Origin: an uncultured Actinomycetes bacterium
GTDB taxonomy: Bacteria; Actinomycetota; Thermoleophilia; Gaiellales; Gaiellaceae
NCBI GenBank assembly: GCA_963742525.1
Contig: CAVUMD010000002.1
Location: 168,025-232,024, forward strand
Direction of reading: 5' to 3'
DNA length: 64,000 nt
Shown here: positions 1 to 64,000 of the stretch, in pieces
How the letters are laid out: the number at the start of each line of letters is the position of its first letter
How positions within the stretch are numbered: position 1 is the stretch's first letter
Made by a program: the position numbers and the translations under genes
Notes under the pieces: generated by a model
Told to the model about the DNA's origin: nothing
The model's database searches: none
The model's input: only the letters and a program-made list of their open reading frames with translations

Positions 1-802
1 GCACAACAGGGTCGATCGCGTCCTCGCCCTCGACCCGCTCCTCGAGGTTCTCGACCCCCGCCCACGCGGCGAGGCTCGGTTGCCCTGCGCGCGCGAGCCG
101 CTCGGAGAGCTCGGCCCGCAGCGCCTCGTCGACAGGGATCCAGTCCTGCCGCGGTGTCGTGCCGAAGAGCAGGTCGTGGAGCCGATGGATCCGCCGCAGC
201 TCGACGAGAGGGTCGGGGTGGTCGTCGACGCGAAGGTCGACGAGCGTGTCCGACAGGCTCGCGTAGCCGGCGTCGCGCTCGACGACGAGCAGTGCCGCCG
301 ACTGGCGGCCGCGGCTGTCGCCGCCCGCCGCCTCCGCCGCGTCGAGGCAGTCGAGGAGCCGCTCCACGAGGGGGCGGCCGCCGGTTGCCTCGAAGGTCTC
401 GGCGAGCGCGTCGACGGTGGCGCCGGAGACGAGGATGTTTCCCTGCGCTGCGTAGCCCGAGCCCGTCCGGCCGCCCGCCCACGCGTGGCATTCGTCGCCG
501 GTGAACGTCGCCGCGCGACCCTCGCCGTCGACGACGCCGAGCTGGCGCTGCGCGCGGTCGCCGTCCGCGGCGGTGAGCCGCTCGACCACCTCCTCGGCGG
601 AGAGCCCTTCGCGCAGCAGCTCGAGCCCCTCCGGCCCGTAACGGGGGTTGGCGTACGACTGCGTGGCGATCGCGCCGACGTGGGGCGCCGCCCAGGGCAC
701 GACCGACCCGACGGCGAGGAACTTCGACTGTGTCGCGACGCCCCACTGCCCGGCGTCGAGGTCGCAGGCGCAGATCGAGTAGGTGGCGATCGTCTCAGCC
801 AT
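1..802 (-). CDS. DUF1028-family (Ntn-hydrolase-like) protein; C-terminal end runs off the window
   Basis: Not in the ORF track because no stop lies inside the window. My own translation of the minus strand from ATG 802 gives MAETIATYSICACDLDAGQWGVATQSKFLAVGSVVPWAAPHVGAIATQSYANPRYGPEG... Codons are strongly GC3-biased. The start overlaps the stop of the upstream small ORF (ATGGCTGA). Confidence 0.6.
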   Translation of the reverse strand, partial: MAETIATYSICACDLDAGQWGVATQSKFLAVGSVVPWAAPHVGAIATQSYANPRYGPEGLELLREGLSAEEVVERLTAADGDRAQRQLGVVDGEGRAATFTGDECHAWAGGRTGSGYAAQGNILVSGATVDALAETFEATGGRPLVERLLDCLDAAEAAGGDSRGRQSAALLVVERDAGYASLSDTLVDLRVDDHPDPLVELRRIHRLHDLLFGTTPRQDWIPVDEALRAELSERLARAGQPSLAAWAGVENLEERVEGEDAIDPVV

Positions 803-1064
803 ACGTGAGCTCGGGCAGGTCGAGGTCGAGCAGCGCCGGGTCGGAGACCAGGACGCACGCGACCTCCGGTCGCGCGAGGGCGCGCGCGACCCCCGCCGCG
901 TCGCCCGCCCGGACGACGACGGGCACCCCGTCGGTGTGCGCGGAGCGGAGCGCATCCCCGTCGTCGACGCCGTCGAGGAGAAGCGCGCCCTCGACGTCGA
1001 CCGATCCCTCCAGCGCGATTGCCGGGACGCGGCGGCCCGTCGCGCCGAACCAGCGCTCGCGCAT
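795..1064 (-). CDS. hypothetical small protein (89 aa)
   Basis: C-terminal part of track ORF 795..1565 (MRERWFGATGRRVPAIALEGSVDVEG...). ATG at 1064 overlaps the stop of the upstream hydrolase (ATGA). GC3-rich. No family recognised. Confidence 0.45.
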   Translation of the reverse strand: MRERWFGATGRRVPAIALEGSVDVEGALLLDGVDDGDALRSAHTDGVPVVVRAGDAAGVARALARPEVACVLVSDPALLDLDLPELTYG

Positions 1065-1771
1065 CACAGGGTCAGCGTCTCGCCCGGGGCCGGGGCGAGC
1101 AGCTCGACGCCCGCCGGGAGAAGCGGGCGAAGGGCGTCCGGTGTGCCGGTCAGCAGCGGGAACGTCCCGTAGTGGGACGGGACGACGCGGCTCGCGCCGA
1201 CGAGCTCGGCGGCGACGGCCGCCTCCTCGGGCCCCATCGTGAAGTGGTCCCCGATCGGCAGCACGGCGACGTCGGGCGCGTAGAGGCGCTTGATCAGCGC
1301 CATGTCGCCGAACACGTTCGTGTCGCCCGCGATGTAGACCGTCGGCGCGCCTTCCCGACGGATGACGACGCCCGTCGGCTCCCCGGTGTAGAGGATTGCG
1401 CCGTCGTGCCACGTGCTGGAGGAGTGATTGGCGTCGGTGAGCGTCAGCCGGACGCCCGCGAACGAGACGGTGCCGCCCTTGTTCGGTGACTGCCCGTTGT
1501 CCTCGGGAAGGCCCTCGCTCGTGGAGAGCCAGTCGCGCAGCTCGACCGGCGCCACGACGGGGCACTCGAAGCGCTTCGCGATGGCGACGGCGTCGCCGAC
1601 GTGGTCGCCGTGTCCGTGGGTGACGACGACGAGGTCACAGCGCTCGGGCTCCCGCTCCGCGTCCGGGCACTTCGGGTTCCCGTGCAGGAACGGGTCGACG
1701 TAGAGGCGCGTGCCGGCCTCCGTGTCCATCCTGAACGCCGCGTGACCGAGCCAGGTCAGTGTGGTAGCCAT
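1064..1771 (-). CDS. MBL-fold metal-dependent hydrolase (UPF0173-like)
   Basis: 235-aa ORF with the beta-lactamase-fold metal motif VVVTHGHGDHVGD. N-terminus LTWLGHAAF is typical of this family. Confidence 0.85.
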   Translation of the reverse strand: MATTLTWLGHAAFRMDTEAGTRLYVDPFLHGNPKCPDAEREPERCDLVVVTHGHGDHVGDAVAIAKRFECPVVAPVELRDWLSTSEGLPEDNGQSPNKGGTVSFAGVRLTLTDANHSSSTWHDGAILYTGEPTGVVIRREGAPTVYIAGDTNVFGDMALIKRLYAPDVAVLPIGDHFTMGPEEAAVAAELVGASRVVPSHYGTFPLLTGTPDALRPLLPAGVELLAPAPGETLTL

Positions 1772-1858
1772 TGGCCGAGCCTAGCGCGTCGAAAGCAGGG
1801 TCCCGAGGACAGCAAGAACGATCAAGCGCCGGTCGCCGGTGGCGGGCAGGCTGGCGAC

Positions 1859-2779
1859 ATGGCACTCCAGCTGATGGACACGTTCGCGACATTCGTCGAT
1901 TCGCTTGCGGAGTCCCTCGACGACCACGACGTGGGAGGCGAGGACATCGCCGCACGCGCCCATCTGTCCCGTTTCCACTTCGACCGGGTCGTCACCGGCA
2001 CCGCCGGCGAGACGCCGGCGAGGTTGCGCCGGCGGGTGCTGCTCGAGCGGGCCGCGTTTCGCCTCGTCACGAGCGACGCGACCGTGCTCGAGATCGCGCT
2101 CGAGGCGGGCTACGGCTCGAACGAGGCGTTCACCCGCGCATTTCGCCGTGCGTACGGCGCCGCACCCGCCGCCTGGCGGACCGCTCCCGGCCAGATCCGG
2201 CTCGAGAGCCGGAACGGCGTCCACTTCCACCCACCGGGCGGCCTCCGGCTGCCCCCGAGAGACGAGGTGAGCTCGATGGACCTGATGACGAAGATGGTGG
2301 AGCACCATGTGTGGCTCGTCGGCGAGATCGTCGAACGCGCTGCGGCCCTTCCCGAGGAGAAGCTCGACGCGCCGATCGAGGTGTCGGTCGAGGGCGTCGA
2401 CGACGATCCCACGCTGCGCTCGCTCCTCTCGCGGCTCGTCGGCCAGATGGACATGTGGAACGCGGCGCTCGAGAGCCGCGCCTACGACTTCGGCGTCGAG
2501 CGGGACGAGAGCATCGCGTCGATCCGCGCACGTCTGGGTACAGCCGGCCCGGCGTTCGTGGGGCATGCCCGGGAGGTGATCGGCGCGAACCGGCTCGACG
2601 AGACGTTCGTCGACGCGGTCTGCGAGCCACCGGAGGTCTTCACCTACGGCGGCATGCTCGCGCACGTCCTCACGTTTGCCGCCCACCGTCGCACCCTCGC
2701 GATCGGTGCGCTCCACTCGGCGGGGATCACCGACCTCGGCGCCGGCGACCCGATGCGCTGGGTGGCCGAGGCGGCGTAG
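1859..2779 (+). CDS. AraC-family HTH regulator with DinB-like C-terminal domain
   Basis: Within ORF 1601..2779, start taken at ATG 1859 (MALQLMD...). The N-terminal AraC HTH reads IAARAHLSRFHFDRVV...GYGSNEAFTRAFRRAYG. The C-terminal ~190 aa is helical and DinB/YfiT-like. Confidence 0.7.
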   Translation: MALQLMDTFATFVDSLAESLDDHDVGGEDIAARAHLSRFHFDRVVTGTAGETPARLRRRVLLERAAFRLVTSDATVLEIALEAGYGSNEAFTRAFRRAYGAAPAAWRTAPGQIRLESRNGVHFHPPGGLRLPPRDEVSSMDLMTKMVEHHVWLVGEIVERAAALPEEKLDAPIEVSVEGVDDDPTLRSLLSRLVGQMDMWNAALESRAYDFGVERDESIASIRARLGTAGPAFVGHAREVIGANRLDETFVDAVCEPPEVFTYGGMLAHVLTFAAHRRTLAIGALHSAGITDLGAGDPMRWVAEAA

Positions 2780-2797
2780 CCGGCGGCGACGGAGAGC

Positions 2798-4270
2798 CTA
2801 GAACGGCAGCGAGGCGGCGGCGTCGCTCGCGAGGTCGACGAGCGGCTGCACGAAGAAGAACGAGCCGATCGTGACCGCGAGCGCCGCGCCCAGGGTGACG
2901 TCGAGCAGGAGGTCGCGCGGCGGGGAGCCGCCTGCGGCGAGCACGACCCCCGCTGCCGGAGCCTCGCCCGAGCGCATGTAGAGCGACCGCACGACGTTCA
3001 GGTAGTACGCGAGCGAGAGCGCGGTCGCGAGCACGCCGATCACGACGAGCCACCACCAGCCGGCCTCGTAGATCGCGGAGAAGACGAACAGCTTGCCGAG
3101 GAAGCCGCCGGTCAGCGGGAATCCTGCCATCGAGAGCATGAACCACCACATGCAGACGCCGATGAACGGCCGCTCCCAGCCGAGCCCGGCGAGGTTGCCG
3201 AGCGTCACCGGGCGGCGCAGCTCGCGCTCCCGCGCGGCGACGACGGAGAACGCGCCGACGCTCGCCGCGGAGTACGGGATGAGGTAGTAGAGGAGCGCCT
3301 CGGCGCCGGCAGTCGAGTTCGCGGCGATCGCGATCAGCAGGAAGCCGGCTTGCGAGACGGACGAGTACGCGAGCAGTCGCTTCACGTCCCGCTGTGCGAT
3401 CGCCGCGAAGTTGCCGATCGCGAGCGAGCAGACGGCGAGCACCGCGACCGCCACCGACCAGATCTCGGCCTGCTCCGGGAACGCGGTGACGAGGATCCGG
3501 AGCATGAGCACGAGGCCGGCGACCTTCGTCGCAGCGGACATGAAGGCCGTCACGGTCGTCGGCGCGCCCTGGTAGACGTCCGGCGTCCACATGTGGAACG
3601 GCGCCGCGGAGACCTTGAACGCGAGCCCGGCGAGGATCATCGCCATGCCGGTCACGAAGAGCGGGTCGTCGGCTCCGGTCGCCTCGCGGATCGCGGAGAA
3701 CCCGAGCTCGCCGGTCGCACCGTAGACGAGCGCACAGCCGAACAGCAGGATCCCCGAGCCGAAGCTCCCGACGATCAGGTACTTGAGCCCCGCCTCGAGG
3801 GACGCGCGCCGGTGCGTGTCGAGCGCGCAGAGCACGTAGAGCGCGATCGAGAACCACTCGAGCGCCAGGAACATCGTCATGAGGTTCGCGGCGGAGACGA
3901 AGAAGACCATCCCCGCGGCCGCCGCGGCGAGGAGCGCGTAGTACTCCCCGACGTGCGAGCGGCGCCCGTCGCCTGCCGAGAGGAGCACGACCGCGAGCCC
4001 GACGAGCGCGATGAGGATCGCCGCGAGCGCGCCGAGCCGGTCACGTGTCATCGACTCGACCACCACCGCCGTCGGCTCGGGCGAGCGGTCGAAGACCCAG
4101 CCGGCCAGCACCGCCGACGCCCCGAAGCCCGCGACGGAGACGGCAATCGAGAAGGCCCGCTCGCTCGCCCTCGGCACGAGCACCGCGCCGAGGAGCGTGA
4201 GCCCGGCGACGGCGAGCAGCGCCAGCGTGGGGGAGAGCGCGAGCCAGTCGACGGACGGCGTGTCGATCAC
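2798..4270 (-). CDS. nuoN: NADH-quinone oxidoreductase subunit N
   Basis: 490-aa polytopic antiporter-like protein, last gene of the nuo operon. GTG start overlaps the nuoM stop (GTGA). Confidence 0.9.
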   Translation of the reverse strand: MIDTPSVDWLALSPTLALLAVAGLTLLGAVLVPRASERAFSIAVSVAGFGASAVLAGWVFDRSPEPTAVVVESMTRDRLGALAAILIALVGLAVVLLSAGDGRRSHVGEYYALLAAAAAGMVFFVSAANLMTMFLALEWFSIALYVLCALDTHRRASLEAGLKYLIVGSFGSGILLFGCALVYGATGELGFSAIREATGADDPLFVTGMAMILAGLAFKVSAAPFHMWTPDVYQGAPTTVTAFMSAATKVAGLVLMLRILVTAFPEQAEIWSVAVAVLAVCSLAIGNFAAIAQRDVKRLLAYSSVSQAGFLLIAIAANSTAGAEALLYYLIPYSAASVGAFSVVAARERELRRPVTLGNLAGLGWERPFIGVCMWWFMLSMAGFPLTGGFLGKLFVFSAIYEAGWWWLVVIGVLATALSLAYYLNVVRSLYMRSGEAPAAGVVLAAGGSPPRDLLLDVTLGAALAVTIGSFFFVQPLVDLASDAAASLPF

Positions 4271-5718
4271 GGCGCGAGCTCCTGTTGCGAGCCGATGAAC
4301 GCGGCGGGCTGGTTCGCGGGGAACGAGCGCTCGGTGATCCCGGCCGGCCAGGCGGTCAGCACCGCGAGGATCACGACGAGCGGGACGACGAGGATCAGCT
4401 CGCCGCCGACGAGGTCGCCCGCGTCGTCGCGCACCGCGCTGCCGCGCCGCTCGTGGAGGATGGCGGAGATCAGCCGCAGCCCGTAGAGCGCGGCGAGCAC
4501 CATGGCCGTGACGCCGACCGCGGCGTACCCCCAGCCGCGGTCGAAGACACCGGCCAGGATCGAGAACTCACCCGCGAAGTTCGTCGAGCCGGGCACGGCC
4601 AGGGTGTACATCCCGAGCACCATCACGAGCGTCGCGAGGATCGGGCGGCCCTTCGCGACGCCGCCGAGCTCGGAGAAGACGCCGGTGCCGGCGCGCGTCT
4701 CGATCATCCCGGCGAGGAGGAAGAAGCCCGCCGACACGAGCCCGTGGTTGACGGAGTGGAGCACGGCGCCGTCCAGCCCGAGGTCGTTGGCCGCGAAGAT
4801 CCCGAGGACGATGAGGCCCATCTGGCCCATCGAGGAGTACGCGACGACACCGCGGATGTCGGGCTGGCGGAAGGCGAGCACCGAGCCGTAGACGAGTGTC
4901 GCGGAGGCGAGGACGAGGACGAGCGTGCGGAAGTCCTCGACCGGCTCGGGGAAGTGGGGCAGGACGATCCAGACGAGCCCGAAGACGGCGGCCTTCGAGA
5001 CGACACCGGAGAGGATCGCCGCGACCTCGGGCGGTGCCTGCGTGTACGAGAGGCGAAGCCAGCCGTGGAACGGCAGCAGCGGCGCCTTGACGGCGAACGC
5101 GGCGAGGAAGCCGAGGAAGATCCAGTCGTTCGAGCTGGTGCCGAGGTCGGCCAGCTCGAACGTCCCCTTCGAGACGCCGAGCGCGACGATCGACGCCAGC
5201 ATCAGCAGCGAGCCGACCATCGTGTAGATCACGAAGGTGACCGTCGCCTTGACCCGCTCGGTGCCGCCCCAGACGCCGACCAGCACGTAGATCGGGATCA
5301 GCATCGCCTCGAAGAAGACGTAGAACACGATCAGGTCCTGGGCCGCGAACACGCCGACGAGCGAGCCGACGAGGAAGAGGAGCAGGCCGAAGTAGGCGCG
5401 GCTTCGCTCGCGCTCGGCCCAGGCGCCGTACCCGATCGCGCACGCGCCGACGACGATCGCGAGCCCGACGAGCCAGAACTGGAAGCCGTACAGGCCGACG
5501 GAGTACGAGATCCCGAGCTGATCGAACCACTCGCGCGTCGTCGAGTACTGCGGTGCGTCGCTTCCGAAGTCGAAGTTGCGCGCGCTCCCGAGCCAGAGCC
5601 CGACCTCCGCGAGCGCGACGAGCAGCGCGAGCCCGCTCGTCGACTCGCGCGAGAGCGGCAGCACCCAGACGAGGATCGCGCCGGCGAGCGGGACGACGAT
5701 CAGCGCGGTCGTCAGCAT
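4267..5718 (-). CDS. nuoM: NADH-quinone oxidoreductase subunit M
   Basis: ORF 4267..6132 trimmed to ATG 5718 (MLTTALIVVPLAGAILV...). The upstream part of the ORF is Arg-rich non-coding-like sequence. Antiporter-like membrane subunit in the L-M-N order. Confidence 0.9.
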   Translation of the reverse strand: MLTTALIVVPLAGAILVWVLPLSRESTSGLALLVALAEVGLWLGSARNFDFGSDAPQYSTTREWFDQLGISYSVGLYGFQFWLVGLAIVVGACAIGYGAWAERERSRAYFGLLLFLVGSLVGVFAAQDLIVFYVFFEAMLIPIYVLVGVWGGTERVKATVTFVIYTMVGSLLMLASIVALGVSKGTFELADLGTSSNDWIFLGFLAAFAVKAPLLPFHGWLRLSYTQAPPEVAAILSGVVSKAAVFGLVWIVLPHFPEPVEDFRTLVLVLASATLVYGSVLAFRQPDIRGVVAYSSMGQMGLIVLGIFAANDLGLDGAVLHSVNHGLVSAGFFLLAGMIETRAGTGVFSELGGVAKGRPILATLVMVLGMYTLAVPGSTNFAGEFSILAGVFDRGWGYAAVGVTAMVLAALYGLRLISAILHERRGSAVRDDAGDLVGGELILVVPLVVILAVLTAWPAGITERSFPANQPAAFIGSQQELAP

Positions 5719-7610
5719 CAGCGGACCACCAGGAAGACGAGCGTCAGGATCGCGACGGCGACGGTGAAGGCGAGCGCGTACGTTCGCAGCAGGCCGCTCT
5801 GGACGCTCGCGGTCGCCGCCGCGCCGCGAATCGCACCGTCGGCCACCTCGTCGAGGCCACCCTGGACGACCGGCACCTCGACGCGGTCGCGCAGGCGCAT
5901 CGCGACCAGCTGCGCCGGGCGCGAGACGGCGACGTCGTAGAGCTCGTCGAACCAGAGCTTGTGCTCGAGCGCGGTGCGCGCGAAGCCGTCGTGTACCAGC
6001 TCGCGCCGCGCCTGGAACGCGCGCCAGGCGACGAAGATCCCGAGGGACGCGAGCGCGACCGAGATGAGGCTGCTGAACCAGTCCTGCGCCGCCGTTGCCT
6101 GGACGAGCGGCGGGACGACGGGCTCGAGCCATTTCTCGAACGGCTCCCAGACGCCGGGGATCGCGAGGAAGCCGACGAACGTCGCGCCGAGTGCGAGGAT
6201 GCCCACGGGAAGGAGCATCGACCGCGCACCCTCGTCCGAGTGCTCACCGTGCGTTTGCGCCGTGACGAGGTCGCTCGGCTCGCCGTGGAAGACACGGAAG
6301 TAGAGGCGGAAGGTGTAGAGGCCGGTGAGCAGCGCCCCGAGCAGCGCGCCGATGTACAGGATCCATCCGAGCACGCCGCCGTAGGCGAGCGTGGAGCTGA
6401 TGATCGCGTCCTTCGACCAGAAGCCGGCGAAGAACGGGATGCCTGCGAGCGAGAGCGAGCCGATCAGGAACGTCCAGCGCGTGTACGGCATCGACTTCGC
6501 GAGACCGCCCATCTTGCGGATGTCCTGCTCGCCGTCCAGGTGGTGGATCACGAGCCCGGCGGCGAGGAAGAGGAGGGCCTTGAAGAACGCGTGCGTGACG
6601 AGGTGGAACATCGCGAACGGGTACGCGCCGATGCCCGCTCCGACGAACATGTAGCCGATCTGGCTCATCGTCGAGTACGCGATCACGCGCTTGATGTCCC
6701 ACTGGACGAGAGCGATCCCGCCGGCGACGAGGAGGGTGATCAGCCCGAGCACGGCCGCGAGGTGCTGGATGTCGGGCGCGGCCTGGAAGATGAGGTGCGT
6801 GCGGCAGATCAGGTAGACGCCCGCCGTGACCATCGTCGCCGCGTGGATCAGGGCGGAGACGGGTGTCGGGCCCTCCATCGCGTCCGGCAGCCACGTGTGC
6901 AGCGGGATCTGCGCCGACTTGGCGACAGCGCCCGCCAGCAGGCCAAGGGCGAGCAGCGTCACCACCGTGTCCGAGAGCTCTCCGCTCTGCGCCGCGTCGA
7001 AGACGGTCGAGTAGTCGAGGCTCCCGACCTTGGCGATCGCCAGGAAGAGGGCGAGCGCCATCGCCGCGTCGCCGATCGTGTTGATCACGAACGCCTTCTT
7101 CGCGGCGTCGATCGCGCTCGAGCGGTCGTGGTAGAAGCCGATCAGGAGGTACGAGGCGAGGCCGACGAGCCCCCAGCCGACGAGCAGCAGCAGCAGGTTG
7201 CCGCCCATCACCAGCATCAGCATCGAGAAGACGAAGAGCGACATGTAGGCGAAGTAGCGCCGCTCCTCGTCCTCGCCCTCCATGTAGCCGTTCGAGTAGA
7301 GGACGATCAGGCCGCCGATCCCGGTGACGACGAGCATCATCGTGATCGAGAGCGGGTCGACGAGCAGGTCGATGCTCACCTTGAAGTCGCCGGCCGCGAG
7401 CCACGTCCACGCCGTCGTCGTCACCGCGCGGTCCTCCGGGTCGCGGCTCAGCGCATCGATGAACGCGACGACCGCACCCGCGAAGCCGACGAACACCGAG
7501 ACCGTCGAGAGGATGCCCGCCTGCCGGCGCGTGATCCGGTTGCCCGCGAGCGTGATCGCGAGGAAGCCGGCGAGCGGTGCGAGCAGGCAGACCCAGGCGC
7601 CGTTGACCAC
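5718..7610 (-). CDS. nuoL: NADH-quinone oxidoreductase subunit L
   Basis: ORF 5718..7928 trimmed to GTG 7610 (VVNGAWVCLLAPLAGF...), which overlaps the nuoK stop by 1 nt. About 630 aa, antiporter-like with a long C-terminal extension. Confidence 0.88.
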   Translation of the reverse strand: MVNGAWVCLLAPLAGFLAITLAGNRITRRQAGILSTVSVFVGFAGAVVAFIDALSRDPEDRAVTTTAWTWLAAGDFKVSIDLLVDPLSITMMLVVTGIGGLIVLYSNGYMEGEDEERRYFAYMSLFVFSMLMLVMGGNLLLLLVGWGLVGLASYLLIGFYHDRSSAIDAAKKAFVINTIGDAAMALALFLAIAKVGSLDYSTVFDAAQSGELSDTVVTLLALGLLAGAVAKSAQIPLHTWLPDAMEGPTPVSALIHAATMVTAGVYLICRTHLIFQAAPDIQHLAAVLGLITLLVAGGIALVQWDIKRVIAYSTMSQIGYMFVGAGIGAYPFAMFHLVTHAFFKALLFLAAGLVIHHLDGEQDIRKMGGLAKSMPYTRWTFLIGSLSLAGIPFFAGFWSKDAIISSTLAYGGVLGWILYIGALLGALLTGLYTFRLYFRVFHGEPSDLVTAQTHGEHSDEGARSMLLPVGILALGATFVGFLAIPGVWEPFEKWLEPVVPPLVQATAAQDWFSSLISVALASLGIFVAWRAFQARRELVHDGFARTALEHKLWFDELYDVAVSRPAQLVAMRLRDRVEVPVVQGGLDEVADGAIRGAAATASVQSGLLRTYALAFTVAVAILTLVFLVVR

Positions 7611-7915
7611 TAGCCCCGAAGCTCCGTCAGCGTGTCGACGTCGAGCGCGAGGCGGCGGCGCGCCATCGCGACGATCAACCCGAGACCGACGCAGACCTCG
7701 GCGGCGGCGACGGCCATCACCGCCAGGGCGAAGATCTGGCCGTCCATCTCGCCGAAGAGCCGTGAGAAGCCCACGAACGAGAGGTTCGCGGCGTTGAGCA
7801 TGATCTCGAGCGAGAGCAGCACGATCAGCGGGCTGCGGCGGAGGAGCACGCCCGCGACGCCGATCGAGAAGAGGATCGACGAGATCGCGAGGTACCACGG
7901 GATGCCCGGCCCCAT
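7610..7915 (-). CDS. nuoK: NADH-quinone oxidoreductase subunit K
   Basis: 101 aa with 3 TM segments (MGPGIPWYLAISSILFSIGVAGVLLRRSPL...). Start abuts the nuoJ stop. Confidence 0.9.
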   Translation of the reverse strand: MGPGIPWYLAISSILFSIGVAGVLLRRSPLIVLLSLEIMLNAANLSFVGFSRLFGEMDGQIFALAVMAVAAAEVCVGLGLIVAMARRRLALDVDTLTELRG

Positions 7916-8454
7916 CACGAGTCGGCATCCTCCTCTTCCGCGGCCGACCGCATCCCGAGGACGACGCCGCCGACCGCAGCGATGAGCAGGACGATCGAGG
8001 TCATCTCGAACGCGAGCAGGTGATCGGTCAGGAACACGCGTCCGACCTCGGCAGGCGAGCCGAACGCGGCGCTGACCGACGCCTCGTCGGAGAGGCGGTC
8101 GCCGGCGTTGAGCATCAGCGCGACGAACACGACTGCGAGCAGCGAGGCGGCAGCGATCACGGAGGCCGTCTGGATGAGGCGCGTCCCGCCGGCCCACGGC
8201 GCGTCCGCCCGTCCGCCGAGGTAGGCGATCACGAAGAGGAACATGACCATGACGGCGCCGGCGTAGACGAGGATCTGCGCCGCGGCGACGAACTCCCCGG
8301 AGGCGAGGAGGAAGAGCACTGCGAGCGACGCGAGGTTGCCGATCAGCGAGAGAGCGGACGAGAACGGGTTCGCCGCCGTGATCACCCGGAGCCCGGTGGC
8401 GACACACGCTCCCGCGGCCAGGAGCCAGATGACCCAGACGAGGAAGTTGCCCAT
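7915..8454 (-). CDS. nuoJ: NADH-quinone oxidoreductase subunit J
   Basis: 179-aa membrane protein ([17 protein letters not shown]...) in the I-J-K order. Start abuts the nuoI stop. Confidence 0.85.
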   Translation of the reverse strand: MGNFLVWVIWLLAAGACVATGLRVITAANPFSSALSLIGNLASLAVLFLLASGEFVAAAQILVYAGAVMVMFLFVIAYLGGRADAPWAGGTRLIQTASVIAAASLLAVVFVALMLNAGDRLSDEASVSAAFGSPAEVGRVFLTDHLLAFEMTSIVLLIAAVGGVVLGMRSAAEEEDADS

Positions 8455-8945
8455 CAGGACGACGACTTGTAGGCGGGGATCGGCGTGTCGTAGAGGTCCG
8501 CGTCCTGCACCGGGATCCGCTTGATGGGCTCGGCGAGGAGCATGTCCTTCGTGTAGATCAGGTCGTCGCGCGAGTACTCGGACAGCTCGAACTCGTTGCC
8601 GAGCGTGATCGCGTCGAACGGGCAGGCGAGCTCGCAGTAGCCGCAGAAGATGCAGCGCGAGAGGTTGATCTCGTAGATGCGCGCGTACCGCTCGCCCGCG
8701 GAGACGCGGTGCTCGGGCGTGTTCTCGGCGGCGACGACGCGGATGCAGTCGGACGGGCATGCGGCCGCGCAGAGCGAGCACCCGACGCACTTCTCGAGCC
8801 CGTTCGCATGCCGGTGGAGGCGGTGGCGCCCGCGGAAGCGCGGGTAGACGGGCCGCTTGTACTCCGGGTACTGCTGCGTGATCGGCTGCTTGAAGATGTG
8901 CTTGAAGGTGACGCCGAAGCCCTTGAGTGTCCCGAACGGCTGCAT
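8454..8945 (-). CDS. nuoI: NADH-quinone oxidoreductase subunit I (2x[4Fe-4S] ferredoxin)
   Basis: 163 aa with two CxxCxxCxxxCP motifs ([24 protein letters not shown]). Confidence 0.93.
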
Positions 8946-8959
8946 GTCAGCGCGTCACC

Positions 8960-9973
8960 CTAGATCCACACGACGAGGATGGCCGTCACGACCGCGTTCA
9001 CGGTCGCGAGGGGGAGCAGGACCTTCCAGCCGAAGCGCATCAGCTGGTCGTAGCGGAGCCGCGGCAGCGTCGTCCGCATCCAGATGAAGACGAAGAGGAT
9101 GACGGCGAGCTTGATCACGAACCAGACCGGGCCGGGAAGCCAGGGCCCGTGCCAGCCGCCGAGGAACAGCGTCACGGCGAGCCCGGAGAGCGTGATCAGG
9201 TTGATGTACTCCGACATCGAGTACAGCCCGAAGCGCATCCCGCCGTACTCGGTGTGATAGCCCGCGACGAGCTCCTGCTCCGCCTCGGGGAGGTCGAACG
9301 GCGCGCGTGCGGTCTCGGCCGTGCCGGCAAGGATGAAGATCGCGAAGCCGACGATCTGCGGGATCACGTACCAGATGTCCGAAGCCTGGGCCGCCACGAT
9401 GTCGACCAGCGAGAGCGACTTCGCCATGATCACGACTCCGAGCACCGAGAGCGCCAGCGACACCTCGTACGAGACGAGCTGCGCGCACGTCCGCATCGAG
9501 CCGAGCAGCGCGAACTTCGAGTCGGACGCCCAGCCTCCGATGATGAAGCCGTAGATCCCGAGCGAGCCGATCGCGAAGATCAGCAGGAGCGAGATCGGCA
9601 CGTCGGCGACGTAGCCGGTCACCTCGTATCCGCCGATCGTCCAGCCCGGGCCCCACGGGATCACCGAGAAGGTGGTCATCGCCGTGAAGGCGGCGAGGAA
9701 CGGCCCGAGGATGTAGAGCACGTCGATCGCAGCGGCCGGGAAGAAGCTCTCCTTGCGGATCAGCTTGACGAGGTCGGCGATCGGCTGCAGCGTCCCGAAC
9801 GGCCCGACGCGGTTCGGCCCGTAGCGCAGCTGCATCCGGCCCATGACCTTGCGCTCGATGAGCGTGAGGTAGGCGAAGCCGAACAGCACGAGGTTGATGA
9901 CGATCACGGCCTTGATGAGCGAGATCCACCACGGCTCGCCGCTCGAGCCGCTCCCCACGACGAGCCAGGTCAT
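8960..9973 (-). CDS. nuoH: NADH-quinone oxidoreductase subunit H
   Basis: 337-aa polytopic protein with ...LTLIERKVMGRMQLRYGPNRVGPFG... typical of NuoH/ND1. ATG overlaps the nuoG stop. Confidence 0.93.
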   Translation of the reverse strand: MTWLVVGSGSSGEPWWISLIKAVIVINLVLFGFAYLTLIERKVMGRMQLRYGPNRVGPFGTLQPIADLVKLIRKESFFPAAAIDVLYILGPFLAAFTAMTTFSVIPWGPGWTIGGYEVTGYVADVPISLLLIFAIGSLGIYGFIIGGWASDSKFALLGSMRTCAQLVSYEVSLALSVLGVVIMAKSLSLVDIVAAQASDIWYVIPQIVGFAIFILAGTAETARAPFDLPEAEQELVAGYHTEYGGMRFGLYSMSEYINLITLSGLAVTLFLGGWHGPWLPGPVWFVIKLAVILFVFIWMRTTLPRLRYDQLMRFGWKVLLPLATVNAVVTAILVVWI

Positions 9974-12201
9974 GCCTTGACCACCTCGACCTCGGCGTGG
10001 AGGTCGGCAGCGTGTTCGTCGGCAACGCGCGCGACGCCGTCGACGAGCGCGCGGTCGACGCGGGCTCTCAGCTCGACCGAGGTGCCGTTCGAGCGAATCG
10101 TGACGAGGTCTCCGGTCGAGATGCCGCGCCGGCCGGCGTCACCGCTCGAGAGCGCGACCTCCTCGTCGGGGCGCTGGAACTGGAGCTCTGCGACCCGCTC
10201 AACCTGGTGCCCCGAGAAGAGCGGCGTGTACCGAAGCAGGCGGAGCGTGCCGACGAAATGGCCGTCCCCGCGCTGGGCGATGTCGGCCGCGACCGCGCGG
10301 GAGGGCTCGGGCGCCACGTACGCTGCACGCGCCGGGAGCGCGGCGTGCTCGCCGAGCTGCTCGAGCCGCAGCCCGCCGTACACCCGCTCCGAGAGCTCCT
10401 CGAAGACGACCGCAGCGTGGGGCGAGAGCTGGACGTCGAAGCGGGCTGCGAGCTTCGAGAGCCACGCGAGCTCGTCGGGCACGGGCGGGATCACGGCGCG
10501 CCGGAGCCGCTGCAGGCGCCCCTCGAGGTTCATCGAGGTTCCCTCGCGCTCGAGCGAGGCGGTCGCGGGGAGGACGAGGTCGGCCCAGCCGACCGCGAGG
10601 GAGTGGAACATCGTGATCGCGATCACGGCGTCGGCCTGCTCCGCGAGCGCCCGGACGTCCGGCGATCCGGCGGCCTCGTCGCCGGACACGACGAGCAGTG
10701 TGATCGGCTCGGGATCCGACTCGTCGCCGTCCGCGGCGGCGGCCCATGCCTCCGAGACGCCGCGCGGATTCGGGGTCGCGGGAAGGTGGTACGCCGCGCA
10801 CCCGGGCTTGCCGTCGAAGCCGAGCTCGTGGGCCGCCTCGGCCAGCCGTGCGCCGCCGCCCCCACCCGGACCGGACCAGACGAGCACGGCGCGGTCCGAT
10901 GCGCGGAGCCGCTTGCCGAGCTCGTGTGTGGGGTCGACGAGCTCCCGCAGCGCATCGGCCGCGCCGCCGACCGGCGCAGGCACCGATCCGCGCGCGCCGA
11001 CCGTCACGATCTCGGCGCCTGCGCGACGCGCCTGCCGCAGCCAGAGGTCGACCATGGGTGCGCGATCGACGACGTCGTCGTCCCCCACGATGACGACGAG
11101 CTCGGCACCTCCGATCGTCGAGAGCGGCGTCCGGAAGGCGTCGAGCGCGGCTGAGGTCGACTCGTCGAGCACGGCGGAGTGCGCGCCGAGGCCGCGCCGC
11201 AGCAGCACGCCGAGGCCGTATGCGATTTCGTTCGTCTCCGAGCCGGAGAGCGCCGTCACGATCGTTCCCCGTGCGCCGCGGAGCAGCTCCTCGGCGCGGT
11301 CGAGCGCGGCGTCCCACGAGACGGGCTCGAGCCCGAGCGCACCACGCTGCAACGGCTCCCGCACGCGGTCCTCGGCCCGGAGGTGGGGGTAGGTGAAGCG
11401 GCCCTTGTCGCAGAGCCAGCCGCCGTCGATCTCGGGGTGGTTGCGCGACTGGACGCGCTTGACGGCGCCCTCGCGCGTCGTCGCCCGGATGTTGCAGCCG
11501 GCGGGGCAGAGGCCGCACACGGTCGGCACGTCCTGGATCTCCCAGGGCCGAGCCTCGAAGCGGTACTGCGTCGAGGTCAGCGCGCCGACCGGGCACAGCT
11601 CGATCACGTTGCCGGAGAACGGCGCGCGGTAGGGATCCTCGCCGAACGTCGCGATCTCGGAGTACGCACCGCGGTTTCGCGCGATCAGCTGGTCGTCCTC
11701 GGCGACGTCGCTCGAGAACCGCGTGCAGCGGTAGCAGAGGATGCAGCGCTCGCGGTCGAGGGCGATCAGCGGTGAGACCGGGATCGGCTTGTCGAACGTC
11801 ATCTTGGGGAAGGTCATGCGGGTCGAGCCAGGCCCGTAGCGGAACGTCAGGTCCTGCAGCGGGCACTCGCCGCCCTTGTCGCAGACGGGGCAGTCGAGCG
11901 GATGGTTGACGAGGATGAACTCGAGCGTTCCGTGCTGGCCCTCCGCCGCCCGCTTCGACGTCGCGGCGGTGCGGACGACCATGCCGTCCTGTGCGGTGAG
12001 CGTGCAGCCGGCCTGGAGCTTCGGGAGCCCCTCGACCTCGACGAGGCACATCCGGCACGCGCCGACCGGCGGGCCGAGCCGTGGCTCGTAGCAGAAGACG
12101 GGGATCTCGATCCCGGCCGCCTCAGCCGTCTCCACGAGCCCGGTGCCCTTCGCGACCTCGATCTCGCGGTCGTCGACCGTGAGCTTGACGGTTTCACTCA
12201 C
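9970..12201 (-). CDS. nuoG: NADH-quinone oxidoreductase subunit G (75-kDa Fe-S subunit)
   Basis: ORF 9970..13353 trimmed to GTG 12201 (VSETVKLTVDDREIEVAKGTGLVETAEAAGIEIPVFCYEPRLGPPVGACRMCLVEV...). The 2Fe-2S, 4Fe-4S and molybdopterin-like domains are present. GTGA overlap with the nuoF stop, checked by hand. Confidence 0.9.
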   Translation of the reverse strand: MSETVKLTVDDREIEVAKGTGLVETAEAAGIEIPVFCYEPRLGPPVGACRMCLVEVEGLPKLQAGCTLTAQDGMVVRTAATSKRAAEGQHGTLEFILVNHPLDCPVCDKGGECPLQDLTFRYGPGSTRMTFPKMTFDKPIPVSPLIALDRERCILCYRCTRFSSDVAEDDQLIARNRGAYSEIATFGEDPYRAPFSGNVIELCPVGALTSTQYRFEARPWEIQDVPTVCGLCPAGCNIRATTREGAVKRVQSRNHPEIDGGWLCDKGRFTYPHLRAEDRVREPLQRGALGLEPVSWDAALDRAEELLRGARGTIVTALSGSETNEIAYGLGVLLRRGLGAHSAVLDESTSAALDAFRTPLSTIGGAELVVIVGDDDVVDRAPMVDLWLRQARRAGAEIVTVGARGSVPAPVGGAADALRELVDPTHELGKRLRASDRAVLVWSGPGGGGGARLAEAAHELGFDGKPGCAAYHLPATPNPRGVSEAWAAAADGDESDPEPITLLVVSGDEAAGSPDVRALAEQADAVIAITMFHSLAVGWADLVLPATASLEREGTSMNLEGRLQRLRRAVIPPVPDELAWLSKLAARFDVQLSPHAAVVFEELSERVYGGLRLEQLGEHAALPARAAYVAPEPSRAVAADIAQRGDGHFVGTLRLLRYTPLFSGHQVERVAELQFQRPDEEVALSSGDAGRRGISTGDLVTIRSNGTSVELRARVDRALVDGVARVADEHAADLHAEVEVVKA

Positions 12202-13547
12202 GCGACCACCTCGAGCGGCCGGTGGATCTCGTGCGGGCCGACGTGCGCCTCGTGGACGTCCGTCGGCGCGACGATGCCGTCGAGCGACGAGGCGCCGTGG
12301 AACGGGCAGCCGCCCTCCTCGATGTGCTGGAGGAACTCCTCGCGGAACTTCGCGACGTAGCTGGCCACGGCGATCGCGTCGGAGTCCCCGAGCGGGCAGA
12401 GGCAGGTGCCGTTGATCCGGTCGCCGACGTCGAGCAGCAGGTCGAGGTCGGCGTGCGTGCCGCGACCCGACTCGATCCTCTGGAGGATGTGGGTGAGCCA
12501 GCGGGTCCCGACGCGGCACGGCGTGCACTTGCCACACGACTCGTGCTCGTAGAACTGCGAGACGCGGACGCCGAGCTGCACCATGCAACACCGGTCGTCG
12601 AGGACGATGACCGCCGCCGACCCGATCGCGCTCCCGGCCTGCGACAGCGAGTCGAAGTCGAGCGTGACCTTCTCGGCCTCGGCCGCGGTCAGGATCGGCG
12701 TCGACGATCCACCCGGGATCACGGCCTTGAGCGCTCGGCCGTCGGCGATCCCGCCTCCGACCTCGTGGATCAGGTCGTGGAGGGGGTAGCCGTGGGGCAG
12801 TTCGTAGTTGCCCGGTCGCGCGACGTTGCCGGAGAGGGAGAAGACCCGCGTGCCGGTCGAGCTCTCGACACCGAGCTTCGCGTACTCCGCGCCGCCCATC
12901 TCGATGATCGGCGTCACGGTCGTGATCGACTCGACGTTGTTGACGGCGGTCGGCGAGGCGTAGAGGCCCGCGATCGCGGGGAACGGCGGCTTCGTCCGCG
13001 GCTGGCCACGGTAGCCCTCGAGGGACTCGAGCAGCGCGGTCTCCTCCCCGCAGATGTAGGCGCCGGCGCCCCGGTGGAGGACGATCGTCACGCCGCCGAG
13101 GAGCTTCGCCTCGCGCAGCTGGTCGAGCGCCGAGACGAGGATCTCCCACTCGTGCTCGTACTCGCCGCGGATGTAGACGAACACGTGCTGGGACTCGATT
13201 CCGCGCGCGGCGATCAGGCAGCCCTCGAGGAAGCGGAACGGGACGCGGAGCATGATCTCGCGGTCCTTGAACGTGCCGGGCTCCGACTCGTCCGCGTTGA
13301 CGACGAGGTAATGGGGCCTCGGGTTCTGGTCGGGCTTCGGGACGAAGCTCCACTTGCGGCCCGTCGGGAAGAATGCGCCGCCGCGGCCGCGCAGGCTCGA
13401 CGCGTCGAGCTCGGCGATGATCTGCTCCGGCGTCATCTCCTGCGCGCGGCGGAGGGCAGTCAGGCCGCCGACCGCCTCGTACGCCGCGAGGTCGGTGATG
13501 GCGCCGCCGTCGGTGCCGGCGAAGACGACCTCGGGCGCCGCGCTCAC
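12198..13547 (-). CDS. nuoF: NADH-quinone oxidoreductase subunit F (NADH/FMN-binding)
   Basis: ORF 12198..13760 trimmed to GTG 13547 (VSAAPEVVF...). Contains GRGGAFFPTGRKW, the FMN/NADH motif GAGAYICGEETALLESLEG and the 4Fe-4S cysteines ESCGKCTPCR. Confidence 0.9.
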   Translation of the reverse strand: MSAAPEVVFAGTDGGAITDLAAYEAVGGLTALRRAQEMTPEQIIAELDASSLRGRGGAFFPTGRKWSFVPKPDQNPRPHYLVVNADESEPGTFKDREIMLRVPFRFLEGCLIAARGIESQHVFVYIRGEYEHEWEILVSALDQLREAKLLGGVTIVLHRGAGAYICGEETALLESLEGYRGQPRTKPPFPAIAGLYASPTAVNNVESITTVTPIIEMGGAEYAKLGVESSTGTRVFSLSGNVARPGNYELPHGYPLHDLIHEVGGGIADGRALKAVIPGGSSTPILTAAEAEKVTLDFDSLSQAGSAIGSAAVIVLDDRCCMVQLGVRVSQFYEHESCGKCTPCRVGTRWLTHILQRIESGRGTHADLDLLLDVGDRINGTCLCPLGDSDAIAVASYVAKFREEFLQHIEEGGCPFHGASSLDGIVAPTDVHEAHVGPHEIHRPLEVVA

Positions 13548-14011
13548 TCGCCGAGCTCCTTCACGATGCGAGGCACGTCGGCAGTGCGCACGTGCAGGTG
13601 ATGTCGGTTGTCCACGGCGACGACGGTCGCCCAGCCGCAGCCGCCGAGGCACTCCACGGCGCGGAGCGTGACGTTTCCGTCCTTGCTCGTCTCGCCGACT
13701 CCGATCCCGAGCTCGCGCTCGAGCGCCTCCAGCACCTGCTGCGCGCCGGAGACGGCGCACGAGACGTTGGTGCAGACCTCGACCGAGTGCCGGCCGACGG
13801 GATCGGTGTGGAACATGTCGTAGAACGAGGCGATCGAGAGGCAGTAGGCGGGCGTGAGACCGAGCGCGTCCGCGACCTCCCGCAGCGCCACCTCGGGCAA
13901 CCAGCCGTCGTGGCGCTCCTGCGCGAGCTGCAGCGCCGGCAGCACCGCAGACCGGGGGTCCGGATACCGCGCGCGCATCTCCTGCACGTCGTCGTAGAAC
14001 GTCTGGCTCAC
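13544..14011 (-). CDS. nuoE: NADH-quinone oxidoreductase subunit E (2Fe-2S)
   Basis: ORF 13544..14182 trimmed to GTG 14011 (VSQTFYDDVQEMRARYPDPRSAVLPALQLAQ...). Cysteines at CTNVSC...CLGGC. GTGA overlap with the nuoD stop. Confidence 0.88.
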   Translation of the reverse strand: MSQTFYDDVQEMRARYPDPRSAVLPALQLAQERHDGWLPEVALREVADALGLTPAYCLSIASFYDMFHTDPVGRHSVEVCTNVSCAVSGAQQVLEALERELGIGVGETSKDGNVTLRAVECLGGCGWATVVAVDNRHHLHVRTADVPRIVKELGE

Positions 14012-15276
14012 CGGTCGACGTCTCCCATCACGGGGTCGAGCGACGCGGCGACGGCGATCAGGTCGGCGATCGCGGTGCCGCGGACGCAGGTGGCCGTGGC
14101 CTGAAGGGCGGCGAAGCTCGGCGCCCGGAACTTCACCCGCCACGGCTTCGGGCCGCCGTCCGAGACGAGGTAGCAGCCGCACTCACCGCGCGCCGACTCG
14201 ACGGCGACGTACACCTGTCCCTCGGGGACGCGGTAGCCCTCGGTGACGATCTTGAAGTGGTGGATGAGCGATTCCATCGAGGTGTGGAGCTCCTCGCGCG
14301 GCGGCAGCACGACCTTGCGGTCGTCTGCGATCCACGGCTGCCCGCGCAGCTCCTCGAGCCGCGTCACGCACTGGGAGACGATGCGCGCCGACGCGCGCAT
14401 CTCGTCCATGTGCACCTTGTAGCGGTCGTACACGTCCCCGTTCGGATACACGGGGACGTCGAAGTCGACCTCGTCGTAGGCGAGGTACGGCTCCGCCTTG
14501 CGGAGGTCCCAGTCCACGCCGGACCCGCGCAGCATCGGGCCCGACTGGCCGAGCGCGAGCGCGTCCGCGGCGGAGAGGAGGCCGATTCCCTTGGTGCGCT
14601 CCAGCCAGATCTTGTTGCGGTCGAGCAGCGCCTCGTAGTCGTTCACTGCCCGCGGCATGTGGCGCGCGAAGTCCCGCGCCTGCTCGTAGAAGCCTTCGGG
14701 GATGTCCTCGGCGAGCCCGCCGACCTGGAAGTAGCGGGTGTGCATGCGGACGCCGCCGACCATCTCGAACAGGTCGAGCACCATGTCCCGCTCGCGGAAC
14801 GCGTACCAGAACATCGAGATCGCGCCGATCTCGAGCGCGGACGTGCCGAGCCAGACGAGGTGCGAGTGGATCCGGTTGAGCTCGGAGAGGCACATCCGCA
14901 TCCAGGTCGCCTTCTCGGGCGTCTCCAGGCCGAGCAGCTTCTCGATCGCGAGCACGAAGACCAGCTCGTTCGCCTGGAAGGAGAGGTAGTCGATCCGCTC
15001 GGGATACGTGATGCCCTTCCAGTACGTCTTGTGCTCCATCGTCTTCTCGAAGCCGGTGTGGAGGTAGCCGATCACCGCCTCGATCCCGGCGACGTGCTCG
15101 CCGTCGAGCTGCACGATCAGGCGGAGGACGCCGTGCGTCGAAGGGTGGTTCGGCCCGAAGTTGACGGTGAGGATGTCCTCGAGGTCGTGCTCGGCGGGAT
15201 CGACGTCGAGGATCGTCGGGCACCGCTCGGGGATCCGCGTCCCCTCGTAGATGCGCGTCGTCGGGACGACCGCCAT
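14008..15276 (-). CDS. nuoD: NADH-quinone oxidoreductase subunit D
   Basis: ORF 14008..15729 trimmed to ATG 15276 ([12 protein letters not shown]...). Contains NFGPNHPSTHGVLRL and IGYLHTGFEKT, typical of NuoD/49-kDa subunits. Confidence 0.92.
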   Translation of the reverse strand: MAVVPTTRIYEGTRIPERCPTILDVDPAEHDLEDILTVNFGPNHPSTHGVLRLIVQLDGEHVAGIEAVIGYLHTGFEKTMEHKTYWKGITYPERIDYLSFQANELVFVLAIEKLLGLETPEKATWMRMCLSELNRIHSHLVWLGTSALEIGAISMFWYAFRERDMVLDLFEMVGGVRMHTRYFQVGGLAEDIPEGFYEQARDFARHMPRAVNDYEALLDRNKIWLERTKGIGLLSAADALALGQSGPMLRGSGVDWDLRKAEPYLAYDEVDFDVPVYPNGDVYDRYKVHMDEMRASARIVSQCVTRLEELRGQPWIADDRKVVLPPREELHTSMESLIHHFKIVTEGYRVPEGQVYVAVESARGECGCYLVSDGGPKPWRVKFRAPSFAALQATATCVRGTAIADLIAVAASLDPVMGDVDR

Positions 15277-15821
15277 CAGGCCTCCCCCGAGAAGCGGACG
15301 GGCTCGCCGCCCACCGGGTAGTCCTTGCGCAGCGGATGCCCCTCCCAGTCCTCCGGCATCAGGATCCGGACGAGGTACGGATGCCCGCGGAAGACGATCC
15401 CGAAGAGGTCGTAGGCCTCGCGCTCGTACCAGTCGGCGGCGGGCCAGACTCCGATCACGGAGTCGATCTCCTCGCCGTCGTCGAGTCGGGCCTCGACGCG
15501 AAGGCGCCCGGAATCGTCGGAGACGCGCAGCAGGTGGTACACGACGGCGAAGCGCGTCTCCTTCTCCCCCGGAGTGCGCTCGAACCCCTGCGAGCCCGGC
15601 GCGTGGATGTCGCGGCCGCCGGTCGTGCCGATGTAGCCCGCGACCTGCTTCGCGCCCCAGCCGAGGTAGTCGACCCCCGAGAGGTCGACGAGGACGTTGT
15701 AGCCCTCCGCATCGCGGAGGTGCGTGCACGCCTCGACGACCCGGGCGGGATCGACCACAAGGGTCGTCTCGCCGTGCGCCTCGACCGTCTCGACGACGCC
15801 GGGGACGCCGGCCGGGCTCAC
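15276..15821 (-). CDS. nuoC: NADH-quinone oxidoreductase subunit C
   Basis: ORF 15276..16253 trimmed to GTG 15821 ([24 protein letters not shown]...). About 181 aa of the 30-kDa subunit family. GTGA overlap with the nuoB stop. Confidence 0.87.
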
Positions 15822-16393
15822 TCGGCCACTCCGCGGATCTCGTAGGCGGGCGGCACGCCGGCGCGGATCTTCTCGTGCAGGCGCACGATCCCCTCCATGA
15901 GCGCCTCGGGGCGCGGCGGGCAGCCGGGTACGTGGATGTCGACCGGGAAGATCTTGTCGACGCCCTGGAGGACGGTGTAGTTGTTGAACATCCCGCCCGA
16001 CGACGCGCAGGCGCCCATCGCGATCACCCACTTGGGCTCGAGCATCTGGTCGTAGACCTGGCGAGCCGGGGCGGCCATCTTGTGGGTCATCCGGCCCGAG
16101 ATGATGAGGAGGTCGGCCTGGCGCGGCGACGAGCTGAAGCGCTCCATCCCGAAGCGCGCGATGTCGTAGCGCGACGAGACGATCGACATCATCTCGATCG
16201 CGCAGCAGGCGAGCCCGAACGTGTCCGGCCACATCGAGCCCGACTGCGCCCACGCGATCGCCTTCTCAACCGTCGTCGTCATGAGCGCGTCCTCGATCGA
16301 CTCGAGCTCCTGCTCGAAGACGCCGGGGCCGCGCTCCGGCCACAGGATCCGCTCAGACTTGAGCCCCGCCTTCGCGGCCGGCCGGTCGGACAC
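15818..16393 (-). CDS. nuoB: NADH-quinone oxidoreductase subunit B
   Basis: ORF 15818..16819 trimmed. Conserved core is [11 protein letters not shown]...[13 protein letters not shown]...[11 protein letters not shown]. Start placed at GTG 16393, 17 nt after the nuoA stop. ATG 16282 is an alternative. Confidence 0.82.
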
Positions 16394-16410
16394 GAGCGGC
16401 AGCCGGCGGC

Positions 16411-16776
16411 CTAGTGCCACTCGAGCGCTCCCTTGCGCCAGATGTAGACGTAGGCGACGGCAAGGATGGCGACGAAGACGAGGAACTCCGCGAGGCCGAA
16501 CCAGCCGAGCAGGTCGAGCTGTACGGCCAGCGGATACAGGAACACGATCTCGATGTCGAACAGGATGAACAGCATCGCAGTGAGGTAGAAGCTCACGGTG
16601 AAGCGGCGCTGCTGCCCCGGCGCCTCCTGCGAGACACCCGACTCGAACGGGAGCATGCGCTGCTTCGTGCGCGAGCTCGGCCGCGTCGAAAAGACGAACG
16701 AGCCCATGATCATCGTCGCGGGGATCACCGCGGCCAGGAGGGCGTAGATGAGAAACGGAAGCCAGTCGGACAGCAC
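16411..16776 (-). CDS. nuoA: NADH-quinone oxidoreductase subunit A
   Basis: 121 aa with 3 TM segments. First gene of the operon. Confidence 0.9.
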
Positions 16777-16927
16777 GTTTTCCTCGATCCCTGCCGGGGT
16801 CGCCAGCGAAACCTACCACTCGGCCTCTCGCTCACGAAATCGAACGAGAACCCGCTTCAGACGGTCGATTCCGGTGTCACAAAGTCGGGGGCTCGCGCCC
16901 TCCGGCCGCTCGGGTACCATCAGGACT

Positions 16928-17347
16928 ATGGAGATCGCCGAGCGCCCCACCGAGACGCTGATCGACCTGACGCCGCTCGCCGCGGAGAAGGTCAAGGAGC
17001 TGATGGCGGCCGAGCCGGACGCCGAGAGCCTCGTCCTGCGCGTCGCGATCCAGGGTGGGGGCTGCTCCGGCTTCCAGTACGGGCTCGGGTTCGACTCGGG
17101 CGTCGCCGAGGGTGACCACGAGCTGACGCTCGAAGGCGTGCGCGTCGTCGTCGACCCGTTCAGCGCCCCGTATCTCCAGGGTGCGAAGATCGACTACCTG
17201 AACGGCCTCCAGGAGTCCGGGTTCAAGATCGACAACCCGAATGCGGTCTCCTCCTGCGGCTGCGGCCATTCGTTCCAGGTCGAGGAGGGCGAGGAGCTCC
17301 CCGAGGGAACGGAGCTGGGCGGCTGCGGCAGCGGCTGCTCTCACTAG
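16928..17347 (+). CDS. A-type Fe-S cluster carrier (HesB/IscA/ErpA family) with Cys-rich C-terminal tail
   Basis: ORF 16748..17347 trimmed to ATG 16928 (MEIAERPTETLIDLTPLAAEKVKEL...). Contains GGGCSGFQY and the C-terminal CGCGHSF motif, followed by an extra tail VEEGEELPEGTELGGCGSGCSH. Confidence 0.85.
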   Translation: MEIAERPTETLIDLTPLAAEKVKELMAAEPDAESLVLRVAIQGGGCSGFQYGLGFDSGVAEGDHELTLEGVRVVVDPFSAPYLQGAKIDYLNGLQESGFKIDNPNAVSSCGCGHSFQVEEGEELPEGTELGGCGSGCSH

Positions 17348-17488
17348 AGCTTGCTCGCGAAGTAGGAATCCGCGGACGCGAATTCCTGCCGCTTGATCCC
17401 TCGCCGTCGGCGAGGGCACATCCCTGAAGGCCCCCGCTTCGCGGTCGCAACTGCCTCGTAGCATCAGAGCGCCTCGTAGGATCGAACG

Positions 17489-18853
17489 ATGAGCGAACCT
17501 CTTCGCGTCGCCGTCGTCGGCGCCGGCCCGGCCGGCTTCTACGCCGCCGGCGCCCTGCTCGCGAGCGAGGATCCGCGCGTCGAGGTCGACCTGATCGACC
17601 GGCTGCCGACCCCCTGGGGGCTGGTGCGCCTCGGCGTCGCGCCGGACCATCCCAACATCAAGGCGGTCTCGCGCGCGTTCGAGAAGATCGCCGTCCACCC
17701 GGGGTTCCGGTTCCTCGGCAACGTCGAGGTCGGCCGGGACGTGACGCACGCCGAGCTCGCAGATCTCTACGGCGCCGTGGTGTACGCGTTCGGCGCGCAG
17801 ACCGACCGTCGGCTCGGGATACCGGGTGAGGATCTGCCGGGCTCCTGGCCGGCGACGGCGTTCGTCGCCTGGTACAACGGCCACCCCGATTTCCAGGACC
17901 TCGAGTTCGACCTCTCGCACGAGCGCGCGGTCGTGATCGGGAACGGCAACGTCGCGCTCGACGTCGCCCGGATGCTCGCTCTGACGCCGGATGAGCTCCA
18001 ACCGACCGACACGACGGACGAGGCGATTGCCGCGATCAACGCTGCGGGCGTCCGCGAGATCGTCGTGGTGGGCCGGCGCGGGCCGGTTCAGGCCGCCTGG
18101 ACGCCGGTCGAGGTGGGCGAGCTCGGTGAGCTCGCCGGCGCCGACATCCTCGTCGATCCGGCCGAGCTCGAGCTGGACCCGGCGAGCGAGTCCGAGCTCG
18201 AGGCGGCGCCGCCGACCGTCAAGCGGAACGTCGAGCACCTCCGCTCCTACGCCGCTCGCGCACCCGAGGGGAAGCCGCGCGCGATCCGGCTCCGGTTCCT
18301 CCGCTCACCGGTCGCGATCCTCGGCGAGGAGAGGGTGGAGGCGATCGAGCTCGTCCGCAACGAGCTCGTCGACGGCCGCGCGACGCCCACGCAGGACCGT
18401 GAGGTGATCGAGTGTGGGATCGTCTTCCGCAGCGTCGGGTACCGCGGCATTCCGCTGCAGGGTGTCCCGTTCGACGAGCGCTCGTGCACGGTTCCGAACG
18501 ACGGGGGCCGTGTGCGCGACGCGGACGGCGTGGTGGTGCCCGGGGCCTACTGCGCGGGCTGGATCAAGCGCGGCCCGACCGGAGTGATCGGCACGAACAA
18601 GAAGGACGCCACCGAGACCGTCGCGCTCCTGCTCGAGGACGCGCGCGGCGAGAGGCTCGGTAGCGGCGAGCCGGCGGCGGCGATGGACGCGCTCCTGGAG
18701 GAGCGAGGCGTCGCGGTCGTCACCCAGACGGGCTGGCAGGCGATCGATGCTGCCGAGCGCGCGGCAGGCGAGCCGCAGGGGCGGCCGCGGGTGAAGCTCG
18801 CGGAGTGGGACGCGCTGCTCGGGGCGGCCGGCCACGAGCCCGCCGCACGCTGA
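17489..18853 (+). CDS. fprA: FprA-like NADPH:ferredoxin (adrenodoxin-type) reductase
   Basis: 454 aa. N-terminal dinucleotide fold VAVVGAGPAGFYAA, a second fold VVIGNGNVALDVARML, and C-terminal YCAGWIKRGPTGVIGTNK. Confidence 0.82.
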   Translation: MSEPLRVAVVGAGPAGFYAAGALLASEDPRVEVDLIDRLPTPWGLVRLGVAPDHPNIKAVSRAFEKIAVHPGFRFLGNVEVGRDVTHAELADLYGAVVYAFGAQTDRRLGIPGEDLPGSWPATAFVAWYNGHPDFQDLEFDLSHERAVVIGNGNVALDVARMLALTPDELQPTDTTDEAIAAINAAGVREIVVVGRRGPVQAAWTPVEVGELGELAGADILVDPAELELDPASESELEAAPPTVKRNVEHLRSYAARAPEGKPRAIRLRFLRSPVAILGEERVEAIELVRNELVDGRATPTQDREVIECGIVFRSVGYRGIPLQGVPFDERSCTVPNDGGRVRDADGVVVPGAYCAGWIKRGPTGVIGTNKKDATETVALLLEDARGERLGSGEPAAAMDALLEERGVAVVTQTGWQAIDAAERAAGEPQGRPRVKLAEWDALLGAAGHEPAAR

Positions 18854-18909
18854 GGCAGCCGGCACGGTGTCCGACACTCTCGTTTTCGGCCCGCGGCTAG
18901 ACTTGTAGG

Positions 18910-20238
18910 GTGAGCGAGACGGCGGAGCGAGAGCAGCTCTGGGGTGGCGAGACCGCCAAGGCGGTCGACAACTTTCCCGTCTCCGGCGAGCCGATTCCCG
19001 TCGCCGTCGCGCACTGGCTCGGCCGGATCAAGGCGGCCGCCGCACGCGCCAACGCAGATCTCGGCCTGCTCGACCCCGACCTCGCACAGCGCATCGCAGC
19101 CGCGGGCGACCGCATCGCGGCCGGCGAGCTCGACGACCAGTTTCCGATCGACGTCTTCCAGACCGGCTCCGGAACGAGCTCGAACATGAACGCCAACGAG
19201 GTCATCGCGACGCTCGCCGGCGACGACGTCCACCCGAACGACCACGTCAACATGGGCCAGTCGTCGAACGACGTGTTCCCCTCCGCGGTGCACCTCGCGG
19301 CGCTCGACCGGGTGGTCAACGACCTCCTTCCGGCGCTCGAGCAGCTCGCCCATGCGCTCGAGGGCAAGGCAAAGGAGTTCGACGGCATCGTCAAGTCGGG
19401 CCGCACGCACCTGATGGACGCCGTGCCCGTGACCCTCGGCCAGGAGTTCGCCGGGTACGCTGCGCAGGTCCGACAGGGCATCGCGCGCGTCGGGGACGTC
19501 CTCCCGCGACTCGGCCAGATCCCGCTCGGCGGCACCGCGACCGGAACGGGCCTGAACACGCATCCGGAGTTCGCCGCCAAGGTGCGCGCGCTGCTCCACG
19601 CCGACACCGGCCTTCCGGTCTCGCCTCCGGCCGATGCATTCGAATCGCAGGCCGCCCGCGACGGCCTCGTCGAGGCGTCCGGCGCGCTCAAGGTCGTCGC
19701 CGTGTCGCTGACGAAGATCGCCAACGATCTGCGGCTGATGGGCTCCGGCCCGCGCGCCGGCCTCTCCGAGCTCTTCCTCCCTGAGCTCCAGAAGGGGTCG
19801 TCGATCATGCCCGGGAAGGTCAACCCGGTGATCCCCGAGGTCGTGACCCAGGTCGCGGCCCAGGTGATCGGCAACGACACGGCGATCACGATCGGCGGCA
19901 TGAACGGCCACTTCGAGCTGAACGTCTACGTGCCGCTCATCGCCCGAAACCTGCTCCAGTCGATCGGCCTCCTCGCGAGCGCCTCGCGTCTCCTCGCCGC
20001 CAAGTGCGTGAGCGGGATCGAGGCAAACCGCGAACGGAACGAGCAGTACGCGGAAGGCACGCTGAGCGCGGCAACGGCACTGAATCCGTTCATCGGCTAC
20101 GACAAGGCGTCGGAGATCGTCAAGGAAGCCGCGTCGTCGGGCCGGTCGCTGCGCGAGGTCGCGCGCGAGGCAGGCGTGGAGGAGAGCGTCCTCGACGAGG
20201 CGCTCGACTACCACGCGATGGCCAAGCCGCACGGCTGA
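18910..20238 (+). CDS. fumC: class II fumarate hydratase (fumarase/aspartase superfamily)
   Basis: 442 aa with a GTG start. Signature GSSIMPGKVNPVIPEVVTQVAAQVIGND and GSGTSSNMNANEV, closest in pattern to actinobacterial FumC. The N-terminus is slightly short; an in-frame stop lies 12 nt upstream. Confidence 0.85.
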   Translation: MSETAEREQLWGGETAKAVDNFPVSGEPIPVAVAHWLGRIKAAAARANADLGLLDPDLAQRIAAAGDRIAAGELDDQFPIDVFQTGSGTSSNMNANEVIATLAGDDVHPNDHVNMGQSSNDVFPSAVHLAALDRVVNDLLPALEQLAHALEGKAKEFDGIVKSGRTHLMDAVPVTLGQEFAGYAAQVRQGIARVGDVLPRLGQIPLGGTATGTGLNTHPEFAAKVRALLHADTGLPVSPPADAFESQAARDGLVEASGALKVVAVSLTKIANDLRLMGSGPRAGLSELFLPELQKGSSIMPGKVNPVIPEVVTQVAAQVIGNDTAITIGGMNGHFELNVYVPLIARNLLQSIGLLASASRLLAAKCVSGIEANRERNEQYAEGTLSAATALNPFIGYDKASEIVKEAASSGRSLREVAREAGVEESVLDEALDYHAMAKPHG

Positions 20239-20279
20239 GCCGCCCGCCCGTTCGGCGAGGGACTCAGCGCCAGCGACCG

Positions 20280-20641
20280 CTACTGGTCGACCGGCTGGAT
20301 CGGGGCGCACGCCCCACGCGGAACGAGCCGGAGATCGAGTCGGTAGCCGGATTTGGTCGAGACGGTCGCCGCGTTCGGGCCGTTGCACGAATCGACCGCA
20401 ACGGCAAATCGCGCCGTGAACCTGCCGACGGCGCTCGTACGAAGCCTCTTGACGACGCGCCCCTGCTCCGTCGCGAGCGTCACGGTGACGAGGATCCCCG
20501 GGCGAAACGAGACACCTCGCAGCTGGAGGGGCGACTTCGAGACGACGGTCACGGTCGGGCCGCCAGCGGCCGCGGAACGGCGACTGCCGGAACAGAGACG
20601 GCCATCGCGGCGGCGACCCCTGCCAACGTGCGAAGCGTCAT
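20280..20641 (-). pseudogene. small secreted two-Cys protein, paralog of 26299..26652, with signal peptide and mature part in different frames
   Basis: ATG 20641 gives MTLRTLAGVAAAMAVSVPAVA..., which stops at 20549. The mature part (AAAGGPTVTVVSKSPLQLRGVSFRPGILVTVT...C...C) continues in the frame of ORF 20280..20552. A 1-nt shift lies near 20570-20580. Confidence 0.55.
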
Positions 20642-20706
20642 GGCCCGAGCATGCCCCTCCGACGACCCGGTGAAACGGAACCCGAACAGAGTCCTGACAT
20701 TGTGAA

Positions 20707-20732
20707 GGGGGCCGCCTCGACGGGCGGCCCCC
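20707..20732 (-). terminator. GC-rich hairpin downstream of the BNR-repeat gene
   Basis: GGGGGCCGCC-tcgacg-GGCGGCCCCC, a perfect 10-bp stem 26 nt after the stop at 20758. The U-tract is weak. Confidence 0.5.
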
Positions 20733-20757
20733 TTCGCTTCGATGCTGCCGGGCGCAC

Positions 20758-23645
20758 CTACGGCAGGTTCATGTACCAGGCGCTCATCCCGTGGGTCGCC
20801 GCATACAGCCGGCGTGCGCCCGGGACGATCGTGAGCCCTGGGACCTCGACGATCGGGAGTCCCTCGCCGGCGACGGACCACGACGTCGTGCCCTTCGCCA
20901 GTCGCAGGACGCCGAAGTCGTTCGAGACATAGACATCGCCCGTCGCGTCGTCGAGGGCGATGTCCGTCAGCGGCAGGTCGCCCAGGTCGTAGCTCCGGTC
21001 GACCCAGGTCGCGGTCTTGGCGACCGGGTCGAAGGTGACCTCGAAGACGTGCCCCGGCGTGACCGAGCCGACCGTCGAGTTGTAGCCCGAGTACGAGATC
21101 CAGGCGTGGTTCGGGTTCGCCGGATCGACGGCGATGCCGCTCGGGAACCGGTTCGGCAGCGCCGTTGCCGCCCGAAGCGACGTCGATTCGCGTGTACGTC
21201 ACCGCCGAGGCCGGGTCGGCGTCGGCGTTCGTCGAGACGAACACGCGTCCGGTCGAGGTCGCCGCCCACATCGTGCCCGTGTCGGCGTGGTGCGCTCGAT
21301 CGCGGCGACGTTCGAGGTGCCGCCGGCACGGTTCCGGACGACGCGGCCGTGAGATCGCCGGGGTTGCCCGCACCGCCGGCGCCGCCGAGGGCCTCGAAGT
21401 CACCGCAGCCGGGCTTGTTGCCGGGCGTTGTGAACTCGGGGCAGTTCGCCTCGAGGACGAACTGGTTGCCGCCGTTGTCCTTCGTGCGCCAGACGTGCTG
21501 GAAGCCGGTGAAGATCGTGCCTCCGACCTTCGGGTCGGCGATCTCGGGCCAGTAGAACGCGACTCGCCTCGCCGCTGTTCAGCGGGTGGCGCCGTGGCGA
21601 TGACCCAGGCCGTCGGGTCGCCGGAGCGGAAGTTGACGTCACCGAATCCGCCGAAGAACTGGTTGAAGCGGATCGCCGGGTTGGCGACGTCGAAGCCCGA
21701 CTGGCCGCCGTCGCCGTAGATCGTCTGGGTCCACTGCTTCGAGCTTCCCGAGTAGAGCCAGGTTCCGTTGTCCTGCGTCCCGGCCATGATCTCGCCCGTC
21801 GGGTTCTTCGGGTTGACCGAGATCGACTGGAGCTGCAGCGTCGTCAGGCCCTCGTTGAGGCTGTAGAGCCTCGTCGGCACCGCCGAGAGGAGCCTGTGGC
21901 ACGTCAGCAGGCTGGCCGCGCCGAGCGGACGGGTGTCGCACTGACTCGAGATGTCCGCGTAGTCCCCGCTCGACCGGACGATGCCGCCGTCCGAAGCCTC
22001 CCACCAGATACCCGGGTTGCCCGGCGCGAACGCGATCTCGTGCTGGTCGGGGTGGATCGTGTTCCCGGCCGCGTCGACCGTGACGTCCGTGAACGTCCGG
22101 TTGTTCGCCGCGGGATCCGGCTCGCCGGCCGTCGTCGAGCGAACGACCCCGCGTGCGTTCGAGCGCAGACCCAGCTCGCCGTAGGTGTACGAGCCGAGCA
22201 CGAACACCGTGTCCGGCTCGCCGGAAGGCGTCGCGACGTCCTGGTCGTACCAGCACTGGCCGGTGCAGAAGTCGAACGTCGCGTATCCCGGCTCGCCGTT
22301 GACGTTCGTCGTCAGCTTCTTCCAGAGCGCGGCGTTGGCGTTGCCGTCGACGAGCTGCGAGGCGTCGTCGACGCGGAAGAGGGCCGAATAGGGGTTGGGT
22401 GCACCGGTCGACCCGTTGGTGGCGTAGATGCGCACCTTCCCGTTCTTGACGGTCAAGCGCGAACATCGTCCGGTCGGTGTTCACGAGCGGCGCCTGTGCT
22501 GCGAATACCTGCTGGAACGCGCCGCCGGCCTTCGAGCGGTAGATCCCGAGTTGGTACGCGCTCGCGTAGACCGTCGTGTGGTCGAGGGGGTCGATCGCGA
22601 CGCGGCTCGCGCCGCGTCCTGCGTCGGCCACGAGGTCACCCTTCGGAGGGATCGGGGCCGTGCCCGCGTCCCACACGAGCGACCAGTTCGCTCCGCCGTT
22701 CGTCGTCTTGTAAACGCCGAGCGTGGGCTGCGCCGCTCCGGTGCGTGACACGGCCCCGCCGGACACGGAGGTGATGCCGCGCACCGCCCGCGCGATCGAT
22801 GCATACATCACGTTGCCGATTCGTCGGGTCGATCGCGATCGACGAGACGGCGCGCGTCGCGAAGACCTGGTCGCGTCTGCCCGAGGAGGCTCCAGGTGTC
22901 GCCACCGTCGGTCGACTTGTAGATCCCGACGCCGGCCTCGGAGTCGCCGGACGCATTCGGCTCACCCGTGCCGGCATAGAGCGTGTTGCCCGACGGGTCG
23001 GTCGGATCCTGGACGAGCGTTCCGAACGCGTTCGAGCCGAGCCCTGCCGACGAGAACGACCAGCCTGGGTTGTTGGTGTGGAGACCGTGTTTCGTCATCC
23101 AGACGCCGCCGCCCGCGGCGGCGATCCACACGCGGCACTGGCCCTGGTTGCACTTCCGGTCGACGAGGATCGCCTGCGCGCGGCCGGACGTGACGTAGTC
23201 CTGCCCCGTGAATCCGAGGACGCCGGGCTGGAAGGCCACGGTCGGGCCGATCGAGTTCCAGACGAAGGCGCCCTTCTTCGAGCCCTTGTTGCCGCGGATC
23301 TTGATGTCCGCGAACGCCCGCTGCGCTGCCGAGGTCTGTGCCGGGGTGACCTCCTGGGCGGGGAACGCCCGCTCTGCGGCGGCTTCCTCGGCCGCCTGCG
23401 ACACGGGGTTGCCCTCGTTGCCGCTCTCGCCGGCCTTTTCCTCCTGCGTCCCGCCGGCGTCGGGGTCGCCACCCTTGGCGATCGCGGCGTATCCGGCACC
23501 GCCGAGATTCTGCTGTCGCGTAGGCGAGCTCGGCGTGGTACTGCGCCTCGCGACCCCATTCCGCGTGCATTGCGGCGATGAAGATCGCGAATCCCCCGAT
23601 CACGAGGGCGAGTACGCCGAGCGCGATGCGCTCCGACCTGTCCAT
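20758..23645 (-). pseudogene. large secreted BNR/Asp-box repeat (sialidase/glycosidase-like beta-propeller) protein, multiply frameshifted
   Basis: Coding-like segments sit in all three minus frames. Examples are MDRSERIALGVLALVIGGFAIFIAAM (signal anchor), GVGIYKSTDGGDTWS, RAVSSIAIDPTN, GVYKTTNGGANWSLVW, TVKNGKVRIYATNG..., FYWPEIADPKVGGTIFTGFQHVWRTKDNGGN, DTGTMWAATSTGRVFVSTNADADP and IAVDPANPNHAWISYSGYN...MSAWYMNLP*. Frame changes lie near 23530, 22880, 22822, 22457, 21590, 21565, 21350, 21300 and 21170. Confidence 0.6.
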
Positions 23646-23906
23646 CCGAAACCCCTCTCGCTCCGTTCGTCTCCCCTGGTTTTCCGGGAGCCGGGACGGG
23701 TCTAGCATCGCCGGCCGGGCATGTCAACCGCCCAGCTGGGGGTTGCGCGCTCGCGGTGAGCGACGGACGGGGAAGAGAAGAGAAACCCTGTTTCCGATTA
23801 CCACCGGTCGAGGGTTGCCCTCGGTGGCACGCGCGGCTAGGGTGCGCGCTCACGGCGCACCAGTAGCTGGTGCGTCAAGGGGAGAAACCGACATAAAGGG
23901 AGACCA

Positions 23907-26232
23907 ATGAGGAAGAGGTTCCTCGCGCTCCTGACCGGAGCGCTCGTTCTCGTCCTGTCCGCCGGGGTCGGCCTTTCGGTCGCCGGCACGACGGCGAGCG
24001 GAGCCGATCCCGCGAGCTTCGCCGGGACGGACAATCTCTCGCACCCGCTGGGCGAGAAGCAGGAGGCGCTCAAGCAGGTCGCGCTTCAGAAGGTCGCCAA
24101 GGGCGAGATCCCGAAGGGCACCAAGGTCGGCAAGGTCGCCAAGGGCCAGTACGTCGAGCTCGCCCGCGAGGGTGAGGACTCGATCCTCACGATCCTCGGC
24201 GAGTTCGGGAACGCGATCAATCCCGTGACGGGCGGCACGCCCGGTCCGCTGCACAACCAGATCCCGCAGCCGGATCGGTCGACCGACAACATCACGATCT
24301 GGGCGCCCGACTTCACCCAGGCGTACTACGACGGACCTGCTCTTCGACGACGCACCGGGCCAGAACTCGATGCGGAACTTCTACAAGGAGCAGTCGTCGA
24401 ACCGGTACACCGTCAACGGAGAGGTCACGAACTGGGTCCAGGTCCCGTTCAACGAGGCGCGCTACGGCACCAACCTGTGCGGAAGCAACGTCTGCTCGAC
24501 CGTGTGGGCATTCGTGAACTCCTCGGCCGATGCCTGGGCCTCGACGATGTCCACGGGCGACCTCAACGCGAAGCTCGCGAAGTACGACGTCTGGGATCGG
24601 TACGACTCCGACGGCGACGGCAACTTCAACGAGCCCGACGGCTACATCGACCACTTCCAGTCGATCCACGCCGGCGTCGGCGAGGAGACGGGTGGCGGCG
24701 CCCAGGGCGCGAACGCGATCTGGTCGCACCGGTGGTACGCGTACTTCTCCGCGAACGGTCCGGATGGGACCGGCCCGCACGGCTTCGGCGGTGTGCGGAT
24801 CGGCGATTCGAACTACTGGATCGGCGACTACACGATCGAGCCGGAGAACGGCGGCGTCGGCGTGTTCTCGCACGAGTTCGCGCACGACCTCGGGCTGCCG
24901 GACGAGTACGACACGTCGGGCAACACGGGCGGCGCCGAGAACGGCACGGGCTTCTGGACGCTGATGTCCCAGGGCTCGTACGGCAACAACGGCACCCCGG
25001 CGGAGGGCATCGGCGACCGGCCGTTCCACATGAACGCCTGGGACAAGCTCCAGCTCGGCTGGCTGGACTACACGGCCGTCGGGCCTGGGGGCAAGCAGAC
25101 GTCGTTGAAGCTCGGCCCGTCCGAGGCGACGACGAAGCAGGATCAGGCCGTGATCGTCGTGCTCCCGGAGAAGCCCGTCGACTTCGACTTCGGCGCTCCG
25201 GCCGCCGGCTCGAAGTTCTACTACTCCGGCTCGGCTGACGATCTCGACACGACGATGACCAAGTCGGTCACGCTGCCCGCCGGCACGGCGTCGCTCAACG
25301 CGCAGATCCGGACGAACATCGAGACCGACTGGGACTACGCGTACGTGACGGTCAACGGGACGCCGATCCCGACGAGCCTGTCGGTCAACACGAACCCGAA
25401 CGGCAACAACCTCGGGAACGGCATCACCGGCCCGCGGTCGAGTTGGACTGCGCTGTCGGCGAGCCTGACCGCGTATGCCGGGCAGACCGTGGCGATCGGC
25501 TTCCGGTACAAGACGGACGCTGCACAACAGGGCCAGCCCGGCGCATCGGGCGTGCCCGGGTTCCAGGTCGACGAGATCGCGATCAGCGGACAGCCGACCG
25601 ACGGCGCCGAGACCGATGCCGGCTGGACGTTCACGCCGAAGGAGGGCGGGTTCCACGTCACGGGCCAGACCGTGACGCGGTACTTCTTCAACGCCTACGT
25701 CGCCGAGAACAGGCAGTACCTCGGCTACGACGCCGGTCTCCGGACCGGGCCGTACAACTTCGGTGATGTCGTGAACACGCCGAACTGGGCCGAGCGGTTC
25801 CCGCTCCAGGACGGCCTGCTCGTCTGGTACTGGGACAACTCATTCGGCGACAACAACGTCGGCGAGCATCCGGGCGGCGGGCTGATCCTGCCCGTCGACG
25901 CCAACCCCGGACCGCTGCACTGGGCCAACGGCTCGGTGATGCGGCCGAGGCTGCAGTCGTTCGACGCGACGTTCACGACGCAGGCGACCGACGCGATCAC
26001 GGTGCACAACGGCGGCGTCGCCGTCACCGTCCCGTCGCGGCCGGGCGTGTCGACGTTCGACGACAGCCAGAGCTACTGGGTTCCCGGTGATCCGGGCGAC
26101 GCTCCGGCGAACGGGCGCTACCAGGCCGAGTGGAACAGCGTCAAGGTGCCGAACACGGGCACCTCGATGCGGGTCACCAGCGTGACGCCCGGTGGCTTCA
26201 TGCAGGTGCAGGTGACGCCGCCGGCGAAGTAG
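23907..26232 (+). pseudogene. secreted M6-family (immune inhibitor A-like) zinc metallopeptidase, one frameshift near 24333
   Basis: The N-terminal part with signal peptide is in ORF 23907..25238 (to ...DFTQAYYD). The rest is in ORF 24370..26232, readable upstream as DLLFDDAPGQNSMRNFYKEQSSNRY. Zinc motif HEFAHDLGLPDEYD. Removing one G near 24333 restores a single roughly 775-aa frame. Confidence 0.75.
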
Positions 26233-26253
26233 CCGGCCGCGGCACTGAGCTCG

Positions 26254-26281
26254 GGACGGGCGGGGGAGACCCCGCCCGTCC
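26254..26281. terminator. bidirectional hairpin between convergent genes
   Basis: GGACGGGCGGGG-gaga-CCCCGCCCGTCC, a perfect 12-bp stem between the M6 peptidase stop (26232) and the minus-strand stop (26299). Confidence 0.6.
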
Positions 26282-26298
26282 ACGTTCTCCGAATGCTC

Positions 26299-26652
26299 TC
26301 AGCGGATCGGCGGGGGCACGCAGGGCGAGCTCGGAACCGCGACCACTGCTCGGCTTCCGAGAACACCCGTCGCACGAATCGCGAACGCCTTGCCGCACGG
26401 CTGGCTGGGTAGGCGGAAGGTCGCGCCCAACCGACCGCGCATGGTTGCCCGCACGACGACGCGCTTCGCCCCGATCGGCGTCAGCGCCGTCACCACGACC
26501 CGCTCGCCCGGACGGAACAACTCCCCGCGGACGACCAGCGGCTGTGTTCCGACGAGCCTGAGCTTCGGCGCCGTGGCCGCGGTCCCGGCGGGGACGACAC
26601 CCGCGAGGCCGGTGGCGCAGACGGCCGTCACCGCGGCGAGCGTGCGCATCAC
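26299..26652 (-). CDS. small secreted two-Cys protein (117 aa), function unknown
   Basis: Signal peptide MMRTLAAVTAVCATGLAGVVPAGTAA. The mature region aligns with the 20280..20641 paralog (PL-x-RG-xx-FRPG-x-V-x-VT...GR...F...C...C). Confidence 0.6.
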   Translation of the reverse strand: MMRTLAAVTAVCATGLAGVVPAGTAATAPKLRLVGTQPLVVRGELFRPGERVVVTALTPIGAKRVVVRATMRGRLGATFRLPSQPCGKAFAIRATGVLGSRAVVAVPSSPCVPPPIR

Positions 26653-26700
26653 GTCCTCGACGCTAACGCGACGATATGAAGAGACGATGAAGCTCGTGCG

Positions 26701-26889
26701 CTAGCGCGGGGGCGCTTCCTGGTCGCGGTCGAAGTCGCCGCGGCCGCCGCCGAGCTCGAACCCGGCGACCGTGTCGGCCCGGTCGGCCGAGTACTCGCGG
26801 GTCAGATCGTCGGCCTCGGCGTCCTCGAGCTCGTCCGCCTTGTCCGGCGTCGAGCTGAGCCAGCCGAGCACCGTGTCCTTGATTCCCAT
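26701..26889 (-). CDS. small acidic hypothetical protein (62 aa)
   Basis: GC3-rich ORF immediately downstream of lipA. No family recognised. Confidence 0.4.
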   Translation of the reverse strand: MGIKDTVLGWLSSTPDKADELEDAEADDLTREYSADRADTVAGFELGGGRGDFDRDQEAPPR

Positions 26890-26929
26890 CGCACGAGCCT
26901 ACAACGCCCGGAGGGCTGGTGCGAGCCGA

Positions 26930-27859
26930 TCAGTAGGCGACGGCGCCTAGGCCCGTCTCGGCCGCGTGGCGCTGCTCGTCCGCCCGGTAGCTCGAGCGCA
27001 CGAGCGGACCGGCGAACACCGAGCCGAACCCGAGCGCCTCGCCCTGCTCTCGCATCCAGCGGAACTCGTCGGGGTGGACCCAGCGGTCGATCTTCGCGTG
27101 CTGGGACGACGGCTGCAGGTACTGGCCGATCGTGACGACGTCGACGCCGTTCGCGCGCAGGTCGCGCATCGTGTCGACGACCTCGTCGTTGGTCTCGCCG
27201 AGCCCGACGATGATCCCCGACTTCGTCAGGACGGGGTAGTCCGCGATCTCCTTCGCGCGCCGCAGCAGCGTCAGGGCGCCGTCGTAGCTCGCCTTCGCGC
27301 CGCGCATCCTGCGGTGGAGCCTGCGCACGGTCTCGATGTTGTGGTTGAAGACCTCGGGGCGCGCTCCGACGACGGTGGCGAGCGCGTCCTCCTCGACGCC
27401 GAGGAAGTCGGGCGTCAGGACCTCGACGTGCGACTCGGGCAGCTTCGCCTTGAGCGCGCGGATCGTCGCAGCGAAGTGCCCCGCTCCCTTGTCGGGCAGG
27501 TCGTCGCGGTCGACCGAGGTCACGACGACGTGCGAGAGCCCCATCGTCGCGGCCGCCTGTGCAAGGCGGAGCGGCTCGAGGGGGTCCGGCGGCCCGTCGG
27601 GCTTGCCCGAGTTGACGTAGCAGTACCGGCACGCACGCGTGCACGTGTCGCCGAGGATCTGGAACGTCGCGGTGCCACGCCCCCAGCACTCGGCGATGTT
27701 CGGACAGCGGGCCTCCTCGCAGACGGTCACGAGGCTCGCGCCGTGGAGCAGCTTGCGAACGTCCCAGTACTTCCCTTCCGTGCTCGGCGCACGGACCTTC
27801 ATCCACGGCGGGCGCCGCGGACGATCGGCGACGGGCAGCGACGTCTCCATGCCCTTCAT
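26930..27859 (-). CDS. lipA: lipoyl synthase (radical SAM)
   Basis: ORF 26930..28027 trimmed to ATG 27859 (MKGMETS...), an ATGA overlap with the lipB stop. Cysteine motifs CEEARCPNIAEC and CTRACRYC. Confidence 0.93.
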   Translation of the reverse strand: MKGMETSLPVADRPRRPPWMKVRAPSTEGKYWDVRKLLHGASLVTVCEEARCPNIAECWGRGTATFQILGDTCTRACRYCYVNSGKPDGPPDPLEPLRLAQAAATMGLSHVVVTSVDRDDLPDKGAGHFAATIRALKAKLPESHVEVLTPDFLGVEEDALATVVGARPEVFNHNIETVRRLHRRMRGAKASYDGALTLLRRAKEIADYPVLTKSGIIVGLGETNDEVVDTMRDLRANGVDVVTIGQYLQPSSQHAKIDRWVHPDEFRWMREQGEALGFGSVFAGPLVRSSYRADEQRHAAETGLGAVAY

Positions 27860-28548
27860 GGTATGGACGCCGGCAGAGGCGCCTCCCGAGAGGAGAGCTC
27901 GAGGCCGAAGACCTCGCCGATCGCTCGCGCTGCCGCAGGCCGGACATCCGCGACGGTCACCGGCGCTCCGAGCTCGGCGGCGATCGACGTGAACTGGGCG
28001 TCCTCGAGGCCGCAGGCAGTGATCCACTGCGTGAACGGCGCAGGATCGAGATCGACGTTGAGGGCGTAGCCGTGCGTCGTCACCCAGCGCGAGGCATGGA
28101 CGCCGATCGACGCGATCTTCCGCGGCCCGAGACCGCGTCCGGGCGGCATCCAGACACCCGTCAGCCCCTCGTACGTCGTCGCTTCGAGACCGAACGTCCC
28201 GATGGTGCGGACGATTGCCCGCTCGAGGTCGCGCACGTAGCCGCGAAGGTCTCGCCCGTGGTGGTTGAGGTCGAGGATCGGGTAGCAGACGAGCTGGCCG
28301 GGCCCGTGGTAGGTCGACTTGCCCCCGCGGTTCGTCTCGACCACCTCGACGTGGATGCCTTCGGGTACGTGGAGCTCCGCCGCCTCGTCCGTCCGACGAC
28401 CGAGCGTGACGACCGGCTCGTGCTCGAGCAGGATCACCGTGTCCGGCTGGGCTCCGGCCTTCACCTCTTCGGCGAGCTCGCGCTGCAGCGTGAACGCCTC
28501 GCCGTACGGCGTCAGGCCTTCCAGGTCGAGGAGGATCCCGGCTCTCAC
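27856..28548 (-). CDS. lipB: octanoyltransferase (lipoate-protein ligase B)
   Basis: ORF 27856..28770 trimmed to GTG 28548 (GTGA overlap with the VOC gene stop). Contains ...TLGRR...RGGKSTYHGPGQLVCYPILDL...KIASIGVH... Confidence 0.88.
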   Translation of the reverse strand: MRAGILLDLEGLTPYGEAFTLQRELAEEVKAGAQPDTVILLEHEPVVTLGRRTDEAAELHVPEGIHVEVVETNRGGKSTYHGPGQLVCYPILDLNHHGRDLRGYVRDLERAIVRTIGTFGLEATTYEGLTGVWMPPGRGLGPRKIASIGVHASRWVTTHGYALNVDLDPAPFTQWITACGLEDAQFTSIAAELGAPVTVADVRPAAARAIGEVFGLELSSREAPLPASIP

Positions 28549-28985
28549 GCCCCGGCCGGCTGAAGCGACTGGCCGAACATCCAGCGGTGACCTTCGAGGT
28601 CCTCCGCCGTGTAGAGCCGCATGCCGGCCTCGACCGAGTCTTCCGGCGGGCGAATCACCGCCGCTCCCGCGGACACGGCCTGCGCATGGTGCGCGGTGAC
28701 GTCGTCGACGGACACGAAGACCCCGTCGATCACCCACGGGTTGTCCTGCCACCGGCGCGCCGCCTCGCACGTCTCACGATGGCGTTTCGGGCTCTGGTAG
28801 TCGGCGTTCGGTGTCGCGAGCATGACGATCTCGCCGTCGCGCTCCAGCTGCGCGTGCGTCACCGTCCCGTCGTCGGCCGTATACCGCTGCCCTTCGCGCT
28901 CGTGGAAGCCGAACGCCTGCGTCAACCAGTCGATCGCGGCGGCGGCGTCTTCGTACGCCAGCATCGGGACGATCCGCTGCATCAT
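28545..28985 (-). CDS. VOC/glyoxalase-bleomycin resistance family protein
   Basis: 146 aa (MLAYEDAAAAIDWLTQAFGFHE...GHRWMF), the typical PhnB/glyoxalase-like fold pattern. Confidence 0.75.
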   Translation of the reverse strand: MMQRIVPMLAYEDAAAAIDWLTQAFGFHEREGQRYTADDGTVTHAQLERDGEIVMLATPNADYQSPKRHRETCEAARRWQDNPWVIDGVFVSVDDVTAHHAQAVSAGAAVIRPPEDSVEAGMRLYTAEDLEGHRWMFGQSLQPAGA

Positions 28986-30494
28986 CTAGGCGGCGCCGCC
29001 GTCGTCCCACCCTTCGAGGCGGCTACGGAGGTCGCGGAGGAAGCCGCCGGCGTACGCGCCGTCGACGAGGCGGTGGTCGTACGTCAAGGTGATGTTCATC
29101 ATCGGCCGGATCGCGATGACGTCCTGGCCGAGCTCGTCCTGCACGACCCACGGGCGCTTGACGAGCGCGTACGTGCCGAGGATGCCGGCCTGCGGCTGGC
29201 TGATGATCGGCGTCCCGTGGAAGGTGCCGAAACCGCCCGGGTTCGTGATCGTGAACGTGCCTCCCTGGACGTCGTCGGGCATCAGCTTCTTCGTGCGCGC
29301 CTTCTCGGCCAGCTCCGCGATGCCGCGCGCCATGCCGAGCAGGTTGAGGTCCTGCGCGTTGCGGATGACCGGCACGATCAGGCCCTTCCCGTCCTCGAGC
29401 GCGACGGCGATGCCGAGGTTCACGAACGTCCGCGTCACGATCTTGTCGCCGCGGATCTCGCCGTTGACCCACGGCCATTCCGCGAGCGTCTCGACGGCGG
29501 CCTTCGAGATGAACGCGAGGTACGTCGGATTGACGCCGTAGGACGCCTGGTACTCCTTCTTGAGGTGGTCGCGGGCAGCGACCACCCGTGACATGTCGAC
29601 CTCGATCGCGCTCGTCACGTGCGCGGAGGTGTCGAGCGAGCGTCGCATGTGCTCGGCGACGCCGCGGCGCATCGCGGTCATCGGCTCCTCGACCTCGCCT
29701 GCCGCTGCGGGCGCCGGCGCTGCAGGCTCGGCGGCTGCCGCTGCAGGGGCGGGCGCCGGAGCCGCGGGAGCGGGCGCAGGAGGTGCGGGCGGGGCTGCGG
29801 GGGGAGCGGCGGCGGCTGCAACCTCGACGGGTGCAGGCTCGGGCTCGACGGCAGGCGCCGGAGCGGCGGCGGGTGCTTCTGCCGCAGCGGGTGCTTCTAC
29901 CGCAGCAGGCGGCGGCGCGGCGGCGCCGGACTCGATGAACGCAAGGATGTCCTTCTTCGTGACGCGGCCGCCCTGCCCCGTCCCGGTGACGGCGCTCGGG
30001 TCGACGCCGTGCTGGGCGGCGATCCGCGCCACGACGGGCGAGACGAAACTCCTGCCGTTCCCGCTCGCCGCCTCGGCCGGGGCGGCCGACGCCGCGGCGG
30101 GAGCCGGCTGCTCGGTGGGCGCGGCGGCGACGGGCTCGGGGACGGCTGCCGGCGAGGGCTGAGCCGGAGCAGCGGCCTCCTCGGCGGCCGGGGTCTCCTC
30201 CTGCAGCGGCGCCGCAGGCTCTGCGGGAGCCGCGGGTGCTGCGCCCGCCGCGCCGATCACGGCGAGCACGGTCCCGACCTCGACCGTCTCGCCCTCCTGG
30301 ACCCGAATCTCGGCGACGATGCCCTCGCCGGGGCTCGGCACCTCGGTGTCGACCTTGTCGGTCGAGATCTCGAGCAGCGGCTCGTCCAGCGCGACGCTGT
30401 CACCGGCCTGCTTGAGCCAACGGGTGATCGTGCCTTCCGAGACGGAGACGCCCATCTGGGGCATCACGACCTCGACCTGCGTGCCGGTGCTCAC
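28986..30494 (-). CDS. dihydrolipoamide acyltransferase (E2) of a 2-oxoacid dehydrogenase complex
   Basis: 502 aa. Has a lipoyl domain (...EISTDKVDTEVPSP...), long Ala/Pro linkers, an E3-binding domain (SPVVARIAAQHGVDP) and a catalytic domain with the DHRLVDG motif. Confidence 0.92.
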   Translation of the reverse strand: MSTGTQVEVVMPQMGVSVSEGTITRWLKQAGDSVALDEPLLEISTDKVDTEVPSPGEGIVAEIRVQEGETVEVGTVLAVIGAAGAAPAAPAEPAAPLQEETPAAEEAAAPAQPSPAAVPEPVAAAPTEQPAPAAASAAPAEAASGNGRSFVSPVVARIAAQHGVDPSAVTGTGQGGRVTKKDILAFIESGAAAPPPAAVEAPAAAEAPAAAPAPAVEPEPAPVEVAAAAAPPAAPPAPPAPAPAAPAPAPAAAAAEPAAPAPAAAGEVEEPMTAMRRGVAEHMRRSLDTSAHVTSAIEVDMSRVVAARDHLKKEYQASYGVNPTYLAFISKAAVETLAEWPWVNGEIRGDKIVTRTFVNLGIAVALEDGKGLIVPVIRNAQDLNLLGMARGIAELAEKARTKKLMPDDVQGGTFTITNPGGFGTFHGTPIISQPQAGILGTYALVKRPWVVQDELGQDVIAIRPMMNITLTYDHRLVDGAYAGGFLRDLRSRLEGWDDGGAA

Positions 30495-30516
30495 GTTCTC
30501 ACGCCTCCTCGGGTCC

Positions 30517-31491
30517 TCAGTAAGCGGCGAGGTCGCGGAGCGCCGCCGCGACGTCCTCGACCTGCGGGATGTACGCCTTCTCGAGCGACGGCGCGAACGG
30601 CACCGGGCTGTCGGGCGCCGCGAGCCGCCGGACCGGCGCGTCGAGCTGCTCGAACGCCTCCTCGGCGATGGTGGCCGCGATCTCTCCGCCGAAGCCGCCG
30701 GTCTTCGTGTCCTCGTGGAGCACGAGAACCTTCGAGCACCGCTCGACGCTCTCGAGGACCGCCTCGCGGTCCCACGGGATCAATGTCCGGAGGTCGAGGA
30801 TCTCGACGGATACACCCTCCTCGGCCAGCTTGCCGGCGGCCTCGTCCGCCGTGTAGACCATCGCGCCCCACGTGATCACGGTCACGTCGTCCCCCTGGCG
30901 GTGGACGCGCGCCTTCCCGAACGGCGTCGTGTAGCGATCCTCCGGCACTTCGCCGCGGATCCGCCGGTAGAGGTGCTTGTGCTCGAAGAAGAGGACGGGA
31001 TTGGGATCCTCGATCGCCGTCGCGAGCAGCCCCTTGGCGTCCTCCGGCGTGGCGGGGCAGACGACCTTGAGGCCCGGGATGTGCGCAAAGCTCGACTCGG
31101 GGTTCTGCGAGTGGAACGGCCCGCCGGAGAAGCCGCCGCCGGACGGGAGCCGGAGGACGATCGGGATCGGCGTGCCCGTGCGGTAGTGCTGCTTCGCCGC
31201 GACCGTGACCAGGTGATCCCAGGCGCAGGAGACGAAGTCGGCGAACTGCATCTCCGCGACGGGGCGCATGCCCATCAGGGCCGCGCCGGTCGCGCCGGCG
31301 ACGATCGCGGTCTCCGACAGCGGCATGTCGAGCACGCGGCTCGCGCCGAACTCCTCCTGGAAGCCCTGCGTGACCTTGAACGCGCCGCCGTAGAGGCCGA
31401 CGTCCTCCCCGAGGACGAAGACGCGCTGGTCGCGCCGCATCTCCAGCCGCAGCGAGTCCGAGATCGCCTGGAGGTACGTCTTCTCCGCCAT
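30517..31491 (-). CDS. 2-oxoacid dehydrogenase E1 component beta subunit
   Basis: 324-aa transketolase-like pyrimidine-binding and C-terminal domains (VFVLGEDVGLYGGAFKVT...). Confidence 0.92.
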   Translation of the reverse strand: MAEKTYLQAISDSLRLEMRRDQRVFVLGEDVGLYGGAFKVTQGFQEEFGASRVLDMPLSETAIVAGATGAALMGMRPVAEMQFADFVSCAWDHLVTVAAKQHYRTGTPIPIVLRLPSGGGFSGGPFHSQNPESSFAHIPGLKVVCPATPEDAKGLLATAIEDPNPVLFFEHKHLYRRIRGEVPEDRYTTPFGKARVHRQGDDVTVITWGAMVYTADEAAGKLAEEGVSVEILDLRTLIPWDREAVLESVERCSKVLVLHEDTKTGGFGGEIAATIAEEAFEQLDAPVRRLAAPDSPVPFAPSLEKAYIPQVEDVAAALRDLAAY

Positions 31492-31501
31492 CAGCTCCGC
31501 C

Positions 31502-32545
31502 TCATCGGTGGTGGGGTGTCTCGAGCTCGTCGGGCGAGGCGAAGACCCCGTCCGTCACGGTCGACGGGTCGGGGACGGGGGACTCGTCGGCGCGCTGGAT
31601 CGCCTCGTTGAGGAGGCGCTTGACGCCCGCCGTGATGTCGTCCTCCTCGTCGTCGGTCATCTCGGCGTTGTCGCGGAGCCAGGTCCGGAAGCGCTCGATC
31701 GGATCGCGCCGCGCCCACTCCTCGAACAGCTCCTTCGGGACGTAGAACGCGTCGTCGTGTACGGCATGGCCCTCCATGCGGAGCGTGACCGACTCGATCA
31801 GGGTCGGGCCGCCGCCGTCGCGTGCCTTCTCGATCGCGTGCTTCGTCTCGCGGTAGACGGCGAGGACGTCGGTGCCGTCGACGACGACGCCGTCGAAGCC
31901 GTAGGAGGCCGCGCGATCGGCGAGATGGTCGACGGCGTACTCGAGGTGCGACGGCGTCGAGTACGCCCACTGGTTGTTGTCGATCACGAAGACGACCGGG
32001 AGGCGGCGGACGCCGGCGAGGTTCATCCCCTCGTGGGCGTCTCCCCGGGCCGCCGCGCCCTCGCCGCACCAGGCGACGGCGACGCGCCGCTCGTCGCGGA
32101 TCTTGAACGCCAGGGCCATCCCGACGCCGACGGGAAGCATCGCAGGAAGGTGGCTCACCATCGTATGGAGCCCGAGCCGCGAGTCGCCCATGTGGACGTT
32201 GCCGTCGCGGCCGCGGGTGGGGCCGTCCTCGCGGCCCATGTACTGGGCGAAGATGCGCCACGGCTCGATGCCGCGGGTGATGTGGACGCCCATGTCGCGC
32301 TGCAGCGGCGTGCCGACGTCGTTCGGCCCCATCGCCGTCGCGACGCCCACGGCGGAGGCCTCGTTCCCGCGCCCGGTGTAGAACGATCCGGGAATCTTCC
32401 CTTGCTTGTACAGGATGTGCCCGCGCTCCTCGACCGCCCGGGTGATGAGCATGTTGCGGTACATCCCGAGGAGGTCCTCGCGGTCGAGCCCCGCCTCCTT
32501 CACCTGTTGCAGCGTCTCGACCGGCTCGGCCTCGCGTACTGCCAT
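31502..32545 (-). CDS. 2-oxoacid dehydrogenase E1 component alpha subunit (TPP-dependent)
   Basis: 347 aa with TPP-binding region GEGAAARGDAHEGMNLAGVRRLPVVFVIDNNQWA. Confidence 0.9.
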   Translation of the reverse strand: MAVREAEPVETLQQVKEAGLDREDLLGMYRNMLITRAVEERGHILYKQGKIPGSFYTGRGNEASAVGVATAMGPNDVGTPLQRDMGVHITRGIEPWRIFAQYMGREDGPTRGRDGNVHMGDSRLGLHTMVSHLPAMLPVGVGMALAFKIRDERRVAVAWCGEGAAARGDAHEGMNLAGVRRLPVVFVIDNNQWAYSTPSHLEYAVDHLADRAASYGFDGVVVDGTDVLAVYRETKHAIEKARDGGGPTLIESVTLRMEGHAVHDDAFYVPKELFEEWARRDPIERFRTWLRDNAEMTDDEEDDITAGVKRLLNEAIQRADESPVPDPSTVTDGVFASPDELETPHHR

Positions 32546-32652
32546 GTGGACACATCCCTTCCTGGGCGACGGACGGCTAGGACTTTACCGGCTCGCCCGG
32601 CGGGCGAACGCCTGGCCGTCCTCGCCTACCACCGCTCGACCTAGAGTGCGGG

Positions 32653-32934
32653 GTGGCGATGGCGAAGCGGAACTGGATCCAGGAAGAACGCCGGCGGACA
32701 CTCGGCGACTGGGTGGCCTTCTGCCCGTCGTGCGGGCATGTCGTCCGGTACTTCGAGGACCTCGAGACGGAACGGCCGACCGCCTGCCCTCAGTGCGAGA
32801 CCGAGCTCGTCGGCCGATGCCCGTCCTGCGACGCGAGGCTCCCCTCCGCGTTTCAGGTCGAGTGCGAGGAGTGCGGCGCTCCACTCCGGGAGAACGAGCT
32901 CTTCGGCGGCCCCATCCGCCGCGCCGGCCGCTAG
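32653..32934 (+). CDS. zinc-ribbon protein (93 aa), function unknown
   Basis: Four CxxC pairs (CPSC, CPQC, CPSC, CEEC). GTG start. Confidence 0.5.
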   Translation: MAMAKRNWIQEERRRTLGDWVAFCPSCGHVVRYFEDLETERPTACPQCETELVGRCPSCDARLPSAFQVECEECGAPLRENELFGGPIRRAGR

Positions 32935-32964
32935 GGCTCGGCCGTTGGCGATGCAGATCGTGGC

Positions 32965-33063
32965 GGCCGGAGGCCGGCTTGGCCGGCCGGGAGGCCAGGC
33001 ACGGGTCGTCCGTGCGCTGCGCTGAAGGAGGGGGTCGGTGGGGGAACCATGGGTTCCCCCACC
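32965..33063 (-). repeat. ~100-nt structured intergenic repeat, copy A (minus orientation), directly 3' of the ASCH gene stop
   Basis: The reverse complement reads GGTGGGGGAACC-cat-GGTTCCCCCACC GACCCCCTCCTTC ... GGCC TCCC GGCCGGC caa GCCGGCC TCC GGCC. It aligns with copies B, C and D. Confidence 0.8.
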
Positions 33064-33064
33064 C

Positions 33065-33427
33065 TTAGAACATCGTCCCGACGATCTGCGAGAAGCGGAT
33101 CACCGTGACGGTGTCCTCGTGGGCGACCGGCCGGTTGTACAGCCGTGCCAGCCACTCGACGAACTCGTCGACGCGACGGATCTCGGGATTGTCGTGCTCG
33201 ATCTCACGTGGCGAGAGGTCGGAGAGCGGCTTGACGTCGACCTTGTCGATCACCGCGTCGAACACCTTCTCGCGCTGGCCGTACCGTGCGCCGACGAGGA
33301 CCGTCACGATCATGCCCTTGCGGTACTTGGCGGACTTGTCGCCCAGGCGGATCGTCGCGGTCTTGCGGCCCGTGCGGAGTTGGTCGGCCACGACCGGCGA
33401 GTAGAAGTTGAGCGCGAACGTCGGCAA
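33065..33427 (-). CDS. ASCH (PUA-like) domain protein
   Basis: 120 aa with the N-terminal motif LRTGRKTATIRLG typical of ASCH domains. Confidence 0.65.
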   Translation of the reverse strand: MPTFALNFYSPVVADQLRTGRKTATIRLGDKSAKYRKGMIVTVLVGARYGQREKVFDAVIDKVDVKPLSDLSPREIEHDNPEIRRVDEFVEWLARLYNRPVAHEDTVTVIRFSQIVGTMF

Positions 33428-33456
33428 GGCGTGTCGAGCCTAACGGCTCGAAACGC

Positions 33457-33906
33457 CTAGCGAAACCCTTCTGCGGTCACTGCCTCGAGCGCCTTCAGGG
33501 CCATCTCGCGCTCGCCGCCGTAGGAGAGCACGGTCGCCGCGTCGTCGAGCGGCACCCAGCGCGCCTCGGCGACCTCGATCTCCATACCCGGCGGCAGATC
33601 GCCGATGCGGCCGCCGACCGCGCGGAGGAGGAAGAACGAGACGACCTTGAACACGCGCTCGCCTTCCCAGGTGTAGACGTAGCGGACGTCGCCGAGCTTC
33701 CGCTCGCCCGCCGCGCGGAGCCCCGTCTCCTCGTGGACCTCGCGGATCGCGGTCTCGAGCCCGCGCTCGCCCTCGTCGATGAGCCCCTTCGGCAGGGCCC
33801 AGACCTGCGGCCGATGGCGCTCCCGACGCGGTCGCACGATGGCGGCCCACCAGCGTCCGCGCATCCGGCGGACGACGACGCCGCCGGCGGAGAACTGGCG
33901 AGGCAT
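33457..33906 (-). CDS. NUDIX hydrolase
   Basis: 149 aa with Nudix box GLIDEGERGLETAIREVHEETGL. Confidence 0.87.
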   Translation of the reverse strand: MPRQFSAGGVVVRRMRGRWWAAIVRPRRERHRPQVWALPKGLIDEGERGLETAIREVHEETGLRAAGERKLGDVRYVYTWEGERVFKVVSFFLLRAVGGRIGDLPPGMEIEVAEARWVPLDDAATVLSYGGEREMALKALEAVTAEGFR

Positions 33907-34006
33907 GCCTACGATTGTCGCCGATCGGAGCAGAACCGGAAATCTGCGTCGAGTGGACGCAGATCAACTGCCTCGCACACCGGCGCAACCTGCTATAACA
34001 CAGGTG

Positions 34007-34033
34007 TCGGCACTCTCATGTCGAGAGTGCCAA
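34007..34033 (+). promoter_or_regulatory. CIRCE element (HrcA operator) upstream of groES
   Basis: TCGGCACTC-tcatgtcga-GAGTGCCAA matches the consensus TTAGCACTC-N9-GAGTGCTAA. It lies 44 nt upstream of the groES ATG. Confidence 0.8.
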
Positions 34034-34076
34034 GAAGCCCGAAGTGTCCTGCAACTGTCTCTAGGGAGGCACACGT

Positions 34077-34409
34077 ATGAATCTGCAGCCCCTGGGTGAC
34101 CGCCTGATCGTGGAGGTCCTCGACGAGGAGCCCACCACGGCCAGCGGCATCGTGCTGCCCGACACGGCACAGGAGAAGCCGCAGCGCGGCAGGGTCCTGT
34201 CGGTCGGACCCGGCCCGCGCGACGAGGACGGGGAGTACATCAAGATGGACGTGGAGGAGGGTGACGAGATCATCTTCTCCAAGTACGGCGGCACCGAGAT
34301 CAAGATCGGCGCCGACGATGTTCTGATCCTGCGCGAATCGGATGTGCTCGCGAAGGTCGTAACCACGGGTGGCAAGGGCAAGCGCAAGCTCGCCGGCGCC
34401 GCCGCCTAG
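34077..34409 (+). CDS. groES: co-chaperonin GroES (with ~14-aa basic C-terminal extension)
   Basis: 110 aa (MNLQPLGDRLIVEVLDEEPTTASGIVLPDTAQEKPQRGRVLSVGPG...). The tail is TTGGKGKRKLAGAAA. Confidence 0.94.
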   Translation: MNLQPLGDRLIVEVLDEEPTTASGIVLPDTAQEKPQRGRVLSVGPGPRDEDGEYIKMDVEEGDEIIFSKYGGTEIKIGADDVLILRESDVLAKVVTTGGKGKRKLAGAAA

Positions 34410-36068
<1,659 letters not shown>

Positions 36069-36071
36069 CAA

Positions 36072-36169
36072 CGTGGGGGAACCACATGGTTCCCCCACGA
36101 GCCCCCTCCTTCCGGTCGTTCGCGGATCGAGCGGGCTTGGGCTCCCGCCGGGCAAGCCCGGCTCCGCCC
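36072..36169 (+). repeat. ~100-nt structured intergenic repeat, copy B, starting 4 nt after the groEL stop
   Basis: CGTGGGGGAACC-acat-GGTTCCCCCACG AGCCCCCTCCTTC ... GGGC TCCC GCCGGG caag CCCGGC TCC GCCC. Confidence 0.8.
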
Positions 36170-36195
36170 GCGAAGCACCTTTCACCAGAACGCTC

Positions 36196-36220
36196 GAGGG
36201 GCCGGCCAGTCCGGCCCCTC
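36196..36220 (+). terminator. hairpin downstream of groEL and repeat B
   Basis: GAGGGGCCGG-ccagt-CCGGCCCCTC, a perfect 10-bp stem followed by GTCGTTGG. Confidence 0.55.
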
Positions 36221-36340
36221 GTCGTTGGTGGCACGCGCGGCGGGCGCTAGCACCCGTGCGCGTCCTTCAGCACTCGGCAAGCGCGCGCCATCCGCGCGGG
36301 TGGTGCACAGGCTGCGTGTCGATCCGCAAGAATCGCTGCG

Positions 36341-37586
36341 ATGACGCTCTGGTCAGGCCGTGTCGGCGGGAAGCTCGACCCCGCCGTGTGGGAGCTGCTC
36401 CGTGCGAACGACGCGGAGCTCCTCCCGTACGACTGCGCGGCGACAGCCGAGCACGCGGCGCGGCTGCACGGCGCCGGCCTCCTCGACACGGATGAGCTCG
36501 CGGACGTCGAGGAGCGCCTCGCGGCGATCGCGCACGATCCGGCTGCACTCGTGAAGGGCGACGAAGACGTCCATTCCGCAATCGAGCGGCTACTAGGCCC
36601 GGTCGGTCGCAAGATCCACGCGGGGCGGTCGCGGAACGACCAGGTCGCCGCGGCGTTCCGCCTCTACGTCGCCGACGGCTGTGCCGAGGCGCGCGAGGAG
36701 ATCGACGCGCTCGCGCTCGTGACCCTGTCCTTCGCGGAGACGGAGGCGGAGACGCTGATGCCGGGCTACACGCACCTCCAGCGCGGCCAGCCGGTCACCC
36801 TCGGGCACCACCTGCTGGCATGGGTCGAGATGATCGACCGCGACCGCACGCGCTTCGCCGCCGCCGCGGAAGCCGCCGCGGAGAGCCCTCTCGGCGCCGG
36901 GGCGCTTGCCGGCTCGACGCTCGGGATCGACCCGCCGGCGTCCCAGATGCGGAACTCGGTCGATGCGGTCTCGGACCGCGACTTCGCGCTCGACTACCTC
37001 TACGCGGCCGCGATGCACGCGCAGCACCTCTCCCGGATCGGCGAGGAGATCGTCCTCTGGTCGACCGCCGAGTTCGGTTTCGTGCGCCTCCCCGAGAACG
37101 CCTCGACGGGGTCGTCGATGATGCCGCAGAAGCTGAACCCCGACGTCGCCGAGCTCGTCCGCGGCAAGGGCGGGCACCGCGATCGGGCGCCTCGCCGGGC
37201 TTCTCGCGACGGTGAAGGGCCTGCCGCTCGCCTACGACCGCGACCTGCAGGAGGACAAGCCGCCCGTGTTCGCCGCCCGCCGCGACGTCCGCGACTCGCT
37301 CCGGGGGATGACCGTGCTCGTCAGCGGTCTCGCCGCGAACCGCGAGCGGCTCGCCGAGGCCGTCGCCGACCCACTCCTGCTCGCCACCGACGTCGCCGAG
37401 GAGCTCGTCCGCGGAGGGATTCCGTTCAGGGAGGCGCACGAGCAGGTCGCCGCGTCGGTGCGCGACGGGACGTTCGCGGCAGGGACCACCGCTGCCGAGA
37501 GCGTCGCTGCGCGCCCGACCCCGGGCCCGGGCGGCGTGCGCGACGCGATCGCCTCGGCGCGGAAGCGTTTCGGCCAGGGCGTGTAG
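36341..37586 (+). pseudogene. argH: argininosuccinate lyase, interrupted by a single-base frameshift near 37168
   Basis: ORF 36341..37603 is ArgH-like up to ...GSSMMPQKLNPDVAELVRGK, then turns Arg-rich. ORF 37212..37586 carries the C-terminal part (KGLPLAYDRDLQEDK...). Deleting one G in AAGGGCGGG restores K-A-G-T-A-I-G-R-L-A-G-L-L-A-T-V-K-G-L-P. Confidence 0.85.
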
Positions 37587-37661
37587 CCGCGCCGCGGCTG
37601 TGACGCCGGCCGGTGCCGGCGGCGTATCTCCGGATGCAACCCACCTCCGGAGGACATCCAG

Positions 37662-38354
37662 ATGAAGCGCATCGCACTCGCCACCGGCCTCTTGTTCGTC
37701 GTCGCCGCACTCGCCGGCGTGCTCCGTCCCGACGGGGCCGGGGCGGCCGACCCGACAACGACGACCGACACGGTCAGCGTGACGGGAACAGGCTCCGTCG
37801 ACGCGGTGCCGGACCGGGCCGAGGTCTCCGCGGGGGTCGAGACGCGGGCCGCGACGGCGAAGGCGGCCCTGACCGCGAACGGCGCCGCGATGCAGAAGGT
37901 CATCGCCGCGCTCCGGGCGAACGGCGGCAAGGACGTCACGACGCAGACGGTCTCCCTCTCCAGCGCGTACGGCGACAACGGGCAGGCGAACGGCTTCGTC
38001 GCCTCGAACGTCGCCTCGGCGGAGACATCACTCGACGGGGCGGGTGCGCTGATCGACGCAGCGGTCGCCGCCGGTGCGAACACGATCTACGGCCCGTCGC
38101 TCTCGCGCTCGGACGCCGACGCGCTCTACCGGCAGGCGCTCGCGAAGGCCGTCGACGACGCGAAGGCCCGGGCCGAGATCCTGGCGAAAGCCGCAGGACG
38201 CTCGCTCGGCCGGGTGACGGCGATCGCCGAGTCCGGATCCGCTGCCCCTGTCCCGTACGCCGCGAAAGCCTCGGCAGCGCAGGACTCGACGCCCGTCGTC
38301 TCCGGCTCCGAGGAGACGACCGCGTCGGTGAGCGTCACGTTCGAACTGACCTGA
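37662..38354 (+). CDS. SIMPL/DUF541 family secreted protein
   Basis: 230 aa with a signal peptide, then ...VSVTGTGSVDAVPDRAEVSAGVE... typical of the SIMPL/26-kDa periplasmic immunogenic protein family. Confidence 0.75.
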   Translation: MKRIALATGLLFVVAALAGVLRPDGAGAADPTTTTDTVSVTGTGSVDAVPDRAEVSAGVETRAATAKAALTANGAAMQKVIAALRANGGKDVTTQTVSLSSAYGDNGQANGFVASNVASAETSLDGAGALIDAAVAAGANTIYGPSLSRSDADALYRQALAKAVDDAKARAEILAKAAGRSLGRVTAIAESGSAAPVPYAAKASAAQDSTPVVSGSEETTASVSVTFELT

Positions 38355-38360
38355 ACCCGC

Positions 38361-38395
38361 TTCGGCCGGGGCCTCGTCACGAGGCCCCGGCCGAA
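38361..38395. terminator. bidirectional hairpin between convergent SIMPL and amt genes
   Basis: TTCGGCCGGGGCCTCG-tca-CGAGGCCCCGGCCGAA, a perfect 16-bp stem. Confidence 0.65.
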
Positions 38396-38402
38396 AGTCT
38401 CC

Positions 38403-39797
38403 TCAGCCGGTCGCCGGTGCGGGGGGCGGCGCTGCGGGAGCGGGCGCGGCTCGCGGCGGTGAGACGCCGTGGTGGCCGTGGTGCTCCGTCCCATAGCCGC
38501 CGGGGACCGGGATGTAGAACTCGGGGTAGCCCCACATGCCGTGCTCGGAGACGTCGAGCCCGGCAGCTTCGACTTCGGGCTCCGTCCGGATCCCGACCGT
38601 CACCTTCATCACCCAGAGGATGAGGAACGACGCCGTGAAGGTGAACGCGCCCACCGCGACGAGGCCGAGCGCCTGGATGCCGAGCTGGTGAAGCCCGCCG
38701 CCGTAGAAGAGGCCGCCCTGGCCCCAATCGAGCGATTCCGCGAGCTTCGGCACGGTCAGGAACCCGAGCGAGAGCGTCCCCCACACCCCGGCCATGCCGT
38801 GCGCCGCAAGTGCGCCGACCGGGTCGTCGATCCCGATCTTCTCGACGAGGAGAACGCCGACCACGACGATCGCACCGGCGACGAGCCCGATGATGATCGC
38901 CGCCCACGGGGCGACGAACGCGCACGCGGCGGTGATCGCGACGAGGGCGCCGATCGCGCCGTTCAGCATCATCGAGAGGTCTGGCTTCCGGATCACGATC
39001 CAGGCGGTGGTCATCGCGCCGATGACGCCGGCCGCCGCCGCGAGGTTCGTGTTCAGCGCGACATAGGCGAAGAAGCCGACGCCGCCGTAGTCGACGCTCA
39101 GGGTCGAGCCGGGGTTGAACCCGAACCAGCCGAACCAGAGGATGAAGACGCCGAGCGTCGTGTACGCCATGTTGTGGCCGGGGATCGCCTGCGGCTTGCC
39201 GCCGACGAACTTCCCGATCCGCGGGCCGAGCAGCAGCGCGCCGGCGAGCCCAGCGAGAGCGCCCTGGTAGTGGACGACCGTCGAGCCGGCGAAGTCCTGC
39301 ATGCCCTTTGCGAACAGCCATCCGTCCCCGCTCCAGATCCAGTGGGAGACGACCGAGTAGATCAGCGTGTAGGCAAGACCGAACACGATGTACACCCAGA
39401 GGCGTGCCCGTTCCGCCATCGCGCCCCAGACGATTGCGAGCGACACTGCCGCGAACGCCGTCTGGAAGAGGAGCGCCGCGCCCGCCGGGATCGCGCCGAA
39501 CCACGAGAACGGCTCCTTGCCCACGGCAAGCAGCTCGTCCACCGTCGGCAGGAACCCGGAGCCGCCGACGATGCCGTTGCCGCCGTCGCCGAAGGCGAGG
39601 CCGAACCCGACGAGGTAGTAGACGATCGCCGCGATCCCGAGCACGAGCGCGTTCTTCGCGGCAATGTGCCCGACGTTCTTCATCCGCGTGAGACCCGCCT
39701 CGAGGAAGGCGAAGCCCGCCTGCATGAACAAGACGAGGACCGCCGCGATCACGACCCAGAGAGTGCTCGCGGCCAGGCCGAGCTCTTCCGTCGTCAT
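38403..39797 (-). CDS. amtB: ammonium transporter (Amt family)
   Basis: ORF 38403..40181 trimmed to ATG 39797 (MTTEELGLAASTLWVVIAAVLVLFMQAGFAFLEAGLTR...), an ATGA overlap with the PII gene stop. About 464 aa with a His/Pro/Ala-rich C-terminal tail. Confidence 0.92.
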   Translation of the reverse strand: MTTEELGLAASTLWVVIAAVLVLFMQAGFAFLEAGLTRMKNVGHIAAKNALVLGIAAIVYYLVGFGLAFGDGGNGIVGGSGFLPTVDELLAVGKEPFSWFGAIPAGAALLFQTAFAAVSLAIVWGAMAERARLWVYIVFGLAYTLIYSVVSHWIWSGDGWLFAKGMQDFAGSTVVHYQGALAGLAGALLLGPRIGKFVGGKPQAIPGHNMAYTTLGVFILWFGWFGFNPGSTLSVDYGGVGFFAYVALNTNLAAAAGVIGAMTTAWIVIRKPDLSMMLNGAIGALVAITAACAFVAPWAAIIIGLVAGAIVVVGVLLVEKIGIDDPVGALAAHGMAGVWGTLSLGFLTVPKLAESLDWGQGGLFYGGGLHQLGIQALGLVAVGAFTFTASFLILWVMKVTVGIRTEPEVEAAGLDVSEHGMWGYPEFYIPVPGGYGTEHHGHHGVSPPRAAPAPAAPPPAPATG

Positions 39798-40144
39798 ACG
39801 ACCTCCACCTCCTCCAGCTTCTGACCTGTCCTGTTGTGGGTCACGTTGGCGACGGGCGACATCCAGGCGATCCCGTCGCCGTTCGGATGCCCCGTGCGCG
39901 CGGCGTCGGCGATCGCCTCGACGACGCTCTCCGCGATCGCGTCGGGGACGACGAACGTGAGGTGCGCCTTGGGCAGGAACCGCGACTCGAACACGCGGCC
40001 GCGGTACTCGTGCGTGATCCCCTTCTCGCGGCCGTGCCCGACCGCCTCGACCACGGTCACGCCGACGTGGCCCGTCTGCTCCTCGACCGCCTCCATGACC
40101 GTCTCGACGCGGTCGCGGACCACCACAGCCTCCACCTTCATCAC
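39794..40144 (-). CDS. divergent PII (GlnB/GlnK-family) signal protein
   Basis: 116 aa that aligns with GlnB over its full length (VGHGREKGITHEYRGRVFESRFLPK...TGHPNGDGIAW). The T-loop is one residue longer. Tyr51 is replaced by Phe and Lys90 by Ile. Confidence 0.85.
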   Translation of the reverse strand: MMKVEAVVVRDRVETVMEAVEEQTGHVGVTVVEAVGHGREKGITHEYRGRVFESRFLPKAHLTFVVPDAIAESVVEAIADAARTGHPNGDGIAWMSPVANVTHNRTGQKLEEVEVV

Positions 40145-40168
40145 TCCGAATCACCTCCTCGGTCCACG

Positions 40169-40215
40169 AAAAAAGCCCCACCTCTCGCCGCGCGAGAGAT
40201 GAGGCGCCATTGCCT
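40169..40215 (-). promoter_or_regulatory. 5' leader element of the PII-amt operon: hexaloop hairpin overlapping a terminator-like hairpin plus U6
   Basis: The minus-strand RNA reads AGGC-AAUGGC-GCCU (40215-40202). GCCUCAUCUCUCGC-gcg-GCGAGAGGUGGGGC (40205-40175, 14 bp including 2 G-U) is followed by UUUUUU (40174-40169). It ends about 8 nt upstream of the GAGGAGG RBS. Confidence 0.55.
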
Positions 40216-40437
40216 GCCGCGGGGTCGTCGTCGTCCCCGCTGAGCCCACCCTAGAGAATCAGGCGGACCGCGCGCAAGTGCGAAGGTTCGGTTTTCCGCA
40301 CTGGCCGACCGCCGGAGCAGGGTGCTAGTCTCGCCCCGATGCTGCTCGGTATCTAGGACATCCGTTGCCGAGGCCCGCCTGGCGCGGAGCCTCTTTCTGC
40401 ACGTCCTGGATACCGCACTCGAAGGGAGAGCATCATC

Positions 40438-41277
40438 GTGAAGGAGTTGTCGCCCGTCCCGTCCGATGCACTGGCCGTGGCAACGCACGACCTGCGCAAG
40501 GAGTTCGTCCGCAAGGACAGAAAGCGCGGCAAGCGTCGTGTCGCGGCACTCGAGGACGTCACGCTCGAGGTCGCGCGCGGCGAGTGCGTCGCGATCCTCG
40601 GCCAGAACGGCTCGGGGAAGTCCACGCTCGTCCGGCTGCTCTCGACGCTGCTCCTGCCGGACGGCGGCACCGCGCGGGTCTTCGGCTACGACGTCGTTCG
40701 CGAGGACAAGGCCGTCCGCCGCCTCGTCAACAGGGTCTCGGTCGAGGCGAGCTTCTTCAAGAAGATGTCGCCCTCCGAGAACCTCCACTACGCGGCGCGG
40801 TTCTACGGCATGACGCTGTCGGAGACATCGGGGCAGATCCCGGAGATCCTCGGGCGAGTCGGGTTCCCGCCCGATCGGCGCACCGAGCCGATGGAGAACC
40901 TCTCCCGCGGGATGCAGCAGAAGGTTGCCCTCGCGAGGGCGCTTCTCACCTCGCCTGTCCTGCTCCTGCTCGACGAGCCGACGACCGGCCTCGACCCACG
41001 CTCGAAGCTCGAGGTGCAGAACTTCATCCGCGAGATGCGGGCGGCGCACGACTCGACGATCCTCCTCTGCACCCACGACCTCGGCGAGGCCGAAGCGCTC
41101 GCAGAGCGGGTGGGGATCCTCGACCGCGGCCGGCTGCTCGCGCTCGAGCCGGCCGAGCAGCTGAAGGCGCGATTCGAGGCGGAGACGCTCGAGGAGGCGT
41201 TCTTCGCCGCCACCGGGCGTGGGTTCGAGGAGGAGGAGGACGAGATGGACGCCGAGGAGAGGAGGGTCCTCGCATGA
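40438..41277 (+). CDS. ABC transporter ATP-binding protein (ABC-2 exporter type)
   Basis: 279 aa with a GTG start. Walker A GQNGSGKST, signature LSRGMQQK and Walker B LLLLDEPT. Confidence 0.9.
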   Translation: MKELSPVPSDALAVATHDLRKEFVRKDRKRGKRRVAALEDVTLEVARGECVAILGQNGSGKSTLVRLLSTLLLPDGGTARVFGYDVVREDKAVRRLVNRVSVEASFFKKMSPSENLHYAARFYGMTLSETSGQIPEILGRVGFPPDRRTEPMENLSRGMQQKVALARALLTSPVLLLLDEPTTGLDPRSKLEVQNFIREMRAAHDSTILLCTHDLGEAEALAERVGILDRGRLLALEPAEQLKARFEAETLEEAFFAATGRGFEEEEDEMDAEERRVLA

Positions 41278-42107
41278 GAGCCGTCGCCCTCGAGCTGAAG
41301 CACGAGCTGATCGGCCTCGCCGGCGTCGTCGAGCGGAACGTCTACCTCACGCGGCGCTACATCTACTGGGACCTCGCGTTCTTCGTCTGGACCGTTGCCA
41401 ACACGCTCACGATCGTCTTCATCGCGAAGGGGATCGAGGCGACCGGCGGCTCGATCGACGTCGACCGCGCGACGACGACGCTCCTGATCGGGGCCGTCGT
41501 CTGGGCGTACCTCGGGATCATCTTCGAGTTCCTCACCGAGACGGTCGCATGGGAGCGATGGGAGGGGACGATCGAGTACACGTTCATGGCGCCGCTCTCC
41601 CGGGCGATGCACCTCGGCGGCTCCGGCGTCTTCGCGGTGCTCTACGGGCTCGTCCGCGCGATCCTGCTGTTCATCGTCGTGGCGCTGTTCTTCGGCCTGG
41701 CGTTCGAGGACGCGAACTTCGCGGCGGCGCTCGTGATCCTCATCGTTGCGTCTGTCTCGTTCTTCGGCATCGGGATGATGACCGCGGTCCTGCCGCTCAT
41801 CTCCCCGGAGAAGGGCGCCCAGCTCGGGTTCGTCGCCCAGGGCATGCTGCTCGTCGTTTCGGGCGTCTACTACCCGGTCGAGGTCCTGCCGGAGTGGATG
41901 CAGTGGCTGGCGAAGATCTCGCCCGCGACGTACGCGCTCGACGGGATCCGGGCCGCAATCCTCGACGGCGCGCCGCTCGGGTCGCTCTGGCACGACATCT
42001 GGCCGCTCCTGATCATCGGCGCGGTCTGCATTCCGCTCGGCCTGGCGATCTTCAACCGCGGCGAGGTGTACGCCAAGCGGCATGGCAAGCTGAAGCGGTC
42101 CGGATGA
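41274..42107 (+). CDS. ABC-2 type transporter permease
   Basis: In ORF 40365..42107 from ATG 41274 (ATGA overlap). Six predicted TM segments. Confidence 0.82.
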   Translation: MRAVALELKHELIGLAGVVERNVYLTRRYIYWDLAFFVWTVANTLTIVFIAKGIEATGGSIDVDRATTTLLIGAVVWAYLGIIFEFLTETVAWERWEGTIEYTFMAPLSRAMHLGGSGVFAVLYGLVRAILLFIVVALFFGLAFEDANFAAALVILIVASVSFFGIGMMTAVLPLISPEKGAQLGFVAQGMLLVVSGVYYPVEVLPEWMQWLAKISPATYALDGIRAAILDGAPLGSLWHDIWPLLIIGAVCIPLGLAIFNRGEVYAKRHGKLKRSG

Positions 42108-43078
42108 GCGTCGACGCGGACCTCGAGATCACCGAGCTCGCCCTCGACGACCGCGCGGGTCACGAGGCGTACGCGGCCGTCTGGAGCGCCGTGGTGCCGC
42201 GGTACCCGATCACCGCGGACGAGCTCGAACGGCGCCGCGTGCGCAAGCCCGACGACGTTCGCGTGATCGGCAGGATCGACTGGGCGGTCGCGGGCTGCGC
42301 CTCCGCGGTCCGCTCCGACCTGCCGGGCCGGACGTACATGGGCAACGTCGTCCTGCCGGAATACCGCCGCCGCGGGCTCGGTCGCGCGCTTCTCGAGCGC
42401 GTCGTCGTGGCTGCGAGGGCGCACGGGAGCGACGCCCTCGCGGTCGGGGTCGAGGAGGGAGACGAGGCCGGCGAGCGGTTCGCGGCGCGGTTCGGGCTTT
42501 GCGAGGTCTTGCGCGAGCTCGAGATCTCGCGTCCGGTCGGGCAAGGCGAGCCGGATCCCACACCACCCGAGGGAATCGTGCTCGTCGAGCTCGCCCGACA
42601 ACCGGATCTCTGCCGGGGTGCGTACTCGGTGGCGTGCGAGGCGCTCCGGCAGATGCCGCTCCACGCCCCGCTCGAGCTGCCCTCCTACGAGCGGTGGATG
42701 GACGAGGACGTGGCCGGACCGGACGTTCTCGAAGGCGGCACGCTGGTCGCTCTCGACGGCGAGCGTGTCGTCGGGTTCGTCAGCCTGCTCCGCCGCGCCG
42801 CCGACCCGCACCTCGCCGAGCATGGTCTCACCTCGGTCGCCGCGAGCCACCGCAACCGGGGCATCGCAACCGCGCTCAAGCAGGCGCAGATCTCGTGGGC
42901 ATCGCGGAACGGCTTCCGCGAGCTGATGACCTCGACGCAGGACGCGAACGCGCCGATGCGGGCCGTGAACGACAAGCTCGGGTACGAGCCGCGGCCCGCC
43001 TGGATCCGCCTCGAGGCACCGCTCGACGAGGTCGAGGCGGCGCTGGCGGCCGACGCCGGGCTGCGGCGCCGAGGCTAG
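42104..43078 (+). CDS. tandem-GNAT N-acetyltransferase (MshD-like architecture)
   Basis: In ORF 41219..43078 from ATG 42104 (ATGA overlap). Two acetyl-CoA motifs: VLPEYRRRGLGRALL and ASHRNRGIATALK. Confidence 0.75.
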   Translation: MSVDADLEITELALDDRAGHEAYAAVWSAVVPRYPITADELERRRVRKPDDVRVIGRIDWAVAGCASAVRSDLPGRTYMGNVVLPEYRRRGLGRALLERVVVAARAHGSDALAVGVEEGDEAGERFAARFGLCEVLRELEISRPVGQGEPDPTPPEGIVLVELARQPDLCRGAYSVACEALRQMPLHAPLELPSYERWMDEDVAGPDVLEGGTLVALDGERVVGFVSLLRRAADPHLAEHGLTSVAASHRNRGIATALKQAQISWASRNGFRELMTSTQDANAPMRAVNDKLGYEPRPAWIRLEAPLDEVEAALAADAGLRRRG

Positions 43079-43365
43079 CCGCGGCGGACGGACGCCCGGG
43101 CCCTGATGGGGATCGGTTCGGGCGGGCGTTGCGGGGAGAGCGGCAGCAGCCCTCGCCGGATGGCGAGCACCACGGCGTGCGTCCCGTTCCGCGCGCCGAG
43201 CTTCGCGATGATGCGCTTGCGGTACCCCTTGACGGTCTCGGAGGAGAGGTAGAGGCGCGCGCCGGTCTGGGCGGCGGTCTCACCCTCCGCGGCGGCGGCG
43301 AGGATCTCGGTCTCGCGGTCGGTGAGCGGCTCCCCTTGCAGCACCTCGGCGAGCAGGCTGGTCAT
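43075..43365 (-). CDS. LuxR-family HTH-only protein (96 aa)
   Basis: ORF 43075..43644 trimmed to ATG 43365 (MTSLLAEVLQGEPLTDRETEILAAAAEGETAAQTGARLYLSSETVKGYRKRIIAKLG). ATGA overlap with the upstream sigma gene stop. Confidence 0.75.
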   Translation of the reverse strand: MTSLLAEVLQGEPLTDRETEILAAAAEGETAAQTGARLYLSSETVKGYRKRIIAKLGARNGTHAVVLAIRRGLLPLSPQRPPEPIPIRARASVRRG

Positions 43366-43892
43366 GCCGCGCGTCTCCTGACCCGGGTCGAGCCGTTGTG
43401 CACGAGCGTGTACACCCGGTCGGCGCTGACACCGAGGTCCTTCGCGACGTCGGCCGCGGTGTCGCCGTCGACCATCGTCCGGATGAGCGCGATGCGCTCT
43501 CGCTCCGGGATCGTCCCGAGCACGCGCAGTCGGTCGAGGTTCTCGACCGTGTCGTGCGGCGTGGGGCCGGGATCCGGGGGCTCGTACGCCTGGTCGCTCC
43601 TGACATTGTCCGTCAGGGCCGCGAACCCGACCACGTCGACCCAACGTCCGTTGCCGAGCGTGTTGCGGCGCGCACGGCTGCGGACGGTGTCCGTGATGGC
43701 GCCGCGGACGTACGGCGTCGCGAAGGCGGGGAACGGGACGCCGTACGACGGGTCATACCGCTTGGCCGCCTTCGCGAGCGCGAGGTTGCCGTCGGCGACG
43801 AGGTCTTCCTGTTCGAGCGGGGTGTGTGCCCAGCGCCTCGCTTCACGGCGCGGCAGGTGGAGTGCTTGCTCGACGAGCGTCTCTTCGGTCAT
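43362..43892 (-). CDS. sigma-70 family RNA polymerase sigma factor (small, ECF/group 3-4 like)
   Basis: 176 aa. Region 2-like DLVADGNLALAKAAKRYDPSYGVPFPAFATPYVRGAI and region 4 HTH TAADVAKDLGVSADRVYTL. Confidence 0.75.
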   Translation of the reverse strand: MTEETLVEQALHLPRREARRWAHTPLEQEDLVADGNLALAKAAKRYDPSYGVPFPAFATPYVRGAITDTVRSRARRNTLGNGRWVDVVGFAALTDNVRSDQAYEPPDPGPTPHDTVENLDRLRVLGTIPERERIALIRTMVDGDTAADVAKDLGVSADRVYTLVHNGSTRVRRRAA

Positions 43893-44170
43893 GCGCGAGT
43901 CGTGCCTCCTGAGTGGGGGACAGGGGCGACCGCAGCGGCGTCGTCACGCGCGGTTCGACGGTTCCGTTGGGGGATTGGGTCGCTTTGCATGGGGGGGCAT
44001 GCTTGGCGTCTGGCCCGAAGGCCGGTAACGGAAGGTCAAGACCCTACCAGGCGCATCGGCCGGGCGGACCGTGAACGGGAGTCAACGGTCCGGGCGTGAC
44101 GCGAGCGGCCGGCTCGTCCGGTGACGGCTGCCGACCGGCGGGTCGGAGTGGTAGTCTCACGCATGCTTTT

Positions 44171-44220
44171 CGAGGCAACGGGGCCTCGGGCGCGGAGTAT
44201 CCGTGCCCGAGGCTTTTGTC
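44171..44220 (+). promoter_or_regulatory. 5' leader element of glnA: hexaloop hairpin overlapping a terminator-like hairpin plus U-tract
   Basis: CGAGGC-AACGGG-GCCUCG (44171-44188). GCCUCGGGCGCGGA-gua-UCCGUGCCCGAGGC (44183-44213, 14 bp including 1 G-U) is followed by UUUUGUCGUUUUC. The AGGAGG RBS is at 44230-44235. Confidence 0.6.
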
Positions 44221-44241
44221 GTTTTCAAGGAGGAGACACCC

Positions 44242-45660
44242 ATGGCGAGACCTAGGTCGACCGGCGCGGCGAGCCGCTCCACGATGGTGAAGTCGAAGGA
44301 TCGCGCGACGTCGAGCGTCGCGTCGCGTCGGGCGGTTCTCAAGCGGATGCGCGACGAGGACGTGGAGCACGTCCTCTTCTGGTTCACCGATCTCGAGGGC
44401 CACCTGAAGTCGTTCGCCATCACCCCGTCGGAGATCCCGGACGCGCTGGACGACGGCATGGGATTCGACGGTTCGTCGATCACCGGCTTCAACCGGATCG
44501 AGGAGTCGGACATGGTCGCGATCCCCGACCCGGCGACGTTCCAGCTGCTGCCGCGGCCTGTCGACGAGCACGGCCATGAGGTCGGCTCGAAGGTCGCCCG
44601 CATGATCTGCGACGTCGTCCGCCCCGACGGCACGCCGTACAACGGCGACCCGCGCAACGTCCTCCGCGCGGCGCTCGACCGCATGAGGTCGCTGGGCTTC
44701 GACACGTTCAACGTCGGCCCGGAGCTCGAGTACTTCCTCTTCGAGGACGACAAGGATACGAAGACGCTCGACGAGGGCGGCTACTTCGCGATGACCGCGC
44801 AGGACGCCGCCACCGAGGTGCGCAACGACACGATCCATGCGCTGGAGTCGGTCGGCATCCCGATCGAGTACCACCACCACGAGGTCGCCCCGTCGCAGCA
44901 CGAGATCGACATGCGCTACGCCGACGCGCTCGCGATGGCCGACCACTGCATGACGTACCGGCTGATCGTGAAGGAGGTCGCGGCATGGCACGGCTACTAC
45001 GCGACCTTCATGCCGAAGCCGCTCTTCGGCGAGAACGGGTCGGGCATGCACACGCACATGTCGCTGTTCAAGAACGGGCGCAACCAGTTCTTCGACGCGA
45101 AGGACCCCCATCACCTCTCGAAGACGGCAAAGGCGTTCATCGCCGGGCTGCTCGTGCACGCGCGCGAGATGTCGGCCGTGCTCGCGCAGTGGGTCAACTC
45201 GTACAAGCGGCTCGTCCCCGGCTTCGAGGCGCCGGTCTACGTCGCGTGGTCGCAGCGCAACCGCTCGGCGCTGATCCGGATCCCGCTCTACAAGCCGGGG
45301 GAGGAGCAGGCGACCCGCGCGGAGATCCGCTGCCCCGACCCGGCCTGCAACCCCTACCTCGCGTTTGCGGCGCTGCTCCATGCCGGTCTCGAGGGGATCG
45401 AGCGCGGCTACGAGCTGCCGGACGAGATGACCACGAACCTCTACCGGCTCTCGGACGAGGAGCGTGAGGAGCAGGGCGTCGAGGCGCTGCCCGGCTCGCT
45501 CGGGGAGGCCGTCGAGGCGCTCGCTGGCTCGGAGCTCATGTCCCGTGCCCTCGGCGAGCACATTTTCCCGCGCTATGTCGAGCTCAAGCGGCGCGAGTGG
45601 GACGAGTACCGGATCCAGGTCAGCGAGTGGGAGAAGCGGCGCTACCTCTCCTCGCTCTAG
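44242..45660 (+). CDS. glnA: glutamine synthetase, type I
   Basis: ORF 44203..45660. Start chosen at ATG 44242, 6 nt after AGGAGG. Motifs FDGSSI, GPELEYFLF, EYHHHEVAPSQHEIDMRY, GSGMHTHMSL and NRSALIRIP. Confidence 0.93.
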   Translation: MARPRSTGAASRSTMVKSKDRATSSVASRRAVLKRMRDEDVEHVLFWFTDLEGHLKSFAITPSEIPDALDDGMGFDGSSITGFNRIEESDMVAIPDPATFQLLPRPVDEHGHEVGSKVARMICDVVRPDGTPYNGDPRNVLRAALDRMRSLGFDTFNVGPELEYFLFEDDKDTKTLDEGGYFAMTAQDAATEVRNDTIHALESVGIPIEYHHHEVAPSQHEIDMRYADALAMADHCMTYRLIVKEVAAWHGYYATFMPKPLFGENGSGMHTHMSLFKNGRNQFFDAKDPHHLSKTAKAFIAGLLVHAREMSAVLAQWVNSYKRLVPGFEAPVYVAWSQRNRSALIRIPLYKPGEEQATRAEIRCPDPACNPYLAFAALLHAGLEGIERGYELPDEMTTNLYRLSDEEREEQGVEALPGSLGEAVEALAGSELMSRALGEHIFPRYVELKRREWDEYRIQVSEWEKRRYLSSL

Positions 45661-45784
45661 CACTGGACATCGCTCGCCCGATGGCGCATGATCTCCGATG
45701 CGGAGGGAGCCGCTAGGCGAGCGGCGCCTTCCGTGTCTGACGGCCGATCGCGGGTCCCCGGTGGGGGCCCGTGGTCGTTCCGGC

Positions 45785-45885
45785 GATGGGGGAAACCATG
45801 ATTCCCCCACGGCCCCCTTCTTCTCGGGTCGCGCACGGGTGCGCCGCGCGCTTGGCCTCCCGCCGGGCTGAGCCCGGCTCCGGCC
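45785..45885 (+). repeat. ~100-nt structured intergenic repeat, copy C (most diverged), in the glnA 3' region
   Basis: GATGGGGGAA-accatga-TTCCCCCAC GGCCCCCTTCTTC ... GGCC TCCC GCCGGGC tga GCCCGGC TCC GGCC. Followed by hairpin CGCCGGCCG-acgcaca-CGGCCGGCG. Confidence 0.75.
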
Positions 45886-45920
45886 GCCGGCCGACGCACA
45901 CCGGCCGGCGTTCTCGCGTG

Positions 45921-46385
45921 TCAGGGTTTCCAGACCATGAGTGCGACGATGGCGACCGTCGCGACGAGCATCGAGCCGTCGAGAGTCAGTGCGACCGGGT
46001 CGCGGAGGCGTCGTGCGAGCTCGGGTGACGGAGTCTCGCGCTCGGCGGCCTCGCGTTCGGCCAGCTCGCGCGTCTTGCGGTCGAGCCTGCCGGCCACTGC
46101 GCCCGCGACGCCGAGCCACACGATCAACACGTAGGCCGCCTGCAGCCACCCGGAGTCGTACGGGACACGCAGCTCGTCGGCCAGCCAGACGCCCGCCCCC
46201 AGGGTCAGCAGCAGCCCCGTGCCGACGAGGGGCACGAGCGGCCGGACGGCACGCAGCAGGACGGCGCTCTCCGACGGTCGCTCCTTCCCGATCGCGAGGA
46301 GCCGCAACGCGGTCACGGCGATGCTGCCGCCGACGAACACGAGCACGCCCGAGAGGTGCAGGAAGAGGGCCCAGTCGCGCGCCAT
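45921..46385 (-). CDS. DUF2269/CopD-like 4-TM membrane protein
   Basis: 154 aa (MARDWALFLHLSGVLVFVGGSIAV...). Shares the LH-LS---V-VGG motif with the divergent neighbour at 46636. Confidence 0.65.
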   Translation of the reverse strand: MARDWALFLHLSGVLVFVGGSIAVTALRLLAIGKERPSESAVLLRAVRPLVPLVGTGLLLTLGAGVWLADELRVPYDSGWLQAAYVLIVWLGVAGAVAGRLDRKTRELAEREAAERETPSPELARRLRDPVALTLDGSMLVATVAIVALMVWKP

Positions 46386-46469
46386 CCGCCCGCGAAACTA
46401 GCGGCCGCGAAGCAGCCGATGCCTCGGTCGAAACCCGTAGCCTGAGGCCCTTGATGACCGCGCTCCAAA

Positions 46470-46569
46470 CGCGGGGGAACCACATGGTTCCCCCGCGAGC
46501 CCCCTCCTTCTGCGTCCGGCACGGGCGACCCGCGCTTGGCCTCCCGCCGGGCCGAGCCCGGCTTCGGCC
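46470..46569 (+). repeat. ~100-nt structured intergenic repeat, copy D, in the divergent region upstream of the CopD-like/pdtaS genes
   Basis: CGCGGGGGAACC-acat-GGTTCCCCCGCG AGCCCCCTCCTTC ... GGCC TCCC GCCGGGC cga GCCCGGC TTC GGCC. Confidence 0.8.
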
Positions 46570-46635
46570 GCGACCGGTGTCGCACCGATGTTCGGTGAGG
46601 GCGTCGACTCCCGTAGAGGATGGAGAGCGAAGGTG

Positions 46636-47106
46636 ATGACCGCGCTCCGGATCCTGCACGTGCTGTCGGCCTGCGTCTGGGTCGGCGGCACCGTGGCGCT
46701 CGTCTTCATCGGCGTGCCGGCGATCCGGCAGCTCGAAGGCGAGGCGCGCGCGACGGCCATGCGGGCGCTCGGTCGCCGCTGGCGCCCGATCGGGTGGAGC
46801 GCGATGGCGGTGGCGATCATCTCCGGCCTCTGGCTCACCGACCGGCACGGCGGCTTCGACCGCGCGGCGCTCGACACGGATTTCGACCGAACGCTCATCC
46901 TCAAGTCGGTGCTGGTCGCGCTGCTCGTCGTCGGCGGCCTGCTCCACGACTACGTCCTCGGACCGCGGCTGCAGCGGGAGCTCCGCTCCCGCGACGCGTC
47001 GGCGCCAGCGACCCGGCGGCGCCTCGTGCTCGTCGGCTGGTTCAACTTCGGGCTCACGATCGCCGTGCCGGCGCTCGGCGCAGTCGTGCTGTCGACCTTG
47101 GACTGA
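46636..47106 (+). CDS. CopD/DUF2269-like 4-TM membrane protein
   Basis: ORF 46588..47106 trimmed to ATG 46636 (MTALRILHVLSACVWVGGTVALVFIGVPAI...). GTG 46633 is an alternative start. Confidence 0.65.
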   Translation: MTALRILHVLSACVWVGGTVALVFIGVPAIRQLEGEARATAMRALGRRWRPIGWSAMAVAIISGLWLTDRHGGFDRAALDTDFDRTLILKSVLVALLVVGGLLHDYVLGPRLQRELRSRDASAPATRRRLVLVGWFNFGLTIAVPALGAVVLSTLD

Positions 47107-47118
47107 CGCGCGATCCAC

Positions 47119-48522
47119 GTGGACGACGCTGCACGTCATCTCGCGCTCCTCACCCGCACGACCGACGTCGTCAACTCGTCGCTCGACCTGCAGGAGGTGC
47201 TCGAGGCGATCGCGCACGAGGTCGCTGCCGCGCTCGAGACGGACGCGTGCTTCGTCTACCTCTACGACGAGCGCGCCGACGAGCTCGTGCTGCGCGCGAC
47301 CCATGGCACGCGGATCGAGGACGCGACGAGCGCGCCGCGGATGCGTCGGGGCGTGGGGATCACCGGGGTCGCAGCCGCCGAGCGCCGGCCGATCATGCTC
47401 GCCTCGGGCGCGCACCTCGACCCCCGCTTCAAGGCGTTCCCGAACCTGCGCGAGGACGAGTACGAGTCGATCCTCGCAGTGCCGATCCTCGCCCGCGACG
47501 TGCTCGAGGGGGCGCTGAACGTCCGCACACGCGATCCGCGATCGTTCACCGAGGCGGAGGTCGCGCTCCTCACGTCGATCGCCTCGCAGGTCGGACGGTC
47601 GATCGAGCACGCCAAGCTCTACGCGCAGGCGCGGCGGCGCGTGGACGAGCTCGAGGCACTCGCGCGGATCTCGGAGGCGGTCTCGGAGTCGCTCTACCTC
47701 GAGGAGTCGCTCGAGGCGATCGTCCGGACAACCGTCGAGTCGCTCCACGCGACGGGCGCCGCGGTCGTGCTCGAGGACGGGCGGATCGCGTGGCCGGAGG
47801 GCCGGGCGGGCGCCCACGCGGTGCGGCTCCCGCTCCGCTGGCGGGGGCGTGGGATCGGCGAGCTCGTCGTCGACCGTGATACGCCGTTTTCGGACGACGA
47901 CCGCCAGCTGCTCGACGCGATCGCGAACCAGGCCGCGGTCGCCCTCGAGCACGGTCGGATGGCGCTCCGCGGCGTGCTCGCCCAGGAGATCCACCATCGC
48001 GTCAAGAACAACCTTCAGACGGTCGCGTCTCTCCTGCGGCTCCAGGCGCGCGCCGACGGCGTCGACCCGCAGAAGGCGCTCGGGGACTCCGTCAACCGAA
48101 TCCTCGCGATCGCGGCCGTGCACGAGGAGCTGACAGAGCACCGCGAGGACGTCGTCGACCTCGCAGAGCTGCTCGCCCGACTTCGCGCAATGCTCGTCCA
48201 GGGGCTCGTCGTGGGCAAGCAGGTGACCGCGGACCTCGAGCCGGTCGAGCTCGCGGGACAGCGGGCGACCGCGCTTGCGGTCGTCTTCTCCGAGCTCCTG
48301 TCGAACGCCCTCGAGCACGGCGGGGACAGGGTCTCCATCGAGCTCGCGCGGGACGACGCCGACGTCCTGCTCGTCGTCGCAGACGACGGCTCCGGAATCG
48401 GCGCCGGTACGGACGGGACCGGGATGTCGATCGTGAGGGCACTCGTCCGCGACGAGCTGGGAGGATCGCTCGTGCTGGTCGACCGGGGCGGGCTCCGGGC
48501 AGAGGTGCGCTTCTCTGCGTGA
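47119..48522 (+). CDS. pdtaS: cytoplasmic GAF-domain sensor histidine kinase, HisKA_2 type (PdtaS-like)
   Basis: 467 aa, no TM segments, GTG start. N-terminal GAF domain (...LRATHG...GITGVAA...ILAVPI...), H-box EIHHRVKNNLQTVASLL and an HATPase domain with DDGSGI...GTGMSIV. Confidence 0.8.
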   Translation: MDDAARHLALLTRTTDVVNSSLDLQEVLEAIAHEVAAALETDACFVYLYDERADELVLRATHGTRIEDATSAPRMRRGVGITGVAAAERRPIMLASGAHLDPRFKAFPNLREDEYESILAVPILARDVLEGALNVRTRDPRSFTEAEVALLTSIASQVGRSIEHAKLYAQARRRVDELEALARISEAVSESLYLEESLEAIVRTTVESLHATGAAVVLEDGRIAWPEGRAGAHAVRLPLRWRGRGIGELVVDRDTPFSDDDRQLLDAIANQAAVALEHGRMALRGVLAQEIHHRVKNNLQTVASLLRLQARADGVDPQKALGDSVNRILAIAAVHEELTEHREDVVDLAELLARLRAMLVQGLVVGKQVTADLEPVELAGQRATALAVVFSELLSNALEHGGDRVSIELARDDADVLLVVADDGSGIGAGTDGTGMSIVRALVRDELGGSLVLVDRGGLRAEVRFSA

Positions 48523-48598
48523 CGACCTAGCACCGTTCCGTCATCGCGGCTTCGCGTTCCTCTGGCTTGCGGGACTCCTCTCGTTCGCGGGAGACTGG

Positions 48599-49759
48599 GT
48601 GTTGCGCATCGCGTTGCCGATCCAGGTCTACGCGCTCACGGGCTCGACGCTCGCGACCGGCGGCGTCGTCGCCGCGAACGTCGGCGCAAGCCTTCTCGTC
48701 GGGGCCGTCGCCGGTGTCTACGTCGACCGCTGGGACAGGCGCCGGACGCTCGTGGCCGGCAACCTCGCGCTGGCCGTCGTGGTCGCCCCGCTCGCGCTCG
48801 TCACGACTGCCGACCGGGTGTGGATCGTGTACGTCGTCGCGTTCTGCCAGGCGGTCGCGGTGCAGTTCGTGAGCCCGGCCGAGGCGGCCCTGCTGCCACG
48901 ACTCGTCCCGCAGAACCTGCTCCCCGCCGCGAACGGGCTGAACGCGCTCAACAACAACCTCGCGCGGCTCGTGGGTCCGGTGCTCGGCGGTTTCGCAGCC
49001 GCCCTCGGGATCGGCGCGGTCGTCGGGCTCGACCTCGTCTCGTTCCTGCTCGCCGCCGCGCTCATCGCGGCGATCGGGGGCGCGCATCGCGCCGACCGGG
49101 TCGAGGAGCGCCACGTGATCGCGGAGCTGCTCGACGGGCTCCGGCTCGTCCGGGGGACGGTTGTGGTCGCGATCCTGGTCGGGCTCCTCTTCGTGACGTC
49201 GATCGGAGAGGGCGTGATGGGCGCGCTCTTCGCCCCGTTCGTGGTCGACGCTCTCGAGGGCGGCGCGAAGGAGCTCGGCTGGACGATGACCGCCCAGGCC
49301 GTCGGCGGGATCGCCGGCGGCCTGTTCGCCGGGCGCTGGATCGCGCGGTTCGGAGCGCTCCGCGTCGTCCCGGTGACGCTCGTGCTGTTCGGCCTGATCG
49401 ACCTCGTGATCTTCAACTATCCGCGCTGGTCGACCGCCATCGTCCCCGTCCTCGTCCTGTTCGTCGTCGTCGGCGTCCCCGGAGCGGTCGGCTTCGCCGC
49501 CCAGCTCACCGTCGTGCAGAGCGCGGTCGAGAACGCCTACCTCGGTCGGGTCTTCGCTGTCGCCGGCGTGCTGGCGTCGGCGGGGATGCTGCTCGGCGCG
49601 GCGGTCGGCGGTGCGCTGGGCGAACGGGTCGGGATCGTCAATCTGCTGACCGTCCAGGGGCTCGGGTATGTCGTCGCTGGGTCGCTCGCGGGTGTGCTCC
49701 TCCGACGCGAGCCGGATCCGCTGGTCGTCGCCGAAGGCCGCGCCGACGCGATACCCTGA
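48599..49759 (+). CDS. MFS transporter (MFS_3/EntS-like); true start probably upstream of the annotated GTG
   Basis: 386-aa ORF with about 11-12 TM segments. The in-frame upstream sequence from 48524 reads DLAPFRHRGFAFLWLAGLLSFAGDWV, which looks like the conserved N-terminus, but it contains no ATG, GTG or TTG. Confidence 0.75.
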   Translation: MLRIALPIQVYALTGSTLATGGVVAANVGASLLVGAVAGVYVDRWDRRRTLVAGNLALAVVVAPLALVTTADRVWIVYVVAFCQAVAVQFVSPAEAALLPRLVPQNLLPAANGLNALNNNLARLVGPVLGGFAAALGIGAVVGLDLVSFLLAAALIAAIGGAHRADRVEERHVIAELLDGLRLVRGTVVVAILVGLLFVTSIGEGVMGALFAPFVVDALEGGAKELGWTMTAQAVGGIAGGLFAGRWIARFGALRVVPVTLVLFGLIDLVIFNYPRWSTAIVPVLVLFVVVGVPGAVGFAAQLTVVQSAVENAYLGRVFAVAGVLASAGMLLGAAVGGALGERVGIVNLLTVQGLGYVVAGSLAGVLLRREPDPLVVAEGRADAIP

Positions 49760-49852
49760 CGCGGCACGGGCGACGTCGTCCGACACGACCGCCGACGGTG
49801 GCGGGGCCGCCCCTCGGGACGCGGCGCGTCAACGACCGGACGGAGGAGATAC

Positions 49853-50452
49853 GTGTCCAGCATCCCCATGCGCATCCTGATCGCCGAGGACGAGACGATC
49901 ATCCGCCTCGACCTGCGGGACCTCCTGGAGAAGAGCGGCTTCGAGGTCGTCGCCGAGGCGCGCGACGGCGAGGAGGCAGTGGCGCTCGCGCGGAGCGAGG
50001 CGCCCGACCTCGCGCTGCTCGACGTGAAGATGCCCAAGCTCGACGGAATCGACGCGGCGCGCAGGATCCTCGACGAGCATCCGATCCCGATCGTGATGGT
50101 GACGGCCTACGGCGAGCAGGAGCTCGTCGCCCGGGCGGTCGAAGCCGGCGTCTTCGGCTATCTCGTGAAGCCGTTCCGCGAGACCGATCTCCTGCCGGCG
50201 ATCGAGACGGCCCGCGCGCGCCACGAGGAGCTCGCCGTGGTTCGCGCCGAGGCCGACTCCCTCGCCGCGGCGCTGGCGGCGCGGAAGGCGATCGAGCGGG
50301 CGAAGGGCCTGCTCATGGAACGCGAGGGCCTGACCGAGCGCGACGCCTTCGCGCGGCTCCGCAAGGCGAGCCAGATCTCGGGCCGGAAGCTCGAGGTCGT
50401 GGCCGAGGCCCTGATCGCGACGCTCGACGCAGACCCGCGGCGCGAGCCCTGA
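49853..50452 (+). CDS. pdtaR: response regulator with ANTAR RNA-binding output domain (PdtaR-like)
   Basis: 199 aa. REC domain (ILIAEDE...LLDVKMPKLDG...KP) and ANTAR domain (RKAIERAKGLLMEREGLTERDAFARLRKASQISGRKLEVVAEALI). GTG start 5 nt after GGAGGAG. Confidence 0.88.
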   Translation: MSSIPMRILIAEDETIIRLDLRDLLEKSGFEVVAEARDGEEAVALARSEAPDLALLDVKMPKLDGIDAARRILDEHPIPIVMVTAYGEQELVARAVEAGVFGYLVKPFRETDLLPAIETARARHEELAVVRAEADSLAAALAARKAIERAKGLLMEREGLTERDAFARLRKASQISGRKLEVVAEALIATLDADPRREP

Positions 50453-50476
50453 GCACGGGCTCGCGCCGCAGGGCCT

Positions 50477-51517
50477 TCAGCGCGGGGGAGGCGCCGGGGG
50501 GGCCGTGGAGCGTCGGACGACGAGGCGCGTCGCCAGCTCGATGCGGAGCGTCTCGACGCGCTGCCCGTCGATCAGGCGGCTGAGCAGGCTCACCGCCATC
50601 CGGCCCATCTCCTCGAGCGGTTGGCGGACGGTTGTCAACGCCGGCGTCACGACGCGGGACAGCTCGCTGTCGTCGAAGCCGACGATGGAGAGCTGCTCGG
50701 GCACGCTGAATCCGAGCTCGGCGGCGGCGTGCAGCGCGCCGATCGCCATGTTGTCGTTCGAGGCGAAGATCGCCGTCGGGGGGTCGCCCAGCGCGAGGAG
50801 CCGGCGCGCGGCCTCGTAGCCGTCGGCGATCTCGAAGTTGCCGCGGTCGACGAGCTCCGGCGAGGGAAGCACGCCGGCGCCCGCGAGCGCCGCCTGATAG
50901 CCGTTCGCGCGCTCCTCCGTCGCCACCCAGCCGTCGCGCCCCTCGATGATCGCGATCCGCCGGTGGCCGAGCTCGAGGAGATGCTCGGTCGCCGACCGCG
51001 CACCGGCCCAGTGCGTCGCGGAGACGACGGGGACTCGCTCGGGGAGCGGCATCGGGGCGTCGATCACGACGAACGGGAAGCCCTGGCTCTCGAGGTCCCC
51101 CAGCTCCTCGGCGGACTCGGACGGGAGAACGAGGATCGCACCGTCGGTCGTGCCTCGGAGAAGCCGCTCGACGAGCGCCGCCTCACGGTCGTGCTCGTGC
51201 CGGGTGGGGCAGAGCACCGCACGCATCTCCTGCTCGTGCAGCGCCTCGGTCGCGCCGGAGAGGATGGAGGCGTAGTAGTCGCCGAGGACGTAGGGGATCG
51301 TGCAGCCGACGAGGCCGGTGCGCCCCTTCGAGAGGCCGCGTGCGCTGCGGTTCGTCGTGAAGCTCATCGCGCGGACGACCTCCATCACGGCGTCACGCGT
51401 CTCCCGGGAGACGTCCGGCCGGTCGTTGACGACGCGGGAGACCGTGGCCACGGACACCCCCGCCCGGCGCGCCACGTCGCGGATCGTCGCCCGGCTCGCT
51501 CGCGTTGCCTCGCTCAT
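50477..51517 (-). CDS. LacI-family transcriptional repressor
   Basis: 346 aa with N-terminal HTH ATIRDVARRAGVSVATVSRVVN and a periplasmic-binding-protein-like sugar-binding core. Confidence 0.9.
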   Translation of the reverse strand: MSEATRASRATIRDVARRAGVSVATVSRVVNDRPDVSRETRDAVMEVVRAMSFTTNRSARGLSKGRTGLVGCTIPYVLGDYYASILSGATEALHEQEMRAVLCPTRHEHDREAALVERLLRGTTDGAILVLPSESAEELGDLESQGFPFVVIDAPMPLPERVPVVSATHWAGARSATEHLLELGHRRIAIIEGRDGWVATEERANGYQAALAGAGVLPSPELVDRGNFEIADGYEAARRLLALGDPPTAIFASNDNMAIGALHAAAELGFSVPEQLSIVGFDDSELSRVVTPALTTVRQPLEEMGRMAVSLLSRLIDGQRVETLRIELATRLVVRRSTAPPAPPPR

Positions 51518-51643
51518 CGCGCTTGTGCCTCGTCTTTCCCGGAACCGTTTTCGGAACGCCCGACTCTACACCATGCGCCTGATGGTGCGCCAGATCGACA
51601 AAATCTCGGCGTCATCGCCTTGACATCCGGCGCAAACCTGTTA

Positions 51644-51660
51644 AACGTTCCCGGAACGTT
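51644..51660. promoter_or_regulatory. candidate LacI-family operator (perfect palindrome) overlapping a putative promoter
   Basis: AACGTTCC-C-GGAACGTT contains the CG-centred AACG/CGTT core common to LacI-family operators. TTGACA is at 51620-51625, and a TGtTAAACG extended -10-like sequence lies just upstream. Extra CGGAAC copies are at about 51541-51558 and 51662-51668. Confidence 0.5.
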
Positions 51661-51761
51661 ACGGAAACCGCGGCGAATCCCTCGCCCCGCACGCGCATGA
51701 CAACGACCCGGACGCACGAGACGCAGCGCAGCCTCACCCGCCCGATCCGGCAGGCGGACGC

Positions 51762-53693
51762 GTGAGCGACCTCCCCGCCTGGCTCGGCGCGAACTTCTGG
51801 TCGCGGGCCGGCGGGCCGCGGATGTGGTCGCGCTACGACGGCGCCGTCGTCCGCTCCGAGCTCGAGGTGCTGGCCCGCCACGGCCTCGGGGTGACGAGGT
51901 CGTTCTGCTTCTGGCCCGACTTCGTTCCCGAGCCCGAGGTGCTCGACGAGACGGTGGCCGGGCACCTCGAGGACTTCCTCGACGCGCATGTCGAGGCGGG
52001 TCTCGGCACGATCCCGACGCTCGTCGTCGGTCACATGTCCGGCGAGAACTGGGACCCCCCCTGGCGGGGCGGTCGCGATCTCTACCGCGACGTCTGGCTC
52101 GTCGGGCAGCAGGCGTGGCTCGCCCAGGAGCTGGCGGCGCGCTTTGCCCGGCACCCGGCCGTCGTCGGCTGGCTGCTCTCGAACGAGATGCCGCTCTACG
52201 GCGGCACGGCGCCGGCGGAGGAGATCACCGCCTGGGCACGGATCCTCGTCCAGGCGCTACGCGCCGGCGGCGCACGCCAGCCGGTCTCCGTCGGCGACGG
52301 CGCGTGGGGCATCGAGGTCTCCGGCGCCGACAACGGCTACTCACTGCGTTCGCTTGCGCCGCTCGTCGACTTCGTGGGGCCGCACGCGTACCCGATGCAG
52401 GACGACGAGCACCGCCAGGCGCTCGCCGCCGCCTTCGCGTGCGAGCTCGCCGGCGGCTTCGGCAAGCCGGTGGTGCTCGAGGAGTTCGGCGTCACGTCGG
52501 ACTTCGCTGCGGACGAGCATGCGGCCGGCTACTACCGGCAGGTTCTCCACACGACGCTCCTCGCGGGGGCGACCGGCTGGCTCGCCTGGAACAACTGCGA
52601 CTACGACGACCTCGCGGCCGAGGACCCGTACCGCCACCACCCGTTCGAGATGCACTTCGGCCTCACCGACCGCGAGGGCCGGCCGAAGCCGCAGCTCCAC
52701 GCGATGGCGGAGTTCGGGGCGCTCCTCGAGGAGCTCGGAGACGAGGGCTTCGAGCCTGTGAAGGGCGACGTGGCGCTCGTCGTGCCCGAGCACTTCGAGC
52801 GGGAGCTGCCTTTCACGACGCAGGCGTATCGCGAGGACCTCCGAGAGGGGCTGTTCCAGTCGTACGTCGCGGCGCGCGAGGCGGACCTCCCCGTCGCCGT
52901 CGTCCGCGAGCGAGACGGGATCCCTGCGACGGCGCGCCTCTACCTGGCACCCTGCACGAAGCTCCTCACCGCCCCGGGCCTCGAGCGCCTGCGCCAGCTC
53001 GCGGCCGGCGGCGCGACGGTCTACGTCTCGTACTTCGCGGGCTCGACGACCAACCAGCGAGGGCCATGGATCACATGGCTCGACGAGCTGTTCGGCGTCC
53101 GGCACCGGCTGCGCTACGGCCTCGCCGACGCGATCGAGGACGACGTCGTCGAGCTCGAGCTCGTCGAGGGGCTCGGCGGGCTCGCGGCGGGCACGAGGCT
53201 GACGTTCGCCGTCGCCGGAGAGCCGAGCGCGCGGAGCTACCTGCCGGTCGAGACAGCCGGCGCCGAGGTCGTCGCCGTCGATCACCGCGGCCGTCCGGCG
53301 CTCCTGCGCCACGCGATCGGCGCGGGAAGCACCATCCTCTGCACCTATCCGCTCGAGCACATGGCGGCGCGCACTCCGCGCGTCAACCCGGAGGACACCT
53401 GGCGGCTGTACGCGGCGCTCGCCGAGAGCGCGGGCGTCGTCCGTCCGGTGTCGGTCGCGGATCCACGGATCGTCGCCGGCGCGGTGCGCCACGGCGGCTC
53501 CACGACGGCCGTCCTCGTCAACTGCTCCGCCGAGCCGATCGTCGCCGAGCCCGTGCTGGCCGGGGGCGAGGTGCTCGCGTCGCGGCTGATCTGCCCGATG
53601 GGCGTAGCCGTGATCCCCGCCGGGGAGCGAGCCGCCGACCTCGAGACCGTTCCGGCGTCTCACGAAGGGGGTGATCCGCTCGGGGCCTCGTGA
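51762..53693 (+). CDS. clan GH-A (GH5-like TIM-barrel) glycoside hydrolase, cytoplasmic
   Basis: 643 aa with a GTG start and no signal peptide. WLLSNEMP (acid/base NE) and VVLEEFGV (nucleophile) motifs. Confidence 0.7.
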   Translation: MSDLPAWLGANFWSRAGGPRMWSRYDGAVVRSELEVLARHGLGVTRSFCFWPDFVPEPEVLDETVAGHLEDFLDAHVEAGLGTIPTLVVGHMSGENWDPPWRGGRDLYRDVWLVGQQAWLAQELAARFARHPAVVGWLLSNEMPLYGGTAPAEEITAWARILVQALRAGGARQPVSVGDGAWGIEVSGADNGYSLRSLAPLVDFVGPHAYPMQDDEHRQALAAAFACELAGGFGKPVVLEEFGVTSDFAADEHAAGYYRQVLHTTLLAGATGWLAWNNCDYDDLAAEDPYRHHPFEMHFGLTDREGRPKPQLHAMAEFGALLEELGDEGFEPVKGDVALVVPEHFERELPFTTQAYREDLREGLFQSYVAAREADLPVAVVRERDGIPATARLYLAPCTKLLTAPGLERLRQLAAGGATVYVSYFAGSTTNQRGPWITWLDELFGVRHRLRYGLADAIEDDVVELELVEGLGGLAAGTRLTFAVAGEPSARSYLPVETAGAEVVAVDHRGRPALLRHAIGAGSTILCTYPLEHMAARTPRVNPEDTWRLYAALAESAGVVRPVSVADPRIVAGAVRHGGSTTAVLVNCSAEPIVAEPVLAGGEVLASRLICPMGVAVIPAGERAADLETVPASHEGGDPLGAS

Positions 53694-53790
53694 GAAGCGG
53701 CTACCGACCGTTGAACGAGACACGCGTCCGGGCGCCGACGCCCGGAGACCAACGCATCGACCAGGTACGCGAAGGAGGAAGAAGCACGTC

Positions 53791-55521
53791 ATGACGATTC
53801 GACGCAAAAGGACATCGGTGGGCGTGGCCGTGCTCGTGGCCGCGGTCGCCGTTGGCGCGTTCCTCGCCGCAGGGGCGAGCGCCAGGCAGAGCGCCCTGCC
53901 GAGGGCCCAGACGCTGTACACGTCGGGCACGGCGTGGGGGCCGTTCACCCAGTTCAACCCGCTCCGCTCGAGCGGCAACGCGACAGGCACGATCGGGCTC
54001 CTCTACGAGACCCTGTTCCGGTACGACCCGCTGAAGGACAGGTACATCCCGTGGCTCGCCACCAGCGGCAAGTGGGTCGGCACAACGTTCGTCGTCACGC
54101 TGCGCAAGGGCGTGACGTGGAACGACGGCAAGCCGTTCACCGGTGCGGACGTGAAGTTCACCTTCGAGACCGGCAAGCTCGAGGGCTCCGAGCTCTCGAC
54201 GATGTGGAAGACCGGCCTTCAGAGCATCGGCGTGAAGGGGAACGCTGTCAGCTTCCGCTTCAAGGGCCAGCCGAACTACCTCGACTGGGCGACGAACATC
54301 TTCACGTACGGCATCGTCCCGGCGCACGTGTGGAAGAACTACGACGGCAAGGAGATCGCCACCGGCAACACCGACAAGTACTTCGTCGGCACCGGGCCGT
54401 TCAGCTACGGCGCCGGCAAGGGGACGTCCGGGACACTGCAGTGGAACCGCCGCGACAACTGGTGGGCGACGAAGCTCCTCGGCGTGAAGATGCCGATGAA
54501 GTACATCGTCGACATCCACAACACGCAGAACACCGCCTCTCTGCAGAACTTCCTGCAGAACAACATCGACCTCTCGAACAACTTCTTCCCGGGCATCGAC
54601 AAGCAGATCGGCGGGAAGGTGCAGACGTACTACACCAAGCCGCCGTACATGCTGTCGGCGAACACGGCATGGCTGATCCCGAACACGACGAAGGCGCCGC
54701 TCAACGACTCCGCCTTCCGGCGGGCGCTCGCGATGTCGATCAACGTCGACCAGATCGTCAAGGCCGACTACGGGAACATCGTCGCGAAGGCGAATCCCAC
54801 CGGCCTCCTGCCGACCTGGAGCAAGTGGATCGACCAGGCGCAGGTGAAGAAGCTCGGGTTCAAGTACAACATCGCGGCGGCCAAGGCGCTGCTCGCGGCG
54901 AACGGCTACAAGGACACGAACGGCGACGGCTTCGTCGAGAACAAGAACGGCCAGCCGATCAACCTCCAGCTGATCGTGCCCAACGGGTGGTCCGACTGGA
55001 TGACGGCGATCCAGATCATCGCGGCGTCGACCAAGGACGCCGGGATCAAGATCACGCCCGCCTATCCGGACTACAACGGGCTCGTCGACCAGCGCAACAC
55101 GGGCAAGTTCGACCTGGTCATCAACAACGACAAGCAGCTCGGCCCGACGCCGTACACGTACTACGACTACCTCTTCCACCTCCCGGTGGCGGACACCCAG
55201 ACCTTCGCGAACTACTCCCGGTTCACGTCCTCGGGGCCGAAGCCGTGGGCGCTGACGCTCGCGCTCAACAAGGTCAAGCCGGCCAACGTCGCGAAGCAGA
55301 GGCAGATCCAGTCGAAGATCCAGAAGTACATCCTCGAGCAGTTGCCCGCGATTCCGCTCTGGTACAACGGGCTCTGGTCCCAGTACAACACGACGTACTG
55401 GACGAACTTCCCGAAGTCGGCCGGCGCGGGGCTCCAGACGACCCCGAGCGTCTGGAACGGCTACCTCAACATGACGGGCATCGACGCGCTCGCGCGCCTC
55501 AAGCCCGCAAAGCAGGGCTAG
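53791..55521 (+). CDS. ABC transporter substrate-binding protein, family 5 (DppA/OppA-like; likely oligosaccharide)
   Basis: ORF 53671..55521 trimmed to ATG 53791, 12 nt after GAAGGAGG. N-terminal signal MTIRRKRTSVGVAVLVAAVAVGAFLAAGASA. About 576 aa. Confidence 0.88.
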   Translation: MTIRRKRTSVGVAVLVAAVAVGAFLAAGASARQSALPRAQTLYTSGTAWGPFTQFNPLRSSGNATGTIGLLYETLFRYDPLKDRYIPWLATSGKWVGTTFVVTLRKGVTWNDGKPFTGADVKFTFETGKLEGSELSTMWKTGLQSIGVKGNAVSFRFKGQPNYLDWATNIFTYGIVPAHVWKNYDGKEIATGNTDKYFVGTGPFSYGAGKGTSGTLQWNRRDNWWATKLLGVKMPMKYIVDIHNTQNTASLQNFLQNNIDLSNNFFPGIDKQIGGKVQTYYTKPPYMLSANTAWLIPNTTKAPLNDSAFRRALAMSINVDQIVKADYGNIVAKANPTGLLPTWSKWIDQAQVKKLGFKYNIAAAKALLAANGYKDTNGDGFVENKNGQPINLQLIVPNGWSDWMTAIQIIAASTKDAGIKITPAYPDYNGLVDQRNTGKFDLVINNDKQLGPTPYTYYDYLFHLPVADTQTFANYSRFTSSGPKPWALTLALNKVKPANVAKQRQIQSKIQKYILEQLPAIPLWYNGLWSQYNTTYWTNFPKSAGAGLQTTPSVWNGYLNMTGIDALARLKPAKQG

Positions 55522-55556
55522 GGCCCGAGCACGCCGTGGCCTGAGCCGGCCGGGAC

Positions 55557-55585
55557 GGGTGGTGCGTCGCAGAGGCGCACCACCC
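55557..55585 (+). promoter_or_regulatory. intercistronic stem-loop after the binding-protein gene
   Basis: GGGTGGTGCG-tcgcagagg-CGCACCACCC (10 bp), nested in an outer CCGGGACGG...CCGTCCCGG pairing. Its position is typical of SBP-mRNA stabilising or attenuating hairpins. Confidence 0.4.
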
Positions 55586-55637
55586 TCCCGCCCGGACGCA
55601 CCGTCCCGGCCGCTCGAACGACCATCATGGAGACGGC

Positions 55638-56624
55638 GTGACCCGCTACCTCGCCCGCAAGAGCCTCCTCTACCTGCTGACGTTCTTCGTCGCCGTCACC
55701 ATCGACTGGGCGATCCCCCGACTGATGCCCGGCGACCCGATCGACGGCCTGATCAGCCGCCTGCAGGCCGACTCGACGGCGTCCCAGGAGCTCCACGGGT
55801 ACTTCACGGAGTCGTTCGGCCTCGACCAGCCGCTGTGGCGCCAGTACGCGAACTTCTGGCGCGGGCTCGCGCACGGCGACCTCGGGCCGAGCATCGCGTA
55901 CGTCGGCTCGTCGGTCAGCGAGCTGATCTGGGCGGCGCTGCCGTACACCCTCGCCCTGCTCGTCCCGGCGATCATCCTGAGCTACGTCGCCGGCAACCGC
56001 GTCGGTGCGATGGCTGCACGCCGCAAGGTCCTCGACAACACCGTGCTGCCGTTCGCCTACATCCTCACCGCCACGCCATACGTCTGGCTCGCGCTCGTGC
56101 TCGCCTACTTCCTCGCATTCAAGTGGGGGATCTTCCCCGTCTCCGGCGCCTACGACTTCTCGCTCCAGCCCGCCTGGACGTGGGAGTTCGCGTGGAGCTT
56201 CCTCCAACACTGGTTCCTCCCGTTCCTCACCCTGTTCCTCGTCTCGTTCGGCGGGTGGGCGATCGGGATGCGGAACCTCATCATCTACGAGCTCGAGTCG
56301 GAGTACTCCAACTACCTCCAGGCGCTCGGCGCGCCGGGCACGCTCGTCCGCAAGTACGCATACGGCAACGCCGTGCTGCCCCAGATGTCGGGCCTCGCGC
56401 TGGCCCTCGGCGCCGTGGTCGGCGGCGCCCTCGTCACGGAGATCGTCTTCGGCTACCCCGGTATCGGGACGCTGATCATCACCGCGCTCCAGAACCGCGA
56501 CTACTTCCTGCTCCAGGGGCTTTTCCTGTTCATCATCATCGGCGTCCTCGTCGCCAACTTCGTGGTCGACATCCTCTACGTCGTCGTCGACCCGCGGACG
56601 CGCATCGGGATCCAGGGGTCATAG
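55638..56624 (+). CDS. ABC transporter permease (DppB/OppB-like)
   Basis: 328 aa with 6 TM segments, GTG start. Confidence 0.9.
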   Translation: MTRYLARKSLLYLLTFFVAVTIDWAIPRLMPGDPIDGLISRLQADSTASQELHGYFTESFGLDQPLWRQYANFWRGLAHGDLGPSIAYVGSSVSELIWAALPYTLALLVPAIILSYVAGNRVGAMAARRKVLDNTVLPFAYILTATPYVWLALVLAYFLAFKWGIFPVSGAYDFSLQPAWTWEFAWSFLQHWFLPFLTLFLVSFGGWAIGMRNLIIYELESEYSNYLQALGAPGTLVRKYAYGNAVLPQMSGLALALGAVVGGALVTEIVFGYPGIGTLIITALQNRDYFLLQGLFLFIIIGVLVANFVVDILYVVVDPRTRIGIQGS

Positions 56625-57560
56625 GTGGAGTCGCGCGCCGACATGGTGGCAACACCGGAGATCGCCCTCACCGGCGAGGGGGCGTCGCTGGAGGACGCGT
56701 ACCCGGAACCACCCGTCCGCCGCTTCGAGGCGCTGCACTTCGCGGTGCGGAACGCGAAGCTCGTCATCGGGCTCGCGGTCGTGCTGGCGTTTCTCGTCGC
56801 CGCGATCGCAGGCCCGTGGCTCACCGACGCGACGCCGTTCGAGTTCGGCTATCCGCTCGGCGAGCCGCCGTCGACCGCTCATTGGCTCGGGACGACGGCG
56901 CCCGGCCAGGACGTCTACTCCCAGTTCGTCTACGGCCTGCGCTCGAGCTTCCTGGTCGGCGCGCTCGCCGCGACCGTCGCCGGGCTGCTCGGCATGGCGG
57001 TCGGGTTTCTCGGCGGCTACCTGGGCGGTGTGATCGACGAGCTCCTGAGCATGGTCACGAACATCGTGCTCGTGATCCCGACGCTCGCCGTGCTGATCAT
57101 CGTGTCGGCGTACCTGACCGTCGGCAGCCTCTGGTCGGAGGCGCTCCTCATCGGGCTCACCTCGTGGCCGTGGGCGGCCCGCGCGATTCGCGCGCAGACG
57201 TTCTCGCTCGCCTCGCGCGACTTCGTGAGCCTCGCCCGGCTCTCCGGGCAAGGGACGGTGAAGGTGATCGTCAGGGAGATCGCGCCGAACATGAGCTCGT
57301 ACCTCTTCCTGACGTTCATCTTGCTCTTCGGCGGCGCGGTGCTCATCGCCGCGACGCTCGACTTCCTCGGCCTCGGCCCCTCCCAGGTGATGTCGCTCGG
57401 GCTGATGCTGAACAACGCCGTCTCGAACGCCGCGCTGCAGCTGGGAATGTGGTGGTGGTTCATCCCGCCGGGCGTCGGCATCACCGCGATCGTGGGCGGG
57501 CTCTACATCATGAACGTCGGCCTCGACGAGGTCTTCAACCCGAAGCTGAGGCGGACGTGA
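56625..57560 (+). CDS. ABC transporter permease (DppC/OppC-like)
   Basis: 311 aa. GTG start immediately after the upstream stop. Confidence 0.88.
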   Translation: MESRADMVATPEIALTGEGASLEDAYPEPPVRRFEALHFAVRNAKLVIGLAVVLAFLVAAIAGPWLTDATPFEFGYPLGEPPSTAHWLGTTAPGQDVYSQFVYGLRSSFLVGALAATVAGLLGMAVGFLGGYLGGVIDELLSMVTNIVLVIPTLAVLIIVSAYLTVGSLWSEALLIGLTSWPWAARAIRAQTFSLASRDFVSLARLSGQGTVKVIVREIAPNMSSYLFLTFILLFGGAVLIAATLDFLGLGPSQVMSLGLMLNNAVSNAALQLGMWWWFIPPGVGITAIVGGLYIMNVGLDEVFNPKLRRT

Positions 57561-58509
57561 GCCTCGCGGTCGACAACCTCCGCGTCTACTACCGGACGCT
57601 GCGCGGGGACGTCCGCGCGCTCGACGGCGCGACATTCACGGTCCGAGACGGCGAGATCATGGGCGTCGCCGGCGAGTCCGGGTGCGGCAAGACGACGCTC
57701 GGGAAGAGCCTCATCCGACTGGACGGGCGCATGCGCGTCGCGGAGGGGACGGTCACGCTGGACGGCGTCGAGCTGCCGATCGCCGACGACCGGGCGATGG
57801 ACACGTATCGCTTCCGCCACGTCTCGATCGTCCCGCAGTACGCGATGAGCGCGCTGAACCCGATCCGGCGGATCGGGCGCATGATCTCGGAGCTTCTCTC
57901 GTCGCGCGGCGTCTCCTACGACGAGACGCTCCCCGAGCTCCGCCGCCGGCTGGCGCTCGTCGGCCTCGAGGACGACATTCTCGAGCGCTACCCGATCGAG
58001 CTCTCGGGCGGGATGAAGCAGCGCGTCGTGATGGTGCTCTCGACGCTGATGAACCCGTCCCTTCTGATCGCGGACGAGCTGACGTCGGCCCTCGACGTGT
58101 CGACGCAGAAGGCGGTCGCCGAGATGCTCGTCGAGTTCCGCGACCGCGGGTTCGTCAAGAGCACGATCGTCATCACGCACGACCTGTCGATCCTCTACCA
58201 GGTCGCCGACACGATCCTCGTGATGTACGCGGGAAGCTCGTCGAGAAGGGCCCGGCCGCCGAGATCACCGAGGACCCGCGGCATCCGTACACGAAGCTCC
58301 TGATCGCGTCGCTCCCCGAGGTCGGCGTGCGCTTCGAGGAGCGGCGCCTGACCGGCATCGCCGGGCGTCCGCCGTCGCTCCTGCGGCCCCCGACCGGATG
58401 TCGCTTCCGGGCGCGCTGCCCGCTCGCCACCGAGGAGTGCGCGGAGGAGCCGCCGTTCGTGGAGCTCGCGCCGGGACGCCACGCGGCCTGCTGGAAGGTG
58501 GCAGCCTGA
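57557..58509 (+). pseudogene. ABC transporter ATP-binding protein (DppD/OppD-like), single-base frameshift near 58231
   Basis: From GTG 57557 (VSLAVDNLRVYY...GESGCGKTT...LSGGMKQR...LIADELTSALD) the frame ends in junk after ...ILVMYAG. The C-terminus KLVEKGPAAEITEDPRHPYTKLL...CRFRARCP... is in the frame of ORF 57682..58509. One extra G in GCGGGAAG would restore the frame. Confidence 0.8.
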
Positions 58510-59411
58510 TGCTGCGGGTCGACGACGTCACGAAGGTCTTCCGCACGGGCCTGTTCGGGAGCGGCTCGCAGACGGCGGTGTCGGGCGTGAGCTTCGACGT
58601 CCGCCCGGGCGAGGTCGTCTCCCTCATCGGCGAGAGCGGGAGCGGCAAGACGACCGTCGGGCGGATGATCCTGCGGCTGACGACGGCGACGGCGGGGACG
58701 ATCAGCTTCGGCGGCGAGGACGTCGCCGGCTACAGCCGCCGCGACCTCCGGCGCTACTACGCGCGCGTCCAGGGCGTCTTCCAGGACCCGTTCAGCTCGT
58801 ACAACCCGGTCTTCAAGGTCGACCGCGTGCTCGGGATGCTCCGCTCCAACTACCTCCCGGGGCTCTCCGACCAGGAGTGGAAGCGCACGCTGCGCAGCTC
58901 GCTCGAGGCGGTGTCGCTCGAGCCGTCCGACGTGCTCGGCAAGTACCCGCACCAGCTGAGCGGCGGGCAGCTCCAGCGCCTGATGGTCGCGCGGGCGCTG
59001 CTCCTCGAGATCGAGCTGCTCGTCGCGGACGAGATCATCAGCATGCTCGACGCCTCGACCCGCATCGACGTGCTCAACCTGCTCGGCGACCTCAAGGGAC
59101 GGGGCCTCGGGATCCTCTTCATCACGCACGACCTGTCGCTCGGGAACTACATCAGCGACCGGACCCTGATCCTGCGCCGCGGCCGCATCGTCGAGCTCGG
59201 GCCGACGACGAAGGTGTTCGGCGACCCGCGGCACTCGTACACGCGGGCGCTCCTCGCGTGCGTGCCGCAGCTGCATCGCAAGTGGAGCGACGAGGCGGGC
59301 GCGGCGGTGGCGACCGGGAACGGCGGCCCGCCTGCGGCGTCGGCGAATGGAGGCGGCCTCGTCGCCGTCGACGACGACCACTTCGTCGCGCCGGAGGAGG
59401 ACGAGGCGTGA
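58509..59411 (+). CDS. ABC transporter ATP-binding protein (DppF/OppF-like)
   Basis: ORF 58398..59411 trimmed to ATG 58509. Contains GESGSGKTT, LSGGQLQR and LLVADEIISMLD. Confidence 0.88.
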   Translation: MLRVDDVTKVFRTGLFGSGSQTAVSGVSFDVRPGEVVSLIGESGSGKTTVGRMILRLTTATAGTISFGGEDVAGYSRRDLRRYYARVQGVFQDPFSSYNPVFKVDRVLGMLRSNYLPGLSDQEWKRTLRSSLEAVSLEPSDVLGKYPHQLSGGQLQRLMVARALLLEIELLVADEIISMLDASTRIDVLNLLGDLKGRGLGILFITHDLSLGNYISDRTLILRRGRIVELGPTTKVFGDPRHSYTRALLACVPQLHRKWSDEAGAAVATGNGGPPAASANGGGLVAVDDDHFVAPEEDEA

Positions 59412-60159
59412 GCAGGATCGGACTCCAGCTGTACACCGTGCGGGACGCAGCGGCGACCGACCTTGCCCGGACGCTCGGCCGCGCGGCCGAGCTCGGGTTC
59501 GAGGGCGTCGAGCTCCACGACCTCCACGGGCACGAGCCCGGCGAGGTGCGCGCGATGCTCGACGCGCACGACCTCGCCGTCTGCGGAAGGCACGTCGGCC
59601 TCGAGACGGCCGAGGACGACCTCGGCGGGCTTGCCGCGGAGCTCGAGACGCTCGGCACCGACAGGTTGATCGTCGCCTGGATCGAGCCGCCGCGCACGCC
59701 CGTCGAGGCGGACGCCGCCGTCGCGCGGCTCGTGCGCGCGGCGGAGCGCGCCTCCGGAGCGGGCCTGCGGCTCGGCTTCCACAACCACGACGCCGAGGTT
59801 GCGGCGCAGTCCGACGGGCGGAGCGTCCTCGATCTCCTTCTCGCCGCCGACGACGGGCCGTTCCTCGAGCTCGACCTGGGCTGGGCGTGGTACGCCGGCG
59901 TCGACCCGATCGCGCTGCTCGACGCCGCCCGGGGCCGCGCGCCGCTCGTGCACGTCAAGGACATGCGCCGCGACGGCGGGCCGGTGCACGTTCCACTCGG
60001 GGGCGGTGACGTCGACTACGAGCGGCCTCGCGGACGCGGCCGATCGCGCCGGCGTGGAGTGGCTGATCGTCGAGCAGGACGAGACCGCCGGCGACGGCGT
60101 TCGCAGCGGTGTCCGAGTCGCTGGCCGTCCTGCGGTCGCTGGTGGAGGTGCGCGCGTGA
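59408..60159 (+). pseudogene. sugar phosphate isomerase/epimerase (xylose-isomerase-like TIM barrel), two frameshifts
   Basis: From GTG 59408 (VSRIGLQLYTVRDAAATDLARTLGRAAELGFEGVELHD...) the frame is good to ...GGGDVDY. It continues as SGLADAADRAGVEWLIVEQDETAGD in the next frame (shift near 60020), then AFAAVSESLAVLRSLVEVRA* in the third frame (shift near 60096). The TGA overlaps the GTG of the next gene. Confidence 0.7.
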
Positions 60160-61268
60160 CGTCGCCGGCCCGTGTCGGCATCGTCGGCTGTGGCGTGATC
60201 AGCCACGCGTACGCCGAGAACGCGTCGGCGTTCGACCGCTTCGAGATCGTCGCGTGCGCCGACCGTGATCCGCTCCGGAGCGAGGCGCTCGCGGCCGCGC
60301 ACGGCCTCGCGTCGACCACGGTCGACGATCTCCTCGCCTGCGGGGACGTGGACGTCGTCCTGAACCTCACGCCGCCTGCTGTCCACGCCGATGTGACGCG
60401 GGCCGCGCTCGAGTCGGGCAAGCACGTGTACTCGGAGAAGCCGCTCGCGATGTCGGCGGCCGCGTCGGCCGAGCTCCTCGACCTCGCCGACCGGACCGGC
60501 CTCCGCGTCGGCTGCGCGCCGGACGTCTTCCTCGGCGGCGCCTTCCAGGAGGCGCGCTCGCTGATCGACAGCGGCTCGATCGGGCGGCCGCTCGGCGTCT
60601 CGGCGACGATGCTCGCGGGCGGGCAGGAGGCCTGGCATCCGGATCCCGACATCTTCTTTCGGGACGGCGCCGGACCGCTGCTCGACATGGGCCCGTACTA
60701 CCTCACCGCGATCGTGGCGCTGCTCGGCCCGATCGTCCGAGTCGCGGGCCTCTCCACGACGTTCGTCGCCGAGCGGACGATCGAGATCGGCCCTCGTCGC
60801 GGCGAGCGCTTCGCCGCCGAGACGCCGACACACACGACGGCGGCGCTCGAGCTCGGATGCGGTGCGACGGCGACGCTCCTCGCGACGTTCGAGGCGCCGA
60901 GCCACTACTCCTCGACGTTCCTCGTGCTCGGCTCGGAGGGGACGCTGCTGCTTCCCGACCCGAACATGTTCGGCGAGACCATCCGGCTTCGCGGAGGCCG
61001 GGGGGAGTGGGAGGTGCATCCGTACCGCTCCCGCGGCGCGCGCGAGGTGCGAGGCATCGGCCTCCAGGACATGGTCGACGCGATCGCGCACGACCGAGAG
61101 CCGCGGGCGTCCGGTCGACTTGCCCTCCACGTGATCGACGTCGCCCGCTCGATCCTCGCCGCGGCGGAGTCCGGAACGACCCTGCAGGTCGGGTCGACCG
61201 TCGATCGTCCGGACCCGCTTCCGGTCGAGAAGACGGTCGCGGCGCGCCGCGCCGCCTCGTCGCGTTAG
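60156..61268 (+). CDS. Gfo/Idh/MocA-family NAD(P)-dependent oxidoreductase
   Basis: ORF 59799..61268 trimmed to GTG 60156 (VTSPARVGIVGCGVISHAYA...). Rossmann N-terminus plus EKP motif (YSEKPLA). Confidence 0.85.
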   Translation: MTSPARVGIVGCGVISHAYAENASAFDRFEIVACADRDPLRSEALAAAHGLASTTVDDLLACGDVDVVLNLTPPAVHADVTRAALESGKHVYSEKPLAMSAAASAELLDLADRTGLRVGCAPDVFLGGAFQEARSLIDSGSIGRPLGVSATMLAGGQEAWHPDPDIFFRDGAGPLLDMGPYYLTAIVALLGPIVRVAGLSTTFVAERTIEIGPRRGERFAAETPTHTTAALELGCGATATLLATFEAPSHYSSTFLVLGSEGTLLLPDPNMFGETIRLRGGRGEWEVHPYRSRGAREVRGIGLQDMVDAIAHDREPRASGRLALHVIDVARSILAAAESGTTLQVGSTVDRPDPLPVEKTVAARRAASSR

Positions 61269-62299
61269 CTCGCTGCGAGGAGGCGCTCTTCCTCGCGCCG
61301 CCGCCGGCCACGGCGGGTCAGCCAGACGGCGACGGCGACGAGCACGAGCGGCGCGGCCGCGACGAGGATCGCGAGCACGACGACGGCCTCCCAGGCGAGC
61401 ACCGCCAACGCCTTGTCGACGGCGCGGTCGAGGCGCGAGCCGGGCACGGTCGACGACTCCTCTGTGCGGAGCTCGAGCTGGATCGTTGCGTTCTGCGCCA
61501 CCTGGGCGGTCGCGGCACGGCTCGCCCGGAGCTCCCGGAGCTCCGCCTGGGCCTGCGCACGGCGCTCGAGGAGGCGTGCTCGCTCCGCCGCGGTGTCCGC
61601 GCGGTCGATCGCCGCCGTGAGCGCCGCCACCTGCGCCCGGAGCCGCTCGAGCTGGCGGTCGAGCGTGTCGAGCGACTCCTGGAGGTCGTCGATCTGCACG
61701 TTCTGCGCGAGGATCGTGCCGAGATCGGAGAGGCGCGTCACCGCGGTCGCCGCCTGGCCGGACGGGACGCGAAGCGTGAGCGACGCTGCGCCGCTCGAGC
61801 CCGTCGCGTACTGGACGGAGACGACGTAGCCGCCCAGGTCGCGGGCGATCGCGAGCGCCTGCTGGGTCGCCGTCGAGAGCGCGTCCGTGTCGTCGACGCC
61901 GAGGGTGAGGGTCGCGCTGTAGCGCTGCGCCCGTCCGGTCGTCGGCGCAGGTGCCTTCGCGGTCGTCGCGCCGGCGGCGTCCTGCGCCGGCCCGGCGAAC
62001 GTCGCAGCCCCCGACGGCGCGGTGGCGCTCCGTTCCGCCGTCGCCTTTGAGGCGACCGCCTCCGACGCGACGGGCGCCGGCGAGGGTCGCGTGACGCCGA
62101 TCGCCACCGCGGCTGCGACGGCGACCGCTGCGGCCGCGGGGAACGCCAGCACGAGCCGTCGCCGGTCGCGAAATCGTTCCTGCCACGTGGGTGAGACGGG
62201 CTGCGGCGTCGAGGCGAGCGTCAGCACCTGGAGTCGCAGCGCGTCGCCTGCGCGCGGGCGCGAGCCGCGCAGCTCGTCGACGATCTCGTTCACGGTCAT
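61265..62299 (-). CDS. membrane protein with DUF4349-like coiled-coil domain, probable anti-sigma partner
   Basis: ORF 61265..62644 trimmed to ATG 62299 (ATGA overlap with the ECF sigma stop). The N-terminal cytoplasmic segment is followed by a TM segment, an Ala/Thr-rich linker, a coiled coil (LDTLDRQLERLRAQVAAL...) and a C-terminal TM segment. Confidence 0.65.
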   Translation of the reverse strand: MTVNEIVDELRGSRPRAGDALRLQVLTLASTPQPVSPTWQERFRDRRRLVLAFPAAAAVAVAAAVAIGVTRPSPAPVASEAVASKATAERSATAPSGAATFAGPAQDAAGATTAKAPAPTTGRAQRYSATLTLGVDDTDALSTATQQALAIARDLGGYVVSVQYATGSSGAASLTLRVPSGQAATAVTRLSDLGTILAQNVQIDDLQESLDTLDRQLERLRAQVAALTAAIDRADTAAERARLLERRAQAQAELRELRASRAATAQVAQNATIQLELRTEESSTVPGSRLDRAVDKALAVLAWEAVVVLAILVAAAPLVLVAVAVWLTRRGRRRREEERLLAAS

Positions 62300-62814
62300 T
62301 CTTCGCTCACCCTCTCCTCGAGTCGCTTGAGCGCCCGGGAGAGCCGCGTGGAGACGGCCGTCGGGCTGATTCCGAGCACGCGCGCGGCGGCGTCGCCGTC
62401 GAGCTCGAGCACGATCCGCAGTGCGAGCACTTCGCGCTCCCCCGCGCTCAGCGACGTGAGTGCCGTCTCGAGCTCGGGCGAGAGGCCCTCGACGAAGGCC
62501 TCCTCGACGCGCTCGTCGAGCGCGGCCGCCGCCTCGCGCTTCCGCCTCCGCGCCTCGGCGCGGAACCAGTCGAGCGCGGTCGTCCTCGCGATGCCGAGCA
62601 GCCACGTCCTGGCGCTGCCGCGCCGCGGATCGAACCGGTCCCACATCCTGAGCGCCTTCTCGAACGTGGCGCTGGAGAGATCCTCGGCCGTCTCGCGATC
62701 ACGCGTCAGGTAGAGGAGGTAGCCGAACACGTCGTCGAGGTGCGCCTCTGCGGCCTCGCCGAGGCTCCGCGGCGGGCGCGTGGCGAGCGGCTGCTCGAGC
62801 GTCATCCCGTGCAC
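62296..62814 (-). CDS. ECF-type RNA polymerase sigma factor
   Basis: 172 aa. Region 2 (DDVFGYLLYLTRDRETAEDLSSATFEKALRMWDRFDP...WLLGIARTTALDWFR) and region 4 (LSAGEREVLALRIVLELDGDAAARVLGISPTAVSTRLSRALKRL). Confidence 0.88.
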   Translation of the reverse strand: MHGMTLEQPLATRPPRSLGEAAEAHLDDVFGYLLYLTRDRETAEDLSSATFEKALRMWDRFDPRRGSARTWLLGIARTTALDWFRAEARRRKREAAAALDERVEEAFVEGLSPELETALTSLSAGEREVLALRIVLELDGDAAARVLGISPTAVSTRLSRALKRLEERVSEE

Positions 62815-62902
62815 GCCCCTTCTACGCCGCCGGGTGCCGTCCTTGTCACAGAGAGCATTGTCGGCGCGCCGGCGGCCGGCGCGAGAGATCGCCGCGAACC
62901 TC

Positions 62903-64000
62903 TTAGGACGGCGCCGGCTGTGCCTCGCGGACGCGCTGGGCCTCGGCCTCGCGCAGCTCGATCCGCCGGATCTTCCCGGTCAGGGTCTTGGGAAGCGAGG
63001 GCACGAACTCGACCAGGCGCGGGTAGTGGTACGCGGAGAGGCGCGTGCGGACGTGCTGCTGGATCGCCTTCGCGGTCTCGTCGCTCGGCTCGTAGCCCTC
63101 GGCGAGCACGACGAAGGCCTTGACGACGCTGCCACGCCGCTCGTCCGGCGAGGCCACGGCGGCCGCCTCGGCGACCGCGGGATGCTCGAGGCACGCGGAC
63201 TCGACCTCGAACGGGCCGATCCGGTACCCGGCCGCGATGATCACGTCGTCGGCGCGGCCCTCGTACCAGACGTAGCCGTCCTCGTCCATGCGGGCGGCGT
63301 CCTTCGTGTGGAACCACTCCCCGCCGAAGGTCTCGCGCGCCGCCTCCTCGTTGTTCCAGTACCCGAGCGGGTAGTGCGGGTTCGACCGCGCGCGAAGGCA
63401 GATCTCGCCCCGCTCTCCCGCCGCCGCCGGCCGCTCGTCCTCGTCGAGGATCGCCACGTCCCAGCCCGGCATCGGACGGCCCATCGAGCCCTCCCGCACC
63501 TCCATGAAAGGGAAGTTCCCGCACAGGGGGTAGCTCTCCGAGAGGCCGTAGTAGTCGAGCACGGTGACGCCGTACTGGTCGCGGAACCAGCGGATCGCCT
63601 CCGGGTTCAGCGGCTCACCGGCCGCGCAGACGACGCGGAACTCCTGCGGGTACCGCGCCCCGGCGTCGGTGATGCCCATCATCGAGCGGATCGCCGTCGG
63701 CGTGCCGAAGACGTTCGTCACGCGGTGCTTCGAGAGGAACGCGAGCTGCTTGGCCGGGTCGAAGCCGCCCTCGCGCTCGAAGACGACCTGCACCGCGCCG
63801 AAGCGCCACGGGCCGAGCAGCGGCGCGATGCCGGCCGCCCACGCCCACTCGCCCATCCCGTGGAACCGCTCCCCGTCCTGCACGTCGTGGCACAGCTCGA
63901 ACTCGTTGTGCCCCAGCAGGTACCGGTGCGCGTGGAGGATGCCCTTCGCGAGGCCCGTGGTGCCCGACGTGTAGTAGAGCTGGGCGGGGTCGTCCGCGGC
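62903..64000 (-). CDS. AMP-forming acyl-CoA synthetase/ligase; N-terminus lies beyond the window end
   Basis: ORF 62903..63883 continues in frame upstream to the window edge. My translation there gives ...DDPAQLYYTSGTTGLAKGILHAHRYLLGH..., the AMP-binding motif. The C-terminus carries KTLTGKIRR. Confidence 0.88.
   Translation of the reverse strand, partial: AADDPAQLYYTSGTTGLAKGILHAHRYLLGHNEFELCHDVQDGERFHGMGEWAWAAGIAPLLGPWRFGAVQVVFEREGGFDPAKQLAFLSKHRVTNVFGTPTAIRSMMGITDAGARYPQEFRVVCAAGEPLNPEAIRWFRDQYGVTVLDYYGLSESYPLCGNFPFMEVREGSMGRPMPGWDVAILDEDERPAAAGERGEICLRARSNPHYPLGYWNNEEAARETFGGEWFHTKDAARMDEDGYVWYEGRADDVIIAAGYRIGPFEVESACLEHPAVAEAAAVASPDERRGSVVKAFVVLAEGYEPSDETAKAIQQHVRTRLSAYHYPRLVEFVPSLPKTLTGKIRRIELREAEAQRVREAQPAPS

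Follow-up and report, generated by a model that had tools for sequence, protein, structure and literature searches.

The window analysed here, a 64,000-nucleotide stretch of DNA from an uncultured Actinomycetes bacterium, carries four intergenic copies of a hairpin-bearing element of approximately 100 nt, and these raise the question of whether such an element acts as RNA or moves as DNA. Our analysis points to the second answer: the four copies are probably members of a family of mobile DNA repeats that are small, non-coding and non-autonomous, and probably do not serve as a dedicated regulatory RNA. The repeat family is confined to certain lineages of soil actinobacteria in the order Gaiellales (class Thermoleophilia), and neither Rfam nor the literature searched describes it.

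Results

The four copies, designated A to D, proved to be real and to lie at the coordinates and in the orientations that an earlier note, made from the sequence alone, had assigned to them, and their gene context, including the placement of copies A and B behind stop codons, was as described there. Copies A and B are full-length. Copy A (32965-33063, minus strand) consists of hairpin 1 (33037-33063), the pyrimidine tract CCCCCTCCTTC (33024-33034) and a bipartite 3′ hairpin (32965-32996); it lies in the gap between convergent ASCH and zinc-ribbon genes and starts 1 nt past the ASCH stop codon (33065-33067). Copy B (36072-36169, plus strand; hairpin 1 at 36072-36099, tract at 36102-36112, 3′ hairpin at 36139-36169) starts 3 nt past the groEL stop codon (36066-36068). 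Farther downstream, near 36196-36220, comes a G+C-rich hairpin whose counterpart follows groEL in element-free relatives. Copy C (45785-45885, plus strand) is full-length but degraded: hairpin 1 (45785-45811) has one mismatch (GGGGGAAAC/GATTCCCCC), the tract (45813-45823) is a variant, CCCCCTTCTTC, and the 3′ hairpin occupies 45854-45885. The copy begins 5 nt beyond a conserved 118-nt element, R (45662-45779), which itself lies 3′ of glnA. Copy D (46470-46569, plus strand) comprises hairpin 1 (46470-46497), the tract (46500-46510) and the 3′ hairpin (46538-46569).

The window is 70% G+C, a composition in which hairpins are common, and we considered whether the copies in such G+C-rich intergenic sequence could be chance look-alikes or an artefact of assembly. 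The hairpin motif, however, matched six times in the window against a chance expectation of 0.05 matches, the 3′ hairpin pattern gave two exact-type matches where none was expected, and motif counts were far above those of shuffled sequence. The element moreover recurs in independent ENA, JGI and NCBI assemblies, and five contigs of the one species agree at 99.7-99.8% identity over the four loci. These results refute the chance or artefact reading, the probability of which is practically negligible. An HMM built on the 5′ part detected no extra copies in the window.

In all, 151 copies were counted in 1.96 Mb of fetched Gaiellales loci, and at least 117 matching stretches were found in genome contigs, almost all of them Gaiellaceae, Gaiellales or Thermoleophilia MAGs. 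Among groEL loci, which represent a sample not selected for presence of the element, those of close relatives held five copies in 273 kb, confined to two of 25 loci, and those of more distant relatives held none in 668 kb. Neither Rfam nor plasmid and phage collections returned a match, and the element, which had not been recognised earlier as a known RNA family, belongs to no Rfam family. The minimal unit of approximately 45 nt is a 12-13-bp perfect palindrome (CRY-GGGGGAACC, a 3-4-nt loop and GGTTCCCCC-RYG) followed by two purines and then CCCCCTCCTTC; in longer forms a free-sequence spacer, 26-32 nt long, leads on to a second hairpin whose internal loop is C-rich, and some copies have a further 3′ extension. 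This bipartite hairpin, present in about half of the copies, lies 3′ of a same-strand core in 81 of 84 instances, with a spacing of 26-32 nt in 71. The element begins with CRYGGGGG... at one end and finishes with ...CCTCCTTC or the 3′ hairpin at the other; no terminal inverted repeats are present, all inverted repeats being internal hairpins. Stem variants are genome-specific among relatives (for example AACC/GGTT versus AAAC/GTTT), and tandem arrays occur at six loci (L021, L025, L055, L058, L075 and L078).

The base-pair exchanges that had been put forward as compensatory were all reproduced by alignment: the outer pairs of hairpin 1 read CGTG/CACG in copy B, CGCG/CGCG in D and GGTG/CACC in A, the inner stem of the 3′ hairpin is GCCGGGC/GCCCGGC or GGCCGGC/GCCGGCC, and its outer stem is GGGC/GCCC or GGCC/GGCC. 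When 64 full-length copies drawn from many genomes were compared, 95.6% of the cells were paired, and changes on both sides were seen at nine pairs and in 107 cells, a result reached by none of 500 shuffles; the covariation score was 0.215 as compared to 0.065 for shuffled data, many of the cells being inherited within subfamilies rather than independent events. Predicted folds agree with hairpin 1 and the bipartite hairpin (z-scores of -4.05 for A, -5.67 for B, -3.34 for D and only -1.70 for C). These two hairpins of the three originally proposed were thus upheld, whereas the middle-segment hairpin was not, as the variable segment of approximately 26 nt showed no structure above shuffled sequence in the 64 copies (mean z -0.08) and is constrained in length alone (26-32 nt). 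The element is a discrete, modular, structured unit, the stems of which are maintained by compensatory change.

Among hairpin pairs 97-98% are Watson-Crick, and the proposed strand shows no surplus of G·U pairs (10 G·U versus 22 A·C, the latter being G·U on the opposite strand), in contrast to the neighbouring element R, which has many invariant G·U pairs. Such near-pure Watson-Crick pairing suits a DNA hairpin equally well and, taken with the loss of the tract in relatives described below, means that compensation does not imply a functional RNA. A role as intrinsic terminator was separately considered and rejected: no copy drew a terminator-like call, hairpin 1 being followed by AGCCCCC, and the lack of a canonical terminator score is due to the absence of a T-run after both hairpins.

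Copy D was found to be an insertion with a target duplication, contrary to the initial statement that no target-site duplications exist. The whole insertion of 167 nt (46467-46633, plus strand), delimited by flanking repeats and by the empty site of a relative, begins with the filler AAA, followed by the element proper and by a 3′ extension of 64 nt that ends in a purine-rich, SD-like stretch, and it is flanked on the plus strand by a 15-bp duplication, TGATGACCGCGCTCC, at 46452-46466 and 46634-46648. The left repeat carries the relic start codon of a CopD-like gene (ATG, 46454-46456) and the right one its working start codon (ATG, 46636-46638), with which the CopD-like homologues of 156-157 aa, starting MTAL, are in agreement. 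In L237, a contig with a 97% identical CopD protein, the empty site reads uninterrupted (...GAGGCCCTTGATGACCGCCCTCCGGATCC...), while L233 and L235 share the insertion; the element is thus present or absent at this site among close relatives. The insertion created a short upstream reading frame of 60 codons (46454-46636, plus strand), which runs from the relic ATG through the element to a TGA (46634-46636) overlapping the real ATG (UGAUG). The same arrangement is found in L112, L094, L060 and L064, and in five of the five script-tested protein-gene cases the short frame terminates on the authentic start codon, the chance expectation being approximately (1/3)^5. Surviving insertions in the starts of protein genes leave the gene translatable.

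Of the 151 copies, 33 (22%) are flanked by direct repeats that range in length from 13 nt up to at least 139 nt, and the left repeat of these ends at most 16 nt, and in nearly all cases 0-7 nt, from the hairpin base. A score of at least 19 was reached in the first scan by 24 of 111 copies as compared to one of 108 controls; short flanking repeats of 7-12 nt were not in excess. The repeats restore tRNA genes or gene ends, and in 12 of 13 scanned repeat-bearing loci an intact tRNA gene lies beyond the tract and a truncated copy beyond the hairpin. New copies come as insertions, the hairpin end of which meets the target via 0-7 filler bases; insertion inside a tRNA gene or gene end duplicates 13 to more than 130 bp of target, and the gene is then intact on the tract side and left as a truncated relic on the hairpin side. 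A duplication is undetectable in approximately three quarters of the copies, including all 52 stop-adjacent copies tested, and one insertion mechanism must consequently account for both outcomes. Searches of the window and the fetched loci yielded no transposase or other partner and no full-length parent element sharing the ends of the repeat, and no gene in 2 Mb was bounded by solitary half-sites.

Occupancy of the same sites in relatives is patchy which, together with the duplication and empty site of copy D and the duplications in 22% of the family, overturns the earlier view that the element is not obviously mobile. At the ASCH site the element is intact in L101, absent from L238 and decayed in two further relatives, the tract being gone in L240 and altered in L239, where part of hairpin 1 is also missing. 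In the 208-aa ASCH variants, the element lies in frame inside the gene. The groEL 3′ region is occupied in L016, L123 (partially), L125 and L131 and empty in L127-L130 and L132-L145, while the copy C position after R is also occupied in L234, L235 and L236, with compensatory differences between the relatives' copies. The core is strongly conserved at apparently the same sites despite approximately 73% identity at groEL third codon positions, and this conservation, together with the compensatory changes at the copy C site, requires repeated re-insertion, gene conversion or selection in place.

Full-length copies are co-directional with the upstream gene in 42 cases versus 12 ((+,+) 13 versus (-,-) 4), whereas core-only copies show little orientation bias (30 versus 20) and also occur within tRNA genes and the starts of reading frames. 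These observations bear on whether the element could be a functional RNA module, namely a co-transcribed or processed RNA of approximately 100 nt that spread because it is useful and whose unpaired C-rich tracts (CCCCCUCCUUC and the UCCC/UCC internal loop) pair with Shine-Dalgarno sequences, in cis on the gene downstream or in trans, while its hairpins protect it, which we regard as unlikely. Such a module would be in keeping with the covarying stems and conserved unpaired C-rich tracts, with the position of most full-length copies behind co-directional genes and adjoining stop codons, with two of the four window copies following groEL and glnA, which are usually highly expressed, and with a predicted partial pairing of the copy D tract with GAGGG of its own 3′ extension. 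C-rich seeds that target ribosome-binding sites are moreover known in other bacterial sRNAs, examples being the CCUCCUCCC motif of CcsR1 in Rfam and the UCCC motifs of staphylococci. The missing G·U surplus, which sets the element apart from R, the decay of the tract at the ASCH site, the lack of an element after groEL in most close relatives and the core-only copies lying both ways round and inside tRNA genes and frame starts all speak against it, as does the location of the tract within the short upstream frame in several copies. Comparison of tract and spacer with the downstream region gave no general complementarity (mean z 0.0), and on these sequence comparisons the anti-Shine-Dalgarno pairing appears disfavoured.

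Tight placement at gene ends does not follow from the mobile reading. A stop codon ends within approximately 4 nt of the hairpin in 55 of the 79 copies (70%) that lie behind a co-directional gene, convergent and co-directional gaps are enriched for copies and divergent gaps depleted, and multi-copy loci are mostly same-strand tandems, inverted pairs occurring only with each copy behind its own convergent gene. The stop-codon abutment, which neutral insertion does not predict, and the co-directional bias were counted against mobility, alongside the lack of a transposase, a parent element and terminal inverted repeats, the many copies with no duplication and the conservation at shared sites. Abutment and the distribution over gaps would be expected of a domesticated REP-like 3′-end element, that is, formerly mobile DNA kept at gene ends, where a post-stop hairpin would block 3′-5′ exonucleases, attenuate transcription or stall terminating ribosomes, thereby tuning the upstream gene. 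The compensatory differences at the copy C site agree with this reading, and published REP families lie between unidirectional and convergent genes and may even supply stop codons (PMC3733652). Here, however, the stop codons are native and none is supplied by the element, neither hairpin is followed by a T-run, copy B precedes the conserved G+C-rich hairpin behind groEL, presumably the native terminator, and same-site copies are decayed or missing in close relatives; domestication of this kind is accordingly judged quite unlikely.

Discussion

The family is best viewed as mobile DNA, and a mechanism can be proposed in which a factor encoded elsewhere in the genome would recognise the hairpin and tract, probably in DNA that is single-stranded and folded or forms a cruciform. 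Such recognition would explain why the stems are compensated and almost purely Watson-Crick, and also why each related genome has its own variant. The variable duplications may stem either from template switching in repair or from wide, variably staggered cuts like those reported for IS1549 and IS1634. Once inserted, copies would be co-transcribed passengers that may incidentally serve as 3′-UTR hairpins.

The element shares features with several known systems. Like the C-rich seed sRNAs (actinobacterial 6C, Rhodobacter CcsR and staphylococcal Rsa), it has unpaired C-rich motifs between stable hairpins that could, by analogy, pair with Shine-Dalgarno sequences; it differs from them in its dispersal as dozens to hundreds of copies, which lie in either orientation and also inside genes, and in having no promoter of its own, and the Rfam models of the 6C, CcsR and Rsa RNAs did not match it. 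IS1549 and IS1634 are 1.6-1.9 kb long, have terminal inverted repeats and encode a DDE transposase, whereas the element, at 45-170 nt, is non-coding and asymmetric, and no IS1634-type IS adjoins the copies in the window or fetched loci. Variable long direct repeats, here from 13 bp up to at least 139 bp, are common to both, those of IS1549 and IS1634 ranging from 8 to 514 bp by a mechanism that is not known (PMC2266710), and IS1549 is of actinobacterial origin; the element could be mobilised at most in trans.

MITEs such as Correia/NEMIS, ERIC, RUP and MITEAba12 are likewise small, non-coding, multi-copy, patchy and lineage-specific and, as may by analogy apply here, are co-transcribed with neighbouring genes and can alter flanking expression. 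The element differs from them in its lack of terminal inverted repeats and of a fixed short target duplication, repeats being absent or 13-139 nt long, and in its constant 5′ end and variable, modular 3′ end. Mycobacterial MIRUs contain short frames that overlap stop and start codons of the genes on either side; a stop/start-overlapping short frame was found here in five of five cases, and tandem arrays are a further likeness. MIRUs and the Rickettsia palindromic elements (RPE) mentioned in PMC3733652 stay open in reading frames, and the in-frame position of RPE within genes resembles that in the ASCH variants; neither is related to the element in sequence, and the short frame here stems from target duplication rather than being built into the repeat.

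REP/REPIN sequences differ from the element in having a GTAG or CGTC head, the 5′ flank here being A-R-CRY (position counts before GGGGG give A(54%)-R-C(88%)-R-Y, and TAG directly precedes CGT in only approximately nine of 140 copies, with a varying base ahead of the TAG). They also form inverted pairs rather than the single copies or same-orientation tandems seen here, and the conserved 11-nt pyrimidine tract, the optional second module and the long target duplications in 22% of copies set the element further apart; no RAYT (Y1 transposase) gene was noticed in the window or the inspected loci. Both, however, are short G+C-rich palindromes in many copies (here a hairpin 1 of 27-28 nt in 151 copies), with genome-specific variants, stems maintained by compensatory change, and a position behind genes in co-directional or convergent gaps, often touching stop codons.

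Results

In silico analysis of the window located all four copies of the ~100-nt element claimed by the earlier note, copy A at 32965-33063 on the minus strand and copies B, C and D on the plus strand at 36072-36169, 45785-45885 and 46470-46569 (for D, the element proper), with a mean column identity of 79% across an alignment in which each compensatory difference that the note had listed was found. The hairpin motif occurs six times in the window as compared to 0.05 expected, the pyrimidine tract six times as compared to 1.4, and the 3' hairpin pattern twice as compared to 0; an HMM of the 5' part detected no further copies in the window. Fold prediction recovered both hairpin 1 and the bipartite hairpin for each copy (z of -4.05, -5.67, -1.70 and -3.34 for A to D), and the gene context was as described, comprising ASCH, groES-groEL, glnA, DUF2269, CopD-like, PdtaS-like kinase and ANTAR regulator genes. 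The earlier observation is, for the most part, real.

When relatives were searched for copy number, the element proved to belong to a lineage-restricted family. When one genome per species was scanned with an exact pattern, at least 117 matching stretches were returned, nearly all in Gaiellaceae, Gaiellales or Thermoleophilia soil MAGs. In fetched loci (L-numbers) totalling 1.96 Mb, an HMM located the 5' part 151 times; this count covers the fetched loci and, as these were selected by exact pattern, favours well-preserved copies. Among groEL loci taken irrespective of the element, 2 of 25 close relatives carry it (at least 79% groEL identity, 273 kb), and it is absent from those of more distant relatives (668 kb). 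The conserved unit is the 5' module, or core, consisting of the palindrome of hairpin 1 and CCCCCTCCTTC, and the smallest inserts measure 43-47 nt. The bipartite hairpin (n=84) has a same-strand 5' module upstream in 81 cases, at a distance of 26-32 nt in 71, which makes it a component of a composite element, never found alone; about half of the cores lack it and have another hairpin type or nothing instead. Genome-specific variants occur among relatives, such as GGGGGAAAC/GTTTCCCCC or GGGGGGAAAC/GTTTCCCCCC, and GGGTGAACC is a recurrent 5'-arm variant (L006, L069 and others) in which one base pair is broken and a TGA created; at L006 and L069 the upstream gene terminates at this TGA, within the hairpin. 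One subfamily (L007, L018, L034, L041, L083, L084, L107, L024 and L104, with three copies in one MAG) has an extra conserved 3' extension of ~50 nt past the bipartite hairpin (...CTCACGGYAGGACGTGG...GGGCGTGGTCGTGTGG), and the family therefore has longer, lineage-specific forms.

As the earlier note had supposed, no Rfam family matched the element at gathering or permissive thresholds; blastn gave no match in plasmid and phage collections, and no description of Gaiellales repeats was found in the literature searched. A viral-contig scan yielded 30 matches (L203-L232), mostly in giant-virus MAG bins (GVMAG), and the GVMAG matches are taken to be Gaiellales contigs in wrong bins. Candidates for a parent IS in the fetched loci were considered and rejected: solitary half-hairpins proved to be imperfect hairpins, the sole truncated copy (L067) adjoins ordinary genes, and the gene between inverted copies at L075 appears by eye, from its translation, to be of an ordinary peptidase type and no transposase.

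The covariation on which the note had relied was borne out across 64 full-length copies, in which 95.6% of cells are paired and two-sided changes affect 9 pairs and 107 cells, a figure that no shuffle or slid structure approaches; three inner pairs of the 3' stem and one outer stem pair flip between G-C and C-G without any mismatch. By contrast, the third small hairpin proposed for the spacer did not hold, its folding energy being that of shuffles in the same 64 copies (mean z -0.08). No general excess of pairing was seen between the 3' extension and either tract or spacer (mean z 0.0), although such pairing is strong in a few copies. At L056 (minus strand, ~6315), L039, L026 and L077 the copy's own spacer and tract recur as their reverse complement directly after the bipartite hairpin, which gives a hairpin of ~110 nt tipped by the bipartite one.

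The hairpins are under constraint, and nothing in their pairing points to RNA on the proposed strand over DNA. The stems are almost wholly Watson-Crick, and the forward strand has 10 G·U as compared to 22 A·C, an A·C mismatch on that strand being G·U on the opposite one. The reading of the earlier note, a functional anti-SD RNA, may hold for some copies but is disfavoured, as the proposed strand shows no G·U surplus and the copies behave as mobile DNA, with insertion, duplications and patchy sites. Another reading, in which the reverse strand would supply a portable ribosome-binding site through GAAGGAGG and a GTG or ATG after it in the stem, looked promising at first but was rejected: not every outer stem provides a start codon, the frame is variable, and the gene at L093 keeps its own SD and GTG.

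A contrasting pattern is seen in R, a conserved non-coding element of 118 nt (45662-45779, plus strand) which starts 1 nt past the stop codon of glnA and in which, on the strand of that gene, many G·U pairs are invariant. R has a sigma-70-like promoter (TGGACA-17-CATGAT, 45664-45692), both hexamers of which are invariant across relatives, followed by two hairpins that combine compensatory changes with these G·U pairs, the last being terminator-like. It is also present in L028 and L233-L236, no Rfam family matched it, and it probably represents a separate sRNA gene of ~80 nt. In L233 (1820-2290) R lies inverted between two facing copies of the mobile element, one abutting the glnA stop codon and the other the DUF2269 stop codon, which suggests either inversion between inverted copies or independent insertions. 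L119 (19890-21632, set against the window from 44333 onward) is a contig of the same species and 99.8% identical; it departs from the window within the 5' part of glnA and continues into unrelated genes, probably owing to chimeric assembly, the alternative being a genuine rearrangement.

Copy D provides a direct record of insertion. In the window its locus reads ...CCCTTGATGACCGCGCTCC-AAA-(element + 64 nt)-TGATGACCGCGCTCCGGATCC..., and a contig encoding a 97%-identical CopD protein, with near-identical flanks, has an uninterrupted ...CCCTTGATGACCGCCCTCCGGATCC...; because of this uninterrupted site, copy D is identified as an insertion of 167 nt that duplicated 15 bp of its target. The insertion is also found in the more distant relatives L233 and L235, and therefore the close relative either lost it precisely or retains an old empty allele; in yet another relative the two genes are only 66 nt apart, implying that the site is empty there. 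Flanking direct repeats of 13-139 nt (81-100% identity) accompany 33 of the 151 copies, the left repeat ending 0-7 nt before the hairpin in nearly all (maximum 14), often after CA or CAG. In the first repeat scan scores above 19 were obtained for 24 of 111 copies and 1 of 108 controls; short flanking repeats of 7-12 nt were not enriched. The claim that the element is not obviously mobile has accordingly to be revised: terminal inverted repeats are indeed absent and no transposase was found in the window or the fetched loci, but target-site duplications, which had also been reported as absent, are present. An origin of the repeats by tandem duplication of an element already in place was rejected for copy D and L112, where the empty site and the upstream flank carry no element, and AT-rich islands at both duplication boundaries were set aside as a weak effect (AT 0.36-0.37 versus 0.31, p ~0.02-0.04).

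The duplicated part is always the gene portion that the insertion would have severed. In tRNA genes it is the 5' part, with or without the -10 box, and 12 of 13 ARAGORN-scanned loci with flanking repeats have one intact tRNA on the tract side; in protein genes it is the first 13-140 nt from the start codon (L112, L094, L060, L064, L062, L091 and copy D); and at ends of opposite-strand genes or tRNAs it is the last codons, from the stop codon (L012, L057, L053 and L025). Insertion points in tRNA genes lie mostly in loop regions, which fits, without proving, a single-stranded target. At L012 (~1650-1760) and L048 (~6920-6980) the working copy near the tract differs from the relic, the truncated leftover, by clustered A/T-enriching changes that leave function unaltered; those of L012 are synonymous and fall in the last 7 codons of gap, and at L048 the leader between intact -10 box and tRNA has diverged. 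Several loci have tandem arrays of copies. Occupancy is patchy: the groEL 3' site is filled in the window, L016, L125 and L131, partial in L123, and empty in L127-L130 and L132-L145, and the ASCH site holds an intact copy in the window and L101, a decayed one in L239 and L240 (hairpin part deleted, tract lost) and none in L238. The ASCH homologues P0133, P0232, P0138 and P0173 from public data have 165-208 aa instead of the usual 120, and in at least P0133 (...GTMF-SRVGGTHGSP...) and the L101 copy (~6400) the ASCH frame runs without a stop codon into the element, which is either a genuine lengthening of the C terminus or a fault of assembly or annotation.

In all five scripted protein-gene cases the frame opened by the relic start runs through the element to a TGA that overlaps the genuine start codon (ATGA, TTGA or TGATG), and two further protein-gene cases agree by hand count, the chance of a frame fit being 1/3 per case; at copy D the upstream short frame spans 46454-46636 on the plus strand. 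These frames show that such copies are apparently transcribed and translated through on the forward strand, and that selection has sieved which insertions survive. Such a survival filter can explain duplications whose first base coincides with a start codon or -10 box; provided that short duplications outnumber long ones, survivors would cluster at the shortest length that rebuilds the gene.

With gene strand assigned by codon-phase G+C, that is, by composition and no gene finder (an earlier crude ORF-caller count was discarded), the upstream gene of full-length copies is co-directional in 42 cases and opposite in 12, and within co-directional gene pairs the orientation is 13 versus 4; core-only copies give 30 versus 20 by the same count. 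The stop codon ends at most ~4 nt from the hairpin in 55 of 79 copies behind a co-directional gene, and these stop codons are native, as the same codon is kept at empty sites. Copy C lies 5 nt 3' of the terminator-like hairpin of R, and in an equal position in three relatives. Stop-adjacent copies have no flanking repeat or diverged relic duplication, even by sensitive alignment. Their tight placement may reflect a target preference for DNA made single-stranded where ribosomes quit the transcript, could result from later loss of useless relic copies, or might stem from selection for an effect like that of REP sequences. A REP-like function at 3' ends, acquired by domestication, may exist and would not conflict with mobility.

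Discussion

The most likely reading is a non-autonomous mobile repeat that a factor encoded elsewhere recognises by its hairpin and tract. A more specific proposal, which we advance tentatively and consider rather unlikely in full, is that the 45-nt unit of hairpin and tract inserts at the ends of transcription units by a mechanism undescribed for miniature elements, rebuilding the gene that is hit. Its targets would be tRNA-gene loops, the opening tens of bases in reading frames, and the position directly 3' of a stop codon or sRNA terminator; the hairpin end would be linked to the target via a few filler bases, and 13 to more than 130 bp of target would be re-copied, restoring the gene on the far side. 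Such a pattern would suggest that the target is single-stranded DNA laid open by transcription, or that insertion proceeds through template switching or reverse transcription, in preference to a classical cut-and-paste transposase. If the proposal is true, self-restoring duplication combined with stop-start translational coupling would be a general route by which essential genes in a compact genome could absorb insertions. The stop-start frames themselves illustrate how a gene may remain expressed after insertion in its first codons.

Gaiellales abound in soil and have hardly ever been cultured; the element family provides a marker for strain typing and for tracking genome change in this order. 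It also offers a caution for RNA discovery, in that compensatory change in a repeated hairpin alone does not prove a functional RNA. To our knowledge, long target duplications of variable length have otherwise been reported only for IS1549 and IS1634. A 45-nt element that behaves alike and leaves clean, datable scars in tRNA genes and gene starts is a simpler system in which to study the mechanism, none having been proposed so far for the long duplications of these two elements (review PMC2266710).

In size, copy number, location and lineage-specific variants the element is similar to REP elements and MITEs, and in its long, variable duplications to IS1549 and IS1634 (compared with PMC2266710). 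However, it has neither the GTAG or CGTC head nor the inverted pairs of REP elements, it has neither the terminal inverted repeats nor the fixed duplication length of MITEs, and, in contrast to IS1549 and IS1634, it encodes no transposase. Since the defining tests of each of these families fail, the element is placed in none of them and is regarded as a variant of its own.

Follow-up and report, generated by a model that had tools for sequence, protein, structure and literature searches.

The regulation of nitrogen genes through ANTAR proteins acting on leader terminators was already described in 2010-2012 (Ueki & Lovley; Ramesh et al.), and no concept from that work is overturned here. In Geobacter, the motif CAGGCAANGGCGCC overlaps terminators upstream of nifH, nifEN and glnK-amtB, which was attributed to the ANTAR regulator GnfR (Ueki & Lovley 2010). 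Dual-hairpin ANTAR targets, enriched on nitrogen genes, are reported to precede genes for P-II, ammonium transporters and glutamine synthase (Ramesh et al. 2012, PMC3369931). According to Walshaw et al. (2022, PMC8934654), a single hexaloop is enough for binding, and the first hairpin (P1) is needed for co-transcriptional antitermination in eut. A linker of 3 or 14 nt abolished EutV-dependent induction in the eut system. For actinobacteria, Mehta & Ramesh (2021, PMC8164766) found few ANTAR targets on terminators, most overlapping the RBS or start codon, and their supplement holds a few low-scoring matches near glutamine synthetase and ammonium transporter genes. PdtaR has been characterised as repressing virulence or antibiotic genes via RBS-proximal hairpins or sRNA titration, terminator-coupled targets being rare, and for mycobacteria its direct function is still given as unknown. 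In mycobacteria and Streptomyces, pdtaS and pdtaR are orphan genes, unlinked to each other.

Few members of the Gaiellales, a group of actinobacteria abundant in soil, have been cultured, and the literature searched contained nothing on their regulation. We examined a 64-kb stretch of Gaiellales DNA (the window, meaning the whole stretch analysed), in which the leaders of a PII-amt operon and of glnA are likely to be ANTAR-type transcription attenuators that depend on a protein, as judged by leader anatomy, mutually exclusive folds, conservation, covariation, association with ammonium assimilation genes and synteny with an ANTAR gene. The system is distinct from that of GnfR, although it works in a similar manner. 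Both have a REC-ANTAR regulator and CAGGCAANGGCGCC on the leader terminators of nitrogen genes, including glnK-amtB. However, Geobacter belongs to the Deltaproteobacteria and Gaiellales to the Actinomycetota; glnA, glnII and PII-amt take the place of nif genes as targets; the kinase carries an N-terminal GAF domain, unlike GnfK, which lacks any sensor domain; and the promoters here look like -10 TANNNT elements and not like the -24/-12 elements of RpoN/GnfM-driven targets.

As in EutV/eut, NasR/nasF and AmiR/amiE, the PII-amt leader has two short hairpins, the second of which lends its 3' arm to the terminator as 5' arm. It shares loop G4, A1 in the second hairpin (P2) and a nitrogen-gene target with the dual-hexaloop ANTAR targets (PMC3369931, PMC8934654), but position 1 of its P1 loop is G and not A, and the glnA-type leaders carry P2 only. 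P1 is also long here (8-9 bp), with a linker of about 3-4 nt as against 5-12 nt in eut. The actinobacterial survey (PMC8164766) covers the same phylum and protein family but has no Gaiella entry; in contrast to it, every target here is terminator-coupled and the regulon is that of ammonium assimilation.

Anatomy of the PII-amt and glnA leaders

Table 1. Positions in the window of the leader elements, the genes that they precede and the candidate regulatory genes.
Feature	Position (strand)	Details
Promoter-like element, PII-amt	40248..40277 (-)	TTGCGC 40277-40272, spacer 18 nt, TAGGGT 40253-40248; read from sequence
P1 hairpin, PII-amt	40219..40240 (-)	GCGGGGAC-GACGAC-GACCCCGC; 7 pairs and one A-A mismatch; folding of window sequence
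P2 hairpin, PII-amt, putative antiterminator	40202..40215 (-)	AGGC-AAUGGC-GCCU, 4 pairs; core GGC 40214-40212 / GCC 40205-40203; loop G4 at 40208
Intrinsic terminator, PII-amt	40169..40205 (-)	GCCUCAUCUCUCGC-GCG-GCGAGAGGUGGGGC 40205-40175, 14 pairs (9 G-C), loop of 3; then U6 40174-40169
Conserved box GUGGACC	40161..40167 (-)	Between U-run and RBS of PII-amt
PII-amt operon, putatively regulated	38403..40160 (-)	RBS GAGGAGG 40160-40154; PII-family gene 40144-39794; ammonium transporter ~39797-38403
-10-like hexamer TAGTCT, glnA	44152..44157 (+)	16 nt 5' of P2 GGC
P2 hairpin, glnA	44171..44188 (+)	CGAGGC-AACGGG-GCCUCG; 6 Watson-Crick pairs, hexaloop
Terminator, glnA leader	44183..44217 (+)	GCCUCGGGCGCGG-AGUAU-CCGUGCCCGAGGC (44183-44213), then UUUU
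glnA, type I glutamine synthetase	44242..45660 (+)	Pfam; TIGR00653 526.6 bits, over its cut-off
Cytoplasmic histidine kinase	47119..48522 (+)	GAF, GAF-like, HisKA_2 and HATPase; Pfam
REC-ANTAR response regulator, candidate antiterminator	49853..50452 (+)	Pfam Response_reg 2e-30, ANTAR (PF03861) 1e-18

The operon following the first leader is well assigned (Pfam P-II, 6e-17, and Ammonium_transp, 3.7e-113; NCBIfam P-II as well). The original prediction had placed a 14-bp terminator hairpin and a U6 run on the minus strand about 8 nt before its RBS, and both are present as described, with 8 nt (CGUGGACC) between the U-run and GAGGAGG. It had also held that this is no ordinary terminator, and rightly so, because the 5' neighbour, an ABC ATPase gene starting at 40438 (+), is divergent and leaves no co-directional gene for the hairpin to terminate. 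The hexaloop hairpin P2 was found as predicted, with only 4 pairs as had been cautioned, and the bases GCCU (40205-40202) are both its 3' arm and the start of the terminator 5' arm. In folding, the nascent PII-amt RNA forms P1 and P2, and the complete leader forms the terminator. With P1 present, the PII-amt leader has the dual-hairpin layout of ANTAR targets, and we propose its P2 as a candidate ANTAR binding site. An AUG within the P2 loop (40210) opens a frame of 19 codons, which was rejected as a leader peptide because it has no RBS and because glnA and many orthologues have C in place of its U.

A scan with the sigma-70 consensus found no promoter, and the conserved position of a TANNNT hexamer was used in its place. 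In 59 of 62 distinct orthologous PII-amt leaders, the hexamer is found 32-40 nt ahead of the P2 GGC, from which we infer a transcription start at about 40241-40243, immediately upstream of P1. In the glnA class, the distance is 14-19 nt in all 44 distinct leaders, and the spacing of TAGTCT in the window leaves no space for P1. The 27 nt upstream of P2 fold no better than shuffled sequences in glnA leaders (mean -4.0 kcal/mol, z = +0.35); the same stretch in PII-amt leaders has a mean of -14.8 kcal/mol (z = -2.6). Two stem-loops of at least 3 bp are thus present in the PII-amt leader (P1 and P2) and not in the glnA leader. The bases GCCUCG (44183-44188) are common to P2 and terminator in glnA, and the contiguous P2 stem spans 5-8 bp in 40 of 45 glnA leaders versus 3-5 bp in PII-amt leaders. 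The glnA leaders, a new detail, have no P1 and carry a longer P2 stem in its place. Neither P1 of PII-amt nor the extension of the glnA P2 to 6 pairs had been noticed in the original prediction.

The PII-amt motif, gCAGGCAAUGGCGCCuc, is an exact match to the Geobacter CAGGCAANGGCGCC: CAGGCAATGGCGCC (40216-40203) agrees with it at 13 of 13 specified positions, and GAGGCAACGGGGCC of glnA at 11 of 13. As had been claimed, the two motifs of the window are identical at 13 of 15 positions and sit alike on otherwise unrelated terminators (in glnA, the inner part of P2, AGGC-AACGGG-GCCU at 44173-44186, on the hairpin at 44183-44213). The degenerate 15-mer has exactly two exact matches in the 64 kb, i.e., these two leaders, against about 0.0018 expected by chance from base composition; since the pattern was derived from those very sites, independent tests weigh more. 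A covariance model (CM) built from orthologous leaders scored 64.5 bits at 40169-40220 and 45.4 bits at 44168-44219, with the next best match in the window at 12.5 bits. A third near-match to the 15-mer, at 13306, is antisense within an ORF, has no terminator and no CM match, and is a chance occurrence.

All terminators in the set start with GCCUC and end with GRGGC, so that part of the shared 15-mer is simply terminator base. This is what would be expected if the hairpins were unregulated, as constitutive attenuators or sources of short leader RNAs, and the motif reflected common descent or a preference at the terminator base. We consider such a reading very unlikely, since the 5' arm GGC and the loop bases A2, Y3 and G4 lie outside the terminator and are conserved as much as its base, and since four transcription units without homology to one another, whose terminator stems are unrelated, carry the same element. 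Moreover, it would make no sense to place a fixed strong terminator before essential assimilation genes without a means of overriding it.

Conservation and putative regulon in related Gaiellales

The CM was run on 80 related genomes, represented by 80 Gaiellales loci (1.42 Mb), with the complete chromosomes OY969104.1 and OY969787.1 covered by 20-kb stretches each. It returned 155 matches (PII-amt, 67; glnA, 58-59; glnII, 24; a second GSI-PII-amt operon, 5), every one directly upstream of PII-amt or glutamine synthetase genes and every one with the overlap of P2 3' arm and terminator 5' arm. The leader is present on 24 of 24 glnII genes in these loci, and no hairpin of this kind on a terminator was found in the 1.42 Mb outside PII-amt, glnA, glnII and the second GSI gene. 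These data suggest a regulon that comprises, in the relatives, PII-amt, glnA, glnII and the second GSI gene. A search pattern used earlier was partly palindromic, matching glnII leaders on the wrong strand and P1 itself; these artefacts were removed by requiring a terminator, and the pattern was then replaced by the CM. In an unbiased pattern scan of metagenomes, 94 of 123 matches were immediately followed by GS, PII or Amt genes, and 9 further ones had too little downstream sequence to judge. The other 20 had no nitrogen gene downstream, several being low-GC or coding-region chance matches upon inspection of the ORFs.

The proposal of the original prediction, a single trans-acting RNA-binding factor with a small attenuation regulon, for which the ANTAR regulator was named as a candidate, gains comparative support from conservation across Gaiellales, motif identity and synteny. 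That the system is of an already described kind, and that glnII belongs to the regulon of the relatives, goes beyond what it contained.

The helices differ in the kind of support that they receive. The terminator, on alignment A2, is 93% paired, with 105 double-change cells versus 38 in shuffles (0 of 500 shuffles reaching that number). P1, on alignment A1, is 83% paired, with 8 of 9 pairs changed on both sides, and its 46 double-change cells compare with 17.6 in shuffles (0 of 500 reach 46) and beat all slid controls; these P1 figures are based on columns that we assigned ourselves, with shuffled and slid controls, together with per-sequence folding, as RNAalifold on the MAFFT alignment A1 recovered only three invariant P2 pairs and not P1. 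P2 shows no covariation on the alignments. It is supported by its invariance and not by compensatory change: GGC/GCC is constant in the leaders examined, apart from one GAC/GUC variant in L018 (noted by eye), and loop G4 is found in 62/62, 24/24 and 45/45 leaders of the three classes. P2 is a hexaloop in all leaders. It is much weaker than the terminator (mean -5.5 versus -22.5 kcal/mol). Of 62 PII-amt leaders, 54 have A at loop position 1 and all have a pyrimidine at position 3; the glnA and glnII classes have A or G at position 1. The invariance of the P2 core and G4, next to a terminator that otherwise varies freely, fits recognition by a protein.

The P1 loop has G4 in 65 of 65 leaders, but position 1 is G, not A, in all 65. 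It can be drawn as a hexaloop GACGAN closed by C-G; ViennaRNA pairs G1 with C6, which gives a tetraloop, in the window (GACGAC becoming ACGA) and in 40 of 62 PII-amt leaders, and predicts a true hexaloop in 20 of the 62. The linker from the P1 3' end to the P2 GGC is 3 nt in 48 of 65 leaders (range 2-7), a fixed length as the ANTAR model demands, though shorter than in eut. The G at position 1, the tetraloop prediction and the short linker depart from the published ANTAR consensus and count against our interpretation. Downstream of the U-run, a further box of the form G-U(U)-GG-W-CC is found in 62 of 66 PII-amt, 5 of 24 glnII and 0 of 50 glnA leaders.

In cyanobacteria, some nitrogen genes are preceded by glutamine riboswitches. 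The leaders described here likewise precede nitrogen genes and might be metabolite riboswitches, for glutamine or 2-oxoglutarate for example, in which P1 and P2 bind the ligand without any protein. This appears extremely improbable. Rfam gave no match at gathering score in the whole window and nothing relevant at E <= 10 in 39500-45000, so no known family, glutamine riboswitches included, is matched. In addition, there is no common aptamer fold, because P1 is missing in glnA leaders and its loops differ in one glnII class, and all that the leader classes have in common is a hexaloop on a 3-bp stem, not large enough to make a ligand pocket. A PhotoRC-I hit at 44011-44049 (23.5 bits; gathering score 45) was set aside as noise.

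Candidate regulator and kinase genes

The gene for a REC-ANTAR response regulator lies downstream of glnA, 5-10 kb from the two leaders. Its product is 47% identical to Rv1626/PdtaR over its full length (190 residues; 1s8n, E = 3e-50, the best PDB match) and 38% identical to EutV (6wsh). Among the residues by which EutV contacts RNA, R142 and K149 are kept, and F stands in place of Y164. All 28 Gaiellales loci that extend at least 5 kb beyond glnA have the regulator gene in synteny with glnA. In 67 of 74 loci, a histidine kinase gene, whose product is the presumed partner of the regulator, follows glnA at a distance of 0.6-3 kb; in 50 of 54, it is adjacent to the regulator gene (gap <300 nt). 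Like PdtaS (Rv3220c), the kinase is cytoplasmic with a GAF...HisKA_2 arrangement, but the best matches of its GAF domain are those of PtsP/EI-Ntr and NifA, and none of the solved-structure matches of this domain at E <= 1e-3 is a PdtaS sensor domain. The pair also differs from PdtaS/PdtaR in that the two genes are adjacent and close to glnA, and in that the putative targets are classical terminators.

Proximity of the genes is no proof that the factor acting on the leaders is this regulator. The link to the ANTAR gene consists of synteny and motif similarity, and the G at P1 loop position 1 and the short linker are both off the EutV rules, which leaves some room for another trans-acting factor (the PII-like protein itself, another RNA-binding protein or a small RNA) that would bind the hairpin under the same attenuation logic. 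We judge this to be unlikely, as the motif is identical to one genetically tied to an ANTAR regulator in Geobacter, and in the crystal structure ANTAR contacts the base that is invariant here, G4, through residues that are conserved in the regulator. Nothing speaks for the PII-like protein in particular, the alternative candidate of the original prediction, and we know of no PII protein that binds RNA.

Proposed attenuation mechanism and its significance

Taking an ANTAR regulator as the factor, the leaders would function as follows. Transcription of PII-amt and glnA would begin a few nucleotides upstream of the leader, and by default the strong terminator (13-14 bp, about -22 to -25 kcal/mol, with its U-run) would form and halt the polymerase before the RBS. 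Presumably under nitrogen limitation, the GAF kinase would phosphorylate the REC-ANTAR regulator, a dimer of which would bind the hexaloop hairpin or hairpins in the nascent RNA and hold closed the weak P2 helix (GGC-RAYGNN-GCC). Because P2 takes the first bases of the terminator 5' arm (GCCU), the terminator could then not nucleate and the polymerase would read through. P1 of PII-amt is probably a recruitment site; glnA would rely on its longer P2 instead. Binding of this particular regulator to the leaders, the activating direction of the control and the nitrogen signal are what we infer from sequence comparisons. That glnA leaders do not have P1, the element required for antitermination in the EutV system, counts against the mechanism.

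Better-studied actinobacteria control their ammonium assimilation genes via the transcription factor GlnR. In contrast to this type of control, that of the core of ammonium assimilation in Gaiellales (PII-amt and glnA, and in the relatives glnII and the second GSI gene) appears to act after initiation, through a two-component regulator that binds RNA. The terminator-coupled targets, together with the side-by-side kinase and regulator genes, could help to define recognition by the PdtaR family, and the single-hairpin glnA and dual-hairpin PII-amt leaders form a natural test of the 'successive binding' model of ANTAR action.

Two more specific readings are put forward only tentatively, as a joint proposal that may well prove wrong: that P1-less leaders of the glnA type are natural single-hexaloop ANTAR antiterminators, or that the PdtaS/PdtaR-like pair is a dedicated regulator of ammonium assimilation in Gaiellales. 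If the pair, with its GAF domain of the PtsP/NifA kind, does have this role in so deep-branching an order, that would point to an ancestral nitrogen role of the PdtaR family. If single-hexaloop antiterminators are real, they would contradict the rule derived from eut that a P1 recruitment hairpin is required, and one regulator could serve two classes of target with different thresholds. In such leaders, one hairpin of 5-8 bp would sit directly on the terminator, about 8-10 nt from the predicted start.

Leaders at nitrogen genes in the window and in relatives

In the window, the PII-amt leader on the minus strand reads TTGCGC-18 nt-TAGGGT-gggcuca-GCGGGGAC GACGAC GACCCCGC-ggc-AGGC AAUGGC GCCU C AUCUCUCGC gcg GCGAGAGGUGGGGC UUUUUU cGUGGACC GAGGAGG ugauucggaGUGAUG, and the glnA leader on the plus strand reads TAGTCT-cacgcaugcuuuu-CGAGGC AACGGG GCCUCG GGCGCGG aguau CCGUGCCCGAGGC UUUU...AAGGAGGAG...AUG. 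Rereading both on the sequence confirmed all coordinates and counts of the original prediction. Their shared degenerate 15-mer has exactly two matches in the 64-kb window (70% G+C), namely these leaders, against about 0.002 expected from base composition. A terminator scan recovered the PII-amt terminator with 14 pairs, 9 of them G-C, followed by a T-run. This hairpin had been said to have no co-directional gene before it, and the upstream neighbour of the leader, an ABC ATPase gene, indeed reads the opposite way.

Coordinates of leader elements and genes in the window
Feature	Position	Strand	Remark
P-II family protein gene	39794-40144	-	ORF downstream of PII-amt leader
Ammonium transporter gene		-	ORF downstream of PII-amt leader
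G-U(U)-GG-W-CC box	40161-40167	-	between terminator U-run and RBS
PII-amt terminator hairpin	40205-40175	-
PII-amt P2 (hexaloop hairpin)	40215-40202	-
PII-amt P1 (upstream hairpin)	40240-40219	-
ABC ATPase gene	from 40438	+
ECF-type sigma gene	43362-43892	-
GTGAACGGGAGTCAAC	44071-44086	+	between sigma gene and glnA
glnA P2	44171-44188	+
glnA terminator	44183-44217	+
glnA AUG	44242	+
DUF2269 membrane protein gene	45921-46385	-	between glnA and kinase
CopD-like/DUF2269 membrane protein gene	46588-47106	+	ends 13 nt before kinase start
Histidine kinase gene (GAF-GAF-HisKA_2)	47119-48522	+	downstream of glnA
MFS transporter gene			between kinase and regulator, downstream of glnA
REC-ANTAR response regulator gene	49853-50452	+	downstream of glnA

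With the PII-like protein as query, we obtained 80 loci from species-level genomes (77-92% protein identity), all of them Gaiella, Gaiellaceae, Gaiellales or unclassified Thermoleophilia/Actinomycetota MAGs. Leaders were searched for with a loose regular expression and then with a covariance model (R1, built from A2, an alignment of orthologous leaders), both giving the same picture. In the window, the two leaders score 64.5 and 45.4 bits, and no other match exceeds 12.5 bits. Run over both strands of the 80 loci (1.42 Mb), the model gave 155 matches at E <= 0.01, every one directly upstream of PII-amt (67 matches), glnA (50 by automatic assignment, plus 8-9 whose start estimate was off), glnII or a second GSI gene that is the first of a GSI-PII-amt operon (5 matches). 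The type II glutamine synthetase gene glnII, which is absent from the window, carries the leader on 24 of 24 genes in relatives. Metagenome contigs, scanned position-blind with the pattern GGCAAYGNNGCCTC-N18-40-GGGGCTTTT, yielded 123 matches. Of these, 94 directly precede GS, PII or Amt genes, 9 have too little downstream sequence to judge, and 20 are in other contexts, several of which look like chance. We therefore reject the possibilities that the motif lacks conservation in orthologous leaders or is as frequent at random positions.

Structure of the leaders

PII-amt, glnII and GSI-PII-amt leaders have P1 immediately before P2. In alignment A1 it is 83% paired, both sides change in 8 of 9 pairs, and there are 46 double-change cells, where the shuffles give 17.6 and none of 500 reaches 46; its covariation score is 0.216, and slid controls do not exceed 0.104. 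Folding of the 27 nt that precede P2 gives -14.8 kcal/mol (z = -2.6) for PII-amt and -14.7 kcal/mol for glnII. The P1 loop is G-A-C-G-A-N, which ViennaRNA often closes by G1:C6 to a tetraloop, the window copy included. On A2, the 13 aligned terminator pairs are 93% paired and give 105 double-change cells, where the shuffles give 38 and none of 500 reaches 105; every slid control falls far below the structure. Variation is almost absent from the five outermost pairs (GCCUC/GRGGC) and free in the inner ones. P2 has an invariant GGC/GCC core, a fourth pair (A-U) in about two thirds of sequences, and a hexaloop R-A-Y-G-N-N with an invariant G4. No P2 covariation was found in the aligned leaders, for which RNAalifold returns exactly the three core pairs; the sole compensatory hint is one GAC/GUC variant (locus L018).

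In 59 of 62 PII-amt leaders, P2 is preceded at 32-40 nt by a TANNNT hexamer, which leaves just enough room for P1; in all 44 glnA leaders the distance is only 14-19 nt. No stable fold precedes the glnA P2 (mean -4.0 kcal/mol, z = +0.35 against shuffles), which is itself longer: 40 of 45 glnA leaders have 5-8 contiguous pairs, and PII-amt leaders have 3-5. If the hexamer is a -10 box, the glnA leaders would be single-hairpin attenuators.

A candidate ANTAR antitermination system

RNA of the window's PII-amt leader ending at P2 folds as P1 + P2 (-19.2 kcal/mol); with the terminator 3' arm added, the terminator displaces P2 (-41.7 kcal/mol). Mean stabilities across leaders are -20 to -25 kcal/mol for terminators and -5.5 to -9.8 kcal/mol for P2, so that P2 cannot win without help. 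A riboswitch and an unregulated attenuator are unlikely rival readings. The general ANTAR target consists of a pair of short hairpins whose hexaloops carry A1 and G4, and its second hairpin overlaps a terminator; in diverse bacteria such elements precede genes for P-II, ammonium transporters and glutamine synthase (Ramesh et al. 2012, PMC3369931). In Geobacter, the leaders of nifH, nifEN and the glnK-amtB operon contain terminators; GnfR, a REC-ANTAR regulator, and its kinase are needed for read-through, and 'highly conserved sequences, CAGGCAANGGCGCC' overlap these terminators (Ueki & Lovley 2010); the PII-amt leader contains exactly this sequence. The ANTAR dimer touches one hexaloop at a time, with G4 stacked on Tyr164 and held by Arg142 and Lys149, and eut antitermination still requires P1 and the correct linker (Walshaw et al. 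2022, PMC8934654). Judged from sequence, the leaders are probably protein-dependent antiterminators of the ANTAR type. Termination in the leader would be the default state, and the phosphorylated regulator, recruited via P1 where the leader has one, would clamp P2 and permit read-through.

The REC-ANTAR regulator encoded near glnA can be aligned end to end with Rv1626/PdtaR (47% identity) and EutV (38%); among the EutV RNA-contact residues, Arg and Lys are retained, and Tyr is replaced by Phe, which PdtaR also has there. Neighbourhood conservation was examined by tblastn: the kinase gene occurs in 67 of the 74 loci with glnA and the regulator gene in all 28 loci reaching at least 5 kb beyond it. 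The two are neighbours with a gap <300 nt in 50 of 54 loci; the window, with its MFS insertion, is the exception. This regulator is probably, though somewhat less surely than the mechanism itself, the protein that acts on the leaders; a different RNA-binding factor is a less likely reading. The N-terminal GAF of the kinase best matches that of PtsP (EI-Ntr; NCBIfam PRK11061, 84.7 bits; PDB 3ci6, 3trc) and also matches that of NifA. GAF domains of PtsP and NifA are nitrogen-signal sensors. This resemblance hints at a nitrogen metabolite signal for the kinase, and nitrogen limitation is a plausible putative activating signal. For mycobacterial PdtaS, a copper connection has been described.

ANTAR antitermination is an already known kind of system; new are the lineage (Gaiellales), the regulon content (GSI, GSII, PII-amt), a PdtaR-like regulator adjoining its kinase and putative targets, and the P1-less glnA architecture. 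A 2021 actinobacterial ANTAR survey (PMC8164766) has few terminator-coupled targets, and Gaiellales are absent from it.

Additional boxes and variant arrangements

Outside P1, P2 and terminator, the box G-U(U)-GG-W-CC keeps the same position in the related loci (62 of 66 PII-amt, 5 of 24 glnII and 0 of 50 glnA leaders). GTGAACGGGAGTCAAC, kept in about 26 related loci, precedes the glnA P2 by 50-82 nt or more. Two possible roles are a transcription-factor box for glnA and, with the reverse complement TTGACT, the -35 region for the divergent sigma gene.

Among the metagenome matches in other contexts, the P2-plus-terminator pattern of L095, in low-GC surroundings, stands before a radical SAM gene judged by eye to be NifB-like. 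In two matches of the 94 (L127 and L141), a GNAT/PAT-like acetyltransferase gene, by eye resembling phosphinothricin/methionine-sulfoximine acetyltransferases, stands between leader and PII. In 16 related loci, 205-270 nt separate the PII-amt leader (at about 9730-9800) from PII downstream, and the leader has an RBS of its own after it, which indicates a small extra ORF or insert in between; the Geobacter operon likewise begins with a small hypothetical gene (Ueki & Lovley 2010). In six loci (at about 9930) PII-amt directly follows glnII, and its leader retains P1 and P2 with a degraded U-run after the hairpin (e.g., GGGGACUUCCGUUGG); the covariance model gives these PII leaders no score, and their terminator has perhaps degenerated to a weaker site inside the transcript. 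In 13 loci a glnII divergent from glnA carries the leader, and glnA has a different one without a terminator (TTATAGC...GTCAAGC...CTGCGATAGAGTCGC); apparently, attenuator control moves from one glutamine synthetase to the other.

Follow-up and report, generated by a model that had tools for sequence, protein, structure and literature searches.

A putative ANTAR-type transcription attenuator with a single hexaloop hairpin in the glnA leader of Gaiellales

The window, by which we mean the whole 64,000-nucleotide stretch of Gaiellales DNA that was analyzed, carries glnA on the plus strand (44242–45660). The product, 472 amino acids long, belongs to the type I glutamine synthetases, with Pfam domains Gln-synt_N and Gln-synt_C and a score of 526.6 bits against TIGR00653 (cutoff 429); it is the gene that we propose to be regulated. 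Its upstream neighbours, encoding a sigma-70/ECF-type factor (43362–43892) and a GerE/LuxR-type ORF (within 43075–43644), lie on the minus strand. Downstream of glnA, also on the plus strand, are genes for a histidine kinase (47119–48522) and a response regulator (49865–50452). The minus strand additionally encodes a PII protein (39794–40144; NCBIfam P-II family match) and an ammonium transporter (38403–39791; TIGR00836, 392 bits with a cutoff of 343).

The glnA leader contains an intrinsic terminator hairpin on the plus strand (44183–44213), recognized from its sequence, its predicted fold and a terminator scan. Arms GCCTCGGGCGCGGA (44183–44196) and TCCGTGCCCGAGGC (44200–44213) form 14 base pairs, one of them G-U, around the loop GUA (GTA in the DNA), and the stem has a folding energy of −30.7 kcal/mol. 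This G+C-rich hairpin is followed by the U-tract UUUUGUCGUUUUC (44214–44226, plus strand; DNA TTTTGTCGTTTTC), where premature 3′ ends would be expected. In relatives, too, the leader hairpin has a T-rich tail behind it. The ribosome-binding site, AAGGAGGAG (44227–44235, plus strand), was identified from its sequence and lies outside both of the hairpins described here. A terminator scan of positions 42500–46500 returned two terminator-like sites, the glnA-leader hairpin among them (shuffle mean, 0.9), and the leader as a whole folds with a z score of −3.1 relative to shuffled sequences. No gene read in the same direction has its end at this terminator.

Immediately upstream is a putative antiterminator hairpin, P2 (44171–44188, plus strand; identified by sequence and fold), composed of the 5′ arm CGAGGC (44171–44176), the hexaloop AACGGG (44177–44182) and the 3′ arm GCCUCG (44183–44188). 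Because the last six nucleotides are also the first six of the terminator 5′ arm, only one of the two structures can form at a time. Moreover, the 3′ end of the terminator (CGAGGC, 44208–44213) is an exact repeat of the P2 5′ arm. P2 alone has an energy of −11.1 kcal/mol. When folding of the nascent RNA was modeled, P2 belonged to the minimum-energy structure until the last five to six nucleotides of the terminator emerged, being retained up to nucleotide 44210. A comparison of the energies of the two conformers, proposed with the original prediction, gave −30.7 kcal/mol for the window terminator versus −24.9 kcal/mol for P2 plus the upper stem. The conformers are nearly isoenergetic across the glnA class, with a median difference of +2.2 kcal/mol in favor of the terminator.

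An extended −10 element, TGGTAGTCT (44149–44157, plus strand; core TAGTCT at 44152–44157), precedes P2, and its assignment draws on conservation in orthologs. In each of the 63 glnA orthologs, the leader carries a TANNNT hexamer 11–16 nt 5′ of P2, and in 28 of them TG stands two bases 5′ of the hexamer. From the −10 spacing, transcription is predicted to start near 44163–44166. The original prediction had described an antiterminator/terminator layout made up of the 14-bp terminator with its U-tract, a competing hairpin sharing six nucleotides with it, the extended −10 element and upstream sigma-factor and LuxR genes that point away. Each of these features was found at the locus, and the arrangement of P2 and terminator is conserved in the 63 orthologs.

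Conservation was analyzed with a covariance model of the element. Within the window, the model matched the glnA site with 58.8 bits (E = 6e-12) and gave one other real match, on the minus strand at 40220–40166 (50.6 bits). In total, 106 leaders were collected from 81 sources, with 80 related Gaiellales loci (Thermoleophilia, Actinomycetota) among them. The genes that follow are the window-type GSI (63 leaders), a second GSI (20), GlnII (13), PII (6) and ArsN1/PAT-like acetyltransferases (3). The upper stem of the terminator covaries: 95% of cells are paired and 70 are changed on both sides, a result reached by none of 500 shuffles. A covariation check on orthologs had been suggested along with the original prediction; it succeeded for this stem and found almost no covariation for the P2 stem across the family. 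The core AGGC/GCCU is almost invariant, and compensated variants are rare (GAGAC/GUCUC in L031 and AAGGC/GCCUU in L070). The searches that gathered P2 instances used patterns or models in which the stem sequence was already included, and for this reason its invariance was not counted as evidence of pairing. With so little covariation, the case for P2 pairing is made by invariance, the two compensated variants and the energetics.

The size of the P2 loop is conserved in 105 of 106 family members, and its consensus is R-A-Y-G-N-N, with G at position 4 (G4) in 105/106 and A at position 2 in 98/106. The window loop, AACGGG, has both the A1 and the G4 that characterize target loops of ANTAR proteins. 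Position 1 is A in 57 members and G in 48, and it is G in 42 of the 63 glnA leaders; these counts indicate that A1 reflects merely a purine preference in this clade.

The second match in the window is a sibling leader, identified by the covariance model and its fold, that precedes the PII-ammonium transporter operon (40166–40240, minus strand). It consists of an irregular upstream hairpin (40240–40219), P2 with the sequence CAGGC-AAUGGC-GCCUC (40216–40201), and a terminator (40205–40175) followed by U6; its −10 box, TAGGGT, is located 31 nt 5′ of P2. Canonical two-hairpin ANTAR leaders that carry the glnA-type P2 precede other nitrogen-assimilation genes in the same genomes. To look for an additional hairpin, P1, we examined in every leader the 45 nt that precede P2, taking as P1 any hexaloop hairpin with 5 bp or more that lies no more than 8 nt from P2. 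Such a hairpin was present in 27 of 43 sibling leaders (shuffle mean, 1.6). When the loop filter was omitted, G4 was found in 27 of 28 P1 hairpins, and P1 in these leaders shows strong covariation.

In glnA leaders the same search gave candidates in 2 of 63, matching the shuffle expectation of 2.07, and the idea of a hidden P1 was abandoned. The −10 box, 11–16 nt 5′ of P2 in this class versus 28–36 nt in the others, leaves no space for it. A hairpin in the window, CCGACC-GGCG-GGUCGG (44131–44146), was rejected as P1 because it lies upstream of the −10 box and is not a G4 hexaloop; it is common only to the closest relative (L003). The glnA leader, with its single hexaloop hairpin, therefore falls outside the classical definition of an ANTAR target, which is two tandem hexaloop hairpins separated by a linker of 2–25 nt. 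Nor did the energies reveal a clear class difference that would bias P2-only leaders towards P2 in compensation for the absent P1. The lack of P1, the near absence of covariation in the P2 stem and the G at loop position 1 in most glnA leaders speak against an ANTAR reading, as do the published EutV results, given below, on the loss of P1 and on where single-hexaloop sites are to be expected.

The response regulator consists of a receiver and an ANTAR domain (Pfam Response_reg and ANTAR; 195 amino acids from the Met at 49865). It is encoded 4 kb 3′ of the glnA stop codon, which places an ANTAR protein in the same genome as the leader, and no other ORF of the 64-kb window has an ANTAR domain; we presume it to be the RNA-binding antiterminator. 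Its best solved relatives are M. tuberculosis Rv1626/PdtaR (1s8n, E = 2e-49) and EutV (6wsh, E = 6e-37). The EutV residues that contact G4 are kept as R, K, K-to-R, K, E and Y-to-F. The presumed sensor is the histidine kinase, with GAF, HisKA_2 and HATPase_c domains (Pfam). Among solved structures, its N-terminal GAF domain most resembles the GAF domains of PtsP/EI-Ntr (3ci6 and 3trc; E values of about 1e-19), and PdtaS sensor structures were absent among the matches to this domain. In EI-Ntr, autophosphorylation is inhibited when glutamine binds the GAF domain (PMC4848567); the kinase GAF may possibly be linked to glutamine sensing, an analogy drawn at the level of domain similarity. Of the 80 loci, at least 72 encode the kinase 3′ of glnA and at least 62 the regulator, a synteny that extends across the order.

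Taken with the loop sequence and the dual-hairpin siblings, this nearby two-component system bears out the hint of an ANTAR protein in the original prediction, except that the glnA leader has one hairpin. We regard the ANTAR link of the leader as well supported, and the regulator encoded 3′ of glnA probably operates it. The reading that we prefer, and consider likely, is that the glnA leader is a protein-dependent, ANTAR-type transcription attenuator whose default is termination.

Regulation of glnA would then proceed as follows. Transcription would start a few nucleotides 3′ of the extended −10 box, P2 would fold first, and the upper terminator stem would then fold independently. Once it emerges, the 3′ end of the terminator, identical to the P2 5′ arm, would compete with that arm for pairing to GCCUCG (44183–44188). 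Without protein, the full terminator would win by a few kcal/mol and transcription would stop in the U-tract. The GAF histidine kinase is predicted to phosphorylate the receiver-ANTAR regulator, and a dimer of the regulator would clamp the P2 hexaloop, G4 of the loop flipping onto an aromatic residue that is conserved. P2 would thereby persist, leaving a hairpin of 8–9 bp apart from the U-tract, and RNA polymerase would read on into glnA. In this scheme the PII-ammonium transporter operon of the window would be activated by the same protein, as would further glutamine synthetase paralogs in related genomes. Nitrogen limitation is the likely trigger, and it might be perceived as low glutamine through the PtsP-like GAF domain.

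An unregulated, leaky terminator is the alternative that fares best, and we consider it unlikely. P2 would then be a kinetic trap that sets a fixed level of read-through, with any nitrogen control exerted elsewhere, for example at the promoter or on the enzyme. Because the conformers are nearly isoenergetic without protein, partial read-through is expected anyway. The absence of P1 also fits, since in E. faecalis deletion of P1 abolished induction in EutV assays and a single stem-loop was bound worse than the pair (PMC3369931). However, a passive trap leaves unexplained the near-invariant A2, Y3 and G4 of the loop in 106 leaders, the occurrence of the same P2 in dual-hairpin leaders of other nitrogen genes, and the conserved linkage of glnA to the ANTAR two-component system.

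Very unlikely, in our estimate, is recognition of P2 by a factor other than an ANTAR protein, whether another RNA-binding protein, a small RNA or, as in a riboswitch, a metabolite. What favors this reading is that the leader departs from the ANTAR consensus in having a single hairpin and, often, G at loop position 1. A hairpin of 16–18 nt is nevertheless very small for a ligand pocket, and no Rfam family matches the element, the glutamine riboswitch families included. A scan of 43500–44700 with E values up to 10 returned sub-threshold matches to unrelated families only (PhotoRC-I on the opposite strand at 44011–44049, and Xanthomonas/Pseudomonas sRNA models that fit the terminator shape), and a scan of the related loci L062 and L049 at gathering scores found nothing. 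The same P2 also occurs in dual-hexaloop leaders with G4 in both loops, beside a conserved ANTAR system.

That GAGGC-N6-GCCTC is instead a DNA operator for a dimeric transcription factor 3′ of the promoter, its overlap with the terminator being incidental, seems scarcely credible: the arms do form a near-invariant perfect inverted repeat without covariation, about 5–20 nt 3′ of the inferred glnA start, a typical repressor position, but the distance to the −10 box varies by class while the offset to the terminator is constant throughout, the spacer R-A-Y-G is conserved and asymmetric, and P1 pairing is kept while the P1 sequence changes, which points to selection on RNA rather than DNA. Invariance of the P2 arms follows if one segment must pair with two alternative partners. 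Pattern matches in the loci lie on the sense strand directly 5′ of a terminator and gene, with four exceptions: three reverse-strand readings of these same near-palindromic sites and one unrelated hairpin (L053).

Several smaller candidates were discarded. A leader-peptide attenuator was considered because ATG at 44164 opens a frame of 30 codons; by inspection, neither this ATG nor the frame persists in aligned leaders from relatives, many of which read ...GTCTATGTGAGGC, an ATG directly followed by TGA. A pseudoknot between AACG of the loop and CGUU of the tail in the window is likewise not conserved in relatives on inspection. A motif-like site at 13305–13320, inside a long, codon-biased minus-strand ORF (12198–14027), has one mismatch and no terminator and scores 6.3 bits; it was judged to be due to chance.

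For the ANTAR-type attenuator that we favor, the closest known systems are the leaders controlled by EutV (eut, E. faecalis), NasR (nasF) and AmiR (amiE) (Ramesh et al. 2012, PMC3369931). As in those leaders, a G4 hexaloop hairpin (with A1 in the window) contributes its 3′ arm as the 5′ base of an intrinsic terminator, genes for a histidine kinase and a receiver-ANTAR regulator lie close by, and the targets belong to nitrogen metabolism. In contrast to them, the glnA leader has no P1, and two thirds of its orthologs have G at loop position 1. ANTAR leaders have been found upstream of genes for PII, ammonium transporters and glutamine synthesis; those before glutamine synthetase genes were described in Firmicutes, and Table S2 of that study lists glutamine synthetase genes beside ANTAR regulators, for example in Alkaliphilus (PMC3369931). 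The novelty implied by the original prediction was thus overstated, since a 2012 study had already listed ANTAR-type leaders beside such genes in other phyla (PMC3369931), and what we describe is a variant and not a new mechanism. Gaiellales hosts were not found in the published ANTAR surveys; in the actinobacterial survey we saw a single weak glutamine synthetase match and no Gaiella.

In the crystal structure of EutV with RNA, both ANTAR domains of the dimer clamp one hexaloop (Walshe et al. 2022, PMC8934654). That work named P2 the antitermination hairpin and P1 the recruitment hairpin, and predicted that single-hexaloop sites are possible, mainly where polymerase imposes no time limit, as in sRNA sequestration or at sites overlapping the RBS (PMC8934654). 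The glnA leader resembles this minimal site in having one hexaloop, and the regulator keeps the G4-contact residues. It differs in that the hexaloop is coupled to a terminator, so that the decision would be co-transcriptional. Most actinobacterial ANTAR RNAs are reported to overlap the RBS or start codon and few to precede terminators, with links to transport, lipid and redox genes and not to nitrogen assimilation (Mehta & Ramesh 2021, PMC8164766). The glnA element, being terminator-coupled and part of a predicted nitrogen regulon, is unlike them. Among two-component systems, Mycobacterium PdtaS/PdtaR provides the closest solved homolog of the regulator (Rv1626/PdtaR, 1s8n), and the kinase shares with PdtaS a HisKA_2-type core and N-terminal GAF sensing domains, yet its GAF resembles those of PtsP.

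Glutamine riboswitches (the glnA RNA motif and the Downstream-peptide motif) are known from cyanobacteria and marine metagenomes. Like them, the leader is a cis-acting RNA 5′ of nitrogen-assimilation genes. Unlike them, it is a far smaller element with the architecture of a protein-bound hairpin and no Rfam match.

In better-studied actinobacteria, GlnR or AmtR fills the role of nitrogen master regulator, and to our knowledge nitrogen control in this phylum has until now been ascribed to regulators that bind DNA. The Gaiellales are an abundant, almost uncultured and understudied soil lineage, and our analysis proposes a concrete regulatory mechanism for their nitrogen assimilation. We are evenly divided on the broader reading, in which one ANTAR two-component system is the master regulator of nitrogen assimilation in Gaiellales, with three glutamine synthetase paralogs and PII-Amt as targets, and acts at glnA co-transcriptionally through a single hexaloop without a recruitment hairpin. 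The 63 single-hairpin leaders and 43 siblings (at least 27 of them with a clear upstream hairpin), under one presumed regulator, form a natural set that bears on whether single-hexaloop ANTAR sites exist and what role they have (PMC8934654). If our reading is correct, P2 alone would suffice for ANTAR antitermination in nature, and P2-only and P1-P2 leaders in one cell would constitute a natural paired test of the successive-binding model. Should the one-hairpin form work co-transcriptionally, the view of P1 as an obligatory recruitment site would need revision, and a class of sites would escape any genome search that requires ANTAR targets to have two hairpins.

The leader of glnA, a type I glutamine synthetase ORF with its ATG at 44242 (44242–45660, plus strand), contains two overlapping hairpins on the same strand. 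An extended −10-like element, TGGTAGTCT (44149–44157, plus), lies fourteen nucleotides 5′ of the 5-bp core of the first hairpin, P2 (CGAGGC-AACGGG-GCCTCG, 44171–44188, plus). The final six nucleotides of P2 are the initial six of a 14-bp terminator hairpin (GCCTCGGGCGCGGA / GTA / TCCGTGCCCGAGGC, 44183–44213, plus), which is followed by the tract TTTTGTCGTTTTC (44214–44226, plus) and a strong ribosome-binding site, AAGGAGGAG (44227–44235, plus). The original prediction had described both a terminator-like hairpin with a T-rich tract ahead of the ribosome-binding site and a competing hairpin sharing six nucleotides of its 5′ arm. Both are present as described, and the 14-bp hairpin is one of two sites reported by a terminator scan. 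As had also been claimed, the hairpin cannot terminate a co-directional upstream gene, because the upstream neighbors, a sigma-70/ECF-type factor gene (43362–43892, minus) and a GerE/LuxR-type ORF, lie on the opposite strand. The leader folds better than shuffled sequences (z = −3.1). The hexamer CGAGGC occurs twice as an exact repeat, in the P2 5′ arm (44171–44176) and at the 3′ end of the terminator (44208–44213); most relatives have GGGGC as the 3′ copy, so that the base of the terminator contains a G-U pair and P2 retains its Watson-Crick pair. Elsewhere in the sigma–glnA intergenic region, a GGCC-UUCG-GGCC-type hairpin (44011–44049, minus) resembles PhotoRC-I but, at 23.5 bits (E = 0.0016), falls short of the gathering score of 45 for that Rfam model; the match is probably due to chance, or the hairpin could belong to the 5′ region of the sigma factor gene. 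Two GNAT acetyltransferase domains are encoded by a long ORF (41219–43078, plus) that converges on the LuxR/sigma pair; its GC3 signal is under the coding filter used, so gene boundaries there are uncertain.

A glutamine synthetase search yielded 80 related loci (71–91% protein identity), nearly all from Gaiella, Gaiellaceae or Thermoleophilia metagenome-assembled genomes, which places the window in the order Gaiellales (Actinomycetota); all genomes compared are uncultured assemblies from one order. One contig is labeled "Pseudomonadota bacterium" yet carries a Gaiellales-type glnA (75% identity), the leader, the kinase and the regulator, and is probably mis-binned or mislabeled (L027). Most of the 80 loci share a common plan upstream of glnA: a TANNNT box, GAGGC-RAYGNN-GCCUC, the remainder of the terminator, a U-rich tail and a ribosome-binding site. 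A covariance model of the terminator, trained on 48 leaders, found exactly two convincing matches in the window, one at the glnA leader (58.8 bits, E = 6e-12), the other at 40220–40166 on the minus strand (50.6 bits), and 106 in the window and the 80 loci together. The proposed alignment of orthologs bore out conservation of the leader and covariation of the upper terminator stem, but not covariation of P2. The sequence of the upper stem varies between genomes, with 95% of cells paired and 70 changed on both sides, values equaled in 0 of 500 shuffles. Covariation of the P2 stem is essentially absent and cannot support its pairing, since the stem is almost invariant around an AGGC/GCCU core; compensated variants occur (GAGAC/GUCUC in L031 and AAGGC/GCCUU in L070), and the stem is weakened in a few leaders. 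Invariance is expected where one segment pairs with two alternative partners, but we give it no weight as positive evidence, as the search patterns and models included the stem sequence. The P2 loop is highly constrained: of the 106 leaders, 98 have A at position 2, all have a pyrimidine at position 3 and 105 have G at position 4; at position 1, A occurs in 57 and G in the loops of 48.

The leader is absent from glnA in the close relatives L001, L007 and L008, where a minus-strand leader lies ∼150–270 nt upstream in the same intergenic region; in L001 and L008 it precedes a divergent GlnII gene. Three further loci (L034, L035 and L039) carry a degenerate remnant, GAGACGAUGA..., ∼100 nt 5′ of glnA, with neither terminator nor U-tract. 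Attenuation at glnA seems to have been lost here in the course of evolution; several genomes with a degenerate glnA leader have an intact dual-hairpin leader on the neighboring glnII.

Each of the 106 leaders was assigned to the gene directly following it. Window-type glutamine synthetase (GSI) accounts for 63, a second type I glutamine synthetase for 20, GlnII-type glutamine synthetase for 13, PII protein for six and ArsN1/phosphinothricin-type acetyltransferases for three; the gene behind one leader (in L007, divergent from glnA) received no assignment. The second window leader (40166–40240, minus) precedes a PII gene (39794–40144, minus) and an ammonium transporter gene (38403–39791, minus). 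The upstream hairpin of this leader is irregular, with GCGGGG...CCCCGC enclosing not a clean hexaloop but 10 nt that include GACGAC. Together the targets form a nitrogen-assimilation regulon, which marks the element as a genuine regulatory signal. The acetyltransferase sites are all on minus strands (L064, 3029–3625; L028, about 2413; L027, about 4575). ArsN1/phosphinothricin-type N-acetyltransferases detoxify glutamine synthetase inhibitors, which suggests that protection of glutamine synthetase is co-regulated with the enzyme itself.

Published targets of ANTAR antiterminator proteins consist of two hexaloop hairpins with A1 and G4, the second overlapping the terminator (PMC3369936, PMC8164766). 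Of the 43 sibling leaders, which precede genes other than window-type glnA, 27 have this layout, with a P1 hexaloop that ends ≤8 nt before P2 (1000 shuffles: mean 1.6, maximum 8). When candidates were not filtered by loop sequence, position 4 was G in 27 of 28. P1 stems covary (52 cells changed on both sides, equaled in 0 of 500 shuffles), although the inner five pairs had been selected for pairing. At glnA, a qualifying P1 was found in 2 of 63 leaders, matching the shuffle expectation of 2.07, and both overlap the −10 box. The geometry explains this, because the −10 box is too near P2: the TANNNT box lies 11–16 nt 5′ of P2 in 63/63 glnA leaders (with an extended −10 TG in 28), as against 28–36 nt, with a peak at 34, in siblings. 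The −10-like element at 44149–44157, put forward originally as a possible promoter, therefore recurs throughout the class, and promoter geometry would place the glnA transcription start a few nucleotides before P2. The P2 loop begins with G in 42/63 glnA leaders versus A in 36/43 siblings; in the window, the loop AACGGG carries A1 and G4, the canonical bases.

The ANTAR-like character first read from this loop gains from G4 in nearly every leader and from a receiver-ANTAR response regulator encoded downstream (ORF from 49760, true start Met at 49865, plus). A GAF/HisKA_2/HATPase kinase gene (47119–48522, plus) is also located 3′ of glnA. Both genes recur downstream of glnA and on its strand, the kinase in 72/80 loci and the regulator in 62/80, both minimum counts as several remaining contigs end before the gene positions. 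An MFS transporter gene separates the two in the window alone (48437–49759, plus); none of the 80 related loci gave a tblastn homolog of the transporter, and in them the kinase and regulator genes are much closer and in many cases directly abut. Its presence looks like an insertion, specific to this lineage, in the two-component operon. Among solved structures, the regulator best matches Rv1626/PdtaR of M. tuberculosis (E = 2e-49) and EutV of E. faecalis (E = 6e-37). EutV reportedly holds loop base G4 with Arg142, Lys143, Lys147, Lys149, Glu160 and Tyr164 (PMC8934654); the regulator here has R, K, R, K, E and F at these positions. For the N-terminal GAF domain of the kinase, the closest solved structures are GAF domains of PtsP/EI-Ntr (E about 1e-19); glutamine bound to this domain of EI-Ntr inhibits autophosphorylation (PMC4848567).

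The proposed comparison of conformer energies gave −30.7 kcal/mol for the full terminator, −24.9 kcal/mol for P2 plus the upper terminator stem and −11.1 kcal/mol for P2 alone in the window. When a growing chain was folded, P2, joined later by the upper stem, remained the minimum-energy structure up to about nt 44210; the terminator prevailed only once its last nucleotides emerged. The displacing segment is the second CGAGGC copy (44208–44213). In the glnA class, enforcing P2 costs a median 2.2 kcal/mol relative to the terminator, and in the other classes 0.6 to 4.6, so a few kcal/mol from protein binding would flip the outcome. We consider an ANTAR-regulated terminator/antiterminator switch, with the regulator predicted to bind P2, the most likely reading. 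By default, transcription would terminate in the U-tract. The phosphorylated regulator would clamp the P2 hexaloop and keep P2 folded, the terminator would lose 5–6 basal pairs and contact with the U-tract, and polymerase would enter glnA. The target genes and the GAF similarity to PtsP/EI-Ntr point to nitrogen limitation as the signal; glutamine sensing is the weakest link, because it draws on domain-level similarity alone.

We think an unregulated leaky terminator unlikely, as it leaves unexplained both the conserved loop bases and a P2 common to the whole regulon. A riboswitch or other binder is less probable still: nothing supports it, Rfam scans of the leader region (43500–44700) and of two related loci (L062 and L049) gave no match above the gathering score, and the hairpin element is tiny. 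A DNA operator would fit the invariant inverted repeat, but the conserved spacer is asymmetric, distance to the promoter varies while position relative to the terminator is fixed, and P1 covaries; we give it very little credence. A leader peptide was rejected, as by inspection of the aligned leaders it is not conserved among relatives.

An ANTAR switch using P2 only is unexpected at glnA. Deletion of P1 abolished eutP induction in vivo (PMC3369931), and single-hexaloop sites were expected mainly where the transcribing polymerase sets no time limit (PMC8934654). The EutV–RNA structure makes such a site mechanistically plausible, since both ANTAR domains of the dimer sit on one hexaloop; isolated P1 and P2 bind with similar affinity, and in its authors' revised definition one hexaloop makes up the minimal site, with P1 as a recruitment hairpin (PMC8934654).

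ANTAR-dependent antitermination of nitrogen genes is already established, and the mechanism class is not new. A 2012 survey reported ANTAR matches before PII, ammonium transporter and glutamine synthesis genes, and its Table S2 lists Firmicutes glutamine synthetase genes adjoining ANTAR regulators (PMC3369931). In an actinobacterial survey, terminator-coupled ANTAR RNAs were few, and we found one weak glutamine synthetase match and no Gaiella in the supplementary tables (PMC8164766). On that basis, three things appear to be new: a predicted nitrogen regulon in Gaiellales under terminator-coupled ANTAR control; a conserved family in which 63 putative single-hairpin, P2-only leaders stand beside dual-hairpin ones; and a kinase that, by analogy with EI-Ntr, may sense glutamine.
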